A stretch of 64,000 nt of DNA from a virus, in the IMG/VR virus record IMGVR_UViG_3300042373_001362, positions 1-64,000 of that record; one strand, written 5' to 3'. The notes beneath the pieces are model-generated. The model saw only the letters and a list, made by a program, of their open reading frames with translations, did not search any database and had not been told where the DNA came from. This document shows positions 1-64,000 of the stretch, one piece after another. Each line of letters starts with the position of its first letter. Positions within the stretch are counted from its first letter, which is position 1. Position numbers and translations under genes: made by a program.

Positions 1-2
1 GC

Positions 3-104
3 GAGACACTCTTGCAACCCTGTGGGCAAGTTAGTTGCGATATGAAACTGACCCAGTTAGATGGCCTGAGTTTCTGTGATACCTGCAATCTTCGCATTTT
101 GTAA
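3..104 (+). CDS. 3' end of a gene truncated by the window start (Cys-containing, hypothetical)
   Basis: Open frame ETLLQPCGQVSCDMKLTQLDGLSFCDTCNLRIL* ends at TAA 102-104. Confidence 0.35.
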   Translation, partial: ETLLQPCGQVSCDMKLTQLDGLSFCDTCNLRIL

Positions 105-202
105 TTTGCTTTTGTAATTTTGAAAATTGAAAATGGGCTGGAAAAGTAAGTTTTTCCGACTTCTTTTTGAAGCTGTTAAGGGCAGAAACTTCTTTCTGCT
201 GG

Positions 203-231
203 TTGCAATCCCAGAATCACCCCCGTACAAT
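203..231 (+). promoter_or_regulatory. sigma70/SigA-like promoter
   Basis: TTGCAA (203-208), 17-nt spacer, TACAAT (226-231). Confidence 0.6.
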
Positions 232-236
232 TCTCT

Positions 237-311
237 GTACCCATCCAGTAGGTATTAAGTTCACCAGAGAAAAGGCTGAACTGCTAACGGCTATCTACTG
301 GGTGGGTTTTT
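237..311 (+). ncRNA. candidate small structured RNA (~75 nt)
   Basis: Starts just after the promoter; outer stem 239-251/295-307, inner hairpin AGTTCA-CC...GG-C-TGAACT, ends in a T run; no ORF. Confidence 0.45.
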
Positions 312-317
312 ACATTC

Positions 318-389
318 TCAGTATTTAGTAATCATGAACAGAATGCCGATAATACAGCTAATCATGATGATGACTAATGCGCCTTCCAT
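318..389 (-). CDS. 23-aa hydrophobic membrane peptide
   Basis: MEGALVIIMISCIIGILFMITKY*; ATG overlaps the WhiB stop (TAATG). Confidence 0.5.
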   Translation of the reverse strand: MEGALVIIMISCIIGILFMITKY

Positions 390-721
390 TACACCCCCCA
401 CATCTGAGCAAGAGTCGGCCTTATCGGCTTTATCCCTCTTCTTCTCTGTTCAGCAGCTAACTGTCTACTAGTCAATCCGGCCCATACTCCATGCATATCC
501 GCTGCCGGAAACTCAAGTGCATACTCTAAGCACGGTTCCTTAACAGGACAGTTACTGCATATCCTTCTAGCCTCCGCTATATAAGTAATATCCTTATGTT
601 CTTTAGGGAACATTAGATTGGTCAATCCCTTACAAGCAGCGTGTTCAAACCAGTCCTTTCTGCCAATATACAATCCATTTAATGGTTGACTATTATTATT
701 GGTAGATTTTTCTTTGGTCAC
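389..721 (-). CDS. whiB: WhiB-family Fe-S transcription factor
   Basis: AAC...ICSNCPVKEPCLEYA...GVWAGLT four-Cys WhiB signature; start moved to GTG 721 downstream of GAAAGG. Confidence 0.92.
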   Translation of the reverse strand: MTKEKSTNNNSQPLNGLYIGRKDWFEHAACKGLTNLMFPKEHKDITYIAEARRICSNCPVKEPCLEYALEFPAADMHGVWAGLTSRQLAAEQRRRGIKPIRPTLAQMWGV

Positions 722-820
722 TATAGTGAGCCTTTCTTGATAGGTTTCATTAATTACAGCACACAAAAATAGGCAACCGTGATACCGTTTTAGTAAACTC
801 GAATGTGTAATAATTGCTGT

Positions 821-1066
821 ATGCCAGTTACCTATGGACACCCACAAGACATGCCGTTTAACCAGTCTCACGACATAGACCAGTACACAAAATGGTTTAA
901 TCTCATGAATATGGACTTCGAATTACTGCATATCGGTAATAGCTGGATATGTAACGCTTGGTCACGGGAGAAGAACACGGAACTAGTGAGCAGTTCGGGG
1001 GCTAAGCAGACAATCTCTGAAGCACTACAGCAGTGTTACTCAGACATACGTGCTCTTACTAGGTAA
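821..1066 (+). CDS. hypothetical protein
   Basis: ORF 803-1066; ATG 821 sits 6 nt after an AATAAT -10-like box (leaderless). Confidence 0.55.
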   Translation: MPVTYGHPQDMPFNQSHDIDQYTKWFNLMNMDFELLHIGNSWICNAWSREKNTELVSSSGAKQTISEALQQCYSDIRALTR

Positions 1067-1139
1067 GTTGTTTCTCCCCTATGGGGATTCCTAAGCTTTT
1101 CGAAACTACATGGCACCTTAAAGAAGGCGGCCTTTGTTA

Positions 1140-1778
1140 TTAGGCTTGTTTCTCTAAGGTTTTACGGTATGGGGCTTCCTGGACAAAAGTCTGGAAAGGT
1201 GAACCCGTATAAGGGTCAAACTTAGAAGCGACGGTAAGTGCTTTTGTGCAGATAGACCTAGCTTGGGTCAGTGTTGGACGCTTATTCCCTACCAGAGAGT
1301 ACAAAGCTCCTAAGGCATAGGAAGAACCAGTACCCGTAGAGTAGAGATAATTTGCCTCTGTTGTCCAGCTGTAATCGGACTCAATAATGTAGATTGCGCC
1401 GTTTACTACGACTACTACAGAAGAACCCTGTTCAGCACGATGCTCTTTGGAATCCCCGGAATCTGGAGGAGAATAACCTTGAGAATCAAAGCAAGCTCTT
1501 AAACTTGGGATAAATTTACCCGTAATAAAGGCATCGAGCTTCTTTCCCCTTAGTCCTGGGGTTATAGGAGGAGGTTGGAATACATGGTGCAATATGTTAA
1601 TTGCACGCATTTCGCCAGCCGCACCGAGCAAATATTTTCCATTTGCGGCGATTTTGGACGAGCCATTGCCTAGTGTCGATACCTGATAGGCGCTTCCGTC
1701 GTCGCCAAAGGATGAGATACGAGTATCGCACCCCACCACGGCAAAGCCGTCCCCCTGGATTCCGACGATAGTTGTCAT
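1140..1778 (-). CDS. Ntn-hydrolase, proteasome beta / HslV-like threonine protease
   Basis: M-TTIVG...VGCDTR N-terminal Thr nucleophile, KI, GAAG, TGTGSSYALGAL, DPYTG. Confidence 0.85.
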   Translation of the reverse strand: MTTIVGIQGDGFAVVGCDTRISSFGDDGSAYQVSTLGNGSSKIAANGKYLLGAAGEMRAINILHHVFQPPPITPGLRGKKLDAFITGKFIPSLRACFDSQGYSPPDSGDSKEHRAEQGSSVVVVVNGAIYIIESDYSWTTEANYLYSTGTGSSYALGALYSLVGNKRPTLTQARSICTKALTVASKFDPYTGSPFQTFVQEAPYRKTLEKQA

Positions 1779-2968
1779 TATTCCGCTATGTACTCAACTC
1801 CACGGAACATGCACCAGCCGTTGTATATCGGTGCCACTTCATAGGAGAACTTGTGCTTGCCAGTATCTTCGTAGGTAACTACACCAATACCCTGTTGCCA
1901 GTTTTCGTGTCTTGTGAGCGGGCGACCATCGAGGTCTACACCACCACGGGTTGAAGGGATAGCCCCATCTATACGGCAAAGGCATCCTGGGGACGCAGCC
2001 ATAATAGTGCGAGCACCGTCAAAGTCTTCACGGGTCTTGAATGCTGTCTCGATACGGTGAATATGGCCGTAAATGACAGAATGCTTCTCGTTATTTAGAT
2101 ATACATGGGCAGTTGAGCCGGAAGACTTAACGCGGTCTCCGTGAATAATGCGCAATTTCTTATTTATCCACAGGTCTGCTGCCGGATATCCTGGCTTATA
2201 CTCAATTCCATAATCGTCCATTCGGCACAGATAAGGAACAGACAGCACGGGCCATGAGTCTGGGGTGTTGCCTTTTCTGAGTCCATATGCCGCTCCGGCA
2301 TTCTGGACAAGATACTTAGGCATTCTTTCCTCATGGTTTCCTGCCAACCATACGATTCTGGCATGGGGAGCAGCCGACCGCATTTGAGCGCAAAACATTG
2401 CGGCCCTATCAATAGAAGCCTGGGTGGTCTGGGCATATGCTGGGTAGGTAACGTACTTACCCATCTCTGGAAGGTCAAGATTGTCTCCAACACAGGCAAT
2501 TAGCTCTGGTTGAAGCTTCTTTATCATTGCCAGCACGATGTCTAGGGCCTTGTCATCATGTGATGGCTCTAGTTCGCCTTCCTTATTACGGAAGAAACCT
2601 ATCTGTATATCAGGCACCACAACGCAGGTTTTGAAGGTGGTTGGGGCTTTCGGTTTTGTCGTTGTCTTTTGTAGTTGTATTGGCTTGCTTTGCTGGACAA
2701 TTGGCCACTCTGGGCCGGTATCCCACTTGGGTGAAAACTGAATAGCGACCCTGCTTGAATCTCTTGTTTCTAAAGGATTGTCTGGGTTCTGAGTAGAAGA
2801 CTGATTAATTGAGATTTTTTTGATTTCTCCTACATCGTCTAAGCTGATATCCTTAAGACGGAGCATCTCTGCAATTGAGTCAAGAACCTTTTTGTTTTGC
2901 TCAGACTGCTTTTTGTCCTTCGTAATAGAACTAAGGGCTGAAGATAGTGGTTGTTTTTTAGCGGTCAT
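1778..2968 (-). CDS. calcineurin-like metallophosphoesterase
   Basis: PDIQ, GDNLD, GNHE, HGD, GHIHR motifs. Confidence 0.88.
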   Translation of the reverse strand: MTAKKQPLSSALSSITKDKKQSEQNKKVLDSIAEMLRLKDISLDDVGEIKKISINQSSTQNPDNPLETRDSSRVAIQFSPKWDTGPEWPIVQQSKPIQLQKTTTKPKAPTTFKTCVVVPDIQIGFFRNKEGELEPSHDDKALDIVLAMIKKLQPELIACVGDNLDLPEMGKYVTYPAYAQTTQASIDRAAMFCAQMRSAAPHARIVWLAGNHEERMPKYLVQNAGAAYGLRKGNTPDSWPVLSVPYLCRMDDYGIEYKPGYPAADLWINKKLRIIHGDRVKSSGSTAHVYLNNEKHSVIYGHIHRIETAFKTREDFDGARTIMAASPGCLCRIDGAIPSTRGGVDLDGRPLTRHENWQQGIGVVTYEDTGKHKFSYEVAPIYNGWCMFRGVEYIAE

Positions 2969-3252
2969 TATTTGCCCTCATTCTTTGCTAGACATGAATC
3001 GATTGTTTCTCGGATGCAGCAGTTAAAAGAAGGGTCTTTGAAACACGCTCTTTTTGTTCCTACAACATCTCTTCCGATAGAGTGACCATCAGCACATAGT
3101 GCTCTTGTGATGTCCATTGTTGATGCTTCACTAGCCATAGCTACTATTAGTGCATCTTTTGTTTCACTATCTAAAGAGTTTGTTATTGAGCCAAACTTGC
3201 ATATCTTTTTGCTTTCGCCACTGGCTACAGCTTTTAACGCATCTTTTAACAC
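2968..3252 (-). CDS. hypothetical protein coupled to the phosphoesterase
   Basis: GGAGG RBS; stop overlaps the next start. Confidence 0.7.
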   Translation of the reverse strand: MLKDALKAVASGESKKICKFGSITNSLDSETKDALIVAMASEASTMDITRALCADGHSIGRDVVGTKRACFKDPSFNCCIRETIDSCLAKNEGK

Positions 3253-3342
3253 GTTTCCTCCACGGCAATAACGACACCTACGGCATCACTTCTGTCAACA
3301 TGAATACTACACTATTGCCACAGGGTGATGTAGTATGAGCGC

Positions 3343-3798
3343 ATGAAGGTCGACAAATCTGCAGAAGTAAAGAGGGCCCTAGAGGAAGCGCTGAGTTCTT
3401 CTGTATCTAGCGACTCCGGTGACATCGTTGATGCTGTTCTTAAAACACTTGACAAACAGAAGGTTTTCAGGTATCACAACGAAAATTCAATAAATCTCAT
3501 ATCTACGTCCGGGCGAGTGTTGATTGCCTTGATGGAAGACCCGACAATGACTCAGCGTGCTCTTTCTGTTTATTTAGATTTAAGCGAAACAATGATTGAC
3601 AAAACGGTCAAATTGCTCATACAAAATAAGCTCATTACAAAGACAAAAACACAACGACAAAATATTTACAAAGTAAATTTAGAAGAAGTGAAAAAACACC
3701 CTGATATACAGCACCTAAAAGAAGCTATAGCAGGAATATTCGATGCAAAAACTATGCCGAATAAGAATAAAAACGGGTTTGAAGAGTCTGTTTTCTAA
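3343..3798 (+). CDS. winged helix-turn-helix (MarR-like) DNA-binding protein
   Basis: RVLIALMEDPTMTQRALSVYLDLSETMIDKTVKLLIQNKLI...NIYKV. Confidence 0.75.
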   Translation: MKVDKSAEVKRALEEALSSSVSSDSGDIVDAVLKTLDKQKVFRYHNENSINLISTSGRVLIALMEDPTMTQRALSVYLDLSETMIDKTVKLLIQNKLITKTKTQRQNIYKVNLEEVKKHPDIQHLKEAIAGIFDAKTMPNKNKNGFEESVF

Positions 3799-3811
3799 GT
3801 AAACTGTCGTT

Positions 3812-4105
3812 ATGAAAATTCGTGACGACCTAAGTGTCATCTTCAAAGAGAACTCGTGCTCTCATTATGTGTTGAAGTACGTAAAGTTCAAGGGTGGCAA
3901 AGCAGACGTAACAGAGTCTTCATCACTGTTTAAAGGAAAAGTACAGGATAAGAACAAGGCTAGGAAATCTGCCCAGGTTCTAGTGAAGGATGGATGCCTT
4001 CTTTGTATATCAGGTGATACCCATCAAATAACCGCAAAAGGTTTAGACGTTATTATGTCTATTGGTCGGAGGAACTCTCACCTAAAGCCAGACCCCCGAG
4101 ACTGA
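3812..4105 (+). CDS. hypothetical protein, possibly winged-helix
   Basis: ORF; LVKDGCL...QITAKG wing-like end; TAAACT 6 nt upstream. Confidence 0.55.
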   Translation: MKIRDDLSVIFKENSCSHYVLKYVKFKGGKADVTESSSLFKGKVQDKNKARKSAQVLVKDGCLLCISGDTHQITAKGLDVIMSIGRRNSHLKPDPRD

Positions 4106-4412
4106 CTAGCCAAGCGCTAAACACTTCGTCAGCTATTGGCATGAACCATACTTGACAGGATTCAATGTCTCTAGGATTTCCAGATAGCGTCCAGCATATA
4201 TCCAAAGATTTATCTGCATAACAGGAGCCAACATTGCATTCCATGCCAAACCTGTTGGCAAACCATTTGACCGCACACCCATAGTCTTCCACGAAACATG
4301 CGCCCTCGTTACCGTGAGGACAGTAAACAGATTCTATTTCTATTTCGGATTTAACGATTTTAAGAATTAGCTTGTGACCATCGTTGTGCCACATCATCTC
4401 GTCGATTGCCAT
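4059..4412 (-). CDS. hypothetical Cys-rich protein
   Basis: ORF track, 117 aa. Confidence 0.65.
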   Translation of the reverse strand: MAIDEMMWHNDGHKLILKIVKSEIEIESVYCPHGNEGACFVEDYGCAVKWFANRFGMECNVGSCYADKSLDICWTLSGNPRDIESCQVWFMPIADEVFSAWLVSLGGLALGESSSDQ

Positions 4413-4438
4413 CTATAACTCTCGTTTGGATAAATTTG

Positions 4439-4477
4439 AAAAAATTAGCTCAGCTCTTAACAGCAGCACTGAGCTAA
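4439..4477 (-). terminator. intrinsic terminator after the lysis cassette
   Basis: TTAGCTCAG...CTGAGCTAA stem followed by a T run on the - strand. Confidence 0.55.
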
Positions 4478-4504
4478 CTACAAAATAGCACTACACCTAG
4501 GCTC

Positions 4505-4810
4505 TCAGGCGCTAGGTGTAGGTGCTTTTTTTCTAGGTGTTTTCTGTGCTGTTTCAGAGTCTGCAACTGCTCCTTTTTTGTCGAATCTAGAAAACACTGT
4601 GTTTATTTCACTGACAGTAAGTTTTCCGTCATCAAGGAATGCACGGGAGAGGCCCTCGATAACAGTGGCAACTCCTGCTATACCAGCCATCATTATGGCT
4701 TTAGTCATGCTGACGCCAGCGATTGCGCCAGCACCTACAACTCCGAGACCGGAGGCTGCAAATGTTGCAAATATTCGAAGAAGAACGTTAAGAAACAGTT
4801 CTTTCTTCAT
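4505..4810 (-). CDS. putative holin
   Basis: Two hydrophobic segments, basic C-terminus, same operon as the endolysin. Confidence 0.6.
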   Translation of the reverse strand: MKKELFLNVLLRIFATFAASGLGVVGAGAIAGVSMTKAIMMAGIAGVATVIEGLSRAFLDDGKLTVSEINTVFSRFDKKGAVADSETAQKTPRKKAPTPSA

Positions 4811-5058
4811 TACGACTCAGGTGTCTCTTCGGCCTTCTCTGCTTCAGGTTCTGCGACAACTTCTGCTTCTGCAGGTGCTTCTTCTACCTTTGGCTCTTCG
4901 GCAACTGGCTCTTCAGCTTTCACTTCTTCGACAACTGGGGCCTCTTCCTGCTTCTTCTTCTTTGCAGGCTTTTCTTTGATTTCAACAGGCTGAGAGACAG
5001 GAGCTACTGCTTCTGCTGCCTTCTTTGCTGCTCTTTCTTCGGGGGTAAGTTTTCTCAC
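4810..5058 (-). CDS. Glu/Ala/Lys/Pro-rich low-complexity protein
   Basis: ORF with overlapping start/stop coupling. Confidence 0.65.
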   Translation of the reverse strand: MRKLTPEERAAKKAAEAVAPVSQPVEIKEKPAKKKKQEEAPVVEEVKAEEPVAEEPKVEEAPAEAEVVAEPEAEKAEETPES

Positions 5059-5351
5059 AGTATTTCCTCGTCTTCGTGTGTGGTTTCTTTTACTTCTTCT
5101 GGCTGAATTGCCTTGTTTTCAAGAACAGGAGGGAAAGATTCTTTCACTGGTTCAGGCTGAACTTCTGGCTGTACTGGCGCTTCGACCTCTACTTCAGCTT
5201 CTACTTCAGCCTTTTTCTTGGACTTTGCTTTTGATTGCTCTTTTTCTTCCTCGAGCGAATCATTTTTTTCAGCAACAAAAGAAGGGGTAACGCCCTTGTT
5301 TTTTTTCACCAGTTGAGCCTGGCGTGCCCTGTAAATTGGACTATCGTTCAT
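5055..5351 (-). CDS. Glu/Lys-rich low-complexity protein
   Basis: Start moved to ATG 5351 (MNDSP) after an AGGAG RBS. Confidence 0.6.
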   Translation of the reverse strand: MNDSPIYRARQAQLVKKNKGVTPSFVAEKNDSLEEEKEQSKAKSKKKAEVEAEVEVEAPVQPEVQPEPVKESFPPVLENKAIQPEEVKETTHEDEEIL

Positions 5352-5598
5352 CTTTTTCTTCTCCTGAATCTGTTTGGACCATTTTAAACGATTGTTCAGC
5401 ACATCTGATTGAACAAAAGCTTTCTTCTCCTCTAATCCTTATCATTCCTCGGACGGACTGCCTTGAGCAGTACGAACAGACGGAAGGGGAGTTCTTGGTT
5501 CCAAAAACTTTGAACAGTGTTCCATAGATAGAGGGGTCGAGAATCTGTTGGACCTTAGACTGGCCCGCTACTGGTTTTGCTGGTTTCTTGCCTGCCAT
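5341..5598 (-). CDS. small zinc-binding protein (CxxC...FCSxxC)
   Basis: CSYC...FCSIRC. Confidence 0.65.
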   Translation of the reverse strand: MAGKKPAKPVAGQSKVQQILDPSIYGTLFKVFGTKNSPSVCSYCSRQSVRGMIRIRGEESFCSIRCAEQSFKMVQTDSGEEKDER

Positions 5599-5846
5599 TA
5601 GAGGTCTCCTTTTGCATGGTCACGAATGTGCTCGTCAATTTTTGCTTCTGTACGCTCTACGCCTTTTTCAACTCTGTCAATTGATATTCCAAGAGTTTTG
5701 CCCATTGTGTCGATTTTGTCCACGACAAAGTTATGGTCAGCCTTGTTTTCTTCCCAGCGGCTTTTGTCTGAACGTCTTCCGTGCTCCATAAAGCCAACAA
5801 TGACCATTCCAATCATGCTGATTAAAGCAATGATTATCTCGTTCAT
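5598..5846 (-). CDS. small membrane protein with coiled coil (holin/lysis-associated)
   Basis: N-terminal TM, C-terminal KIDEHIRDH; adjacent to the endolysin. Confidence 0.65.
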   Translation of the reverse strand: MNEIIIALISMIGMVIVGFMEHGRRSDKSRWEENKADHNFVVDKIDTMGKTLGISIDRVEKGVERTEAKIDEHIRDHAKGDL

Positions 5847-6379
5847 TATGCAGCGCCAGGCTTAGGAATGGACCTCCACGCTGCTTCCATTTTTGCAGCG
5901 TCTTTTGCAAATTCAGGCTCGAGTTCTATGTGTATCCACTTCCCTCCGAATGAGCCAGCATTATCTTTTTCGTTATAAATTTTCACCCCTGCAGCGCCCT
6001 CGCCGCGCGAGCACCTGAAACCGCGACCGAAGCCGGGCTTCTTGTCTGTTGCGTTTGCATCGAATGCGTAGTCGTGAATTTCCACAATGCCAAGAGCTTC
6101 TGCGTTTGCAAGGAACCAATCCCACATTGCTACGCCGATTTTGCGGTCTGTGTAGCCGATGTCTGCTGCTGCGCCAGTTGCATGGACGCTCAGAAACTTC
6201 TCCATGCCTGGGTCGCCAATTTTCTTGCCAGCAGTCTTCGAATTTCTCATCAATCGATTGGAATAGATTCCCATGTTCGTCGTTTTCCATCTTCTGGAAC
6301 AAGCATTAACAAACCAGACAGTTCCGTCTCCAGCCTTTTTTCCGTCAAAAGCGGGGAAATATGGGTACTTTCTTGTCAT
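5846..6379 (-). CDS. endolysin, peptidase M15-like zinc peptidase
   Basis: R...SVHATGAAAD...WIHIE (SxHxxGxAxD / HxE). Confidence 0.75.
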   Translation of the reverse strand: MTRKYPYFPAFDGKKAGDGTVWFVNACSRRWKTTNMGIYSNRLMRNSKTAGKKIGDPGMEKFLSVHATGAAADIGYTDRKIGVAMWDWFLANAEALGIVEIHDYAFDANATDKKPGFGRGFRCSRGEGAAGVKIYNEKDNAGSFGGKWIHIELEPEFAKDAAKMEAAWRSIPKPGAA

Positions 6380-6493
6380 TTTGGTCCTCCATAAATAGGT
6401 TGTGGGGCGTGCAAAACTATGGCAAGTTAAAACACACCAATATTATACCTCATCAAAAATGATGGGTAATAAAGGAGCTATGCGGCAGTTGGT

Positions 6494-7930
6494 TTATTTT
6501 TGTTTTGCTTTTTTGAAAATTATCAAAAAGAAGCCAAAGCAAATTGCATAAACACTTAACAGCACCCTGTACAGGAATTGAGCACCAGTTTGTGGAAGAT
6601 TTGGTTCGTGGCTATGAGAACTATGGTCATGAACTGTGGTTGTAGTGATAGGTGCTTCAACAACAACGCTAGTAGTGCTTGATTGTTCCGTGCTCGGCAC
6701 TGGGGGTTGTGTTGTTGTTATAACTGGCTCAACAGTTGTACTAGGAGCAATAGTCGTAGTTGGAGCAACTGTAGTAGTTGTAGGGGGAACAGTGGTTGTA
6801 GGAGGATTCCACGTTACGGTTGCAGAAACTGTCTTAGAAACACCACTAACAACAGCCGTAGCTGTATATACGGCTGAACCTGTTGAGCTTGTGCGTACAA
6901 CTATTGTTGCCACACCGGAAGCGTTAGTCACGGCAGTGAGTGTTTGACCAGCATCTGGCCCACTGCTAACCGTAACTGTAACTGTAACTCCAGGCTGGGC
7001 AACGCCAGAAATAGTCTGTGCCGTTGCCGTGATTGTGAGGTCCTCACCTGCGTTTGGGTTCTGGGGAGAAACAGCAAGAGTAAATGAGCTAGGCAAAGAG
7101 ACAGAGCCTCCACCGATAGATACAGCTTTTCTTGTGCTAGATGCTGATGGGTACGGATAATCGGCCAAAACTTTTAGCGTTCCCACATTCCCAGTAAAGT
7201 ATCCGTGCCAGCAGGCGGCAACCATTGTGTTTGATAAACCGAAATCCGAAATTCCATCTGCTGCCGCATCTGGTCCACCATTGCATCCGCCATCGTTGAA
7301 TGTTGCAGTTGGAAGAAGAGCCGTTAACCAGCCGTATGGGTTGTAGCTAGAAAAAAGTCCACCTCCAGAGTTAACAAAGTCTGCAATTTTTTCAGCATTT
7401 GTTGTAAACAATCCATTTATGGCAGAAGACCGACTCCAGTCGTCTGGTATCCAAATCATTTTTGGAGGATTTGATGTTATCCCAGAAGAAAAAAATGTGT
7501 TTAATTGCGCTGATGTCGATATAAATTCAACGCTTGGTTGAAGACTGGAAGACGCATTACCAAATTGTGTTAAAAATTTTGTAGAAAGAAGAGTGTTCCA
7601 GTTATTGCCACAACCGCCAGCACTGTTTGCATTATCTATGCCAAGAATTGCAATTTTTCCATTATTTCCAGGAATTATGGATTGGTCGTAAACGCTTTTA
7701 ACAACCTTGGCAATGTATTGGTCTGTATTCTCGCCCATTGCAGCGTGACAAACTGGGTCCATGCCGTCAAGAACAATAGGTCCTCCGCCAGTATTTGCAC
7801 TTGCTGGATTTCCCCACGTTAAAGAATTTTGATTCTTGGAATAATCAAGGGGAAAGATGCTAATTCCCAAAACAACACAAGCAACAGCAATTACTTGAAC
7901 AATCCTGTAGTTAAATTTATCTAAATACAT
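6494..7930 (-). CDS. exported surface protein with Ig-like domain, Thr-rich stalk and LPXTG-type sorting signal
   Basis: N-terminal hydrophobic signal; Big_1-like (PGVTVTVTV...TNASGVATI); PTTT repeats; LPQTG + TM + KKAKQK. Confidence 0.75.
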   Translation of the reverse strand: MYLDKFNYRIVQVIAVACVVLGISIFPLDYSKNQNSLTWGNPASANTGGGPIVLDGMDPVCHAAMGENTDQYIAKVVKSVYDQSIIPGNNGKIAILGIDNANSAGGCGNNWNTLLSTKFLTQFGNASSSLQPSVEFISTSAQLNTFFSSGITSNPPKMIWIPDDWSRSSAINGLFTTNAEKIADFVNSGGGLFSSYNPYGWLTALLPTATFNDGGCNGGPDAAADGISDFGLSNTMVAACWHGYFTGNVGTLKVLADYPYPSASSTRKAVSIGGGSVSLPSSFTLAVSPQNPNAGEDLTITATAQTISGVAQPGVTVTVTVSSGPDAGQTLTAVTNASGVATIVVRTSSTGSAVYTATAVVSGVSKTVSATVTWNPPTTTVPPTTTTVAPTTTIAPSTTVEPVITTTQPPVPSTEQSSTTSVVVEAPITTTTVHDHSSHSHEPNLPQTGAQFLYRVLLSVYAICFGFFLIIFKKAKQK

Positions 7931-7931
7931 T

Positions 7932-8105
7932 TTAGTCTTCTTTCTTTATTACTATTCCAGTGAGATGAACCAATAGGGCAATGCCGGAAATCCACATGCC
8001 CATTGTTCTTGTTTCTCCGGAAAGGGTTATTAATACGGTCACCGCTCCGGCGAGAGTCCATGCAAGAGCATGGAATTCTTTGATTACTTTTTTAAAAGCT
8101 TTCAA
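7932..8105 (-). CDS. 57-aa two-TM membrane protein (not in ORF track)
   Basis: AGGAG RBS, TTG start overlapping the upstream stop; MKAFKKVIKEFHALAWTLAGAVTVLITLSGETRTMGMWISGIALLVHLTGIVIKKED*. Confidence 0.7.
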   Translation of the reverse strand: MKAFKKVIKEFHALAWTLAGAVTVLITLSGETRTMGMWISGIALLVHLTGIVIKKED

Positions 8106-10012
8106 TTTATTCTCCTTCTATTAGAAGTGTTTTTGTTTTCAGATGGGCCTGCACCGCCGCCGCCACCGCCACTATTCCCACTCGGAGAAGATGGAGAAGA
8201 TGGGGCACCGGCCGACATGGTTATGCTTGTTGCGGCAATGGCAGCTGCGACAACGACTCTTCTTGTTCCAACATCCACGGCAGAGCCAAGCGGAACATAT
8301 GTGTCGATTGCTCCGTCAAATACGTTGATTTCAGATTCCATTGCTTCTCTGACTTCAGTTGGGGCGTCTTGGGCAGCTTCAACCAGCTCTGCTGCTTCTT
8401 CCGCTGTTACGTTTGAAATGTCAACCGCGTCAAAGATTTCTGTTGCCTGTTCGCCGTCAATGCTCTGCAAAACCTTTTCACTTGTAGCAAGTTCGGTAGC
8501 TTGGTCCTCGTTTACACCAGCTTCCAGAACAGAATCAACTGCGCTCGCAACCTGCTCTTCTGTGACGCTGTCGTTTTCAAGGACGTCCACCACTGCAGAA
8601 AACTGTTCATCAGTTAGTGGTTGGTCTAAAACTTGAGAAATAACTTCGTCAAACTTTTCATCAGACAAAGGCTCATCAAACACGGCTTCAAGAACATTCG
8701 TTAATTCGTCTGTTGAAAGAGGTCGTGAAAAAACTTCATCAATAACAGCAGAAAACTGTTCTTCGGTCAGCGGTTTATCAAGAATGTCGTTTACGGCCTC
8801 ACCCAAAGCGTCCGGATTTGTAATTTCGTCAATAATTTCAGAAACTGCATTTGACAAAGCTGTAGTAGATATGTTTTCAGTATCCAGATTGTCAATTTCG
8901 TCTTGTTTTTCTTCTTCTAATTCTGGCGCATCCGGCGTTGTTGGCGTTTGTTCTTCGGCATATTGTGGTATCTCGGGGGCGGGTTCATCGCTTTCGGGAT
9001 TACTCGTGCTCGGGGGTGTCTCAAGTGGTACCTCTGTTTCTGGGGCGACCGTTATTACGGTAGGAACATCGATTTCTTCTGGAACGGTTGTAGTGGTTGT
9101 ACTAGTTGTGGTTGCGCTGGTTGTAGTAGTAGGTAGTGTTACGCCGTTAACTTCATTACTCCAGCTGGAGTAAACGGGAATTGAGTCGTTATCTGCCCTC
9201 ACTTTGAACTGACAAGACTGTTCAGGCTCAAAATTTTCAATTACAGCAGAAGTTATTGGCGAAGCTATGGCAAATCCAGAAGCCCAATTATCACAAGACC
9301 AAAAAACCGCATATCTTTCGACACTGGCATTTGACTCTTCTGGGGCATCCCAAGATAAATAGACCTTACTTTCATTGGTTGAAGTCACCATAAGGTTTTG
9401 CGGACTGTTTAGATATGGAGCAATTGTTGTAGTCGTAGTAGGTGCTACTTGTTGAGTAAATGCACTGTCTGGGACCACGGCCCAACCTGAACCAATGTCC
9501 CAATAAAGCGTGGTCCACGCACCTCCACCGTTTTCGTAGAACCACATTTCAAATTTCTTAGATACGCCAGCCTCAAAATCAACATAACTTGACAGTGTTC
9601 CACCGCCACCTTTGTCTCGCCAGTCGTCTTGTATGCGTACATCGTCTACATAGAGCTGTGTTCCGTCATCAGCCTGAGGCCAAAATCTAAAAGAACCAGA
9701 AACAGGAGAGGTTATGAAACCCTCATATCGGACAATAAAGTCTTCATACATCCCAAATGGCGGACTTTGGTCAAAGTTTTGCTCCACCCTTGACACCGTT
9801 GTTTGACCCACGGACGGTCTGCCAGAAACTGTAGGAAGCGGCGGATTGGAGTTGTAGCCAAAATTGTTATAAACGGTCATTAATAAACCGGGGTCAACAT
9901 CAGCTCTAGCGAAGCCAGAAAATGTGCTAACTATTGACAATATTGCTACAGGGAGGGTCAACCATGCTGAACGTCTAAATTTAAACCTAGTGTTCCCAAA
10001 AAATGACACCAT
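8102..10012 (-). CDS. exported PA14 + FN3 protein with Thr-rich and acidic helical repeats
   Basis: Signal peptide ending ARA; PA14 motifs (FIVRYEGFI, ADDGTQLYVD, FYENGGGA); FN3; LT/SxEQF acidic repeats; start moved to ATG 10012. Confidence 0.75.
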   Translation of the reverse strand: MVSFFGNTRFKFRRSAWLTLPVAILSIVSTFSGFARADVDPGLLMTVYNNFGYNSNPPLPTVSGRPSVGQTTVSRVEQNFDQSPPFGMYEDFIVRYEGFITSPVSGSFRFWPQADDGTQLYVDDVRIQDDWRDKGGGGTLSSYVDFEAGVSKKFEMWFYENGGGAWTTLYWDIGSGWAVVPDSAFTQQVAPTTTTTIAPYLNSPQNLMVTSTNESKVYLSWDAPEESNASVERYAVFWSCDNWASGFAIASPITSAVIENFEPEQSCQFKVRADNDSIPVYSSWSNEVNGVTLPTTTTSATTTSTTTTTVPEEIDVPTVITVAPETEVPLETPPSTSNPESDEPAPEIPQYAEEQTPTTPDAPELEEEKQDEIDNLDTENISTTALSNAVSEIIDEITNPDALGEAVNDILDKPLTEEQFSAVIDEVFSRPLSTDELTNVLEAVFDEPLSDEKFDEVISQVLDQPLTDEQFSAVVDVLENDSVTEEQVASAVDSVLEAGVNEDQATELATSEKVLQSIDGEQATEIFDAVDISNVTAEEAAELVEAAQDAPTEVREAMESEINVFDGAIDTYVPLGSAVDVGTRRVVVAAAIAATSITMSAGAPSSPSSPSGNSGGGGGGAGPSENKNTSNRRRIN

Positions 10013-10187
10013 TTCCCCAAATGTGATAGTCGATTGCCCCAAAGACAAAACAATTTTACCATTTTTACAAACATTAAAAATCACGGACATTAATATTGTT
10101 AGCGCCAAATTAACAAAAGCACTGTGACTTACTTGCTACTCAGGTGTTTTCTCTCAACTACAATAAATACTGGAGAATCTCTAGGAG

Positions 10188-10559
10188 TTGGCCATGATTG
10201 CAGGCATTTACAACATATTTTGTCAGCAGGGTGCTACCTTTACGCGAATCATCGACCTCCAGTATCCCGACGCCGTTGACCCCACAATTTTTTACCCGTA
10301 CGACCTTGAAGGTTTTACTGCGAGGATGCAAGTAAGAAGAACTATTTCTTCTACAACAAAAATAGTTGAGCTAACTACTGAAAACGGAAGAATAGAAATA
10401 GTTCCAGAAGACGGAAGAATTATTCTGAATATGCCACCATCAGTGACCGCGGCGATAACAAGCAGCGGAGTCTATGACCTAGAAATTCAAAGCACTGAAG
10501 GGGTCGTGTCAAGAGTTGTTCAAGGAAGCTTTACTCTTTCCGAGGAAGTAACAAGATGA
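10188..10559 (+). CDS. virion structural beta-sandwich protein (fibre-associated)
   Basis: QGATF...DLEGFTARMQVR...GVYDLEI...GSFTLSEEVTR pattern; first gene of the fibre operon. Confidence 0.65.
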   Translation: MAMIAGIYNIFCQQGATFTRIIDLQYPDAVDPTIFYPYDLEGFTARMQVRRTISSTTKIVELTTENGRIEIVPEDGRIILNMPPSVTAAITSSGVYDLEIQSTEGVVSRVVQGSFTLSEEVTR

Positions 10560-10873
10560 GCAATGTTCCGAACCAGGTAAATATTCATGAGGACACTCCA
10601 AACCAAGTAATAATTAATCAGGATTCACCGAATCAAGTAATTGTTAGAGGTGGGGGTATCGGAGGAAACTCCGCCAATACGAGTAGACACGTACATGCTC
10701 AGAGTGTTGCTTCAGACGAATGGGTAATTACTCACACTCTTGGTGGCTACCCTTCCGTATCCATTGTTGATTCTGCAAAAACAGCAGTCTTTGGTGAAGT
10801 ACAATATGACAGTACGACACAAGTGACAGTGTACTTCACCGTGCCGTTCTCTGGATTCGCATACCTAACATAA
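10556..10873 (+). CDS. small virion structural protein
   Basis: WVITHTLGGYPSVSIVDS...FSGFAYL. Confidence 0.6.
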   Translation: MSNVPNQVNIHEDTPNQVIINQDSPNQVIVRGGGIGGNSANTSRHVHAQSVASDEWVITHTLGGYPSVSIVDSAKTAVFGEVQYDSTTQVTVYFTVPFSGFAYLT

Positions 10874-10886
10874 GGACAAAGGGCTG

Positions 10887-12191
10887 ATGGCAACTAAATT
10901 TCTTACAAATATTGACCTAAATCAAAACCAACTGGTCAATGCCACCTTTGAGGTAGTCGGCACAGACCCTAACTCCGGCAACTTTGAAGGCCGGATGATT
11001 TACAACAGTACCACAGACTCAATCAAAGTCTACGGCAATGGTGCGTGGCGTTCATTTGTAAATGGCATATCTTCTGGTGGCGGAGCAGGAATTTCTGAAG
11101 CCCTTACTGTTTCTGAATCAAACGGCGTCGTAACCCTTACGCTAAATGTTGCCGATGTTGATTCTGCTGGTTTACTTTCTTCAACATTTTGGGGATTGCT
11201 TAACGGTGCAACTTCTGATGCGACAGTTTCCACTCTTGTAAAAAGAGATAGCAGCGGCAATATTAAGGTTGCCACTCCTACCGACGCTGCTCATGCTGCC
11301 ACCAAGGGGTATGTAGATGCAGCTCGTCAGGGCCTCGATGTTAAGCAGTCAGTTCGTGCTGCTACTACTGGTCCAGTCAACCTTTCAAATGAACTTGAGG
11401 CTGGAGACACGATTGACGGCACGGTAACCCTCGTTGCTGGTGACCGCGTTCTCGTTAAAAACCAAGGAACAGCATCACAAAACGGTATTTATGTTGTTCA
11501 AGAGACTGGTGCACCAGTTCGTGCAACTGACGCAAATGGCACTGCCGATACGGGAACAGTATCTGGTGGAACATTTACCTTCGTTGAAGAAGGTACTGCA
11601 AACGCCGACTCTGGTTGGGTGGTTTCAAGCAACGGAGTCATCACTGTTGGCACCGATGCAATGAACTGGGTTCAGTTCTCTGGTGCTGGTGCAGTAGTTG
11701 CTGGTGACGGTCTTACAAAAGATGGTGCAACAATCAATGCTGTCGGAACAACCGACCGTATCTCAGTTTCTGCTAATGCTATTGACATTGCTTCCACGTA
11801 TGCTGGTCAAGCAAGCATTACAACTCTTGGCACAATTACCACAGGTACATGGAATGGCGTAGACATTGCAGTTGCTGACGGTGGTACCGGTGCTTCAACA
11901 GCAGCAGATGCTCGTACAAACCTTGCAAGCACTTCAACTTCTGGTCAGACAACTTCTACTGCAGTTCTTGCAAGAGTTGTACATCAGGCTTGTGCCGCTT
12001 CTTCGGTTGGCGTTTCGACCACAACAGTTACGCACAACTTTGGCACAAAGAATGTGACTGTTCAGGTTTACCAAGTATCAACTGGTGAAACAGTAAACTG
12101 CGATGTTGTTCGTTCAAGCAATGACTCAGTTGTTGTTACAATGAACGGAACAATCTCGTCTGACGATTTCCATATCGTAGTAACAGGCTGA
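10887..12191 (+). CDS. tail fibre / virion structural protein
   Basis: AATKGYVD, DVKQSVRAATT, GDRVLVKNQ..ASQNGIYVV fibre motifs. Confidence 0.75.
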   Translation: MATKFLTNIDLNQNQLVNATFEVVGTDPNSGNFEGRMIYNSTTDSIKVYGNGAWRSFVNGISSGGGAGISEALTVSESNGVVTLTLNVADVDSAGLLSSTFWGLLNGATSDATVSTLVKRDSSGNIKVATPTDAAHAATKGYVDAARQGLDVKQSVRAATTGPVNLSNELEAGDTIDGTVTLVAGDRVLVKNQGTASQNGIYVVQETGAPVRATDANGTADTGTVSGGTFTFVEEGTANADSGWVVSSNGVITVGTDAMNWVQFSGAGAVVAGDGLTKDGATINAVGTTDRISVSANAIDIASTYAGQASITTLGTITTGTWNGVDIAVADGGTGASTAADARTNLASTSTSGQTTSTAVLARVVHQACAASSVGVSTTTVTHNFGTKNVTVQVYQVSTGETVNCDVVRSSNDSVVVTMNGTISSDDFHIVVTG

Positions 12192-12219
12192 TAGTCCGCC
12201 CTGAGGGGCAAAAATGTAG

Positions 12220-17250
<5,031 letters not shown>

Positions 17251-17251
17251 T

Positions 17252-18394
17252 ATGCCAGTTCTCCCTGGTGCAAGCACTCCAAAACTGCTACCTACTATAA
17301 GCATTTCTCCAGTTACGAATTTTAACGAGAGCCTTGCAACATTAAATGCGGTAGTTTCTGCAAACAAATACCCAACTACTGTTCATTTTGATTATTCAAC
17401 AAGTTCGTCTTTTACTACATTTACGACAGTGACACTCGGCTCTAGTGTGAATGGTCAGATTTCAAGCGTTTTTCATAACATAACTGGTTTAGCAGTTGGT
17501 ACTGCTTACCATGTTCGTTGCCGTGCGACAAATGCAATTGGGACAACAACAAGTTCAAGCGAATCATTCACTACATGGTCGCTAAAGACGTTTACGCAAA
17601 CCACTGCTGGGTCTTTCTCTGTTTCAATACCATCAGTTACCCCCACTGGCGGAAGTGCTATAGCCCCAACTGTCTATGAAATGCTTCTCTATGGAGGCGG
17701 AGGTGGCGCAAACTATGGCGGCGGCGGCGGCGGTGGCTATCGACTATTCTCTTCCCACACATCATCTTCTGCTGGAACACAAACAATCAGTGGAACTGTA
17801 GGGGCAGGTGGTGCCGCAGGAAATGGCGGTGGCGGAGTCGGAACTGCGACAACAGGCGGAAGTACAACACTGACAGTTGGTTCTACAACATGGACTGGTG
17901 GAGGCGGAACAGCAGGAGAACATCCAGGCGCAATAGGTAATCCGTTTGGTCGGGGAGGAACTGCTGGTTCCGGAACGAATGCATCCAATCTTGGTGGAAC
18001 AAATGCTTATGGTTATTACTACGTATCTGGGTATGTGCAGGTGTGTACAGCTTTTGACAAGAATGGAAACTGCACCGCATTCGGCCCAGACTATAACCAG
18101 CCAATCTATGCATGGGATGCTGGGTATTATGCTTGTGGTGGTGGCGGTGGTACCGACTCTGCTGGTTCAAATGCGTCTGGCCACACAACAGCATCGCAAG
18201 TCGGTGGAAACGGCGGAACTGGTGGTGGTGCCTACGGTCTCCGCGGTGGCAACGGCGGAGGTGGTTTCGGAACACAGGGAACAGGTTCTGCTGGTGGTTT
18301 CTCTGTAGGTTCTGGAACAGTTGTAGGTAGTGGTGGAACTTCATTTGCGGCAGGCCTTGCTGGCGGCATCACATTCAAGTATTATGGCCCATAG
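17252..18394 (+). CDS. FN3 + glycine-rich fibre-tip protein
   Basis: FN3 (ITGLAVGTAYHVRCRATN) followed by GGGGG-rich repeats. Confidence 0.75.
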   Translation: MPVLPGASTPKLLPTISISPVTNFNESLATLNAVVSANKYPTTVHFDYSTSSSFTTFTTVTLGSSVNGQISSVFHNITGLAVGTAYHVRCRATNAIGTTTSSSESFTTWSLKTFTQTTAGSFSVSIPSVTPTGGSAIAPTVYEMLLYGGGGGANYGGGGGGGYRLFSSHTSSSAGTQTISGTVGAGGAAGNGGGGVGTATTGGSTTLTVGSTTWTGGGGTAGEHPGAIGNPFGRGGTAGSGTNASNLGGTNAYGYYYVSGYVQVCTAFDKNGNCTAFGPDYNQPIYAWDAGYYACGGGGGTDSAGSNASGHTTASQVGGNGGTGGGAYGLRGGNGGGGFGTQGTGSAGGFSVGSGTVVGSGGTSFAAGLAGGITFKYYGP

Positions 18395-18402
18395 GAAAAA
18401 TT

Positions 18403-19497
18403 ATGATTACAACACAACCATTCACTATCGATGCCATTAAAACACACAAGCTGTTTTATGTATTAGACAACATTTCTGATTCTTCTGTAGAACTGTATCG
18501 CCGTACTCCTGCCGGAGATGACCCATTTGAGGATGCAGAAGTTTTTTCTATGCAGGATGGTCATCTTGTTGTTGCTTTACGGCACCCGTTTAAGTATGCA
18601 GGCAACAATTGTTTAATTGCCAAATTGGGAGACATTGAGGAGATTGTTAATCTAACTCCTTGGGAGCGTCTTGTCGACGTCTATGACACGAATATCGACA
18701 ATACAGACCAAGGATTTTTTGCTTTCTCTGATTCGCATGCCGTATTTGACCCTGATGTTGAGTGGCGTTGTGACAACACCTTGTATGGTCCTCGCACCTT
18801 TATTAAGGAAGACGGGCGAATCGCCCCAACCATCAACAATGTAAAAGCCTACGAAACAATAATGTCATTGCCTAGTGTCGGCTATTTGGTTTATATACAC
18901 CTTCATGACGATACTGAAATACGCGAAAAATATAAGAACAACTCAGAGGTTCCATGTGTTGGGTTAACCTTGTCTGAAGCCTTCAAGTTAATGCATGAAT
19001 GGTCGGAAGTAGCCAAAGAACCATTTAACAACACAGAAGACATTGCTCTTAAAGCAAAACAATTTTTAGAAACCTTCGGATTTTCATACGACCTTATTGA
19101 TGGCCAAACCGACATGCAGGTGGCTAATTATTTAAAGGGAAGCAATAACGCACGGCTTAGACCGTTAGGTGTTCAACCAAACAAAGAAGAACTTATTAAG
19201 TTTGTTCAAAAAAGAATGGCTTCAAGTTCGCTGGCTTTTATTCACCACCTGTATCCAGAATTAACTCAGCTAGAAGGAATTATCGTTCACGAAAAAGAAG
19301 AATTAGACGCAGGAATACTGAGGTTTAAAGAGTTCTATCAAATACCTCTTGATTGGTTAATTGAAGATACTGAGCGTATTGTCGAACACTGTGAGTTGTA
19401 TTTCAACCCAACAATTGGCTCGTATATTCACAATCAGCTTCGTCTTTTTAAGAACAAAAAACACATTTTGGATAAAGTTGCGAACAACGAACTCTAA
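18403..19497 (+). CDS. hypothetical protein
   Basis: 364-aa ORF, no motif recognised. Confidence 0.75.
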   Translation: MITTQPFTIDAIKTHKLFYVLDNISDSSVELYRRTPAGDDPFEDAEVFSMQDGHLVVALRHPFKYAGNNCLIAKLGDIEEIVNLTPWERLVDVYDTNIDNTDQGFFAFSDSHAVFDPDVEWRCDNTLYGPRTFIKEDGRIAPTINNVKAYETIMSLPSVGYLVYIHLHDDTEIREKYKNNSEVPCVGLTLSEAFKLMHEWSEVAKEPFNNTEDIALKAKQFLETFGFSYDLIDGQTDMQVANYLKGSNNARLRPLGVQPNKEELIKFVQKRMASSSLAFIHHLYPELTQLEGIIVHEKEELDAGILRFKEFYQIPLDWLIEDTERIVEHCELYFNPTIGSYIHNQLRLFKNKKHILDKVANNEL

Positions 19498-19591
19498 GAA
19501 AAACAATAGGGTTTTTCTTTAAATTCTCTATATCACTAAACACTTCCGATGGGGATAAACACACAAGTCATCCTGGGGTATAATTATCGTC

Positions 19592-20068
19592 ATGGCCATT
19601 GATTTCCCAAACTCACCAGCAGAAAATGACAACTATACGGTTGATGGAAAAACATGGACCTTCAGCGATGGCAAATGGGCCTTAAATGTTGGCGCTGCAG
19701 GCGTTCAGGGTCCAACCGGTCCAACCGGTCCAGCAGGGGCAACTGGCCCAGCGGGAACGTGGGCTACAACTCAGGAGATAAACGGGCAGACCGGAACTTC
19801 CTACACTCTTGTTTCTGGAGACCTGGGGAAAATGGTTATGCTTAATAACTCATCTCCTGTCACCGTAACGGTTGGCACGTCTCTCAATCTTTCTGCCGGT
19901 CAAAGTATTGACTTATTGAGCATGGGTACAGGTCAGGTGACTGTCAGTCCGGATGGAGCGACTCTTGATGGAACACCAGGACTCAAACTTCGTACACGCT
20001 ATTCTTCCGCAACTCTTTTTTGTGTAGGAGAAGATAGCTATGTTCTTATTGGCGATTTGAGTGCTTAA
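19592..20068 (+). CDS. short collagen-containing fibre adaptor
   Basis: MAIDFPNSP start, short GPT run, C-terminal domain paralogous to that of 12235-17250. Confidence 0.75.
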   Translation: MAIDFPNSPAENDNYTVDGKTWTFSDGKWALNVGAAGVQGPTGPTGPAGATGPAGTWATTQEINGQTGTSYTLVSGDLGKMVMLNNSSPVTVTVGTSLNLSAGQSIDLLSMGTGQVTVSPDGATLDGTPGLKLRTRYSSATLFCVGEDSYVLIGDLSA

Positions 20069-21657
20069 TGCCAATTCGCAGAGGAACAGTAGCAAGTAGC
20101 GTTTTATTTACGGAGCCTGGTGCGCCTACATCCGTATCGGGAACCGCAGGGAATGCTCAGGTCTCTCTTTCGTGGACAGCACCAGAATTTACCGGGTTCA
20201 CTAGCATTACTGATTACACAATTCAGTACTCAACGTCTGCTACTTTCGCTTCGTCCATAACTACATTTACTGACTCGGTTTCTTCAAATACTTCAGCAAC
20301 AGTTACCGGATTGACTAACGGCACAACTTACTATTTCAGAGTTGCGGCAGTAAATACGATTGGGACTGGACAGTATTCGTCAATATCAGCAGGCGTAACA
20401 CCAATAACTGTTCCAACAGGAGTGACGAGCCTCACTGCTTCTGCTTCAGACAGGACAATATCGGCAACGTGGTCTGCCCCCTCAAGCGATGGTGGCTCGG
20501 CAATAACTTCATATACGGTAGAAACTCAACTCAACAGTGAGGCATGGGTTAACCGAGGCTCTCAATCAAGTGGTGTGTCTTTTACCGTTAGAAACAACTC
20601 TGCAGTAACCGCTCGTTCTTACAGAATAAGAGTGACTGCAAACAATGCTGCTGGAGCAGGAACGGTCGTAACCTCTTCATCTGTAACTCCAAATTTCGGA
20701 ACGCCAGCAACTCCTGTGCTTACAGCGGTTATGCCAACTCAGCCCTCTTCTGGTAATGGTACAGGACACAGGCAATTCACCGTAGCCTACGACCCGTTGG
20801 CTTGCAGTGCTTTTTCTAACACACAAACCTTTATAAAGCTTTCAGGATATTCATATACAAATACTGCAAATAGCACAGCATTAAATACAACAAACTCTGC
20901 TGCTGGAAAATCGTGGACAATCAGCACCCTTAATGCTCCAGAGTGGAATTCTGATAGAAATCTTCTTGCAAGCGAAACATATTTTGTTTTTACAAGAACA
21001 TGGAATACCGATGGTGACTATGTAGATAGTGCTGAAGCATCCGTAACAACAACGGCAACACAGTCTTATAATGTTGTTGTAGATACCTCATACTATGTAA
21101 CTGTTGATACAAGCAGCTGGGGTGGTAATGAGGCATACAGCGACCAAACCGGAACATTTACGGTAACAGGAAACACATTCAGCCAGACTTCTGGTTACGC
21201 AATACCTGGAGTTACTGCGACTGGAACCACATGTCCTGGTTGTCCTGATGGAACAAGAAGGTACTCTATTAACCATTTAACGATTAGGGCCCGAGTTGTT
21301 GTTACTGGAATAAATATCACCACTTCTTCTAGAAACTTTATTGTTGATTTCTCAGGCACATCAACATCTGCCGGAACAGGCGGAGGAACAATAGATTGTT
21401 TGCGAGCACCTTTCTCTACAAGCTCAGGAACAGCAGAGCAATCTCTTCAATGGAACTCCCCCAGCGTGTCCATGGGTGCAGCCGCTGGCGGCGGACGCAT
21501 AAGAATTAGGGGCGCAGGTTCTATCGGTACAGTTTCAACCAACCCTGACCAAAGAATTCGAGTGATAGTCAACATATCTGGAAACCAGCAACGATGGAAC
21601 GTGAGCAGCAGACAGGACCTCGTCCCAGCTTCCAGAACTGACACTTACTATTACTAA
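20068..21657 (+). CDS. fibronectin type III repeat virion protein
   Basis: PGAPT...LSWTAP...TGLTNGTTYYFRVAAVN. Confidence 0.8.
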   Translation: MPIRRGTVASSVLFTEPGAPTSVSGTAGNAQVSLSWTAPEFTGFTSITDYTIQYSTSATFASSITTFTDSVSSNTSATVTGLTNGTTYYFRVAAVNTIGTGQYSSISAGVTPITVPTGVTSLTASASDRTISATWSAPSSDGGSAITSYTVETQLNSEAWVNRGSQSSGVSFTVRNNSAVTARSYRIRVTANNAAGAGTVVTSSSVTPNFGTPATPVLTAVMPTQPSSGNGTGHRQFTVAYDPLACSAFSNTQTFIKLSGYSYTNTANSTALNTTNSAAGKSWTISTLNAPEWNSDRNLLASETYFVFTRTWNTDGDYVDSAEASVTTTATQSYNVVVDTSYYVTVDTSSWGGNEAYSDQTGTFTVTGNTFSQTSGYAIPGVTATGTTCPGCPDGTRRYSINHLTIRARVVVTGINITTSSRNFIVDFSGTSTSAGTGGGTIDCLRAPFSTSSGTAEQSLQWNSPSVSMGAAAGGGRIRIRGAGSIGTVSTNPDQRIRVIVNISGNQQRWNVSSRQDLVPASRTDTYYY

Positions 21658-21680
21658 ATAACGTTGCTAGTATTAGCTGC

Positions 21681-22751
21681 ATGAGATTTCATGTGGTTTC
21701 CCTGCCTCACACAAATACAACCGAAGACTTTACGGCTTGTGCTTATACGGAAAAAATCCGCAAGTTTTGCATCATGATGAAGAATCTGGGCCACACGGTT
21801 TTTCTGTATGGCGGGGAATTCAATGAGGCTCCTTGCGATGAGCACATTAAGTGCATTACAGAAGAGCAGCGTCTAGAGGCCGTAGGAAACAACCACTATT
21901 CGGCTGCCTCCTTTAACTGGAATCTTCCGCATTGGGTCGAGTTCAACGGAAACGTCATAAAGGGGATTCAGGAACGCTTAGAGCACAAGGACTTCATTTG
22001 TCTTATTGCTGGGCATGCTTCAAAGCCAATTGCCGACGCCTTCCCCAGTGAGTTAAGCGTGGAGTTTGGTATCGGATATGGTGGCTCTTTTGCGCCATTC
22101 AAGGTTTTTGAGTCCTACGCATGGATGCACTCCTGTTATGGCTCCAAGGTAACTGACCCGCATGCTCTTGATGGCAAGTTCTACGATACTGTAATCCCAA
22201 GTTATATCGATATTAAGGATTTCCCTTTACAGGAAGAACCAGACGACTACTACCTCTTTATAGGACGCCTTATTGAGCGCAAGGGCTATCAGATTGCAGT
22301 TGACGTCTGCAAAGCCCTAGGAAAGCGTCTGGTAGTCGCTGGGCAGGGTTCTGCGCCTAGTTATGGCGAGTATGTAGGCGTTGTTGGGACGGAAGAACGA
22401 GCCAAACTCATGGGTGGAGCAATCGCCACTTTTACCCCAACTATCTATGTGGAGCCATTTGGGACTGTAGCCATCGAAGCCATGGCCTGTGGTTCCCCAA
22501 TTATCTCTACTGACTGGGGCGCGTTCACTGAAACCGTTATTGATGGAGTGACCGGATTCCGTTGCCACACAATGCAAGAATTTGCTGACGCAACAGAAAA
22601 CGTAAAATCTCTTGACAGAGCATTAATCAGTAAGTACTCAAAAGACCGTTATGGGCTAGACACGGTTGGCTTGATGTACGAGAAGTACTTCATCCGCCTG
22701 CAGGGACTATGGGGTAAGGGCTTCTACGAGCTTGAATTACCACTTGCCTAG
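21681..22751 (+). CDS. glycosyltransferase, GT-B fold (GT4-like)
   Basis: FIGRLIERKG, EPFGTVAIEAMACGSPII, ETVIDGVTGF. Confidence 0.9.
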   Translation: MRFHVVSLPHTNTTEDFTACAYTEKIRKFCIMMKNLGHTVFLYGGEFNEAPCDEHIKCITEEQRLEAVGNNHYSAASFNWNLPHWVEFNGNVIKGIQERLEHKDFICLIAGHASKPIADAFPSELSVEFGIGYGGSFAPFKVFESYAWMHSCYGSKVTDPHALDGKFYDTVIPSYIDIKDFPLQEEPDDYYLFIGRLIERKGYQIAVDVCKALGKRLVVAGQGSAPSYGEYVGVVGTEERAKLMGGAIATFTPTIYVEPFGTVAIEAMACGSPIISTDWGAFTETVIDGVTGFRCHTMQEFADATENVKSLDRALISKYSKDRYGLDTVGLMYEKYFIRLQGLWGKGFYELELPLA

Positions 22752-22955
22752 CGGACATACTGCGTGATTTAGTTTCACTTTTAGATTCATAAAGCAACCG
22801 CATTGTTTGCACTGCTTCGTTACTTTTGTTAATTCAGGGCAGGCTTTACAAATAGAAAAACGTTCACGTTGTAATGCAGTTGATGCAAACTCGGTGTCAG
22901 ACTTTAAAAAGTCAGTAGGACTAGATTTCTGGTTTTTCCCAATTTCTTCACGCAT
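22737..22955 (-). CDS. small Cys-rich protein (DUF6171-like)
   Basis: RFSICKACP...CKQCGCFM..K......CPLGKW. Confidence 0.7.
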   Translation of the reverse strand: MREEIGKNQKSSPTDFLKSDTEFASTALQRERFSICKACPELTKVTKQCKQCGCFMNLKVKLNHAVCPLGKW

Positions 22956-22964
22956 GTTTGAACG

Positions 22965-25061
22965 TTACCATGTAATGAGTGCTGGCGTAGTGCTTATTCT
23001 CGTCCGCTTAGTACCTTTAGCTATTATAGTTACGTCAATTCTTTGGTCAGGATTAGTGCTGTAGGTTGTACTGCCTAGTCCCCGTATTCTAACTATTCCA
23101 GCCCCAGCGTTTCCATATGCTATGTCCGTAATATTCCATGTGTATGACATGGTGTTATTTGAAGCGCCAGGCCATAGATTACTTGGGTCCGATGTCTCGG
23201 AAGCCGTGAACGTTGTGCTTGTGCCACTGTGTTCTAGATAAAAGGACCTTGACGTTGTTGAAGCAGAGGTAACCGACCTTCCTGTAGCTGTAACCCTGAA
23301 GGACGTAATGGTGTATTGAACACTTCCTACGGTTGTAGCATTTGTTCCAGGCATACCACTGCTTGTTTTTATATAGGAGCTTCCACTAACAAGAGCTGTC
23401 ATTGTGTAGACGTCAGCAGCACCGTTATCCTGCCAAGACTCGACATTTGGTGGCTGACGGCTTTGTAGCCCTATAACAGCCAAGTTTATCCATGATGTTC
23501 CGACAATGTATCCAGTGTCCTCAGAAGAAAACTGCTCCGCTCGAATACGGTACTGTTGGTCGCGTTCAACGGTACCCGAGGTTGTAAAGCTTGTGCCAAA
23601 ACTTCCATTTGCAGCATTTCCAGTATAAGTAGCAATAAGTTGCTCAGCATGCGATGGGTTTGACCATGTGCCGTCTGCAGTCATACGCTGAAGATAAACT
23701 CTTGTTGTTGTTCCAGCACTGGAAGTAGAGCTCCTAACGTCTGTCGGGTCCACGCTCCATGTAATTCTTCTTACATTTGGCTCAGATTCTGAGTTATAGC
23801 TTGCATTGGCAGTAAGAACAGGAGCGGCGAATACGGGAGTTCTTGCAGTTGACGCAGAGCTGTACGCCCCATTGCCGACAGCGTTTGTTGCTAAGACTCG
23901 ACCAACATACGAGACTCCGTTGTTCAGAACCCATGATTTTGTGCGGTTTGTAAATTCGGTTGAACCAGAAGAGAAAGTTTCTGCAGTAGACCAAGATGAC
24001 CCGCCATTTGAAGAATATTGAACCGTGTAGCTAGTTATGTTGCTTCCGTTACTTGCCGGAGTAGACCAAGATATTGTAAAAACTCTGTCTCCAGAAGAGC
24101 TTGTTGGTGTTCCTACTTGAGAAGGTACTCCAGCTGTTGTTGCTGAAACAACCGAAGACCAGCCACTTTGGCCAACCTGATTAACTGCAGCAACCCTAAA
24201 ATAGTAAGTAATTGATGCTGATAGACCCGTAACTGTTGCAGAAGTATTGGTAGATACGCCGTCTGGAAAAGTCACAACATCTTCTGAAGGAAAGTTAGGA
24301 AAAATAGAACGTTGAATTATGTAGTCGGATATAGGCGAGCCATTGCTTTCCGGAGCGGTCCACGAAAGTGGGGATTCAGATACGCCATTACTCCCAGCAC
24401 TTAGAGAAATCGGAGCATTTGTTAATCCTGCTGTAATACCAACCAACATATTGCTGCTACTGCTTGGACCAGCAGCGTTTACGGCTCTGACACGAACGTT
24501 GTAGCTCGTAAAGTCAGCAAGACCAGTTATAACGTAATCCGTAGTTCCGGACTGTGTCATAGATGTCCAAGAAGTTCCGTTATTTGTTGAAAACTCATAA
24601 TCGGTTATGGCGCTACCACCGTTAAATGTAGGTGCTGTAAATGCAACAGTTAACTGTCTGTATCCGCGTGTTACAGAAGAAAGTGTTGGGGCATCGGGCG
24701 TAGTTCTTGGTGTTGTTGTTGTATTCCAAACATTTGACTCCGGACCAGGGCCCATACTATTTACGGCTCTTATTTTTACATAATAAGCCTGGCCATTGGT
24801 AAGTCCACTTATTGTTACTGGAGAAGTGGGTGGAGATGTTGAGGAAGAAGCCAAAGCCCATTCACTCCATGTGGAGTTGTTTGTTGAGAAAGCCTGCTCA
24901 TATTTTGTGACTGTTATGCCACCATTGAATGTCGGAGCGTCAAAGGCAATAGAAAGAAAAGACGCGCCAGGTGTTGAAGACGTTATTGTCGGCGCTCCCG
25001 GTTTTTCCTTTTCGCCAAAATAACATCTAGATGCAGTAGCTCTAGCTCCAATAAGAGGCAT
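22965..25061 (-). CDS. fibronectin type III repeat virion protein
   Basis: About four FN3 repeats; C-terminal domain paralogous to 20068-21657. Confidence 0.8.
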   Translation of the reverse strand: MPLIGARATASRCYFGEKEKPGAPTITSSTPGASFLSIAFDAPTFNGGITVTKYEQAFSTNNSTWSEWALASSSTSPPTSPVTISGLTNGQAYYVKIRAVNSMGPGPESNVWNTTTTPRTTPDAPTLSSVTRGYRQLTVAFTAPTFNGGSAITDYEFSTNNGTSWTSMTQSGTTDYVITGLADFTSYNVRVRAVNAAGPSSSSNMLVGITAGLTNAPISLSAGSNGVSESPLSWTAPESNGSPISDYIIQRSIFPNFPSEDVVTFPDGVSTNTSATVTGLSASITYYFRVAAVNQVGQSGWSSVVSATTAGVPSQVGTPTSSSGDRVFTISWSTPASNGSNITSYTVQYSSNGGSSWSTAETFSSGSTEFTNRTKSWVLNNGVSYVGRVLATNAVGNGAYSSASTARTPVFAAPVLTANASYNSESEPNVRRITWSVDPTDVRSSTSSAGTTTRVYLQRMTADGTWSNPSHAEQLIATYTGNAANGSFGTSFTTSGTVERDQQYRIRAEQFSSEDTGYIVGTSWINLAVIGLQSRQPPNVESWQDNGAADVYTMTALVSGSSYIKTSSGMPGTNATTVGSVQYTITSFRVTATGRSVTSASTTSRSFYLEHSGTSTTFTASETSDPSNLWPGASNNTMSYTWNITDIAYGNAGAGIVRIRGLGSTTYSTNPDQRIDVTIIAKGTKRTRISTTPALITW

Positions 25062-25063
25062 TG

Positions 25064-25924
25064 CTATTCCTTAAATGCAGACTGGCTAGCAAAAACGGCA
25101 AATTGGTTATTTCCAGTTTTTACCACAGTTATCGTATAAACGTCAATCGAAGAAGCGTTACCAGAAGGATACGCAGAGCCACCAAACCAACGAACAGTTA
25201 CACCAGATGTCAACTCATCAATAGTGATAGCGGAAAGCCTTCTGGCTGTTGTTCCCTGTGTACAAAAAGCAACAACGGTAATAGTTTCATGTGTTGCCAT
25301 GTCTGTATTCAGAGAGTTTGTTGATGTGATTTTAAATTGAAAATCAGCTGATGAGTTGCTGGAGTAGTAATAAATTGCACCGTTGTCTGTATTTAACGTA
25401 TGAAGGCCATCAAGGCCGGTTCCAGAATGTACAGCTTTTTCTATTAGTTGCTGTATTTTCCCGGTACCAGAAAGTGTTGTTATCCCAGAAAGAGTAAGAT
25501 TTGATGCCAATTTCCCGGAAGTAACAGCGCCTGCTCTGATTTTTGCCTCAGTAACCGCCTCTGAGCCAGATGTCCCATCGAGCTTGTCGGTGGTTACAGC
25601 TCCAGTTCTTATCTTTGCTGTAGTAACTGCCTCTTCGCCGACAACGTCGCTTTTAAGCTGTGCGGCCCCAATTCCATTGTCAGGAATGGTGAACTGACCA
25701 GAGTCGCTCCAGCTGACACCGTTGTAAAACTGTATTTTTTTCGTGCTTTGCAAATAACAAAGACGCCCTTCAGAAAGGGATGGTTCATTAGCCCCACCAA
25801 ACGCGGAGTCCCTTGCGGCAGCGTTGACAAAAACAGGGACTGTCTGGTCCATGAGATATTCGTTTATTTCTTTATCCGAAAGGGTTTCCCCCACCGTGAA
25901 CTTCTTTATTCCTGCGCCAGCCAT
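25064..25924 (-). CDS. tail fibre / baseplate-attached adaptor protein
   Basis: Repeated EAVTxAKIRxGAVT fibre motif; follows the baseplate genes. Confidence 0.65.
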   Translation of the reverse strand: MAGAGIKKFTVGETLSDKEINEYLMDQTVPVFVNAAARDSAFGGANEPSLSEGRLCYLQSTKKIQFYNGVSWSDSGQFTIPDNGIGAAQLKSDVVGEEAVTTAKIRTGAVTTDKLDGTSGSEAVTEAKIRAGAVTSGKLASNLTLSGITTLSGTGKIQQLIEKAVHSGTGLDGLHTLNTDNGAIYYYSSNSSADFQFKITSTNSLNTDMATHETITVVAFCTQGTTARRLSAITIDELTSGVTVRWFGGSAYPSGNASSIDVYTITVVKTGNNQFAVFASQSAFKE

Positions 25925-25974
25925 TTTTCCTCCGTTATTGCTCCAATTTTACCATCTAGGGTAATTTGTATTCG

Positions 25975-27657
25975 CTATGTAAGGCTTATCCCGTCTTCGG
26001 GGGTCCCTGTTATGTCGTTAGGGACAACGTTGCCCAGTGGATACATGCCGTCAACAGTGTCTCCAATTGGATTTCCTGAAACAGGTGTTCCGTCTGGCAG
26101 TATGCCCGCAAGAGTGTCTCCAACTTTGAATTCAACATCTTCTACGGCTCGGTGATAAATCTTAAAACCCATTGGCTTCGCCATTTCGACAGCGTCAAGT
26201 ATTGCATAACTTTCGTCACCGTCTTCTTTGCAATCAAATGTCTCATTAACAAGCGTCTCAATGAGAATCTTAAATGGGTCACTTTGGTAGTGGGGAATTA
26301 TGAAAATATAATATGTTGAATCTTCTCCATCTTTTGTGTAATGGAGAACCTGTTTAGTGGCTTCTTTGATTGCGTCTGTTGTTCCAGCCGCTCTTCCGTA
26401 GTATCCGGTAGAAAGCTGCCACTTGACAAAAGATTCAATGGCTCCATTGGATGTAAACATATCTTGCGGAGTTTCGTATGTTTCATCTGTTAAACCATTA
26501 TAGAAATATTTAATATTTTTCTTTAGCTTATGACCGTTGAACTGAGATAGCCAAGGCGCATTTTTTGAGTCGACATATTTTGGATTTACTAAAGTGCTGT
26601 GGGTGTTGTTCGTTGTGTATTGGTCGGAAAGAACAGCAAGCTGACGAGGTTCGTAGTGGTAAATACGATGATACTCATCAAGCACATCCCTGGCACCGGT
26701 CATCAAGCAGTCCATTAGCCTGTGTAGCGGAGCAGATGGGTTTGTTTGCGCTAAATCTATGTCCCAGTAAAAGTCGGGCATTGAAGAGCGGGCATCATAA
26801 ACGTAGGGATTTGAGTAATAAAGAAAATCTTCTATCAAATGCGGGGACGTAACATAAACGGGTTCTCCACCATGCCCTGTGAGGGTGATTGATATATCAA
26901 AGTTGTAAGTATCTTCTTCATCAAGGGGAAGCATTTCTACATTGCTTCTAAATGCAGAAAATCGTCCAGGGTAAATAACAGAAACAGACGGCTCTGTGGA
27001 TTCTATACCAACCCATCCAGAATAAACTAAAGAGCATGTAACAGAAGTTTTGCTGTTGCAGTAAATTTTTCCATTAAAAGAAAAATCTTTGCCATTATCC
27101 CCAAGAAGCATTGGTGTTTTTTCCAAAAGGCTCAGCACTACGGGCTCTGTACCACTAGGATTAATTTTAATTGAATACCTAGATGTGACATCATATATTT
27201 CCGAAGTTGTAGAAATTGTTCCACCACTACACGTCCACTGATGTGGATATGGGTAGTAAACAACGCAGTCTGTAGAGGAAGAAGTTATTTCTCCCATTGA
27301 CCACGAAAGCTCTGTTTCAACGTGTATGTAGTAATAGCCCCCCGATTGACTAACATACACAATGTTGTATGTGTCATTTAGTGAGCTGGGATTACTATCT
27401 GTTGGTGTTGGCGCATATCCAGTAAGGTCTGAGATAGATATCCCGTCTACTCTTATTGGGTCACCAACTGATGGCAAGTATGAATTTGACACTTTTAATA
27501 TTAAATTGTTTATGCCTGCTGGATACGAAACGTCTTCATCAATTCTCCATTCATGCACAGTAAATGCATCGCTAGACAGAGGTAACGCAGCACCTGTTAA
27601 TCTGTTTTTTGATTCTAGGCCATTGTATTGAGAGAGTCTGTTAAAAGTTTTTGCCAC
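25975..27657 (-). CDS. baseplate wedge protein (P2 gpI-like C-terminal part)
   Basis: PWLSQFNG, AAGTTDAIK, KPMGF; follows the baseplate J-like gene. Confidence 0.6.
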   Translation of the reverse strand: MAKTFNRLSQYNGLESKNRLTGAALPLSSDAFTVHEWRIDEDVSYPAGINNLILKVSNSYLPSVGDPIRVDGISISDLTGYAPTPTDSNPSSLNDTYNIVYVSQSGGYYYIHVETELSWSMGEITSSSTDCVVYYPYPHQWTCSGGTISTTSEIYDVTSRYSIKINPSGTEPVVLSLLEKTPMLLGDNGKDFSFNGKIYCNSKTSVTCSLVYSGWVGIESTEPSVSVIYPGRFSAFRSNVEMLPLDEEDTYNFDISITLTGHGGEPVYVTSPHLIEDFLYYSNPYVYDARSSMPDFYWDIDLAQTNPSAPLHRLMDCLMTGARDVLDEYHRIYHYEPRQLAVLSDQYTTNNTHSTLVNPKYVDSKNAPWLSQFNGHKLKKNIKYFYNGLTDETYETPQDMFTSNGAIESFVKWQLSTGYYGRAAGTTDAIKEATKQVLHYTKDGEDSTYYIFIIPHYQSDPFKILIETLVNETFDCKEDGDESYAILDAVEMAKPMGFKIYHRAVEDVEFKVGDTLAGILPDGTPVSGNPIGDTVDGMYPLGNVVPNDITGTPEDGISLT

Positions 27658-27659
27658 GG

Positions 27660-29111
27660 CTAAACCACCGTATATGAAATTGTTAAATTATCAGGAGTGA
27701 TTCGTGGGGACCAGCCTTTATTTGCAGGTTCCAAATTCTCGTCAATTTGTGGAAGCCAGTTTGAATCACCTGGGTCTAAAGACAGAGAAGAAACGTATTT
27801 AACTCCAGGAATAGAACTAATTAATGCAATTATTTGATTAACCCTAACTGCATCTTCTGAGATGGGGTAAGAACTAGGGCTTAGATACTCGATAATGGAG
27901 TTTTCTACTGTTTGCTGAAGCGGCTCTTGGTCATAGTTTGAGTCAAGAACGACAGAAGCTGTAATGTCTAGTGACAATAACTCGACATTGCTTACGCTAA
28001 CTATAAGACCAGGAAGGGACTTTTTTGTAACCTCAGATTGAATGTCATTAAGCTGTGGTTCGATTAAAAAGTTTCCATTTCCATAAACAAAAACAGCAAT
28101 GTATCCAATAGCGTCAATACCTTTTGCAACAGTCCCCGAATCAGCAGTGGAAGACTGAATAGAACCACTGTTTGCATAAGAGATGGTTGTTGTACCGACT
28201 TCTGTTAATTCGTATGTTCCGTTGTAAGCAGTATTTGTTAAACCAGAAACAGTAACCATATCTCCTACCTGAAACTGATGACCAGAACCAACAGTTACGG
28301 TTGCGATTTGACTTGGTGAAGTAACCCTAGAAACGTTTGTAATTGTTCTGGTTTTACTTGTTGCGATGTCTCCAGTGTCTGGGTCTCCATCTGTTAGGTC
28401 ATAGGTACGAACCCTGCCAACCAAACCTGAATACCCATTTGACACAAAAGAATCAACCTGGGATGCTTTAACCAAGGTTGAAGAAAGAGAAGAAAGATAA
28501 GAAACAGCCCTAGATAAAAACTCTGGAGAGGTTTCATCATTTAGACCATTTTGAAAATCTCCACCAGCTTCCACGCTGAGAATTGATGTTGATGGGCTCA
28601 AAATAGAAAGAGCGGTCCCCTCGTTGACGAAAGGAATAACGCCAGGGGTAAAACACTCCGTAAGAACCTGACCAGATGGGAATGGGTCACCAGGGGATGG
28701 GGATTCATCGGAAGGAATTTCTAGCGCTTCAACCGTATAGAATACGTACTCAAGAACTTCGTCTTCAAACTCAACCGTATATCCGAAAATTGTTCCAGGA
28801 GGTATTGTTGCACCCTCATACGAGTCGGCCGTAACCGTAACAGACATCTGCGCTGAAGAAGACAGGTTTATTGTTACTCCCATCATCGACAGAATTCCTG
28901 ACATTAACCTGTCTGGAATTCTGTTCATGGCGCTAGCGTTTACCCAGCCAATCCATGACATCGCTTGAAATATCGCGTCTTCTACGGTTCCCGCCCTGAG
29001 CGTGAACTCTGGCATGGTCAGTCGAGCCATCTCTATGGCCTCAAGGTACATGTCGCCGGGCTGTTTGTCGTAGACAGTAAGGTCTACGTATTCTGAAAAA
29101 TCTGCTGCCAT
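27660..29111 (-). CDS. baseplate J-like protein with an inserted beta domain
   Basis: TIPPGT, GLNDET, ISSIPGVKYV; insert GHQFQVGDMVTVSGL...YNGTY. Confidence 0.8.
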   Translation of the reverse strand: MAADFSEYVDLTVYDKQPGDMYLEAIEMARLTMPEFTLRAGTVEDAIFQAMSWIGWVNASAMNRIPDRLMSGILSMMGVTINLSSSAQMSVTVTADSYEGATIPPGTIFGYTVEFEDEVLEYVFYTVEALEIPSDESPSPGDPFPSGQVLTECFTPGVIPFVNEGTALSILSPSTSILSVEAGGDFQNGLNDETSPEFLSRAVSYLSSLSSTLVKASQVDSFVSNGYSGLVGRVRTYDLTDGDPDTGDIATSKTRTITNVSRVTSPSQIATVTVGSGHQFQVGDMVTVSGLTNTAYNGTYELTEVGTTTISYANSGSIQSSTADSGTVAKGIDAIGYIAVFVYGNGNFLIEPQLNDIQSEVTKKSLPGLIVSVSNVELLSLDITASVVLDSNYDQEPLQQTVENSIIEYLSPSSYPISEDAVRVNQIIALISSIPGVKYVSSLSLDPGDSNWLPQIDENLEPANKGWSPRITPDNLTISYTVV

Positions 29112-29115
29112 GAAT

Positions 29116-29412
29116 TTAATCTTCCGTTATTACAAAAGAAAACTGAACATTCACTGTGTCAATTTCTTCCGATATGTTTAATGATGTTATTTCAACTTCT
29201 GGTACAAAACGAGAAGCATTTAAAACAAATAGACCTTTATCGATTGTTGTGAATGTCGGGTCGCTAACCCCAAATCTTGGGGTGAATGGATGAATGTTCG
29301 GCTCTGTAAGCAAGGCAACTGTCAATAGTTGTGAATAAAAATCATATGTACCATCGATGAGTTTTTCAACACCGTTTGCATTGAACTTAAGTGGGAATTT
29401 AATTGTATTCAT
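29116..29412 (-). CDS. gp25-like baseplate / sheath initiator
   Basis: IKFPLKF...TEP..HPFTPRFG; size and position. Confidence 0.7.
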   Translation of the reverse strand: MNTIKFPLKFNANGVEKLIDGTYDFYSQLLTVALLTEPNIHPFTPRFGVSDPTFTTIDKGLFVLNASRFVPEVEITSLNISEEIDTVNVQFSFVITED

Positions 29413-29471
29413 GCTTAATTATCCCACAATCGAGCCATAGTGGCGTAGGCAGGAATGAGTTAAACAACATT

Positions 29472-30533
29472 TTAAAACCTCCTTATTGGAATAACACCCA
29501 TTGCTGTGTTTTTTGCAGTTCCCACGACAGTGCTTGTAAAAACAGAAGCACTTCTTGCTGTGGAGTTGGTGTACTCGGTTGATGACCAAAAACTGTCAGT
29601 GACATTCACCGACAAACCTAGTTGTTCATAAATAACACTAAGCATAATGCGCATTTCACCTATCGAACCAAGGTACCAGTCTGTTTTCCCACCATAAACA
29701 AGCTCATGACAATACCCAGCAGCAGAGGTAGACGTATTCCCTTGTGCAACAATATCTAAAGTGTTTTGATATCCGGAACCAAGACCTCTTAAATCTGCAC
29801 CAACTACAGCCGTTGATGAGTAATTAACTGGGGCAGTAGAACTCCATGTTATAAAATAGCTACCGCTGTCTGGGAAGAAAAGTTGCGGGCCAGCTTCAAG
29901 GTATGTAAAATCTGCATATTCATTGAATCTGTCAACAAAAAATATAATTCCCCCACCGGGTCCAGTGCTACCAACTTTATATTCAAAAGATGACTCAAAC
30001 GACGGGCCCGTTGCCCCAGATGGTCCAGTCGGTCCGATTGAACCAGGCGCACCAGAAGGTCCAGATGGTCCGGAAATACCTGTTGGTCCTGTCGGTCCTG
30101 TCGCGCCAGTTGTTCCACCCGTTTGCACCCAAGCAGAACCGTCCCAATACTCAACGACAGAAGTTCCGGTTATATACGTAAATATGCCGGTATCTGGTGA
30201 AGCGCCAAGTGAAACCGTTCTGTCGTCTTCTGTCGCAAAAATAAGAATAGAGGAGCGATTTGTAGTTTTTGTAGAGCCAAAAATAACAAAACTTGTCATT
30301 GCTGAAGTTAAGAAAGTTCCTACAAGAGTGTCGCCAATTTTGTATTTTTTTGTTAGGTCGACATCAAGGGGCATGACTGGACCTATGTCTGTGCCGAGTT
30401 CAGGGACATGAACATGAACGCGCCCGTCATTGCTCGTCATTGTTACGATGCAGTTATATATTTCACCAGGCTGTTTGGGTATGGAAAATGCATTATCTCT
30501 ACGTATTGTCCGTACTTGTGGAGGTGTAAGCAT
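29472..30533 (-). CDS. baseplate spike-like N-terminus + collagen linker + DUF1566/Lcl-C-like domain
   Basis: GRVHVHVPEL OB-like start; GPT run; GPGGGIIF...DWYLGSIGEM...FWSSTE...PIRRF. Confidence 0.65.
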   Translation of the reverse strand: MLTPPQVRTIRRDNAFSIPKQPGEIYNCIVTMTSNDGRVHVHVPELGTDIGPVMPLDVDLTKKYKIGDTLVGTFLTSAMTSFVIFGSTKTTNRSSILIFATEDDRTVSLGASPDTGIFTYITGTSVVEYWDGSAWVQTGGTTGATGPTGPTGISGPSGPSGAPGSIGPTGPSGATGPSFESSFEYKVGSTGPGGGIIFFVDRFNEYADFTYLEAGPQLFFPDSGSYFITWSSTAPVNYSSTAVVGADLRGLGSGYQNTLDIVAQGNTSTSAAGYCHELVYGGKTDWYLGSIGEMRIMLSVIYEQLGLSVNVTDSFWSSTEYTNSTARSASVFTSTVVGTAKNTAMGVIPIRRF

Positions 30534-32134
30534 TACTCGCTCCCCGGTGTATTGACGTATTTCCCATTAGGAAATTTTTTTATTAGTATTTCTTGTTGCT
30601 GTCCGCTTATGAGTTTTCCATAAACACTGGCGTTGGCAATAGATTCTTTTCCTGTTTTGCCCCTTACCTTGGCCAAAAATTTTCCATCCGATTGATACTT
30701 GGCGATAGCCTGGTTTTGCGTTAACTCAACTGGGGCTCCATTAACTGTCCATATTGGAGTAAGAAGAAGCGAGAATGGTTTTCCACCATTTACGCCTGTT
30801 TCTCTCCATGGATAAATAGTGATTGAATAGGTTGTTTTTGGTTCAGAACCGGACATGAGCAATGGTCTTCCGTAAAGGTCTACGTTCCCTGTTGCAAAAA
30901 CGCCTTTTGTAGCTAACGGGTAGCGATTGGTTCTGTTTTCTGCATCAGGCAATGGGAATATGCCTTTGTATGCTCTGTCTTTAAAAAAAATTGAACCGGC
31001 GCGAGTAACTTCATATGCCCTGCTTGCTCCAATTATTCCAACTTGTGCATCCACATCGATAACCTGTGGCCCTCTTGCGCCGATTGCCAAGTCTTTTATT
31101 TCTTTAGGTTGCTTTTCTGGTTTTTTAAAAGAAATATTTACCGCTTCAGGGGATATGTCGGGAAAAGAAACATCGGATATTAGGTAGTATCCATCGTATT
31201 CAGACATGCCGCCAAGCTTTATAGTCATTCCAGGCCTTAGACGAACTGCATTAAATCTATCTACTCGTGCTGTTCCGGAGGCTTCCCATGGGTTGTTGTC
31301 TGATATAGAAATACTCGGAATTTCCATAAGCTGAAGGTCTTCTCGCAGGTCCGCAGAATCAAACTTTTTGTTTTTCCATGTGAGTGGAATGTATTTATTT
31401 TTTGTTTTTTGATTTTTGTCTTTGCTTTTTTTCTGAGCAGCAGTTAAAGGAGCTTCGTGGGTTCCCCATCTTTTTAAAATAAATTTTTCTGATGCAAAAA
31501 TTAGGTATCCATCAACTTCGTAAACAACAAACTTTGCATCACTAGCCAGTTTTGTGATTACGTCCCATAGTGATTCTGCTTTATTTCCCGATGAAGCCTT
31601 GCTTATGTTTTTGGACTTAGAAGTAGCTTCGCCCCAAAATTTAAGTCCATATTTTTTTGCAGCTCTTTTTACAAACTCTGTTCCTGAGCCACCAACAGTC
31701 CCAGGCTTTCTGTCTCTTTTCATCTGCTGAATAGCCCTTGAGTAGCAGGTAACAGTTATTGTTGGATTTTCTCCAGGACCCTGGGAAACGCCAACATTCG
31801 CTATTTCAAAAAGCTGAAGCTGTCTTTCAGATATGTCTGGAAGTGTTGTTTTTTCAATTGTTCCAAAAGTTTCACTCATATAAGCAACTACTCGGCCTAT
31901 TTTAAAATAATTTTTAGAAAGCATTCCGAGCTCTTCATCTAGAACGGAAAAAGTAAGCTCACTAGACATGTTCATCGTGTAGCTAATATCAACACTAATT
32001 AAACGTTCTCTTACTTCTGCAATTTCTTCCCTTTTTTCGTCCATGAAGAAAATAACGCCACCATATTGGCGTTCGAGAGAGCGGGGAATTTGCTTCCATA
32101 ATTCAATTGGAATCCTGTTATCTGTATTACTCAT
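30533..32134 (-). CDS. baseplate hub protein
   Basis: ESLWDVITKLASDAKF..YEVDGYLIF, LRPGMTI, GYYLISDV; position. Confidence 0.65.
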   Translation of the reverse strand: MSNTDNRIPIELWKQIPRSLERQYGGVIFFMDEKREEIAEVRERLISVDISYTMNMSSELTFSVLDEELGMLSKNYFKIGRVVAYMSETFGTIEKTTLPDISERQLQLFEIANVGVSQGPGENPTITVTCYSRAIQQMKRDRKPGTVGGSGTEFVKRAAKKYGLKFWGEATSKSKNISKASSGNKAESLWDVITKLASDAKFVVYEVDGYLIFASEKFILKRWGTHEAPLTAAQKKSKDKNQKTKNKYIPLTWKNKKFDSADLREDLQLMEIPSISISDNNPWEASGTARVDRFNAVRLRPGMTIKLGGMSEYDGYYLISDVSFPDISPEAVNISFKKPEKQPKEIKDLAIGARGPQVIDVDAQVGIIGASRAYEVTRAGSIFFKDRAYKGIFPLPDAENRTNRYPLATKGVFATGNVDLYGRPLLMSGSEPKTTYSITIYPWRETGVNGGKPFSLLLTPIWTVNGAPVELTQNQAIAKYQSDGKFLAKVRGKTGKESIANASVYGKLISGQQQEILIKKFPNGKYVNTPGSE

Positions 32135-33792
32135 GGGTTTACAAAATTACCATTATCAAGAATTTCGTCAAAATTCATAGTCGGATTTTGTTTAGCTCTA
32201 GCGTAAGCAGCTTCGCGGCCAGTAACCACAATAACAGAATTGCATTTTGCATTAAATTCTATAAATCCTCTTGCAGCAGCTCGAGTTAAAAAGTCAATCG
32301 TAAGTCCTGTCCTTAATGCCAAACTTGTACTTGGTTTGGTTCTGCTACACAGCGTTCCTTCTCTTGGAGTACGTGGCGGTAACTCTACAATTGGCGTAAG
32401 TTTTGGAAACTCAATAAGTTTTATTAGTTCTTTCGGATACTCAGTCAATGTTATGTCGCATGAAGCCCTGCTTATTGCCCCAGTTGAACTTCTGTACACA
32501 GATGTAACGCTAAAGTCAGCTATGACAAACAGTGAACCGCTACCCGAGTCTTTGTTAAATGGGTATCTAACGGGTTCTTGTAAGAGTTTGTCAAAACCCA
32601 TAAACACAACAGGGAAAGGGCTTGAGGCCATTTGCCTAAGTGTTTTCAAATCGTTATCTACACTTGTTGTTATTACACCGTTGTCAAGCGCCCTATCAAG
32701 ACTTCCCTCAGCGTTTGGTGCAACTAAAAAGCTAAACGAAACACTCATTAGCTTGTAAGACTTCCAATCAACCATCGGCCTATTTGCAGCGCGGTCAATT
32801 GGCGACCATTCAGAACCAATGCTTGTATAAGAAATTTGGTTTGGTCTATGAAGAAACTCGTATGTGAGCTGAGGCTGTCCAGAAGTTGTTGTCTGTACAA
32901 GTTTTGGCGCTTGGGAAGCAGAAATAGTTACAGAGCCAGCATTAACTGTTCGACTTAAAGCAGGTGAGGCGACAGTTACCGCTATGTTTTGACTTCTTGG
33001 TGTTTGCCTGGCAATTCTTGCACTTGGCATAATTAATGAATTTGCTGCTCTTGTTGAAAGTGCAGCAGCTGAATTTGCATTTACAAGAGCAATTGCCTCA
33101 GCTCTTGTGTTCCCTCTGGCTATTAGTTCATCAATTTTAGCAAGCCTAATTGATTCTGCAACGTTAGCCATTAAAGATTCGTTGCTTTGACCAGATGTGT
33201 CTCTTGTAAATAAACTGTCAATCAAATATTGACTGTCGGTAAACCCAAAAGTTTCTAAATTTCCAAATGTATAAAATCTATTGTCAAACGGGTGATACCA
33301 ATATGCAGGAATAATTAGGTTGCCGTTATCATCGTATGTGTTTGTGTACGTTTGAGGGCTTTCAATCCAAACCTGAATATTATTGTAAGAATATGGATTT
33401 GTTGACGCAGGAAGAGATGCAGAAACAGGGTATAGCTTTGTTCTGCTTGTTGCAACAAAAAGCTTTGTTCCATAGTACTTATGTGTATAAACACTAAACC
33501 TGTCGGGGTAGTACCTGCGGGTTGGTTTTATGCCTATTTCTGTACGCGGTTCGTATCTTGTTCTTTCGGCGGGAACGTTTTCATCTCCAGGCATATATTG
33601 CTTGTACGCAGTGAGGGCAGGAAGAGGAAGCCAGTATTCAATTTCATTAATTCTTAAATCGGTGCCATTTAAGATGCGTTTGTATAGATGAAAAATTGGA
33701 TACCCAGGGTACACAACACCAGGACCGGGTTGAGTTTTTCTGACTTCTTTGTAGTAATAGGTTTCTTGAATTGGCTGAGGAGATATAGACAT
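32131..33792 (-). CDS. tail tube initiator / baseplate protein with N-terminal extension
   Basis: Directly after the tape measure; C-terminal FxxRPNQISY...CDITLTEY. Confidence 0.55.
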   Translation of the reverse strand: MSISPQPIQETYYYKEVRKTQPGPGVVYPGYPIFHLYKRILNGTDLRINEIEYWLPLPALTAYKQYMPGDENVPAERTRYEPRTEIGIKPTRRYYPDRFSVYTHKYYGTKLFVATSRTKLYPVSASLPASTNPYSYNNIQVWIESPQTYTNTYDDNGNLIIPAYWYHPFDNRFYTFGNLETFGFTDSQYLIDSLFTRDTSGQSNESLMANVAESIRLAKIDELIARGNTRAEAIALVNANSAAALSTRAANSLIMPSARIARQTPRSQNIAVTVASPALSRTVNAGSVTISASQAPKLVQTTTSGQPQLTYEFLHRPNQISYTSIGSEWSPIDRAANRPMVDWKSYKLMSVSFSFLVAPNAEGSLDRALDNGVITTSVDNDLKTLRQMASSPFPVVFMGFDKLLQEPVRYPFNKDSGSGSLFVIADFSVTSVYRSSTGAISRASCDITLTEYPKELIKLIEFPKLTPIVELPPRTPREGTLCSRTKPSTSLALRTGLTIDFLTRAAARGFIEFNAKCNSVIVVTGREAAYARAKQNPTMNFDEILDNGNFVNP

Positions 33793-36700
33793 TAGATTCT
33801 CTCTCTTATTCTCTGCTCAGTAGTCTTTATCTTTGCCATTACCATGTTTGCTATCTCTTCAGGGTTGTTTTGTCCACCGTTTATATGGAAAGTAAACGAA
33901 TTTCCTCCTGATGTAACAGTAGCCTGAGTTGCTACACCCATTTGGTTAGAAGCTGGAGTCAATGTGTCGCCAAGTGCGCCTGGCCCTGGAACTGCATGAA
34001 GATGTCTACCCGCTCCACTTCCATGGAATTCGGCAAACCCACCAGCATTACGTGTTGCCACGGCGTAGGAACCAAGGTTTTGACCAACAAGGTCGATTGC
34101 CCTACCCGTTACATGGTCAGAGTTGAGTGAACCAAGACCATATGTTCTATACGAAGAGGTGATTGACCTCTTCCCAGGAATAGAGCTGTTAATAGCCTTG
34201 TGCCTATCCATTGTTTGGCTAAGTCGTGAAGAAGTGGTATCACCGACAACGCCACCACGAGGGGTTGTCGTGTCCGTCTGCATTATTTCTTTCATTGCTT
34301 CTTTTGACCACCACTCAGGTTTGGCTGCTTCTGGACCAAAAGCGGTACTCATATCTCTACTGAATTTTTCAACGGCCTCTTTAAACGTTGTTGATGCTGT
34401 TTTCATTTCTTTTGCAACAGCGTTTGTTTGGTCAGTATCTTGAGCACGAACTATAAGGCCAGCGTTTGTAACCCCATAATTAGCGAACTGTTGATTGAGA
34501 AGCATTCCCTGATAGTGTGCTTTGCTCTTGGCTCCTTTAGAGGTGTACAATTTCTTTGCTTCTGCGTCCGTCATGTTTGCAAACGGGTCCGTTATTTGGA
34601 AAATTCCACTTTCAACGTCGCTTAGGAATCTTTCTCTATTTTCAGCACTCATTTTAGAAATTGCTTCGTTCATCTTTGTAGTGTTGCCGTACCTCCCCAT
34701 TCCGCCAAGCATTCCCTGCACTTGAGCGCTAGCGTTGGATATGAGTCCTTTTTCGGTTTCTGTAGATGTTTTAGTGAGAGCCTCAGTAACTTCCGGTGTA
34801 AAAAAATCAGCTGGGTTAATATCAGCAAATGCGCCACCTGGCTTAAAAAGGTCACCAGGGTTAGCAAGTGTGCCTATCTGTCTCTGTTGGGCATAAAAAT
34901 CCGTTATCGGGTTGTCTGTCATTCCTATGGATGACTCTTGAAATGCCCTTAAAGCATTGAGTACAGATAATGTGTCTCCTCCACCCCTAATGGTGTCACC
35001 AAGCGCCGTACCTCTTTCGTCATATATTTCGGGCGCTTGAACTCTTTTTATTATTTCGTCAAAACCAGTAGCTATAGCAGAAAGCGATACGTCTATATTG
35101 GCCTCTTTCATTTCTTTTGCAGTTTTAACCATTGTTAAGCCAAGTTTTTCAACTATGTCAGAAGTCTTGAGTGTCGCGTCGTATAGGTCTACACCCATCT
35201 TCTTGGCAAGAACTTCTATTTCTGCTCCAGACTTTCCGCTCATGTCTTTGAGCAGCTCCATGCGTGCACCTTGCTGCTTGCTGATTGTGTCTGCTGCTTT
35301 AAGCCTTTCAGGAAGCTCTTTAGAAAGCTTTGTAAGTCCAGCGCCTTTGTCTTTGCTTATGGCTGCCATTTCTTCGGGCGTAATAATTCCTTTAAAGGCT
35401 GGGTCTTCGCTTATTTCTTTGAGTATCTTGTAATCTTTTTCTTGTTTTTTCTTTCTTTCACCTCTACCAAAAAGACCTTTTGTTAAACCTGTAATTCCTC
35501 CCACGACTCCACCGAGAACTGCACCAATACTTCCAAAGGTAGCTGCTGTTACTAAAGAGCCGATAGGTCCGCCGACGCTTCCCGCTATCGCGCCAGTCGC
35601 GACTCCAAGTCCTCCGCCTATTGCTGCGCCAGTACCCATGCCGCCCTTGGTTTGCTCCCATGTCGACTTTCCGTAGTCTCCGCTAAATCCTCGCTCTTTT
35701 AGTGCTTTGCTGAGGTTTCCGTAAGCTGCAGCAGTTTCTCCAGCTATCCCTTCATATGCTCCCGTGCGCCCAGTCATATCTACACCTGCAGCTGCATCTG
35801 CCTCTTGTCGAAGTACTTTGTCTTTGGCATTCATGATTTGACGAGTAGCTATGCCATCAAGAAATGAGCCCATCGCTTCTTTTGATTCTTTTGCTCTTTG
35901 TCTCATTCCTCCAGCAAAACCAGCAACTGCTCCAGTTATCGCACCAAGAGCTGCACCTACAGCAGTACCAATTCCTGGGGCAATCATTGTTCCAATTGCT
36001 GCACCCGCACCAGCACCGGTCATTGCTCCGCCTGCTGCCGTTCTAGAGTTAAGTGCTGCTCCACCGAGACCAACAGCAAGACCGGCTAGTGGGTTGAATT
36101 GACCAACCATTGCACCCATAGCCATTGCCCCCTGTGCTTCTGGTGCCATGTACTGAGACGCAACTCCCATGCCTAGGCCAACGCCCATTTTTGCACCCAT
36201 GCTTCTGTTAACTCCGCTAATACCTTTTTCATCGTTACCGAGAATTGCGGAACCAAGGGCGCTGTTTCTGCGTGAGCGTGAAGTGAGGCCTGCATATTTA
36301 ATTTTGTTTCTAAAGGTTTGACCTTTTGTGTCTACAAAACCTGTTTGTGCGTCATATCTAGCGCCCACCGTGGCTATTCTTTGACCTGTAACCGGGTCTA
36401 TCTTTCTACTTAAATTAAGCACTTCACCAGTAGATTCATCTAGTGTCGCAAATCGACGGCCAGTAATTTTTCCTCTAAATAAATCTTGACCAACTCCTGT
36501 ATTACCCTGTGCTTGTTGTCTTGAGCCATCGAATATGCGACCCAAAAAGCCTCTGCGGCTGTACGCGCCTTGCGTTCCTGGTCCGCCAGCACCAGGAGGA
36601 GCTGTTCCTGGACCTCCAGGACCGGGCATGCCACCGCCACCACCTGCGCCACCACCTGTTGCGCCGCTAGAAAATCTCGCTGCGTCAATTGGGGAACTAG

Positions 36701-38903
36701 GGCCTGCTGGAGTCGAGTCGATAAACTGATAACCTCGTTGGACCATCATTATTGGTCTAGTGCTGCTTCCGGCAGTTGGTGCAGGCGGGTAAGGTGCTCC
36801 ACCCTGCCCTGTTCTTCCAACTTCTCCGGTACCCGGAGTTTTTGCAACAAAAGCTCCCGGATTCCAGTACCGTGTACCGTCTTTTTTGGTTACCCAGTTA
36901 CCTCTACCGACAAGCTTTGCGTCAGGGTTAGGGTAATCCTTGCCCCAGGTAATTGGCCTTCCACCCGCATCAACTTCTCCGGTGCGTGTATCTCCAGGCC
37001 ACCTACGTCCTCCATACAAGGGACTACCGTGCGGGTCATAAAGTGGTTTACCCCCTCTTCTTACGGTAACGGGGACGCCTGGTGGAATAGCTGGCGGTCT
37101 TTGTGGGCCGATAGGAACAGGTCCGGTGGGTATTGGTCTTGGTGGAGTCCCCGGTGGTGTTCCTGGTGGTGTTCCAGGTGGCGTTCCCGGTGGCCCGCCC
37201 GGTCCACTTGGTCCTACTGGTGGACCTCCAGGCCCTCCTGGTCTTCCACCATTAACAATAACGCTTCTAGCTGTTACGGTCATCGTATTTACTGGTGCGC
37301 GCTCTCTGCCCAAAAAACCACCAGTATTGCCCTTCATCTGACGGCCCAATATCAAGAGAGCCATATACGCCATTGGCCCTCCGAGAATGCTGCTGAATTT
37401 AGAAAGCAAGCCGGTCATCATTCCAACAACCTCGGTAATACCTTTAATTACATCGCTCAAAAATGGAAGAGCATCAGAAAATGCTTTAGTAAAAACATCC
37501 TGCAATTTAAATAGTTCTGTTATTAAAGAACCGAGGTTGTTGCCTATTTCTACAAATGTTTCTTTGTTACTGATGGCTCCTTCATTAAAATCTTTGAAAG
37601 AATCCAAAAATCCAGATTTCAATGCTGAAAGAATTGGTTTGAATATTCCTTCTACGGCCCTTGCGCCTTCAATAAAAGGCCTAAGCTCTTCTCTGGAATT
37701 TTTAAACCATCTAGAAAACTTCTCCCATCCGCCAGCCATGTTTTTGAAAAATCCATCAGTCTTTGGAAGCCACTCGCGAATAAGCTTTACAAAGAAGTTT
37801 GACATTTTTTCGACTCCGCTTACTATTCCGTCGAAAAAAGAATCATTTCCAAAATCAGAAAGCGCCCCACTTACGCGAACAAGGTCTGTTCTAATAATCC
37901 TAAAAATCTTTTGCATTGCAACTTTGGCTGGCTCAAGAAACTGTTGACCAAAGTCTCCGAACTCAATTTTTAAAAGATTAAAAAATGATTTTGCCTGTCC
38001 AATGAGTGTCGAGTTAACAGCTTCAAATTGACCAGCAACTCCACCAGCCTTGGCGAGTTCGCCAGACATGATAAGTTCCTTCATCTGCTTCTTGCTGGTT
38101 ACTTTTGCATCTTTGAGCGCTTTTTCCATTTGTGGACCAAGCGCTTTTGCGGCTTGTTTAACGCTAGCCATGCTTGTCTTAGAGTTATTGAGAGCCTCAA
38201 TAAGAGCCCCAACTTTGTCAGCCGCCGCTGCTGGGTCTTGACCCGCTGCTCCAAAGTCCATGAGGTTCTTAATCATGGCTCCACTTTGTGCAATTTGCGA
38301 GGACTTCATCGACTTAGCCATTGATGCGTAAGCTTTGTTAAGTGCATCAACACCAAGGCCTGCCAGCTGAGCATCGGCTTGAAGGGTTCGCATTGCAACA
38401 CGAACCTGGTTTGTTCCTGTTATGTATTCCCCTGCTCCACCTGCCGTGTACGCATGCATTGCGGCTTGTTGTTCGCGAATAGCGGCAGTGGCAACTCCAA
38501 TTGCAATCGCTGCGCTTGCGGCCGCACCGGCCATGGCTGTCATGCCCCAGGAATAGGCTTTGTGCAACCACTTTCCTGCAATAAATAGAGCATGAATTCC
38601 CATTAAAGCAGCAGAAAATAAACCAAACTGAAGAAGCGTTGATTTAAGAGCAAGACCCAGGACTTTAGTTAGTCCTGTGCCCATCATTTTTATGCCCTTG
38701 TCTACAGAGTCGAACACTTTGCGTGTTGCCACGCTGGTGGTTACCAAGCTTTTTGATACAGTTGCTACCGACCTAGCACCACTGCTTAGCTTTTTTCCTT
38801 GCCTATCAAGCCTGTCGATGGCTTTGCTGAGAGTCCTGACTTCAAGAGCACCCTGAAGGGCACCCTTTACCTCAATATTGACTGTTGCTTCAGCCCTGGA
38901 CAC
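33792..38903 (-). CDS. tape measure protein with Pro/Gly-rich insert and C-terminal M15-like peptidase
   Basis: 1703 aa, Ala/Gly helical, GxxxG segments; SSYR...SDHVTGRAID...HLH at ~33990-34210. Confidence 0.88.
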   Translation of the reverse strand: MSRAEATVNIEVKGALQGALEVRTLSKAIDRLDRQGKKLSSGARSVATVSKSLVTTSVATRKVFDSVDKGIKMMGTGLTKVLGLALKSTLLQFGLFSAALMGIHALFIAGKWLHKAYSWGMTAMAGAAASAAIAIGVATAAIREQQAAMHAYTAGGAGEYITGTNQVRVAMRTLQADAQLAGLGVDALNKAYASMAKSMKSSQIAQSGAMIKNLMDFGAAGQDPAAAADKVGALIEALNNSKTSMASVKQAAKALGPQMEKALKDAKVTSKKQMKELIMSGELAKAGGVAGQFEAVNSTLIGQAKSFFNLLKIEFGDFGQQFLEPAKVAMQKIFRIIRTDLVRVSGALSDFGNDSFFDGIVSGVEKMSNFFVKLIREWLPKTDGFFKNMAGGWEKFSRWFKNSREELRPFIEGARAVEGIFKPILSALKSGFLDSFKDFNEGAISNKETFVEIGNNLGSLITELFKLQDVFTKAFSDALPFLSDVIKGITEVVGMMTGLLSKFSSILGGPMAYMALLILGRQMKGNTGGFLGRERAPVNTMTVTARSVIVNGGRPGGPGGPPVGPSGPGGPPGTPPGTPPGTPPGTPPRPIPTGPVPIGPQRPPAIPPGVPVTVRRGGKPLYDPHGSPLYGGRRWPGDTRTGEVDAGGRPITWGKDYPNPDAKLVGRGNWVTKKDGTRYWNPGAFVAKTPGTGEVGRTGQGGAPYPPAPTAGSSTRPIMMVQRGYQFIDSTPAGPSSPIDAARFSSGATGGGAGGGGGMPGPGGPGTAPPGAGGPGTQGAYSRRGFLGRIFDGSRQQAQGNTGVGQDLFRGKITGRRFATLDESTGEVLNLSRKIDPVTGQRIATVGARYDAQTGFVDTKGQTFRNKIKYAGLTSRSRRNSALGSAILGNDEKGISGVNRSMGAKMGVGLGMGVASQYMAPEAQGAMAMGAMVGQFNPLAGLAVGLGGAALNSRTAAGGAMTGAGAGAAIGTMIAPGIGTAVGAALGAITGAVAGFAGGMRQRAKESKEAMGSFLDGIATRQIMNAKDKVLRQEADAAAGVDMTGRTGAYEGIAGETAAAYGNLSKALKERGFSGDYGKSTWEQTKGGMGTGAAIGGGLGVATGAIAGSVGGPIGSLVTAATFGSIGAVLGGVVGGITGLTKGLFGRGERKKKQEKDYKILKEISEDPAFKGIITPEEMAAISKDKGAGLTKLSKELPERLKAADTISKQQGARMELLKDMSGKSGAEIEVLAKKMGVDLYDATLKTSDIVEKLGLTMVKTAKEMKEANIDVSLSAIATGFDEIIKRVQAPEIYDERGTALGDTIRGGGDTLSVLNALRAFQESSIGMTDNPITDFYAQQRQIGTLANPGDLFKPGGAFADINPADFFTPEVTEALTKTSTETEKGLISNASAQVQGMLGGMGRYGNTTKMNEAISKMSAENRERFLSDVESGIFQITDPFANMTDAEAKKLYTSKGAKSKAHYQGMLLNQQFANYGVTNAGLIVRAQDTDQTNAVAKEMKTASTTFKEAVEKFSRDMSTAFGPEAAKPEWWSKEAMKEIMQTDTTTPRGGVVGDTTSSRLSQTMDRHKAINSSIPGKRSITSSYRTYGLGSLNSDHVTGRAIDLVGQNLGSYAVATRNAGGFAEFHGSGAGRHLHAVPGPGALGDTLTPASNQMGVATQATVTSGGNSFTFHINGGQNNPEEIANMVMAKIKTTEQRIRERI

Positions 38904-38971
38904 GGTTAGACCTCACACGCTATCTGACGATTTTTTTTAGAAATCGCGTGAGTGTAGGAAGGGAACCTAGC

Positions 38972-39172
38972 TCATTGCCTAGATTTGCGTTCCTGCTCTT
39001 CGCGGTCGTTACTTATTACTTTAGCACAAGCAAGCCTTATGAGCCATTCAGTTTCTGTTGAATCCAGAAGCCTAATGGGGTCGGTTCCGAACAGTTCACC
39101 TAGTCTGGCCGCAGATATGACCAGAGGGTCTTCAACTAGTTCGTCGAAGACCCCTTCGTAGGGTCCTCTACG
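38972..39172 (-). CDS. tail assembly chaperone -1 frameshift extension
   Basis: Open -1 frame overlapping the TAC end (PYEGVFDELVEDPLVISAARLGELFGTDP...KSRQ*), no independent start or RBS. Confidence 0.65.
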   Translation of the reverse strand, partial: RRGPYEGVFDELVEDPLVISAARLGELFGTDPIRLLDSTETEWLIRLACAKVISNDREEQERKSRQ

Positions 39173-39675
39173 TCAACCGAGTCTGAATATCCTGCGGCGT
39201 CAAGGATTGAGAGAGCTGCTGCCTCGATGTGCGGGTCAACACCGAAAAACTCTTTAACGCAGTCTGGGAGTGGACGGGTTGTCCCTGTCATCTCCAAAAT
39301 AACTGCTGAAGCAAAAGTTAATTCGTGTCCAGCATCATCAAACACTTCTTCGTCATCGAAAAGTATTCCGATAGTCGTGTGGCCGATAACTGAACAAGCA
39401 AAACGTGTTCCGTCCATGCCGTTACGAGTATCTTCACCAGCTTGCTTACGCCAGTTCTTCATCTGGTTCTGTGTAATGTTCGGGCTAATCTTGATTTTTA
39501 CACCAGGACGCTCAGGAACAGGAATAAGAACAACAGGGCGTTCAACTTTGCGCTTAACAACGCCGGTCAGCTTTTGAAGTGGTGTTTCCTCTACGGAAGC
39601 AGCAGCTTTAGCCTGTCTGGCTTTCGGAGAAGAATCTTCTGTGGATGTTGTGTAGAGTTCAGAGTTTTCTGTCAT
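39136..39675 (-). CDS. tail assembly chaperone
   Basis: Between tube and tape measure; ends EDPT. Confidence 0.75.
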   Translation of the reverse strand: MTENSELYTTSTEDSSPKARQAKAAASVEETPLQKLTGVVKRKVERPVVLIPVPERPGVKIKISPNITQNQMKNWRKQAGEDTRNGMDGTRFACSVIGHTTIGILFDDEEVFDDAGHELTFASAVILEMTGTTRPLPDCVKEFFGVDPHIEAAALSILDAAGYSDSVDVEDPTKGSSTN

Positions 39676-39732
39676 GAGAGAAAACCTAGCACATCATTTA
39701 TGCTAGCGATGGAACTCAGTAAAGAAGATTTA

Positions 39733-40212
39733 TCAGCCAGCTGCGCCAGCGCCGGACTCAACGTCCGAGATGGCAAATGTTAGCGAGAAAGTTGCAGGTG
39801 CGCCCGAAGATGAGTCACCGTCTGGCTCGGTAATGCCAACCAGAAGGGCCTTGTAATAAACTCGGTCTGTGCCTGGAACCTTAAGGTCGCAGTCAGTCGT
39901 TTCGATGGTTATGTCATAAGAAGCGCGACCAACCAATGGACGAAGTGTTGCAATCTTTTCTGCAATTCCGGTAGGGCCGTCTGCTGCAATTCTGTCGTCA
40001 TCATAATGAGCGGTTAGGGTGATGTCGCCAACCTCAGATGGAGCGCAAAGAACTGTCGGGCGGAGCTTGCCACCTTCGTAGATTTTTTCTACAGATGCGG
40101 TTATTTCTCCACCAGAAACTTGGGCGAAATAGAAACCGGTCCATTTCGGGTGCTTTGTTGGCTCTACTGGATTAATAGAGGCGAGTACTTGGCGTTGAGA
40201 TACCTTTGGCAT
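39733..40212 (-). CDS. tail tube protein
   Basis: 159 aa after the sheath; FAQVSGGE, GDITLT. Confidence 0.8.
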   Translation of the reverse strand: MPKVSQRQVLASINPVEPTKHPKWTGFYFAQVSGGEITASVEKIYEGGKLRPTVLCAPSEVGDITLTAHYDDDRIAADGPTGIAEKIATLRPLVGRASYDITIETTDCDLKVPGTDRVYYKALLVGITEPDGDSSSGAPATFSLTFAISDVESGAGAAG

Positions 40213-40226
40213 GTTTATATCCTTCT

Positions 40227-41759
40227 TTAGACGACGCTGGAGGTCAGATTCGACTTAATGATGTCAACCTCAATCTTGTCACCGACGCTGCTGGTTCGAA
40301 CACCAACTTTTGCCTTGACAGTACCGCCAGCAAGCTGGGTTACCGGATTGAGAGCTGAGTCGCATCGTACGGTGTAGCCATTGTCAACCTTCTTGCCATT
40401 GGCATCAAATGCCTGGAAGAGAGCGCCCTGCTCACGGAGTGGAGCAAGGATGGCTATCAGTCTCGATGTGATTGCAGAGAAAATAGTGTCTCTACCGTCG
40501 ATTACACCGAACACAAGGTCTTCAAGTGACCTTTGTGACTCAACAACAATGTGGTTGATGATTTCTTGAGTTGTGATATAACGGAAGTTTTCTGTATCGA
40601 TAGAAAGCGAACGAGCACCGTAGATTCTGACAGAGTTTTGAATTATTCTAATTGCATTGATATTTTCAGAATCAAGAGAATCACCAACGGTCTTGTTGAT
40701 GTCCAATGCTGTTCCGGATACATATCGTGAGTTAGAAATCAAACCAGCTGCTGGAATATGTGCTCCACCCTGGTTGTGTGCCTGGGCACGCTTAGCAGCA
40801 ACGTAACCATCTGGTGGGATGGTCTTGCTAAGGCCATTGGTTGATGTTGGAACGGTAACCCATGGGAAGTAGATAGCTGCATGCTCAAGGCCCTCAAGGA
40901 GCTTGATGTCATCAGCCTTAGAAATTGCATTGGCAGCCGTATCAGCAACGCCACAGTGCAAGATTGCTATTCTGTTGTTTGCATTTGCGTGCGCAATAAG
41001 AGCAGCAGAAACTTCAAAGTCTGATTTAAGTGTTCCGTCGTAGTCTGTTGCTGGGCCTCCCGATGAGGCGAGGGTTGCTGTTTCTCCGTCTGGAATTGCA
41101 ACAGCTCCTGCACCAAGAGAGTCATTGAAGGCTTCAAGACCAGCAATCAAAACAGCATCGTCAACACCAGCAAGGTCATCGGAGCCTGTTGAAAGAGCTG
41201 TTAATGAAATTGCTGCCGGTATCTGGCTTACGCCAACTGCTCCTGCATCTGGGCCCAGTTCAGCAACTACATAACGTGAAGCGACACTGCTTGAGTTGAT
41301 TCGCCCAACAGCCTGTGCAAGAGATGTAACAACACCAGTGTTATATACAGGGTTGCCATCATATTCAATAATTACAGCGAATGCTGAACCTGGATTGGTA
41401 ACAGTCACGCCAACTTCGGCGCTCCAGTTTCCAGGACCAGTTGCTTTAAGGATAAGCAAAGAGTCTTCGTCTTCGTTTTCAAGAACAAGCTCTCCTACTG
41501 TGGCGTCTTCGCCAGCAACCCTGGAAACATAGACCTGGGTGCCACCCTCTTCAAAGAACGTCTCTACCGTTGGGTGAAGGTATGACCAGGCTACATAGCC
41601 GCCAAAAATGTTTTCAAATTCTGTGAGGCTCTGAACAAGAACTGCTTCACCTACTGGTCCGCGTTCTGCTAGTCCGACAACAAAAAGCTGCGAAGATTCG
41701 CGCACTGTCGCGGAAGATGGGCCTGTTCTGACTGCTGTGGAGATAACTACGCCTGGCAT
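40227..41759 (-). CDS. tail sheath protein
   Basis: MPGV, GLAERGP, FFEEGG, YFPWV, INAIR, YGARSL. Confidence 0.92.
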   Translation of the reverse strand: MPGVVISTAVRTGPSSATVRESSQLFVVGLAERGPVGEAVLVQSLTEFENIFGGYVAWSYLHPTVETFFEEGGTQVYVSRVAGEDATVGELVLENEDEDSLLILKATGPGNWSAEVGVTVTNPGSAFAVIIEYDGNPVYNTGVVTSLAQAVGRINSSSVASRYVVAELGPDAGAVGVSQIPAAISLTALSTGSDDLAGVDDAVLIAGLEAFNDSLGAGAVAIPDGETATLASSGGPATDYDGTLKSDFEVSAALIAHANANNRIAILHCGVADTAANAISKADDIKLLEGLEHAAIYFPWVTVPTSTNGLSKTIPPDGYVAAKRAQAHNQGGAHIPAAGLISNSRYVSGTALDINKTVGDSLDSENINAIRIIQNSVRIYGARSLSIDTENFRYITTQEIINHIVVESQRSLEDLVFGVIDGRDTIFSAITSRLIAILAPLREQGALFQAFDANGKKVDNGYTVRCDSALNPVTQLAGGTVKAKVGVRTSSVGDKIEVDIIKSNLTSSVV

Positions 41760-41885
41760 AAGACCTTCCTATTGGTTATGTTGAGTGACAATGCCGCCAA
41801 CGATTTATATTGTACAGATGATTTGTTGTTGATTATTGCAACTGTTACAAAAGAATGCTGTACAAATAGAATACGGCAAAAAGGT

Positions 41886-42506
41886 CTACAAAACAGGAAG
41901 TGTTGACGCCGAATTGCCGGTTCCATCTATTTCTAGTTCAATGTTTGACACTGTTCCGATTGGCTTGCGTGAAACAACTTCATCTATCTCCATGTTGTAG
42001 CCGATGTAGGCTCCAGCCATGATTCTGTCGCCTTTTAGTAGTGTTAAATCCGAGAACTCTTCACGTATTGAGCCTTCGTCAATCATCGCTTTAAAAGAGT
42101 TTCTTTCGTCATAAGCTTTTAGACACGGATAGTCAAGGAGCGCTGAGCGCAAAACCGTCGTAAGCCTGTCTCTCATTATCGTGCACTCTTCAGAACCTTC
42201 TGTTCTGACCCAAACGTATGTACGCATTGAATAAGAAACGCGGTAAAGAGGGTCTCGTCCATCAAAGCCAATCCTGTTAAATGCCGTCGAAGATATTACG
42301 ACAGTTATAACGAGCGGCCATGTATCGATGGCAAACGGCTCGTATGTTGTAAAGCCTTCAGGGGTAGGGAGGGTTATGTCGTCAACATTCCATCCGTTAC
42401 GGTAGTCAATAATCCTGACAGGAATGTCGTTTGATAGGTAGTCCGTAACATACTGTTTGGCGAACTGGGCACCGTGCATTAATGGATATCCGGGTGGAGT
42501 TGTCAT
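41886..42506 (-). CDS. tail terminator / neck protein
   Basis: Position between the virion morphogenesis gene and the sheath. Confidence 0.55.
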   Translation of the reverse strand: MTTPPGYPLMHGAQFAKQYVTDYLSNDIPVRIIDYRNGWNVDDITLPTPEGFTTYEPFAIDTWPLVITVVISSTAFNRIGFDGRDPLYRVSYSMRTYVWVRTEGSEECTIMRDRLTTVLRSALLDYPCLKAYDERNSFKAMIDEGSIREEFSDLTLLKGDRIMAGAYIGYNMEIDEVVSRKPIGTVSNIELEIDGTGNSASTLPVL

Positions 42507-42985
42507 TATGCCGTAAGCCCTTCATTTCCTTCAACAATGTAATTGGCAAGCTTTTCAGCAAATTCATCAGCAAACGACTGAGGTATAAAGAGTATTTGTC
42601 TTTTAGGCATTTTTGATGTCCCATACTGATGAAATCCTGCGTATTTAACGCCAGTTCCAAAAGTAGCACTTAACCTATTTATTTCATTGACAGAAGGGTC
42701 GGAGAGTTCTGAGATGCTCCTAAATAGTTCCCCGCTACGAACAAGTGTTGGCCTTCCGGGGAGGTCTCTTGCTTTCCATGCCGCATATTCGGCATCAAGT
42801 GGTGACCATCCACCAACGGCAAGACCTTGAGATGTAAAGTTTTCTGCGAATGTTTTCTTTAATACCTGTTGAGCCCACCTAAAAACAGGCCGAGCATCAA
42901 TACATCTTTCGTTCACATCGTCGATAAGGTTTTGGACTTTTTCAACCCTTACCTCAACATCAATCCTTACTGGAGCCTTTGCCAT
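42506..42985 (-). CDS. virion morphogenesis / tail completion protein (Mu gpG-like)
   Basis: WSPL, LVRSGELFRSI, GTGVKYAGFHQYGT.KMPKR. Confidence 0.8.
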   Translation of the reverse strand: MAKAPVRIDVEVRVEKVQNLIDDVNERCIDARPVFRWAQQVLKKTFAENFTSQGLAVGGWSPLDAEYAAWKARDLPGRPTLVRSGELFRSISELSDPSVNEINRLSATFGTGVKYAGFHQYGTSKMPKRQILFIPQSFADEFAEKLANYIVEGNEGLTA

Positions 42986-42986
42986 T

Positions 42987-43634
42987 TTAAGACACTCTGC
43001 TTCGTCTGTACTTCCTTAAAGACATCAGTTCAGTGTCTAGAAATCCAGTAACAAGAGGACCGACGTTTCTTGTGGTCAAGTCTTTTAAGCCAACAACATC
43101 GTCGTGCATGTTTTGCATTTCTCTTGACGCAGCCCTGAGTATCAAAAGCTTAAACATGGGAATATTTGTTCCGTCGAGTCCTGCCGTATATGTGACGGTG
43201 ACAACATCTCCGTCCAGGGCATAGAAATAGTCGATACCAAACCTGCGAACAACATAGTCATGCTCAACGACCAAAGTTCTTGGTTCGCCGTAGAGCGGTT
43301 TAACCACTACTTCAGATACCTCTACAACTGGAGAGTTTCGTAAATAGATTGTGCTCGGTGGGGTCGCCCAGGTTGTGCTGTCAACCATGTTTGACTGAAC
43401 AAAAGAGTCCGTGTAGCTGTGGGGAGGGGCGCTCAAGAATGTACCCATAGGTACTCCGTGATACGTTCCTTCAACAGTGTGGTCTTCTTCAAATTCTTCT
43501 ACTTCAACTGGTCGACGGAGGTATGCCTCCATCTCGGACTGAAGTCCTGCAAGAATCATTTCTGCAGCATCCTGCTGGCGAAGCGTGAACTTCACGTCCA
43601 TATAGTTAACAAGGTCTGCTTGTGTGACTAGCAT
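42987..43634 (-). CDS. head-to-tail adaptor
   Basis: LVTQADL start, LRNSPV, VTVTYTAG, LRKYRR end. Confidence 0.75.
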   Translation of the reverse strand: MLVTQADLVNYMDVKFTLRQQDAAEMILAGLQSEMEAYLRRPVEVEEFEEDHTVEGTYHGVPMGTFLSAPPHSYTDSFVQSNMVDSTTWATPPSTIYLRNSPVVEVSEVVVKPLYGEPRTLVVEHDYVVRRFGIDYFYALDGDVVTVTYTAGLDGTNIPMFKLLILRAASREMQNMHDDVVGLKDLTTRNVGPLVTGFLDTELMSLRKYRRSRVS

Positions 43635-43674
43635 GTGTTACCTCCGTAAGGATGACAGGTCGACTATTTTCGAC

Positions 43675-44331
43675 CTATCTCCTTTTCTGTGGTGCCTTCT
43701 TGGCTGGAGCCTTCTTAGCTGGAGCCTTCTTTGCTGCGGCTTTTTTAGCGGGGGCCTTCTTAGCTGCGGCCTTTTTGGCTGGAGCTGCCTTCTTGGCTGC
43801 AGGAGCCTTCTTGGCTGCAGGAGCTTTCTTGGCTCCAGAAACTTTTTTAGCTGTTTTTTTGGCTTTGGTTCTTGAAGCTTGCGCTGCAGTTCTTTGAGCC
43901 CTTATGCGACGCATCGTCTCATTAGCCTGAGCTTTTGTTGTTGCAGACCTGTATAGGTCTGAATGTTCAGTCTCTTTACGAGCCTGGAAGCCTTGTTTGC
44001 GACCAATCTGCTGACTGCGACGGCCAGGTGTGGCGGGGAGGCCGAGTGGTCCTTTGCCCTGGACTTTTGCGTATCTTTTGGCCCCAATAGCTTTTACTTC
44101 CTCGGGGGTCATGTACCCCTGCCTTCTGACAGACTCGCGTTGTAGCTTTCTGGCATTGGCTCTAGAACCAAAAACTTCTTTAATTGCCTTGTTTATAAGT
44201 TCTCTTTGCTTAAGAAGCTGCTCTCTTCTTCGACCAGTTGCAGTCGTAAGTTGATTTTTGATTCTACTTTCATCCAGCAACAAGGAGTCTGCGTCGTCAG
44301 TAATGTCTGGGCCATATCTTACTCTGGGCAT
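43675..44331 (-). CDS. highly basic protein with histone H1-like AKKAPAKK tail
   Basis: Arg/Lys-rich body, about nine tandem (A/P)AKKA repeats. Confidence 0.8.
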   Translation of the reverse strand: MPRVRYGPDITDDADSLLLDESRIKNQLTTATGRRREQLLKQRELINKAIKEVFGSRANARKLQRESVRRQGYMTPEEVKAIGAKRYAKVQGKGPLGLPATPGRRSQQIGRKQGFQARKETEHSDLYRSATTKAQANETMRRIRAQRTAAQASRTKAKKTAKKVSGAKKAPAAKKAPAAKKAAPAKKAAAKKAPAKKAAAKKAPAKKAPAKKAPQKRR

Positions 44332-44412
44332 AATGAGCCAACTCCTTTAAGAAATACTTTAAAGAAGTTTACCATATGGCGCCAAGCTATTGATAAATAG
44401 CCACGCCAATGC

Positions 44413-44967
44413 CTACCTGTCAGCGTTTGGTGGGGATTCTATTGTTGGTCCCTTGTCGACAGTTCCTGGAGGTGCCTCAACCGGAACCCATGCTCTTGAG
44501 TATGTGTATTCTTTGATATTTCTTGACTTCAATATCGTTCCGTCAATCATCAAAGAGTATTCATTTGGCTTCATGCACAATGTTCTTTCTAGGCTTTTTT
44601 CATTAGCCGCTCTAGCTCGAACAAGTTTTTTAATTATTGAGGACATGGGTTTGGCGACTACTGAACCTCTTCCTCTATTGAGACGAAGGTGCATCTCCAT
44701 TGCTTCCATGGTGCCAATGTCATGTTTTATAACTGGAATTGTTCCACCAGTTATTTCCATTATTTGCTTTACATTGGTAGCCAGCAGGTACCGCTCAGAG
44801 CCGTCAATTATCTCTCCGCTTCTGGCAGATACGTGAATTGGTTGAATAAAACCAAAATCAGCAAGAGACGCAGAAAGAACCAAAAGGTCTGGCCTCAATA
44901 TGTAGGTTGCTCTCCATGATGGAACCACAAGCGTTGATGGGTCGACTTCTTCAATTTCATACTTCAT
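44413..44967 (-). CDS. ParB/Srx-like protein (YbdM/IbrB-like)
   Basis: SLADFGFIQPI...IIDGSERY...LNRGRG. Confidence 0.75.
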   Translation of the reverse strand: MKYEIEEVDPSTLVVPSWRATYILRPDLLVLSASLADFGFIQPIHVSARSGEIIDGSERYLLATNVKQIMEITGGTIPVIKHDIGTMEAMEMHLRLNRGRGSVVAKPMSSIIKKLVRARAANEKSLERTLCMKPNEYSLMIDGTILKSRNIKEYTYSRAWVPVEAPPGTVDKGPTIESPPNADR

Positions 44968-46096
44968 ATGTTGAATCTATTTCTTCTTCTTGGTTTCTTA
45001 CTGTGTACGCCCTGGTCCTTGGTCCAACGGGCGAAGGCGAGCCACCATCTATCTCATTTAGAACAAGGGTTCTAATTAATAGGCTGATTGGATATGCTCG
45101 TTGGTCTTCTAGGTGTTTCTTGCGAAACTTGGACACATACGCTTTTGCTTCCATTTGTCTACGTTCACCAATAAGGTACTCCTCAATAAACATAGAGGCA
45201 CCTTCTAGACCGAGTGCTGAATATTGGTCTATTAGTTTTTCGATGTCAAACTCTGGCCACCATCGACGCTGGGCATCTATGTAGGGGAAGCACTCAAAAA
45301 GTTTGTCGTAGAACTCTGGTTCAGTAGCAACCACATCACCAATTCTGCGGATAGCAATACTATGGAGTGGAATACCGATTCTTGTGTTGCTCTCTGTTTG
45401 GGCGGCAAGGTCGTAGTACTCACAATATTCAGAACCGTGCTCTTCAATTAGAAACTTAAAAACATCGTTTGTATTCCAGTCATAAATGACCTTTGCAAAC
45501 TTCATCGGAATTCCGGTTTTCAGCTTGTACGGAGTGACGATGTAGTTTTCGTGAAGCTTCTGCACGCATGAGCGATAACGAACCATCGACTCGCTAGCCC
45601 TAACTCCAGTGATGAAGGCAACATTGCCTTTCTTTCCCTGCATTGTGTAGTAGTCGGTTTGCTCGGGCAAAGAGACGTCATGTGTCAAGCCAAAGTCTTC
45701 AGCAGTAATTGCCCATGGCGGAATATCTCTAACGAGCCTTCCTTGGTTCTTGCGCGTATTGCTCCAAAGAACCGTGGTAACTCTTTGTCCAAGAACCCAA
45801 ATCTCTGCAGGGTATGGAAGGCAGTACCACTCCATGTCAACCCAGTCGTAGTTTCTGACCTTCTCGACGTACTTGATGGTTGCCGGGCTAACCATTTCTT
45901 CATCTCTAAAGATGACCTTTACAGGGCCAAGTCCTCGCTCTTCATGGACTTCTTTGGCAAGGTACATAACAGCAGAAGAGTCTTTGCCACCAGAGAATTG
46001 AACACACACGGTGTCAAAGGTGTCGTATACGTGGCGAATTCTTTGACGAGCTGCATCGATGCAACTCATGTCAAGAAACATTCTTTGTCTAGTCAT
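44957..46096 (-). CDS. PAPS-reductase-like PP-loop protein (YbdN/IbrA/DUF3440-like)
   Basis: FSGGKDS, FRDEE, WYCLP, GVRASESMVR, IYDWNTNDVF. Confidence 0.85.
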   Translation of the reverse strand: MTRQRMFLDMSCIDAARQRIRHVYDTFDTVCVQFSGGKDSSAVMYLAKEVHEERGLGPVKVIFRDEEMVSPATIKYVEKVRNYDWVDMEWYCLPYPAEIWVLGQRVTTVLWSNTRKNQGRLVRDIPPWAITAEDFGLTHDVSLPEQTDYYTMQGKKGNVAFITGVRASESMVRYRSCVQKLHENYIVTPYKLKTGIPMKFAKVIYDWNTNDVFKFLIEEHGSEYCEYYDLAAQTESNTRIGIPLHSIAIRRIGDVVATEPEFYDKLFECFPYIDAQRRWWPEFDIEKLIDQYSALGLEGASMFIEEYLIGERRQMEAKAYVSKFRKKHLEDQRAYPISLLIRTLVLNEIDGGSPSPVGPRTRAYTVRNQEEEIDSTYEV

Positions 46097-46276
46097 TAAT
46101 ATTTCGCAATCTGAGAAAGCCTCTGATTTTCTGCTCTAACATTTTCCAACTCTATGCGCAAGCGTTCAATCTCATCGGCCGCTTCCCAGCAGGCAACGGG
46201 AACGACTTTGCCGCTCATGTCGCCACGCAGGGATGCTATGTCTCGCAGTCGGGTCAGAATATCATTTTGATTCATT
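46096..46276 (-). CDS. small hypothetical protein
   Basis: MNQNDILTRLR...EAADEIERLR; start approximate (shorter than the ORF track call). Confidence 0.55.
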
Positions 46277-46486
46277 GTATTTCCTTGTGTTTTTGGCATT
46301 CCTTGCATAAACCGCAGCATAGGCAATCGCCATCAATATGAATCCATATTGCTTGGTTCTTATTGCGTAGACAATCCAAAGAATTTCATTAACGAGGTTT
46401 ATTAACCAACCCCACCAAACCCTATTGCCAGCGATTAGGAGACCAGTAACTCCTAAAATGCCCAGCACCCATGACCATGCACTCAT
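46262..46486 (-). CDS. small multi-TM protein (PnuC-like fragment)
   Basis: WWGWLINLVNEILWIVYAI..KQYGFI. Confidence 0.6.
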   Translation of the reverse strand: MSAWSWVLGILGVTGLLIAGNRVWWGWLINLVNEILWIVYAIRTKQYGFILMAIAYAAVYARNAKNTRKYNESK

Positions 46487-47292
46487 TAAATCTCCGAGTG
46501 TTGGCCGATGAAGTCCATCAGTCTTTCTGCTGTTGTGTTTCCAACAATTGCAGGGTCGCTACGAAGCCATCTAACAAAGTCATACCAGCGAGACTGCTGA
46601 GCAGGGTTATCAAAAACAATCGTAAACTGAACCACGGCCTGCTGTGCGGCTCCGTTTGCCATTGTCGAACCTCTAACGGCAATGTCATTCTGGTCGGATG
46701 AAGGTGGGGCAACGATTCTTTTTTCTCCATCGCTATCACGAGAAACAGAGAACTGTTGTTCTGGCAATTCTGGGACATCATTGAATCCCTGTATTTCTGT
46801 GTTGCGGTCGATTAGAACAGGCGGAACATAGGAACCAGTTGTAGACATCTCGCTACTGTTCCTGTATGCCTCTTGCTCATACTCGGCAATCTCAAACTCA
46901 TCCCAACCGAGTCCTTCTAAAAGTTCTGGGTAGTCATCGCTTACTGCGGTAATCAGTTCATAAAGAACTTCTGGTTCTGAATAACCTAGTTCAACAGTTC
47001 TATTGTCTGCCAACGCAAACGCAACTGCACGGGAATCGTCACCGTCAAGATAAACAACAGCAACTTTGTCCCACCCAAGCATCTTGGCTGCTTCAAGTTG
47101 GTGGTTTCCTGCGATAACCGTGGCTGTACCATCATCGTTTTTCTTTGCAACAATTGGCTTTACTTGTCCGAATTCAGCATAGGAAGCGGCAATTGCATCA
47201 ACGTCGCCAATTCTTGGATTTTTTTCAAGCGGCAAAAGAGTTTCTATATCTACTGCCATTCCTAACAGTGACTCATGAATTCCATTACTCAT
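46486..47292 (-). CDS. ParB-like N-terminal domain protein
   Basis: NPRIGDV, FGQVKPIV, VIAGNH, ALADNRT. Confidence 0.85.
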   Translation of the reverse strand: MSNGIHESLLGMAVDIETLLPLEKNPRIGDVDAIAASYAEFGQVKPIVAKKNDDGTATVIAGNHQLEAAKMLGWDKVAVVYLDGDDSRAVAFALADNRTVELGYSEPEVLYELITAVSDDYPELLEGLGWDEFEIAEYEQEAYRNSSEMSTTGSYVPPVLIDRNTEIQGFNDVPELPEQQFSVSRDSDGEKRIVAPPSSDQNDIAVRGSTMANGAAQQAVVQFTIVFDNPAQQSRWYDFVRWLRSDPAIVGNTTAERLMDFIGQHSEI

Positions 47293-47630
47293 ACTTGATG
47301 TCTCACATTGGCGTTGAGGGTTCTCATAGCATCAATAGACGTACGAAGTGAAAGTAACTTCTCTCTCTTTGACTTAACCAATGCTTCAGATATTTTGTAA
47401 TCGAAAGAAGATGAGTCAAGCTTGTAGTCAGCCCATGCTTCACGTTCTTTGATTGAGCCTTTTGCAGACAAGTATTCTTTCGCCCAATTAGACTTATGAA
47501 GTGCTTCCTTCTTGGCATTGTCTGTGGCCAAAACCTCAAAAGCTTCTGTCTCTTCTTCAAGCATCTCTATAAGACGAAGAAGCTCGTTTTCGATGTCTAC
47601 CTGGCTAATTGGCTTATTTCTATGTTGCAC
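47289..47630 (-). CDS. helical hypothetical protein (possible recombination mediator)
   Basis: Coiled-coil, GSIKEREAWA; next to RuvC. Confidence 0.6.
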   Translation of the reverse strand: MQHRNKPISQVDIENELLRLIEMLEEETEAFEVLATDNAKKEALHKSNWAKEYLSAKGSIKEREAWADYKLDSSSFDYKISEALVKSKREKLLSLRTSIDAMRTLNANVRHQV

Positions 47631-48162
47631 TTACGCTCCTCTTATTATCCAGCGGCGACCAATCTATCTTCTCCAGAGAAGATAGTTGCACCGATGTCCA
47701 ATCATATGAACTTTTACCTAAATATGCAAGTCCCATTTGTTCAAGAATCCATGCGTCGCATTCGTCGTCGGCTCCAGCGCCAGAAAAGATAAGACCGGTC
47801 TTTGATGAGATTGCAGAGATAACTTCCGTTTTTCCCGCATTGCCTTTTCCAGTGGCAAATTTAGCCCTGGATGTTGGAGGAACCTCTACATATGCAATTC
47901 CACACTCCCAGAAAGTCATCCTGATACACCCACCAAGCTCTCCAATGCTGTGGGCCTGTGAGTTGCGTGATGCAAACGAGTAGCCCTCAATGATGGCGCA
48001 GTCAATTTTATCGTCAAGACATGTCTGAAGAACGGTCTTATTTATATAAGACAGCCTTTCAGGGCCCTTAGTTTTAGTGGAAATAATCGACGTTTTGCCA
48101 TTTATTGACACTCCGGTGGAGGTCAGTGAAAGGTCTAGTCCTATTAGCTTCAAATCGGGCAC
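47620..48162 (-). CDS. ruvC: RuvC-like Holliday junction resolvase
   Basis: IGLDLSLTSTG, IIEGY, KFATGKGNAGK, DECDA. Confidence 0.85.
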   Translation of the reverse strand: MPDLKLIGLDLSLTSTGVSINGKTSIISTKTKGPERLSYINKTVLQTCLDDKIDCAIIEGYSFASRNSQAHSIGELGGCIRMTFWECGIAYVEVPPTSRAKFATGKGNAGKTEVISAISSKTGLIFSGAGADDECDAWILEQMGLAYLGKSSYDWTSVQLSSLEKIDWSPLDNKRSVSAT

Positions 48163-48179
48163 AAACAGACCCTACTACA

Positions 48180-48214
48180 CAAAAATCGGGCAGGATTTCT
48201 CCTACCCGACTTTT
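48180..48214 (-). terminator. intrinsic terminator
   Basis: TCGGGTAGGA-GAAA-TCCTGCCCGA-TTTTT on the - strand. Confidence 0.7.
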
Positions 48215-48323
48215 GCCTATAACGGTCACAAATCTTGTGCTGAAACAATTGTACAACAATAACAAACTGAGCTGATACAGCAAACAACCGCTTATCCTGC
48301 AGAGACAAGCGGTTGTAGAGAAA

Positions 48324-48368
48324 TTAAGAAATAAATCTCCGAATTGCCGTGGTTAGGCCACTAGACAT
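48324..48368 (-). other. 14-codon micro-ORF or small RNA with strong SD and downstream hairpin
   Basis: GGAAAGGAAAGGA...ATG, MSSGLTTAIRRFIS*, then a 10-bp stem 48284-48316. Confidence 0.35.
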
Positions 48369-48530
48369 TGACCACCGTCCTTTCCTTTCCGACAGCAGGT
48401 TTGTAGGTACCTGGTATCAAGAATACACGCATGAATAATAAACGAACAATAAATAATTGCCGAAATAATGCAAAGAAGAAAAACTTCTGATGCTATTATT
48501 GTTTCATACCCCCTCACTCAAGGAGAAAAT

Positions 48531-48884
48531 ATGTCAACAGCAGCATTGGCCCCAACAACGGTCACACTCACGATTCCCGGAACCCTTTCGACCTCAAGCC
48601 TTGTTTCCGTAGCTTTGCCTTTCAATGGCAGAATCACTGGAGCATACGTTGCAGTTACTGGTGCACCAGCAGGTTCGGCACTTACTGCAGACCTCAAGGT
48701 TGGCTCAGATGTCGCAGCAGCCTTCTCAATCGCAGCAGGCGGTTTTGTAGACGCAGGAACGCTTACAGCAGCCAACACGGACTTCGTTGCAGGCGACCTT
48801 ATTAGCCTTGATGTTTCAGCAGTTGGTTCTGGTACCGCCGGTTCAAACATGACTGTTGCTTTTACGGTTCAAGAAGGCCGTTAA
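48531..48884 (+). CDS. small beta-rich protein, possible capsid decoration
   Basis: AAGGAG RBS, ATG 48531; Ala/Thr/Gly-rich; stand-alone unit with its own terminator. Confidence 0.55.
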   Translation: MSTAALAPTTVTLTIPGTLSTSSLVSVALPFNGRITGAYVAVTGAPAGSALTADLKVGSDVAAAFSIAAGGFVDAGTLTAANTDFVAGDLISLDVSAVGSGTAGSNMTVAFTVQEGR

Positions 48885-48908
48885 TTAAAAATTAACCAAA
48901 ATCTGATT

Positions 48909-48935
48909 AAAGCGCTTCTTCGGGGGCGCTTTTTT
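48909..48935 (+). terminator. intrinsic terminator between convergent genes
   Basis: AAAGCGCTTC-TTCG-GGGGCGCTTTTTT. Confidence 0.8.
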
Positions 48936-48960
48936 CATGCCCAATATAGAGCCGTAGGGC

Positions 48961-49335
48961 TTATTCGTCGTATGAGTGTTTAGATAGTCCAAGGTCAAAG
49001 GCAAGCTGGGGATAGTTCCCTATCCGTGTATGGCACTGACGGCAGACACACATAAGGTTTGACTCATCAAGAATAGAACCACCCTGTGAGCGTCTCACTA
49101 GTTCATGCACATCAACAGATGGTCTTTGCTGATAAACGGCAAGGCCATCATACTGGGCAAAAACAGGACATGCCTGACACCATGGTCGCTCCTCTAAAAG
49201 CTTTTTTACCAAAGGTCTGCGAAGTTCGTACTTTTCTTCCGTCTTCTTGGAACGCTGATTTATCTTCTTGGAAGAGTTCTTAATCGGAGTTCTTTTTAGC
49301 GGTTTATCTGACCGCTTGAGAGGCTTGCGCTTCAC
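48961..49335 (-). CDS. HNH endonuclease-like protein
   Basis: CQAC...VHE..RRSQGG...NL..VCRQCH. Confidence 0.75.
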   Translation of the reverse strand: MKRKPLKRSDKPLKRTPIKNSSKKINQRSKKTEEKYELRRPLVKKLLEERPWCQACPVFAQYDGLAVYQQRPSVDVHELVRRSQGGSILDESNLMCVCRQCHTRIGNYPQLAFDLGLSKHSYDE

Positions 49336-49850
49336 TCTGCAGGGAATAGGCTTGACTCATCGATTGAGTCAAAAAGCCATTCATTGTCAAGAACAGCCCA
49401 CAGCGCCCTATCGATTGAAGTCTCTTCAAGGTCGAATTCTCGCAAGAGGGTCCGATGCTTGATAATTGCCTTTTTGAGAGTTTCCATCTCTTGCCAACCG
49501 TTTGACTCAGGGGCCTCTCCAGTATCAATCATTGCTGAGATTTCGTCAAGTCTCTTGTTTACATGAAACCTAAACCTAAGAATCTTCTTCTTGCGTCCTT
49601 CGTATGCACGAGAAGCCTCTTGGGCAAGAATCTTTCCATCTCTGCCCATCCTTTGGAATCGCTCCAGGTCTGCATCGTTGTCCATGTCAATGTCTTCGAT
49701 TTGGTCATCAAGGTTGTCAACCAAAGCCTGCAGATTGTCTCTCCATCTTTCCCAGTTTTCTCTTTCCATTAAGAGGTCTCTCTGGATTGGGGATAGTTTG
49801 TTTTTTACTTCCTCAGCAACCATTTGTGCGAAAGTATTATCGTCAATCAT
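49332..49850 (-). CDS. hypothetical helical protein
   Basis: ORF with overlapping coupling. Confidence 0.7.
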   Translation of the reverse strand: MIDDNTFAQMVAEEVKNKLSPIQRDLLMERENWERWRDNLQALVDNLDDQIEDIDMDNDADLERFQRMGRDGKILAQEASRAYEGRKKKILRFRFHVNKRLDEISAMIDTGEAPESNGWQEMETLKKAIIKHRTLLREFDLEETSIDRALWAVLDNEWLFDSIDESSLFPAE

Positions 49851-50665
49851 TTCTTACCACCAAACATTGGGCATATCTCTTGGTAACTACACCAGTTACA
49901 CAGTATTGATTTTCTTGCTTCAAATTCACCGGTTCGACAGCATTCGTCGACCTGCTTTTTTGTATCGATTACATGCTCAATCATGTTCTTAGCTTCTCTG
50001 CTGTTTACATGTTTTTTGAGCCTTACGCCATCTTTGAGATAAAGAAGTTCAAGCTCTTTAGCAGTGCCTACTCCCATTTTCTCTAACATGTATGCGTAGA
50101 CATAAAGTTGGAAGAACTTGTCACCCTGATACTGAGGGCGAGGTGTTTTGCCTGTTTTATAGTCGCTCACGATGAGTGATTCTCCGTCTCTAAGGGTTGA
50201 ATATCGGTCGATAAACCCCTTGATTACGACACCCTCAATGTCTCCTACGACTTCAAACTCAAGACCGTCAGGCTCTAGTTCCTGAGGGTTTTCCAATCTC
50301 CATAGGTTCTCAATACAGAACCATGAGCGCCATCTAAAGAGGCGTACTTCTTCTGAGTTCTTTACAGAGGAAGTTGCTTGGTCAACCCAAATCTCTTCCC
50401 ATACTTGCTTTGCAAGAACCTTTGCATTATCAAGCGTTCTGTCTTCCGCAGGAAGTTTATAAAGCTCCTCAAGAACATCGTGAACAAAGTTTCCCATGAC
50501 GGCAGCTTCACCTGAAACATCTGGAATTTTGTCAATTTTGTTATATCTGAACTTAAGTGGACATTGATGAAATGTGCCAATAGAAGATGCAGAAAGATGA
50601 GGAGGAGGTGTTAGCTCACTCTGAGACAAGTGTGCCACCAAACTGAATGCGGACAATCTCTGCAA
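49847..50665 (-). CDS. PD-(D/E)xK RecB/Cas4-like exonuclease
   Basis: LSASS..FHQCP, GNFVH, GFIDR, SDYKTGK, QLYVY, CNWC...CP; exact start uncertain. Confidence 0.85.
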   Translation of the reverse strand: MQRLSAFSLVAHLSQSELTPPPHLSASSIGTFHQCPLKFRYNKIDKIPDVSGEAAVMGNFVHDVLEELYKLPAEDRTLDNAKVLAKQVWEEIWVDQATSSVKNSEEVRLFRWRSWFCIENLWRLENPQELEPDGLEFEVVGDIEGVVIKGFIDRYSTLRDGESLIVSDYKTGKTPRPQYQGDKFFQLYVYAYMLEKMGVGTAKELELLYLKDGVRLKKHVNSREAKNMIEHVIDTKKQVDECCRTGEFEARKSILCNWCSYQEICPMFGGKK

Positions 50666-51272
50666 TCAAGTCGTCAAGGTCTTGGTCGGTTGCATTTGAC
50701 TTTGTTGGCTTTGGTCGACCACCTGCATGCTTCTCCCAAAACTCATTGAGTTCTGTCTTTTGTTCAGCGTTGAGCGACTTAGCAAGGCCAGCAAACTGCT
50801 CCCACTTGTCAAGTCGTTCTTGTTCCTGTGGAGAGATGCTCATTGCTTCTTCAACATCCATTGCCTCTTCACTGCGAGCGAGATACAAGCCAACTCCAAG
50901 AGTTTGGGCTGCTTTCTTGAGCGCATCAGAAACCGCACCCTTCATCTCGTCACCGAGGTCAACAATGTCGCCAGTCTTCGTGCGCTTGATTTTTTGACCA
51001 CCAAATCCATCACGAACAATGACGCTTTCTGGACGTGTTGCATCTGTGTGCCACATTAAACGCACATGGGCGACAATGTAGTCAGGGTCAAGAGTGTCAC
51101 GCTCGCACGAAAGAATATTGAATGACCACGCTTCAATTCCAAGAACTTTGTTTAAGCGAGTAATCACTTCACTTACCGGAATGTAGGTAAGAGATGCTCC
51201 ACCTTTCTTGAGGATTTTTTCCATTTCTCGTGGAAATGGTTCGCTTAACTGTTGCATAACTGTGTTGTTCAT
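50616..51272 (-). CDS. Rad52/Rad22-like single-strand annealing protein
   Basis: LTYIP..EVITRLNKVLG..AWS, KGAVSDALKKAA..LGVGLYL; start ATG 51272. Confidence 0.85.
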   Translation of the reverse strand: MNNTVMQQLSEPFPREMEKILKKGGASLTYIPVSEVITRLNKVLGIEAWSFNILSCERDTLDPDYIVAHVRLMWHTDATRPESVIVRDGFGGQKIKRTKTGDIVDLGDEMKGAVSDALKKAAQTLGVGLYLARSEEAMDVEEAMSISPQEQERLDKWEQFAGLAKSLNAEQKTELNEFWEKHAGGRPKPTKSNATDQDLDDLIAEIVRIQFGGTLVSE

Positions 51273-51766
51273 TCTGTGTCGCCCTTTCTGACGATGATGC
51301 TTGTTTTTAGTACGCCTGTTTCGCAATACATATCTGGGTTGATACCGATGTTGTTGAGTTCTTTGATTCTCCAGTAAGAAGGAGCGCAGTAAGTCATTAA
51401 CTCCATAGCAATATCCTCTGGAGACTTTACAACCTCGCCCGTGTCCATGTCAACGGACATCTGACCAAGTCGGTCAACTACCGCTTTGGCAAGGTCTTTA
51501 TGTTGCCAAGCTTTTCGTTCGTATGAAGACTTCTTTTCAATGATTGCGTTTCCAGGAAGTGGAACAGCAGACTCTTTGTCCATCATTTCTCCAAAACGAT
51601 TCGCAACAGAGTCATAAACAAGAGACATGTCTCGTTTGGCTAGATTCATCTGAAGAAGCATGTTTCCCGCTTCTTCAAGAGTTGCTCCATTGTTCATGGC
51701 TTCAAGAACTTCTGCTTCGAGTTGAACCATGAGGTAGCGAATCTCAACAATTTTTTCTATGGTCAT
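51269..51766 (-). CDS. hypothetical protein
   Basis: ORF in the recombination operon. Confidence 0.7.
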   Translation of the reverse strand: MTIEKIVEIRYLMVQLEAEVLEAMNNGATLEEAGNMLLQMNLAKRDMSLVYDSVANRFGEMMDKESAVPLPGNAIIEKKSSYERKAWQHKDLAKAVVDRLGQMSVDMDTGEVVKSPEDIAMELMTYCAPSYWRIKELNNIGINPDMYCETGVLKTSIIVRKGDTE

Positions 51767-51801
51767 TAGTACCGTCCTAGTTAGTAGCTGGTCTCCCAGT
51801 G

Positions 51802-53118
51802 CTAGATAACGATAGCAATCCTTCTTCTTTGTTGCAACCCGAGTCCGGCCAAATGTGTAAAAGCCCCAACAGCAGAGTCCACTTGGTCGTCATGGTCGCA
51901 TGCTTCAGGGAAAGAAGAAAGTTCATCAAGCCATTGAGTCAGCCATGGACCCCTAACTACCCTTACGTTTCCATTTGCTACTGCTGCGGCAAATGGTCTA
52001 GCCCTAGTGACCTTGTCTCCGGTTGCCCTAACTCCAGAAAAGTTATAACCGGGAAGAACGTATCTGGCGTACTGGTCGACAAGCGCTTTACCGCTTGAGC
52101 CGGGCTCCATTTCCATAAGAATCGGGGTATCTAGACCGTCTTCGTATGCTGTTTGAGATATTAATTGCTCGACTTTTTCCCCACGAACCCTGACTCTCTT
52201 GACGTCCATGATGTAGGCAATGCCTTGGTCAAACATCATCAAGGTTCCAACCGTGTAGTCAGGGTCAGGGTTGTTTGAACTTGGTTCGGTTGCTGCAAGG
52301 TCCCAAAACCTAACAACTCTTGCTGTGTTGGATATTGTTGGAACTTCAGACTGGTCAATAATAATTACCGACTCTCGTTCAAAGAGGCTTCCGAGAGTCG
52401 TGCTCCACCAGTCACCTTCTTCAAGTCGTCTACGCTCGATTGGGTCAAGGGCTTGCAGAGCCTGACGATACGAATCAGCGTCAATTCCGGGGTTGTCCGT
52501 AAGTTTTGAAGGTACGAATATTCTTCCTTCAGACAATCCCTCAACAATGAATCTCTGCCTTACCCAGTTGGGCGCAGGGTTAGATGCGCAACGCATTCTG
52601 AGGGGGACTTCCGATAGAGGGCCAGAGTTGGGTCGACGCAAGCGGGAGAACATGTAGCGATAGTCGGATTCCCGGATTTCGGTGACTTCGTCCATTCCGA
52701 TGAACTGGAATTCAGAACCTTTGTAGCGAAGATAGTCGGACTGGTTGTTTAGATATCCAAACGAGATTCTTGCCCCCGAAGGGAAGGTAGCCACGAAGCT
52801 GTTGTTGTTCCAGTGGACATCGTCATAGTTGGACATCCACGACTTAAAGCGGTCCATGAGCGCTCCAGGGAGCGACAAGTCTGCGAATGTTCTACGAAAA
52901 AGAATTGCAGAATAGTTGGGAATATCTACAAACTGAAGGGCGGACATTAGAAGCGCAGAAGACTTACCACCGCCAGCAGCACCCCCAAAAAGGGCCTCAA
53001 TGCCGTTAGTTCTTAAAAACACCTTTTGAGGCAAAGACGGCTCTTCTGGGCAGTAATCGGACATCTTTGGTTGGAGATACTCAAGAACTTGTTCCCAGTT
53101 CGTAGGTTGTTCTGACAT
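51802..53118 (-). CDS. terL: terminase large subunit
   Basis: FGGAAGGGKS Walker A, MDEVT, ASNP, RFWDLAAT, HDDQVD. Confidence 0.92.
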   Translation of the reverse strand: MSEQPTNWEQVLEYLQPKMSDYCPEEPSLPQKVFLRTNGIEALFGGAAGGGKSSALLMSALQFVDIPNYSAILFRRTFADLSLPGALMDRFKSWMSNYDDVHWNNNSFVATFPSGARISFGYLNNQSDYLRYKGSEFQFIGMDEVTEIRESDYRYMFSRLRRPNSGPLSEVPLRMRCASNPAPNWVRQRFIVEGLSEGRIFVPSKLTDNPGIDADSYRQALQALDPIERRRLEEGDWWSTTLGSLFERESVIIIDQSEVPTISNTARVVRFWDLAATEPSSNNPDPDYTVGTLMMFDQGIAYIMDVKRVRVRGEKVEQLISQTAYEDGLDTPILMEMEPGSSGKALVDQYARYVLPGYNFSGVRATGDKVTRARPFAAAVANGNVRVVRGPWLTQWLDELSSFPEACDHDDQVDSAVGAFTHLAGLGLQQRRRIAIVI

Positions 53119-53174
53119 ATATATCTCCGGGTTGTTTAGTCTGATGATACTCCAATGCGCTAGGCTGTGAGCAT

Positions 53175-53354
53175 ATGCAAAAGTTATGGCTACGAGTTAA
53201 AATCAGACTGAACAGGTCTTTGTTCGCTTATTTTTTCATGGTTTCATTTATAATACTATCTAGTATTGGTGCAGCGCTTATATACCCCCCAGCTGGTTTG
53301 CTGGTTGGAGGGGCTACATGTGGCTTCTTCGGATTTTTGTTAGGTCGTGAGTAA
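53175..53354 (+). CDS. 59-aa membrane protein upstream of the portal (not in ORF track)
   Basis: MQKLWLRVKIRLNRSLFAYFFMVSFIILSSIGAALIYPPAGLLVGGATCGFFGFLLGRE*. Confidence 0.7.
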   Translation: MQKLWLRVKIRLNRSLFAYFFMVSFIILSSIGAALIYPPAGLLVGGATCGFFGFLLGRE

Positions 53355-53359
53355 AAAAT

Positions 53360-55438
53360 ATGGCATGGAACGCTTCAACGAACAAGTCGCTGAATAATCA
53401 AGCACAAAAAGACATTGGACCTGGAGCACCAGTAGCCCAAAATCCTGGCTATGCAGGCAAGCCGTACAGGGACTCCTGGGATATTGAGCGTGCCTATAGA
53501 GAAGGCATGCAGAAGGTTACATGGGTGTCTAGGTGTATCGATGCCATTGCTGGAAACCAGGCAAGACTGCCGATAATACTCAGAAAAGACAACTCACCTA
53601 ATGGTGAAATTCTTTCAATCAGAGAGTCAAAAAAGACAAATCTTCTTAATATTCTAAACTCAAAGTCTAATGTTGGAGAAAACTCCTACATTTTTAGGTA
53701 CAGGCTTTCTGCTCAGCTGATGCTTGGTACTAGGGGTGCTTTTATTGAAAAAGTAAGAGGACGAGACGGCGGAATAATTGGCCTCAACCTATTACCTCCT
53801 CAGTCAACCTCCCCAATACCAGACCCTAAAAAGTTTGTTTCTGGCTACGAAGTTCAAATGCCCACAGGAAACAAGGTCTACCTGAAGCCAGAAGACGTTT
53901 GCTGGGTGAGAAGACCTCACCCAATCGACCCATACTTGTCACTGACCCCATTGGAGGCCTGTGGCGTTGCGATTGAAATAGAAAACCTGGCAAAGCTTTA
54001 CAACAGAAACTACCTATTAAACGACGGTAGACCGGGTGGTTTGCTTGTTCTTCGTGGAGAAATCGACGACGACGACAAAGAAGAATTGAGAAGCCGTTTC
54101 CGTGGAAACCTTTCACGCGCTGGATATACCTCTGTAATCGCTTCCGACGACGGTGTTGACTATGTTGACACTTCAGCAAACCCAAGAGACGCTGCGTACA
54201 TACAGATGCGGCAAATAACAAAGGAGGAAATCCTTGCTTCATTTGGTGTTCCAGAGTCGGTTATCGGTAATGCTGCTGGTAGAACTTTTAGCAACGCTTC
54301 GGAAGAAATTCGTGTCTTTTGGATGGAGACGATGCTTCCCCATTTGGAGATTCTTTCACGGGCTCTAGATGAACTAGATGAAGACAACTATGTTGACTTC
54401 AATGTTGACCAAGTGCCCATTTTGATGCTTTACGAGCAGGAGCGCCACCGCTACTTGATGGACGAATTCAACGCAGGTCTTATCAGCAATAACGAGTACA
54501 GAATAGGCTCAGGTCGCAAAGAAACAGAAAGCGACCTTGCTGACTCGCTCTTGGCTAATCCAAACCTTATTCCTATTGCAAATACGAAGAAGAAGATGGA
54601 AGAGCCTTCTCAAGCTCAGGTTCCAGGTGCACCAGGACAGCCTGGAATGCCCGGAATGCCCCCTGGGGCACCCGGAATGCCCCCAATGCCCGGAATGCCT
54701 CCAGCACCAGGACAACAGCCACCGCTCGACCCAAATACGATGGCTGGGGCAATGGCAGAAGTATCTGGAGCACAGCCAGGCGGAGAACTGGCGCAATCAC
54801 CAATTCCAGGAATGCCTCCAGGAATGATGACCGGAGCAGAGCCAGTACCTCCAGGTGCTACTTCTGCTGAGTCGCCAACCATAATGACAAAAGATGCTCT
54901 TGAAGCGATTTCCCAAAAGCAAGAAATCGAAAGATGGGAAGAGATACTTGTCAGAAGCATGGAAAGAGTCATGGAAAGACAGCAGCGTGTTGTTCTTGAG
55001 AAGTCAAGTGGAGCAAAAGCAAAGAAGGCTTTGTTTGCTGGAACCCTAGATATCCCATCCGTGCTTCACTCGGAGACATGGGACAGACAATTTGATGAAG
55101 ACATTAGGCCAGTAATTACAGCCATCGTCAAAGAGTCGTTGAAAGCATCTACATCAATCGAGAAAAAGTCCGCGAAAAGTTGGGAAGTAGAGTCTGACAT
55201 CATTGCTCAAGTCGATTCTCAAATGTTACGAATCAAGAGCTTGAACCAGGATTTGACAGAGGAAATTACTTCCCTCATGTTGTCTTCTCTGAATGTTTCT
55301 GACGAAGACCAGCGAGCTGGCGCTTTTAGGTCAAACATCGTGTCTTTGTATACAAATGTGTTGGCAAAACGGCTTCCGGAGATAGCTAGCGAGGAATCTA
55401 GGCGTGCCTGGACTTACGGAAAATTCATCGCTAGATAG
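53360..55438 (+). CDS. HK97-family portal protein with Pro/Gly/Met linker and helical C-terminal extension
   Basis: VSRCIDAIA, SLTPLEA, NDGRPGG, ILASFGVP, TFSNA, NEYR. Confidence 0.9.
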   Translation: MAWNASTNKSLNNQAQKDIGPGAPVAQNPGYAGKPYRDSWDIERAYREGMQKVTWVSRCIDAIAGNQARLPIILRKDNSPNGEILSIRESKKTNLLNILNSKSNVGENSYIFRYRLSAQLMLGTRGAFIEKVRGRDGGIIGLNLLPPQSTSPIPDPKKFVSGYEVQMPTGNKVYLKPEDVCWVRRPHPIDPYLSLTPLEACGVAIEIENLAKLYNRNYLLNDGRPGGLLVLRGEIDDDDKEELRSRFRGNLSRAGYTSVIASDDGVDYVDTSANPRDAAYIQMRQITKEEILASFGVPESVIGNAAGRTFSNASEEIRVFWMETMLPHLEILSRALDELDEDNYVDFNVDQVPILMLYEQERHRYLMDEFNAGLISNNEYRIGSGRKETESDLADSLLANPNLIPIANTKKKMEEPSQAQVPGAPGQPGMPGMPPGAPGMPPMPGMPPAPGQQPPLDPNTMAGAMAEVSGAQPGGELAQSPIPGMPPGMMTGAEPVPPGATSAESPTIMTKDALEAISQKQEIERWEEILVRSMERVMERQQRVVLEKSSGAKAKKALFAGTLDIPSVLHSETWDRQFDEDIRPVITAIVKESLKASTSIEKKSAKSWEVESDIIAQVDSQMLRIKSLNQDLTEEITSLMLSSLNVSDEDQRAGAFRSNIVSLYTNVLAKRLPEIASEESRRAWTYGKFIAR

Positions 55439-55536
55439 TTTTAGTATTTAGTTTTAGTAAACGACGCTAAAAACCTGAATACTTGCGGTTTCCATTGGTA
55501 TTTTCGTTTATTATCGAAGAAGACACAAGGAGTCAC

Positions 55537-56058
55537 ATGTCCTCTTCTAATAAAAAATCCGACATTCAGTACAAGGCTGCACCGCAAGGAATGGTGAATT
55601 TAGACGAGGCCCAAGGCATCGTCGAATGTTTTGTCGCTGGGATAGGCAACAAAGACTCTGTTGGTGACGTTTGCGCACCAGGAGCTTTCGGCAAGAGCCT
55701 TACCAGAAGGAAGCCACGAGTCGTATGGGGACACAACTGGAACGACCCCATTGGCAAGGTCATCGATATGTACGAGGTTCCACCCAACGACCCTCGTTTG
55801 CCAGCAAAGATGAAGGCTGCAGGAATTGGCGGTCTTTATGCTCGCGTTCAATTCAACCTTATGTCGGAAAAGGGTCGTGAGGCGTTTGCCAATGTTGCTT
55901 TCTTTGGTGAAGAGCAAGAGTGGTCTATTGGTTACAAAACAATCAATGCAAAATTTGACCCACAGATGCAAGCAAACATTCTTTATGAAGTAGAGCTTTA
56001 TGAGGTGTCTCCAGTTCTTCATGGTGCAAACCAGTTGACAGGAACAATTTCAGTAAAG
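55537..56058 (+). other. HK97-type prohead protease domain
   Basis: D..GD...PGAF, WGHNWNDPIG (His 55732), EWSIGY (Ser 55924), LYEVSPVLHGAN. Confidence 0.9.
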
Positions 56059-59000
56059 TCGGAAGAGCAGCCATCTGGCGTTTCAGTAATTAATGCACCA
56101 AGCATTGATGGATTAAACGTAAATGAGCTTTCTTCTATTCTTGATGCACTCAAGGCTATTTCTTCTTCCGTTTCAGAAGACGAAAAGTGTGGACCAGGAA
56201 TGATGCCACAGGGAATGCCAGGAATGCCTTCTGGTGGACCAGGCATGCCTTCTGGGCCAAAGCCAATGCATACACATACCCCTGGTGCAGCACCAAGAGA
56301 AGTTGTTAAGCCACAAATTCCATCCATGCCAGAAAACCCAATGACCGTAGCGCTTCGCCGCGAACTTGCGACTCGCACCGGCTCAAACGTAATCGTGCGT
56401 TCAGCAAGCGACAGTGTCGTTGTTTTTGACAGAGTGCTGGCTGACGGAACGTCAAGCACATACAGACTGCCTTTCCATTATGCCGGTGGAGAGTTTATGT
56501 TTGGCAAACCAGAAAAAGTTCAGTCTCAAGCAAACTACGTCCAAGATTCTCCTTTGTCTGAAATCATGGTTGAAGCGCTTCTTTCTGGCCCCACTGCAGG
56601 CGCAGAAAAGTCTTTAATCTCTTTTGATGACCAAGAGTGGGGTGAAGGATTTGGGCAATCAATTCCGTCACAGCAAGTTGATGCTTCAACTTTGAATAGC
56701 GTTATCGCTAATCTTCAAAAAATAATCGAGCAGAAATCTGAATATGTTGTTCAAGTTGCTCCAGAACATGCTTTTGAAGTAAAGCAAGCGATAGACCCAA
56801 TTCTTGATTTCTACAAGGTTGACGCAACCATCAATGAAGATGGAATTGTTGTTAAGTCACTCAATGAAGACTTTTTGAACGCTCTTGACATCGCCACAAA
56901 AGGCGTATTACGCAGTCTTGGCAACCTTGCGGGTAGAGCAATAGACCGCCCTAATATTGGCAGAAACAGAAGAGACAGAACACCCAACCTTGCATCACGA
57001 GGCCCTGGAATTGGTTCACGAGGAGCGGTAGTAAGACTCCGTGATGGAAGCATGTGGGACCCAAAAAACGCACCGGATAGAAACCGTAATGGCATTGTAG
57101 GTGAAGGCCTCTTTGACAGTAGCGGAAGGTCGTTGGCACAGCCAGACCCAACACCAGAGGGGCCAGATTCTATCCGGGGAGCAAAGACACCAAAGTCACC
57201 GCAGACCCCTAAAAGGCAAGCAGCGGCTGCCGCAAAAAGAAACGCTACTGTAAAAAGAACTTCTGGGCAGCCCCAGAAAGCAAGGCAGCGTCTTTCTTCA
57301 GGCGGAATTGACCAAGAAGTTGACGATACACCAATGCTTGAGGAGAAGTTCAAGAAGGAAGTCTCTGGCTTTTTGTCTGAAATAGGAACAAACCGTAATG
57401 AGATAGAAAACATTCTTGACCTGTGGGAAAACAACGATGCAGACCATGACAAGTACATGGAAGAGCATGGAGCTGGTTCAAAAAACTTTGCTGAAAACGT
57501 GGCTTATGCAGCGTCAGCAATGTACGAAGACTACATCTCTGATGCGGGAGATAGGCAGGCTGACCGTCGTGCCGAGGGAGGGCGTTTCTCGTCTGGCGAG
57601 TGGACAAAAATTCCTGGTGTTGGCTATGAGATGGATGCCCCAGACATCGAAGGTGCTTACGAAATCCAAGAAGGCCTTGATGGGAAGTTCTATGTAGTTA
57701 GATTCTCTGATGGCAACCGCAACGGTGGTCAGGACATGACCGAATACGAACATGACAAGCCTTTCTCTACTCTTGCAGCAGCAAAGAAGTGGGCTGAAAA
57801 AGACTATGCACAAGCAGCGGACGAGTACATGCCAGATGAAGAAATGCCAGATGGTGATGCATCCGAAAGACTGAATAGCCTTGTTGCTCCAGAACTACCA
57901 AGCCTTGACGGCATGGACGAGTCTGAAGCAGATGAAGCCTTGCAAAACTTTAGTGACGAAATGTTCAGCTTTGTTAACGAGACAGAGAACATTGCCAGAG
58001 AAGTACTAGGTGACGACGAATACAACAAGAGATTTGGCGGAGCAGTGCCCCTCATTGAAGAGATTTCAAAGAGGCACGATGGAAGCATTGAGCAGCGTGA
58101 TATTGCTCTAGAAAATGCCTTTGACCAAGCAGAGAGGTTTAACAACTCTGTTAACGGTTCACTTGGCGGCGGAAGATTCTCTTCTGGTCAAATCGACTTC
58201 GACAAGATAGGTGAATCAGGTCTCAGGGAAATGCGCCATGTTGAGCGCAACCCTCTTAGATTTGATACACAGGCAGACAAAGATGCACGCGCTGCGTACG
58301 AACGGGTTGTAGCAAACTTTAGAGCAAACAACGGTTTCTTCCGTGAAGTGCCCATGTATGCAGGTGATAAAAAGTGGCACAGCGAAGACTGGTTCCGTGG
58401 CCGCGAGATGGCAGAAAACGTTGCCACCTTGCGATTTGGCGACCCGATTGACCAAATGCCGTTCTTCGATAAACCAGGAAAGCCATCAAAAAGAGAATTC
58501 TTCGAGAGAACTACGGCTGTTGATTACAAGTCCTGGTATATGACCAAAATTCCAGCCATGACGCAAGAGCTGGACAGAGTGCTTGCTTCCGACGCCTATT
58601 CAGATGAATACAAAGAAGCATTCCTAGAAGGAATGAGGACATTCTTCTACGTGAATAGGCCAAACCTTCAGTACGCTCCGAAAGATACACAGGCGCAGTA
58701 TGAAGAGTGGCTTCAGCGGTCAGGTCTCGGCTGGAAGGGTAGATACTCTACTTCTGGTCCAAAATTTGAAGACCTTGACGACACGGGAAGATTTTCTTCT
58801 GGTGCTAAAGACAAAAAAACAATCAATTCGTATGACAACTCGGAAGACCTTAAATCGGCGATGTTTAGCGCATTGTGGACAAACGGTTCACGTGACGAAA
58901 TAAACAACATGACAGCTGAAGAGCTGGCTGAAATACTAAGCGTAAATCCAGAATGGGTTGAACCTCTTCTTGAAGACACTAAAAAATACACAATCGAGGC

Positions 59001-62000
59001 AATGGACGATTATGATAAGTATTTATCTTCTCTTCCTGAGCCAACTGATGAAGAGATAAACCAGGAGTACCAAGAGTGGTTGTCGCGACAGGCTGGCGCA
59101 GACTACGCACAGGGCATGACTGTTAGAGACAAATTCCAGGACATGACCGACGAAGAGGCTGCAGACTACGCTGCATGGCTCGACGAAGAAACATGGAGAG
59201 ACAGAGACGATAGGTTCTCCTCGGGAGGAGGCAAAACACCTGAAGAGCGTCTTGAAGAATACAACAGAAGAAGTGCAGAAAAGAACGCAGTTCTTGAAAA
59301 GATGACTCCCGAAGAGCTAGAAGAATACGCTCGTGAATGGAATGAAAGTCATGTTGAAGATGTTCGTCTTTCATCTGGTTCAACAAATAGACCAAAGTCT
59401 ACAAAAACCGGAGAAGAATTTATTGGCCGTAGCTATGGTCTTCATGATTTCTTTGTCTACGACGAAGAAGACGATTTTGAAAACATCGACAAAGCTATTG
59501 TAGATTCGCTTCTTAAGAACGAAAGAATAACCCTTGATGACCTTTTGCTTGAAGTGCGAGGTATTAAGGACCCTGACCTTAGCGGAGAGGCATTGGTCCG
59601 CAGGCCGGACTATATGGGCGCAAACGCAAGGCGTGTTGCTGAAGCCGTTGCAAACAACACATCCGTTAATCCATCGCTGGCCAACCAGAAAGCCGGAAGA
59701 GAAGACATACTTCACTTTAGGTACAACGGTAAGCAGCGCTCCATATACCCAGAGACTTTTTCAACAAGCAAAAAGGGTGTTGGTTATTTTGTTGGATGGG
59801 ACGAAACCGCAGATAACGGCAACGGTGCATACAGAAGTTTCAATGTAGACAAAATAGAAGGTCTTATATCTAGCGCAATACCTCCACATGTAGACAGAGC
59901 AGCAAGGTATACCGATTATTCATGGAACATAACTGACTTCTCTGATGAAGATAATCAAAAAATTCTTGAACAGATGCGACGCACTAAAGAGTTCAGGGTT
60001 CTTGATGACGCGCAAGACCTGATAGACGATGAGGTGAGCGCAGGAGGCACAAGAGTTGCAGGCTCGACTCTTGATATTGCGGAAAAAGAAGCCCAAGCAG
60101 CTTTCCAGGATGCTCGCAATAGACAAATCGACAAGATGGTTGCCGACGGCAAAATTAAGCCGCTATCAAGAGATAGTAGATTCTCTTCAGGAATGGTTAA
60201 CGACGGTCTTCCAGACGGATACTGGGACACCGCAGACGACATGGCAGATTCTTATGGTGATAGAGAAGACTATACAGACGCAAGATTCTCCTCTGGTGGA
60301 ATGCCAAGCACCAAAGAGCAAGCAGACCTAATAGCGTTTGCTAGGTCAAAGCCTGGCACTTTTACAGACAGTGTTGTTTCTCAATTTGACAGAAATAGAA
60401 GACTGTCAGAAAAGCAATGGGACGCAATACGCAGAATGATGCGCGGCGCATCTGGTGGTAAGGCTGCTCCAAAAGCAGATAAACCAACTGCTCGTTTTTC
60501 TGGAAAGCGTCGTCAAATTGTAGATATTGCCGATATTGAAAAGTATGACTACCCAGAGCTTCCTGCAAAGATAAAGCCAACACCGGAACAAGACAGAGCT
60601 ATCGATGCGATGATGACTGGTGCAGACGTAAAGATTGGTGCTTTAGCAGCAACAGGAAAGACGACAACCGTTATCAACTTTGCTAACCGTCTTAAGGCTA
60701 AAGAGCCAGACGCAAGGGTTGTCTATCTCGTGTTTAACAGAAACGCAAAAGACGACGTAGAAAAGCGTGGAATGCCAGGAAACGTTTCTGTCTCAACGAT
60801 GGACGGAATTGCTTACAGAGCAATGGACGCTATCAACCCAGAAATGACCAAGAAGAGCTTTGACAAAAAAGAGGGCCACATAAAGCCAATCAACTCTTTC
60901 AAAGATAGGGCTAAGTATCTTGGTACAAAGGGAATGGTTTCCCAAGGCGAAGAATTGACCGATGTTGATGTTTATAGAATCGTAGCTAAAGCGATAGATG
61001 CCTATTCAATAAGCGACGACAAGGAAATTGGACCACAACACTTTACTGGCCCATACAACGGTTCATACAGGGTGACAGACACTTCATTGCTTCCTGAGTT
61101 GCTTAAGTATGCAAACAAGATGTGGGAAGACATGAATCTTCCTAGAGTCAATGGTGCCACCAGGAAAGACCAAAAAGGAATGCTTCCTGTAAACAACACA
61201 CATCTAACAAAGATGTGGGCATTGACAAATCCAGACATAAGCGAAATTGCTGAAGTCAATGTGGCAATGGTTGACGAAGCTCAAGACATGAACCCAGTTT
61301 TTGCTGGAATATTGAGGAACTCAAACCTTCAGAAAATCTACATTGGTGACACAAACCAGGCAATTAACGCATGGCGTGGAGCAGACGGAACAACGCTTGC
61401 AAATGTAGAAGCAACATACGACATGCCAATTACTGATTCGTTCAGATTCGGCAAGAACGTAGCGAACATGGGCAACAGATTCCTTTCGCTTCTCAATACA
61501 AAAGAGCGCATGACCGGAAGAAAGACAGACAAGTCTGGAAATCCTGTTGACGGAAGAATTGGACAAGTTGATAACCCAACAATGATTTTGACACGCTCTA
61601 ATGGCGGAGCTATCGCTGCAACCATGGAAGTGTTTGCAGATGGTGGAATTGTTTACGGAAGCCAAAACTTCAAGAGAGATTTGGAGAACTTCTTAAACAA
61701 CATCGAATGGATGCAGAATGCCCAAAAGGGCAAACCGTTCTATACAGACGTATATGGAAAGAAAGTATTTTCAGCTCCTGAGTTCAGTCAAGACCTTGAC
61801 GGAATTACAAACATTGCAGACTTCAATAAGGCTATTGAAAAGGGCGATGACAACAGACTGAACATGCTTTCTAAGCTGATGAACGAATACTCGCTTGAAG
61901 ACTTGAGAGAATCTCTCAATAACATCATTACAGACAAAAACAAGCTTCCAAAGAATCGTGACGAGTATGTCCACATCCAGACAGCCCACACATCAAAGGG

Positions 62001-64000
62001 CCTCGAATCACCACGAGTGAAGATTTGGTCAGACTTTAGAAAGCCAAAGAAACTTCCAAACGGTGAATGGGAATACCCGAACGAGCAGGAGATGAGGCTT
62101 TCCTATGTTGCTGTAACAAGAGCAGAGGAAGAACTTGACCTAGGTTCACTTAGTTGGATTCTTGACCACACAACAGAAGAGGACGGTATGCCGAATACTT
62201 TCTCTTCTGGAAGAAGCAAGGCAAGAGGCAACAGAGGTGATGGCAAGGGAAGACAAAAACCATGGTCGGCAGAAGATAGGCAAAGATTTGCGGACAGGGA
62301 CATTCTTCGTTCACAAACACGCCCAGGAAAGCGTCGTCCAGGTCCTTCAGCAAACGAATTCTCGTCTGGTGCTGAATTTGATTTCACTCCAGAAGAGCTC
62401 AATAGGTGGCAAAAAGCTAGCGAACATGCCAGCGCGTATGGCGATTGGGAAAATCTTCCAGAAAACAGAAAAAACGGATATCTTCGTAAATTCAACGGAG
62501 ATGAAAATCTTGCTCGCGAGCAATTTAACGTGGAAAGAGATTTGGCAGACTTTGCTGCAGATGCACAATTTGACAAAACAGATTCACGATTCTCTTCTGG
62601 AGGCCGCTTCGCAACACCACTGGATGCACCAGAGGGCTGGGAAATGCCAGAAATTGGTGATGACGGCGAAATAAAGAATGGACCGCTTAAGGGTTACTAT
62701 GTTCGTGGCTTCGGGGACGATTACGTACGAGGAAGAAAATACGTAAGCTATCGTGGTGCAGACTACAGTAGTACTGATGAGCACAAAAATAACTTAGTTG
62801 ATTGGGGTGATTACGAAGCGGGATACACCCTCGACAGAAACATAGGCTCTGACGAGGACATTAGGAGCATTTCTGACTCTTCCGAGCAAGAAGAAATGGC
62901 GCAGTATGGCGACGAAGGTTTGTACTATGGCAATAGTTCACGCGGGCGATACGACCCTCAAAATGATTATGAAACTCCAGTAACCGACGACTCCCATTCA
63001 CCAGAAAACGGTGCAGACCACATCGGTAAAGCCGTATCCGTAACGGATGAAAATGGAAACAAATTCTACGGTGTAGTTGTTAGAGGTTGGGAACCGGAAT
63101 ACGAAGAAGACTTAGATGTTGATGAGGATGGGTGGGCAACCCCGAGCATGAACATACAAGACGGTGGCATGGTAGTTCTCGCTACTCATGATGCTGACGG
63201 CAAAAAACTTGATAAACCAGTAGTTGTTGAGGCAAGTTTTGGTCTTGAAAATGAATACGCCCTCGTATCAAATGTTGAGAGAGGTGGAGACGACTACGAA
63301 GGGCCAAAGGTCAATGTATCAAAAGGCCGTGTAAGTGAAGAAACCCTTGACGAAGCCAAAAAGCTTTATGAAGAACTGGACCCATATAGAAATGGTAAAG
63401 CCGAGGAGTTCAGGCGTCAAGGAGCCTTGATAGATAGAGCATGGAGAATGCCGGGAGGCGAAAAAGAGCGCAGGGAAAAAGCTGCCGAAGAAGCTTACAG
63501 AAGAAGCCCTGAAGGAATACAAGAGCAAAGAGAAAAGCTAGAAGCATCCATATCGGCTATAGAAGACAAGATAAGAAGCGCGGAGTCTTCTCGTGAATCT
63601 CTCATGGAGAGGCTGAACGATGTTTCTGAAAGTGGAGACAATGTCCTTGCTTCAAAAATGGAAGAAATATTAAGAGACAGAGAGGGAGCGGTACGACTCC
63701 TCCAAGAAAGACTTGAAGAAGCAAAAGCTGAACTAGATGCTTTTAATGGCGAAGGAAACAGGCTTTCTTCTGGAAGATTTGCGCCTGATGGACAATCGGG
63801 TTCAAGGCTTCAAAGAAGACTTTCTTCTGGCGATGTTTTTGGCCCACCACCAGGACAGTCGGCAAGGTATGACCGCAAGAAGCAAGTCGAGGCAACGATG
63901 GGTGCATTCCATTCTGACCCAGGCAAGGCTGTTGTGTCGAGCGACACCGAAGGCTTATTGGGTAAAATCCCTTCCGGTAAGAACTCCCATATCCTTAACG
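55537..64000 (+). CDS. giant (>2,820 aa, 3'-truncated) prohead-protease-headed multidomain polyprotein
   Basis: AAGGAG RBS, ATG 55537, no in-frame stop to 64000 by manual translation; protease 55537-56058, WYL-like ~59701-59865, UvrD-like helicase ~60577-62140. Confidence 0.92.
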   Translation, partial: MSSSNKKSDIQYKAAPQGMVNLDEAQGIVECFVAGIGNKDSVGDVCAPGAFGKSLTRRKPRVVWGHNWNDPIGKVIDMYEVPPNDPRLPAKMKAAGIGGLYARVQFNLMSEKGREAFANVAFFGEEQEWSIGYKTINAKFDPQMQANILYEVELYEVSPVLHGANQLTGTISVKSEEQPSGVSVINAPSIDGLNVNELSSILDALKAISSSVSEDEKCGPGMMPQGMPGMPSGGPGMPSGPKPMHTHTPGAAPREVVKPQIPSMPENPMTVALRRELATRTGSNVIVRSASDSVVVFDRVLADGTSSTYRLPFHYAGGEFMFGKPEKVQSQANYVQDSPLSEIMVEALLSGPTAGAEKSLISFDDQEWGEGFGQSIPSQQVDASTLNSVIANLQKIIEQKSEYVVQVAPEHAFEVKQAIDPILDFYKVDATINEDGIVVKSLNEDFLNALDIATKGVLRSLGNLAGRAIDRPNIGRNRRDRTPNLASRGPGIGSRGAVVRLRDGSMWDPKNAPDRNRNGIVGEGLFDSSGRSLAQPDPTPEGPDSIRGAKTPKSPQTPKRQAAAAAKRNATVKRTSGQPQKARQRLSSGGIDQEVDDTPMLEEKFKKEVSGFLSEIGTNRNEIENILDLWENNDADHDKYMEEHGAGSKNFAENVAYAASAMYEDYISDAGDRQADRRAEGGRFSSGEWTKIPGVGYEMDAPDIEGAYEIQEGLDGKFYVVRFSDGNRNGGQDMTEYEHDKPFSTLAAAKKWAEKDYAQAADEYMPDEEMPDGDASERLNSLVAPELPSLDGMDESEADEALQNFSDEMFSFVNETENIAREVLGDDEYNKRFGGAVPLIEEISKRHDGSIEQRDIALENAFDQAERFNNSVNGSLGGGRFSSGQIDFDKIGESGLREMRHVERNPLRFDTQADKDARAAYERVVANFRANNGFFREVPMYAGDKKWHSEDWFRGREMAENVATLRFGDPIDQMPFFDKPGKPSKREFFERTTAVDYKSWYMTKIPAMTQELDRVLASDAYSDEYKEAFLEGMRTFFYVNRPNLQYAPKDTQAQYEEWLQRSGLGWKGRYSTSGPKFEDLDDTGRFSSGAKDKKTINSYDNSEDLKSAMFSALWTNGSRDEINNMTAEELAEILSVNPEWVEPLLEDTKKYTIEAMDDYDKYLSSLPEPTDEEINQEYQEWLSRQAGADYAQGMTVRDKFQDMTDEEAADYAAWLDEETWRDRDDRFSSGGGKTPEERLEEYNRRSAEKNAVLEKMTPEELEEYAREWNESHVEDVRLSSGSTNRPKSTKTGEEFIGRSYGLHDFFVYDEEDDFENIDKAIVDSLLKNERITLDDLLLEVRGIKDPDLSGEALVRRPDYMGANARRVAEAVANNTSVNPSLANQKAGREDILHFRYNGKQRSIYPETFSTSKKGVGYFVGWDETADNGNGAYRSFNVDKIEGLISSAIPPHVDRAARYTDYSWNITDFSDEDNQKILEQMRRTKEFRVLDDAQDLIDDEVSAGGTRVAGSTLDIAEKEAQAAFQDARNRQIDKMVADGKIKPLSRDSRFSSGMVNDGLPDGYWDTADDMADSYGDREDYTDARFSSGGMPSTKEQADLIAFARSKPGTFTDSVVSQFDRNRRLSEKQWDAIRRMMRGASGGKAAPKADKPTARFSGKRRQIVDIADIEKYDYPELPAKIKPTPEQDRAIDAMMTGADVKIGALAATGKTTTVINFANRLKAKEPDARVVYLVFNRNAKDDVEKRGMPGNVSVSTMDGIAYRAMDAINPEMTKKSFDKKEGHIKPINSFKDRAKYLGTKGMVSQGEELTDVDVYRIVAKAIDAYSISDDKEIGPQHFTGPYNGSYRVTDTSLLPELLKYANKMWEDMNLPRVNGATRKDQKGMLPVNNTHLTKMWALTNPDISEIAEVNVAMVDEAQDMNPVFAGILRNSNLQKIYIGDTNQAINAWRGADGTTLANVEATYDMPITDSFRFGKNVANMGNRFLSLLNTKERMTGRKTDKSGNPVDGRIGQVDNPTMILTRSNGGAIAATMEVFADGGIVYGSQNFKRDLENFLNNIEWMQNAQKGKPFYTDVYGKKVFSAPEFSQDLDGITNIADFNKAIEKGDDNRLNMLSKLMNEYSLEDLRESLNNIITDKNKLPKNRDEYVHIQTAHTSKGLESPRVKIWSDFRKPKKLPNGEWEYPNEQEMRLSYVAVTRAEEELDLGSLSWILDHTTEEDGMPNTFSSGRSKARGNRGDGKGRQKPWSAEDRQRFADRDILRSQTRPGKRRPGPSANEFSSGAEFDFTPEELNRWQKASEHASAYGDWENLPENRKNGYLRKFNGDENLAREQFNVERDLADFAADAQFDKTDSRFSSGGRFATPLDAPEGWEMPEIGDDGEIKNGPLKGYYVRGFGDDYVRGRKYVSYRGADYSSTDEHKNNLVDWGDYEAGYTLDRNIGSDEDIRSISDSSEQEEMAQYGDEGLYYGNSSRGRYDPQNDYETPVTDDSHSPENGADHIGKAVSVTDENGNKFYGVVVRGWEPEYEEDLDVDEDGWATPSMNIQDGGMVVLATHDADGKKLDKPVVVEASFGLENEYALVSNVERGGDDYEGPKVNVSKGRVSEETLDEAKKLYEELDPYRNGKAEEFRRQGALIDRAWRMPGGEKERREKAAEEAYRRSPEGIQEQREKLEASISAIEDKIRSAESSRESLMERLNDVSESGDNVLASKMEEILRDREGAVRLLQERLEEAKAELDAFNGEGNRLSSGRFAPDGQSGSRLQRRLSSGDVFGPPPGQSARYDRKKQVEATMGAFHSDPGKAVVSSDTEGLLGKIPSGKNSHILN
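57289..63831 (+). repeat. 13 dispersed [R/x][F/L]SSG peptide motifs
   Basis: Starts at 57289, 57583, 58174, 58789, 59212, 59365, 60178, 60283, 62197 (TFSSG), 62356 (EFSSG), 62587, 63760, 63817. Confidence 0.92.
60577..62140 (+). other. UvrD/Rep-like SF1 helicase domain inside the polyprotein
   Basis: PTPEQ, ALAATGKTTT, YLVFN, VDEAQD, GDTNQAINAWRGA, SFRFG, TAHTSKGLE, RLSYVAVTRA. Confidence 0.9.

Follow-up and report, generated by a model that had tools for sequence, protein, structure and literature searches.

What is a reading frame that opens with a capsid protease and then runs on, punctuated again and again by one short motif, doing directly behind the portal gene of a phage? The stretch of DNA that we analysed (hereafter the window) comprises positions 1–64,000 of a complete 148,355-bp phage record in IMG/VR (IMGVR_UViG_3300042373_001362), the source of which is a complete 148-kb myophage, probably of Actinomycetota. 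The original prediction had read the locus as an HK97-type prohead protease that carries a cassette of effectors into the capsid, where they would be cut apart at, or docked via, the motif. We asked which parts of this reading hold, and which enzyme would be the most plausible reader of the motif.

The giant protein behind the portal

The frame, which we call gene A, is open from a TTG at 55483, or an ATG at 55537, through to the end of the window, as had been predicted. In the whole record it ends at a stop at 67374, which gives 3945 aa counted from the ATG, and public gene callers return the identical 3945-aa protein; the window covers its first two thirds. The capsid gene lies 18.5 kb past the end of gene A. 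Hundreds of independent contigs show this same architecture, which rules out a fusion of separate genes by faulty assembly. Coordinates of the features are collected in Table 1.

Table 1. Features of the locus (window coordinates; aa positions refer to the respective protein)
Feature	Coordinates	Strand	Basis or remark
Tail tape-measure protein, 1703 aa	33795..38903	-	between sheath/tube genes and baseplate genes
Tape-measure tag RFSSG (aa ~746)	36663..36677	-	within Pro/Gly-rich linker
Tape-measure tag KLSSG (aa ~41)	38778..38792	-	near N-terminus
Large terminase	51802..53118	-	phrog_979, 5e-111
Portal protein	53360..55438	+	directly upstream of gene A; 42% identity to Gordonia and Brevibacterium phage portals
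Gene A (3945 aa)	55537..64000, continues to 67374 of record	+	S78 protease, constant region, then 15 tag-delimited modules, the last being ArdC-N + MPTase zincin
HK97-type Peptidase_S78 prohead protease domain, aa 28-171	55618..56049	+	Pfam match above cut-off
Constant tag-free region, aa 172-585	56050..57291	+	Pro/Gly/Met-rich linker, conserved domain (unknown fold), basic tail
Tag 1, RLSSG	57289..57303	+	motif scan
Tag 2, RFSSG	57583..57597	+	motif scan
Tag 3, RFSSG	58174..58188	+	motif scan; pLDDT<50 coil in AF2 model
Tag 4, RFSSG	58789..58803	+	motif scan; pLDDT<50 coil in AF2 model
Tag 5, RFSSG	59212..59226	+	motif scan; pLDDT<50 coil in AF2 model
Tag 6, RLSSG	59365..59379	+	motif scan; pLDDT<50 coil in AF2 model
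Module, helices + small beta domain, possibly WYL-like, aa 1279-1549	59371..60183	+	AF2, weak Foldseek
Tag 7, RFSSG	60178..60192	+	motif scan; pLDDT<50 coil in AF2 model
Tag 8, RFSSG	60283..60297	+	motif scan; pLDDT<50 coil in AF2 model
UvrD/Fbh1-like superfamily-1 helicase, aa 1683-2200	60583..62136	+	Pfam + PHROG; PDB 9xzj at 5e-20
Tag 9, TFSSG	62197..62211	+	motif scan
Tag 10, EFSSG	62356..62370	+	motif scan
Tag 11, RFSSG	62587..62601	+	motif scan
Tag 12, RLSSG	63760..63774	+	motif scan
Tag 13, RLSSG	63817..63831	+	motif scan

The protease heading the frame is intact: Peptidase_S78 is matched at E 1e-10 with the first 620 residues and at 3.4e-9, over the Pfam cut-off, with the whole protein, and the catalytic His66 (nt 55732-55734) and Ser130 (nt 55924-55926, the codon that the original prediction had named) are invariant in 121/121 family members. 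This is the only S78 domain in the genome, and such a domain heads every gene A. The constant region behind it matched no Pfam family and is a candidate for the capsid-targeting part of the protein; in all relatives, the N-terminal part that contains the protease and ends at the first tag clusters as a single family.

Behind this unit the tag-bounded modules begin. The helicase lies entirely between tags 8 and 9 (aa 1584 and 2222), as predicted, and the homology blocks of relatives end at those two tags. At the far end of the protein, ArdC-N and an MPTase zincin (aa 3573-3847, with MPTase-PolyVal at aa 3722-3847) begin just past a tag at 3566, and aligning free-standing ArdC (PDB 6i89) puts its residue 1 on the tag's Leu3566. 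No recognised domain is interrupted by a motif, neither the UvrD helicase nor ArdC-N + MPTase. The WYL-like domain proposed between motifs 6 and 7 fares less well: its AF2 model has strands at model residues 533-577 and its best Foldseek rows are all WYL proteins (DriD, PafBC, CapW, BrxR), which are weak hits (E 0.013-0.1), but a Pfam search of the module gave no WYL match. ArdC and the helicase are typical of DNA-escorting 'polyvalent' effectors, which supports the predicted effector-type cargo, and together these data support the picture of a protein, encoded in the head module directly behind the portal, in which a protease is followed by a string of unrelated modules.

A short peptide tag at the joints

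Thirteen motifs had been counted in the window, at spacings of 98, 197, 205, 141, 51, 271, 35, 638, 53, 77, 391 and 19 aa; both count and spacings are exact, and with two tags beyond the window gene A holds 15 x-[L/F]-S-S-G tags, against a chance expectation of 0.12 [FL]SSG under protein shuffling. In the general form [R/K/G/x]-[L/F/M]-S-S-G, the tag stands at every joint of gene A and of a second giant protein, gene B. The rest of the genome has only three further F/L-SSG matches in plausible genes, none of them after R or K; the remaining matches outside genes A, B and the tape measure fall in short overlapping ORFs.

It is the peptide that is constrained, as the synonymous codon variation had suggested: among 286 unique tag instances, Arg and Ser are each encoded by both codon classes, Gly by all four of its codons, and every Leu, Phe and Met codon occurs. 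At the serines of the tag, TCT is more frequent than in the background (52% vs 26%). Only about 6 residues are conserved at the tags, and the flanks carry 70% disorder-promoting residues compared with 59% overall. In an AF2 model of aa 860-1600 (mean pLDDT 55, which is low), six of six tags fall in five long coil segments with pLDDT<50. These observations support a location of the tags in disordered linkers rather than inside folded domains.

The same design is found in at least 243 protein clusters (2169-6904 aa) and at least 540 viral contigs or loci in IMG/VR, and the most frequent complex 4-mer is part of a tag in about 115 of 120 proteins. Modules are gained, lost and reordered among relatives, and are always tag-bounded. 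Among 561 ends of homology blocks, 37% are no more than 10 aa away from a tag, compared with 9% at random, and the tag columns stand as invariant islands within indel-rich linkers. The prediction that the motif stays fixed while segments are shuffled is thus borne out.

The tag comes in lineage-specific flavours (RFSSG, KLSSG, GLSSG, GLASR, GMRSRSG, GFSSSTG). In every clade examined, genes A and B have a common flavour (GMRSRSG, GLASR, GFSSSTG or xLSSG), and in 4/4 genomes checked the tape measure has it too (RFSSG/KLSSG in this genome). A genome-specific flavour in three proteins points to one trans-acting reader per genome.

Tags and proteases outside gene A

Gene B (3490 aa, 69034-79506 of the record, outside the window) has 9 tags. 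It opens with a tag-free constant region of ~1250 aa holding a zincin that resembles anthrax lethal factor (LF) and the M34 type, and its later modules include a DEDD exonuclease and an alarmone-synthetase-like domain. All gene-B homologues (54/54) retain the zincin's H566, HExxH (570-574) and Q577 unchanged. Its AF2 model (aa 420-760; pLDDT 70, pTM 0.71) matches zincins, best of all the LF catalytic domain (Z 9.7, rmsd 4.3, 163 aligned residues) and then PPEP-2/3 (Z ~7), a moderate match for a predicted structure. The region gave no Pfam peptidase family, with nothing at E<=1, and no homologue in the cultured-phage collection searched. It shares an invariant HExxH and a predicted zincin fold with M34-type zincins (LF, PPEP-1/2/3) but, unlike them, sits inside a constant phage region and lacks a sequence-level family match; as the resemblance is at the fold level only, we make no claim of membership. 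The HExxH helix varies with tag flavour (HEIAH, HEFGH, HELTH, HERAH), a co-variation that is confounded by phylogeny, because gene B evolves faster in general and this alone may account for the greater divergence of the zincin.

The tape measure combines transmembrane segments, a Pro/Gly-rich linker, two tags and, close to the C-terminus, a sequence motif resembling an M15-type peptidase. The tape measures of three relatives carry their own clade's flavour in the same two regions (RLSSG, KLSSG/RFSSG and GLASS). The capsid protein begins with a helical delta domain of ~100 aa and contains an HK97-homologous maturation site, EIK↓SIGEMF, which is not a tag. In all xLSSG clades it also has L-S-S or L-T-S ~7 residues before that site; one GLRS clade has L-R-S, others have GL(G)AS-like strings, and in several G-Phi-[A/R]-S clades no tag-like string was found. 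Where present, these strings hint that tag-like sites may be recognised by the protease that matures the capsid.

Precedents and candidate cutters

Iyer et al. 2017 (PMC5512222) described polyvalent proteins of phages and conjugative elements, predicted their packaging and their processing by embedded peptidases (assemblin-like ones included), and drew an explicit analogy with RNA-virus polyproteins. The design had originally been taken as undescribed; its concept is already present in that paper, but a tag code is absent there, and literature on LSSG in phages, on phage polyprotein or prohead-protease cleavage and on ArdC with a prohead protease yielded no further paper. As in their proteins, unrelated conflict and DNA-escort domains share one chain, the genes lie in the head module, and ArdC-N, the MPTase zincin, helicase, nuclease and nucleotide-synthetase-like domain recur. 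Their assemblin-like protease is 'always at the C termini', whereas here it is N-terminal, and the present proteins, ~3500-4700 aa long with as many as ~20 joints, reach or exceed the top of the size range given there.

The arrangement that we propose, one phage protease acting on many packaged or ejected proteins through a short motif, resembles those of T4 gp21, phiKZ gp175 and SPN3US gp245. In these phages propeptides target cargo to the capsid, and the T4-type proteases cut after Glu in x-x-E. Their cargo is encoded by separate genes, whereas here the cargo modules are joined into polyproteins with an HK97-type S78 domain at the head; the tag is Phi-S-S-G without Glu, a tail protein is tagged too, and a second protease, the zincin, is the more likely reader. 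With HK97 gp4/gp5 the phage shares the Pfam S78 family, the catalytic His and Ser and a capsid delta domain of ~100 aa, and its capsid K↓S-(I/L)-G string aligns with HK97 K103↓S104-L-G. HK97 gp4, however, is a 225-aa protein encoded immediately upstream of the capsid gene, whereas in our phage the protease occupies the N-terminal ~190 aa of the gene A protein, far from the capsid gene. Cultured relatives (Gordonia phages Chidiebere and GMA6, Brevibacterium phage Cantare; portal 42%, S78 38-40% and capsid protein 52% identical) encode putative cargo as separate genes between portal and protease (an RNA ligase, a VIP2-like ADP-ribosyltransferase and a 971-aa HTH protein), unlike the fused gene A; in the one portal-to-capsid region scanned, that of Chidiebere, no recurrent tag was found.

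Our tentative reading is that genes A and B encode cargo polyproteins of the polyvalent kind, which a phage protease would cut at the tags; the gene B zincin is the likeliest candidate for this protease. The head of gene A, S78 plus constant region, would take the chain into the procapsid. Either inside the finished virion or once ejection into a new host has taken place, a phage-encoded sequence-specific endopeptidase would recognise the tag, cleave at it and split the polyproteins and the tape measure into separate proteins. The LF catalytic domain and PPEP are site-specific endopeptidases that cut specific linear motifs in extended peptides, and many zinc endopeptidases favour Leu/Phe/Met at P1'; the zincin would probably cleave before the tag's Leu/Phe/Met, leaving S78 to capsid maturation and targeting. 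It could instead be an effector aimed at host proteins.

The original prediction stands in part, in its protease-headed chain, peptide-level motif, linkers and effector cargo, but its choice of the fused S78 as cutter is not supported. That protease would drag the cargo into the procapsid and cut Phi-S↓S-G or Phi↓S-S-G during capsid maturation, which we consider rather unlikely. Its presence at the head of every gene A, its invariant catalytic pair and its being the sole S78 domain fit such a role, as do the L-S-S/L-T-S and L-R-S strings near the delta-domain boundary, a P1' Ser shared with the HK97 site K↓S (herpesvirus assemblin likewise cuts A↓S), and column 125, five residues before the catalytic Ser, which reads E in the clades with xPhiSSG tags but Q in those with G-Phi-[A/R/S]-S. 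There is precedent too: in T4, phiKZ and SPN3US the prohead protease processes numerous head and ejection proteins at a single short motif. Yet the S78 core, near-invariant at residues 57-75 and most of 121-135 and 151-168, hardly changes between lineages with mutually exclusive tags such as RFSSG and GMRSRSG, and for this reason we favour the zincin. The capsid site differs from the tag, several clades have no tag-like capsid string, the tape measure is tagged although assembled outside the head, the S78 of cultured relatives occurs without tags (in the Chidiebere scan), and the neighbouring giant protein offers a conserved protease of its own.

Other readers are less probable still. The staphylococcal phage 80alpha exploits the host protease Prp, and all tag-bearing proteins are expected to enter the host cell, where such an enzyme, or the ArdC-linked MPTase-PolyVal zincin of gene A, might cut them; Iyer et al. 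predicted that domains of the latter kind process polyvalent proteins. We regard both as unlikely: MPTase-PolyVal is absent from a 91%-complete tagged relative (G001) and from many gene-A homologues, and the sharply different flavours of closely related phages are more easily explained by a phage-encoded reader than by a host one. It is similarly improbable that the tags stay uncut, as docking or spacer elements (for capsid, portal or a chaperone partner) or as Ser-modification sites. The same features, a short linear sequence within a disordered linker, would suit a binding motif just as well, N4 vRNAP and ArdC act as intact multi-domain polyvalent proteins, and some polyvalent proteins are packaged or transferred unprocessed (Iyer et al.); against this, there is one tag per joint, exactly at module borders and even at the position of the free-standing ArdC N-terminus, the tape measure is tagged as well, two conserved proteases are at hand, and ejecting a 430-kDa chain of about 16 folded domains in one piece would be difficult. 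We consider it very improbable that the pattern is an artefact of mis-assembly or arises at the nucleic-acid level, as a site of recoding or ribosome skipping or as a DNA recombination signal. TCT is in excess at the tag serines, and a pyrimidine-rich core of ~11 nt that the joints share could promote recombination between them, but the same open frames on hundreds of independent contigs from many samples, and the use of every synonymous codon class with only the peptide conserved, largely refute this reading.

What is new here, compared with the proteins of Iyer et al., is a defined recurrent linear tag at every joint, in lineage-specific flavours common to two giant proteins and, where checked, the tape measure. 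Genes A and B together amount to about two dozen swappable modules joined by one short peptide tag, which is most likely a cutting signal that would free the injected enzymes to act early in infection.

Architecture of the tagged proteins

The viral record is complete (148,355 bp, with a terminal repeat of ~127 bp), and in it the frame that is open from 55483 to the end of the window reaches its stop codon. The resulting gene A, which encodes a giant protein headed by an HK97-type (S78) prohead protease, lies between the portal and capsid genes; public gene callers give the identical protein. On recount, the 13 [R/x][F/L]SSG motifs inside the window and their spacings match the original prediction exactly, and two more motifs lie beyond the window; shuffling of the gene A protein gives an expectation of 0.12 for [FL]SSG. 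These motifs, referred to here as tags, fall outside recognised domains, as had been claimed: none lies within the S78 protease, the UvrD-type helicase or the ArdC-N + MPTase-PolyVal pair.

The PF04586 match scores 42.2 bits with the first 620 residues and 37.5 bits with the whole gene A protein (cut-off 21). His66 (WGHNW) and Ser130 (EWSIGY, codon at 55924), which by published HK97 gp4 work we take to be the catalytic pair, are invariant in 121 of 121 relatives. A search of the genome for a further S78 or Chidiebere gp28-like protease (Chidiebere being a cultured Gordonia phage) found none. The ArdC structure PDB 6i89 matches gene A at 1.7e-47, and residue 1 of this free-standing protein aligns onto Leu3566 of a tag. 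A possible WYL module has no Pfam match; the top Foldseek rows obtained with its low-confidence model are all WYL proteins (DriD, PafBC, CapW and BrxR, E 0.013-0.1). Pfam was searched at E<=1 with 20 pieces, namely the products of six neighbouring genes plus stretches from between the tags, some of these running across one; most pieces matched no family.

An all-frame scan found the tag in two further proteins, a second giant protein (gene B) and the tape measure, the latter with KKLSSG near its N-terminus and AARFSSG within a Pro/Gly-rich linker. The C-terminal module of gene B matches PDB 8vx3, 'SaSAS', at 1.1e-14 over 167 aa, and its Pfam RelA_SpoT score of 18.4 bits is under the cut-off of 27. 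It also matches PHROG families; the matched profile positions suggest that there the domain is joined to head-morphogenesis (MuF-like) proteins, and an injected effector of the nucleotide-second-messenger or toxSAS-like kind is a possible role for the module. At the C-terminus of the tape measure, the motifs SxxxDHxxGxAxD ... H resemble those of M15/VanY-type peptidoglycan peptidases.

Features of the record and of the tagged proteins (positions are those of the viral record)
Feature	Residues (aa)	Record position	Strand	Remarks
Gene A		55537-67374		3945 aa, from ATG to stop
S78 prohead protease	gene A 28-171			PF04586 profile match
UvrD-type helicase	gene A 1683-2200			domain searches
ArdC-N + MPTase-PolyVal	gene A 3573-3847			PF08401 2e-25, PF18818 1.5e-43
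Gene B		69034-79506		3490 aa, nine tags
DEDD exonuclease	gene B 1863-2041			
C-terminal small-alarmone-synthetase-like module	gene B 3249-3490	78790-79503		PDB 8vx3
Tape measure		33795-38903	-	1703 aa, two tags
M15/VanY-like motifs	tape measure C-terminus	33795-34400	-	
Acidic protein		67466-69016		516 aa
Protein upstream of capsid gene		84570-85724		384 aa
Collagen-like tail fibre		12235-17250	+	1671 aa
tRNA-Gln(CTG), ARAGORN		16485-16580	+	96 nt, probably a false positive

The order terminase (minus strand), portal, gene A, acidic 516-aa protein, gene B, six small genes and capsid gene (at ~85.9 kb) is repeated in distant clades. PHROGs named none of the six small genes, one of which weakly matches a family of unknown function. 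The acidic protein carries the paired Cys motifs CGYTPGSKLCAKCG and CDDCPGGC; neither a tag nor a Pfam or PHROG family was found in it. Its slot between the giant genes is filled by a gene for 458-569 aa in every clade examined, and it possibly serves the cargo as scaffold or chaperone. Directly upstream of the capsid gene, the 384-aa protein matches DUF3721 near its N-terminus, in two stretches of which aa 14-43 scores best, and also has three proline-rich repeats, PVPGDGVGPPKPKN. Elsewhere, the tail-fibre gene, with many PHROG tail-fibre repeat matches, lies in a stretch whose GC content is 0.51-0.53 versus ~0.45 in the rest; the fibre's N-terminal IKQLSSAG resembles IKQLSSR of the capsid protein, and the ARAGORN call lies inside its frame.

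A lineage-specific peptide at module joints

In 293 instances the tag has the logo [R.40 / K.23 / G.20]-[L.74 / F.22 / M.04]-S-S-G-[R/K/A/G], with polar flanks and nothing conserved beyond the core. Since its codons vary synonymously, the constraint acts on the peptide, and the original prediction on this point holds over 286 unique instances: all six Leu codons, both Phe codons, Met and all four Gly codons are in use, and the serines draw on both codon classes. A signal at the nucleotide level was considered, as 26 of the 26 tag serines in the window are TCN codons, but family-wide AGY codons do occur (16% versus 29% in the background). In an AF2 model of gene A aa 860-1600 (9-sequence alignment, mean pLDDT 55), all six tags lie in five long coil segments with pLDDT <50 that separate helical or beta modules; motifs buried inside folded domains would have spoken against the prediction, and the model places them in linkers instead. 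In these respects the tag behaves like a linear motif placed where domains meet, which is what one would expect of a protease site.

We found 540 IMG/VR loci that encode relatives of the protease head; among 80 examined, most of those extending far enough run into a giant many-tag frame. The N-terminal unit is common to 243 protein clusters of 2169-6904 aa, and in ~115 of 120 cluster proteins the commonest complex 4-mer belongs to a tag. The motif is therefore kept in homologues, and an assembly error that fused separate genes, the other outcome that could have undone the prediction, has likewise been settled in its favour. When the proteins are split at the tags and the pieces clustered, modules recur in differing orders and combinations: ArdC, terminal in gene A, is internal or right behind the protease in other relatives. 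Among 561 ends of homology blocks, 37% are no more than 10 aa from a tag (random, 9%). Alignment of nine collinear relatives shows no variation in the tag columns; the linkers beside them differ in length, and one tag is directly followed by an 85-aa insertion. One gene A homologue, in IMGVR_UViG_3300021424_000003, occupies an open frame of 4740 aa, MPTase included, and is the largest member encountered.

The tag comes in lineage-specific versions (flavours): RFSSG/RLSSG in the source phage, and KLSSG, GLSSG, S/T-LSSG, GLAS(R/S/T), GLRS, GMRSRSG and GFSS(S/T)TG in other lineages. Genes A and B of one genome share the flavour. In a GMRS-type phage, all six gene B matches and all but one of the 19 in gene A are G[M/F/L]RS; for a GLAS-type phage the counts are 16 (gene A) and 3 (gene B), and the two genes of a GFSS-type phage agree likewise. 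In each of four genomes in which the tape measure was inspected, it bears the genome's flavour: that of a GL(A/R)S phage has GLASS, that of a KLSSG phage KLSSG, that of an R-type phage RLSSG, and that of the source phage RFSSG/KLSSG. Flavours such as Phi-S-S-G (Phi being the Leu/Phe/Met place) and G-M-R-S-R-S-G exclude one another, which speaks for a sequence-specific reader, encoded by the phage and different from lineage to lineage.

Candidate readers of the tag

Throughout the group two proteases are retained: S78, at the head of gene A, and a zincin that lies in the constant, tag-free first ~1250 aa of gene B. In the zincin, H566, the HExxH motif (H570, E571, H574), Q577 and G593 are invariant in 54 of 54 gene B homologues, and HExxH is also present in the G-Phi-[A/R/S]-S clades. 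Most of the 50 listed VIA-align matches of its AF2 model (gene B aa 420-760, pLDDT 70, pTM 0.71) are zinc metallopeptidases, headed by 1yqy, the catalytic domain of anthrax lethal factor (LF; Z 9.7, rmsd 4.3, 163 aligned), and followed by Pro-Pro endopeptidases, Wss1/SprT and thermolysin. The fold was seen only in this exhaustive comparison: Foldseek against the PDB gave no match for the model at E<=0.001. For gene B aa 1-750, Pfam at E<=1 gave no family, including ATLF / Peptidase_M34, to which a language model gave a lead (0.86). We therefore claim likeness to M34/LF at the level of the fold, not membership. The zincin region is absent from the cultured-phage collection.

We consider it likely that the tag is cut. 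Provided that it is, sequence patterns and the structural model give the gene B zincin close to an even chance of being the reader. We favour it because the tag is homogeneous within a genome and exclusive between lineages, because S78 is nearly invariant, because the tape measure carries tags and because a constant zincin has no other obvious job. Its HExxH helix varies with flavour (HEIAH, HEFGH, HELTH, HERAH), but phylogeny confounds this co-variation, and the zincin may act as an effector instead. That S78, the other constant protease, reads the tag is rather doubtful: its core (residues 57-75, most of 121-135 and most of 151-168) is nearly invariant over all flavours, overall identity between flavours is 74-96%, and only columns 12, 22 and 125 track the xPhiSSG versus G-Phi-x-S lineages. 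Structure prediction of S78 with a 40-residue tag peptide (score 0.00) gave no answer and is neutral for either reading. A different enzyme as reader is a slim prospect; MPTase-PolyVal as a universal cutter was rejected, as it is missing from a 91%-complete tagged genome. Of the original interpretation, the design and a probable cleavage role thus stand, and S78 as the cutter has become doubtful given the near-invariance of its core.

The capsid protein has a delta-like N-terminal region of ~100 aa and a string, EIK/SIGEMF, that aligns with HK97 FNK/SLGSD (K103/S104); judging from this alignment, EIK/SIGEMF, and not a tag, should be the maturation site. Seven residues upstream of K/SIG stands QL(S/T)S in all xLSSG clades, SLRS in one GLRS clade and KGLGAS or KSLGSS in others (capsid genes of the GFSS, GMRS and GLAS clades were taken from IMG/VR loci). 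A maturation site identical to the tag was rejected, since the correspondence is only partial: the capsid protein of several clades has no tag-like string.

Relation to known systems and a possible delivery strategy

The prohead proteases of T4, phiKZ and SPN3US cut ejection proteins, encoded by separate cargo genes, at x-x-E motifs; the T4/phiKZ motif ends in Glu (L/I-x-E or S/A/G-x-E), and the T4 gp21-type protease belongs to S77. These phages are the nearest experimental analogue, although their protease family differs from the S78 of the source phage, and the tag core [RKG]-[LFM]-S-S-G has no conserved Glu. Among cultured phages, the nearest relatives infect Gordonia, Brevibacterium and Arthrobacter (portal 42%, protease 38-40% and capsid protein 52% identical), so the host is probably an actinobacterium, likely one of the freshwater Actinomycetota. 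Unlike the source phage, Chidiebere encodes RNA ligase, a VIP2-like ADP-ribosyltransferase and other proteins in separate genes between its portal and protease genes, and we found no recurrent tag there. Its capsid protein has a tag-like string, KDVFSSGLGTG, at aa 154 in the N-arm region, and the peptide RLTDARTPTAH is repeated in 5-7 copies in the same region of the genome.

By domain content the locus is a member of the polyvalent proteins. Several unrelated domains share one polypeptide both in gene A (S78, UvrD, ArdC-N, MPTase-PolyVal, the last two being polyvalent signature domains) and in gene B (DEDD exonuclease and SAS-like domain). Iyer et al. 2017 (PMC5512222) defined this class, predicted its packaging and its processing by embedded peptidases, drew the analogy to polyproteins and reported assemblin-like peptidases as rare and 'always at the C termini'. 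What is new here compared with their proteins is the N-terminal protease, the LF-like zincin, an explicit tag at every joint with lineage-specific flavours, and a tag that the tape measure shares with both giant proteins. The original prediction held the design to be undescribed; our full-text search, which found only Iyer et al. 2017 (PMC5512222), bears this out for the tag, but the concept was partly foreseen there.

All tag-bearing proteins are expected to leave the virion, so the data fit a cut made after ejection as well as one made in the procapsid. A true polyprotein strategy can be envisaged, in which a dedicated, fast-evolving LF-like zincin would read a lineage-specific tag of 5-7 residues as a proteolytic 'address code' reserved for proteins that pass from the virion into the cell: the tape measure and both giant cargo chains. 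Cutting after ejection into the new host would unpack each chain into a dozen early effectors, and co-evolution of tag and enzyme would leave modules freely exchangeable within a lineage, not between lineages. Taken as a whole, we regard this scenario as unlikely.

The tag on the tape measure would tie head cargo and a tail-lumen protein into one processing system, a link of which, to our knowledge, there is no description. A compact, specific protease paired with its tag could be a useful tool. The prediction by Iyer et al. of processing by embedded peptidases becomes directly testable, with a precise substrate motif and only two candidate enzymes. As an annotation rule, the tag turns ~7400 mostly 'hypothetical' residues per genome into discrete candidate effector modules, and is applicable over hundreds of uncultured phages. 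If the tags are cut, these phages would have a clear dsDNA-phage polyprotein with a defined cleavage code, delivering a changeable kit of early effectors with anti-restriction, helicase, nuclease and alarmone-synthetase-like modules.
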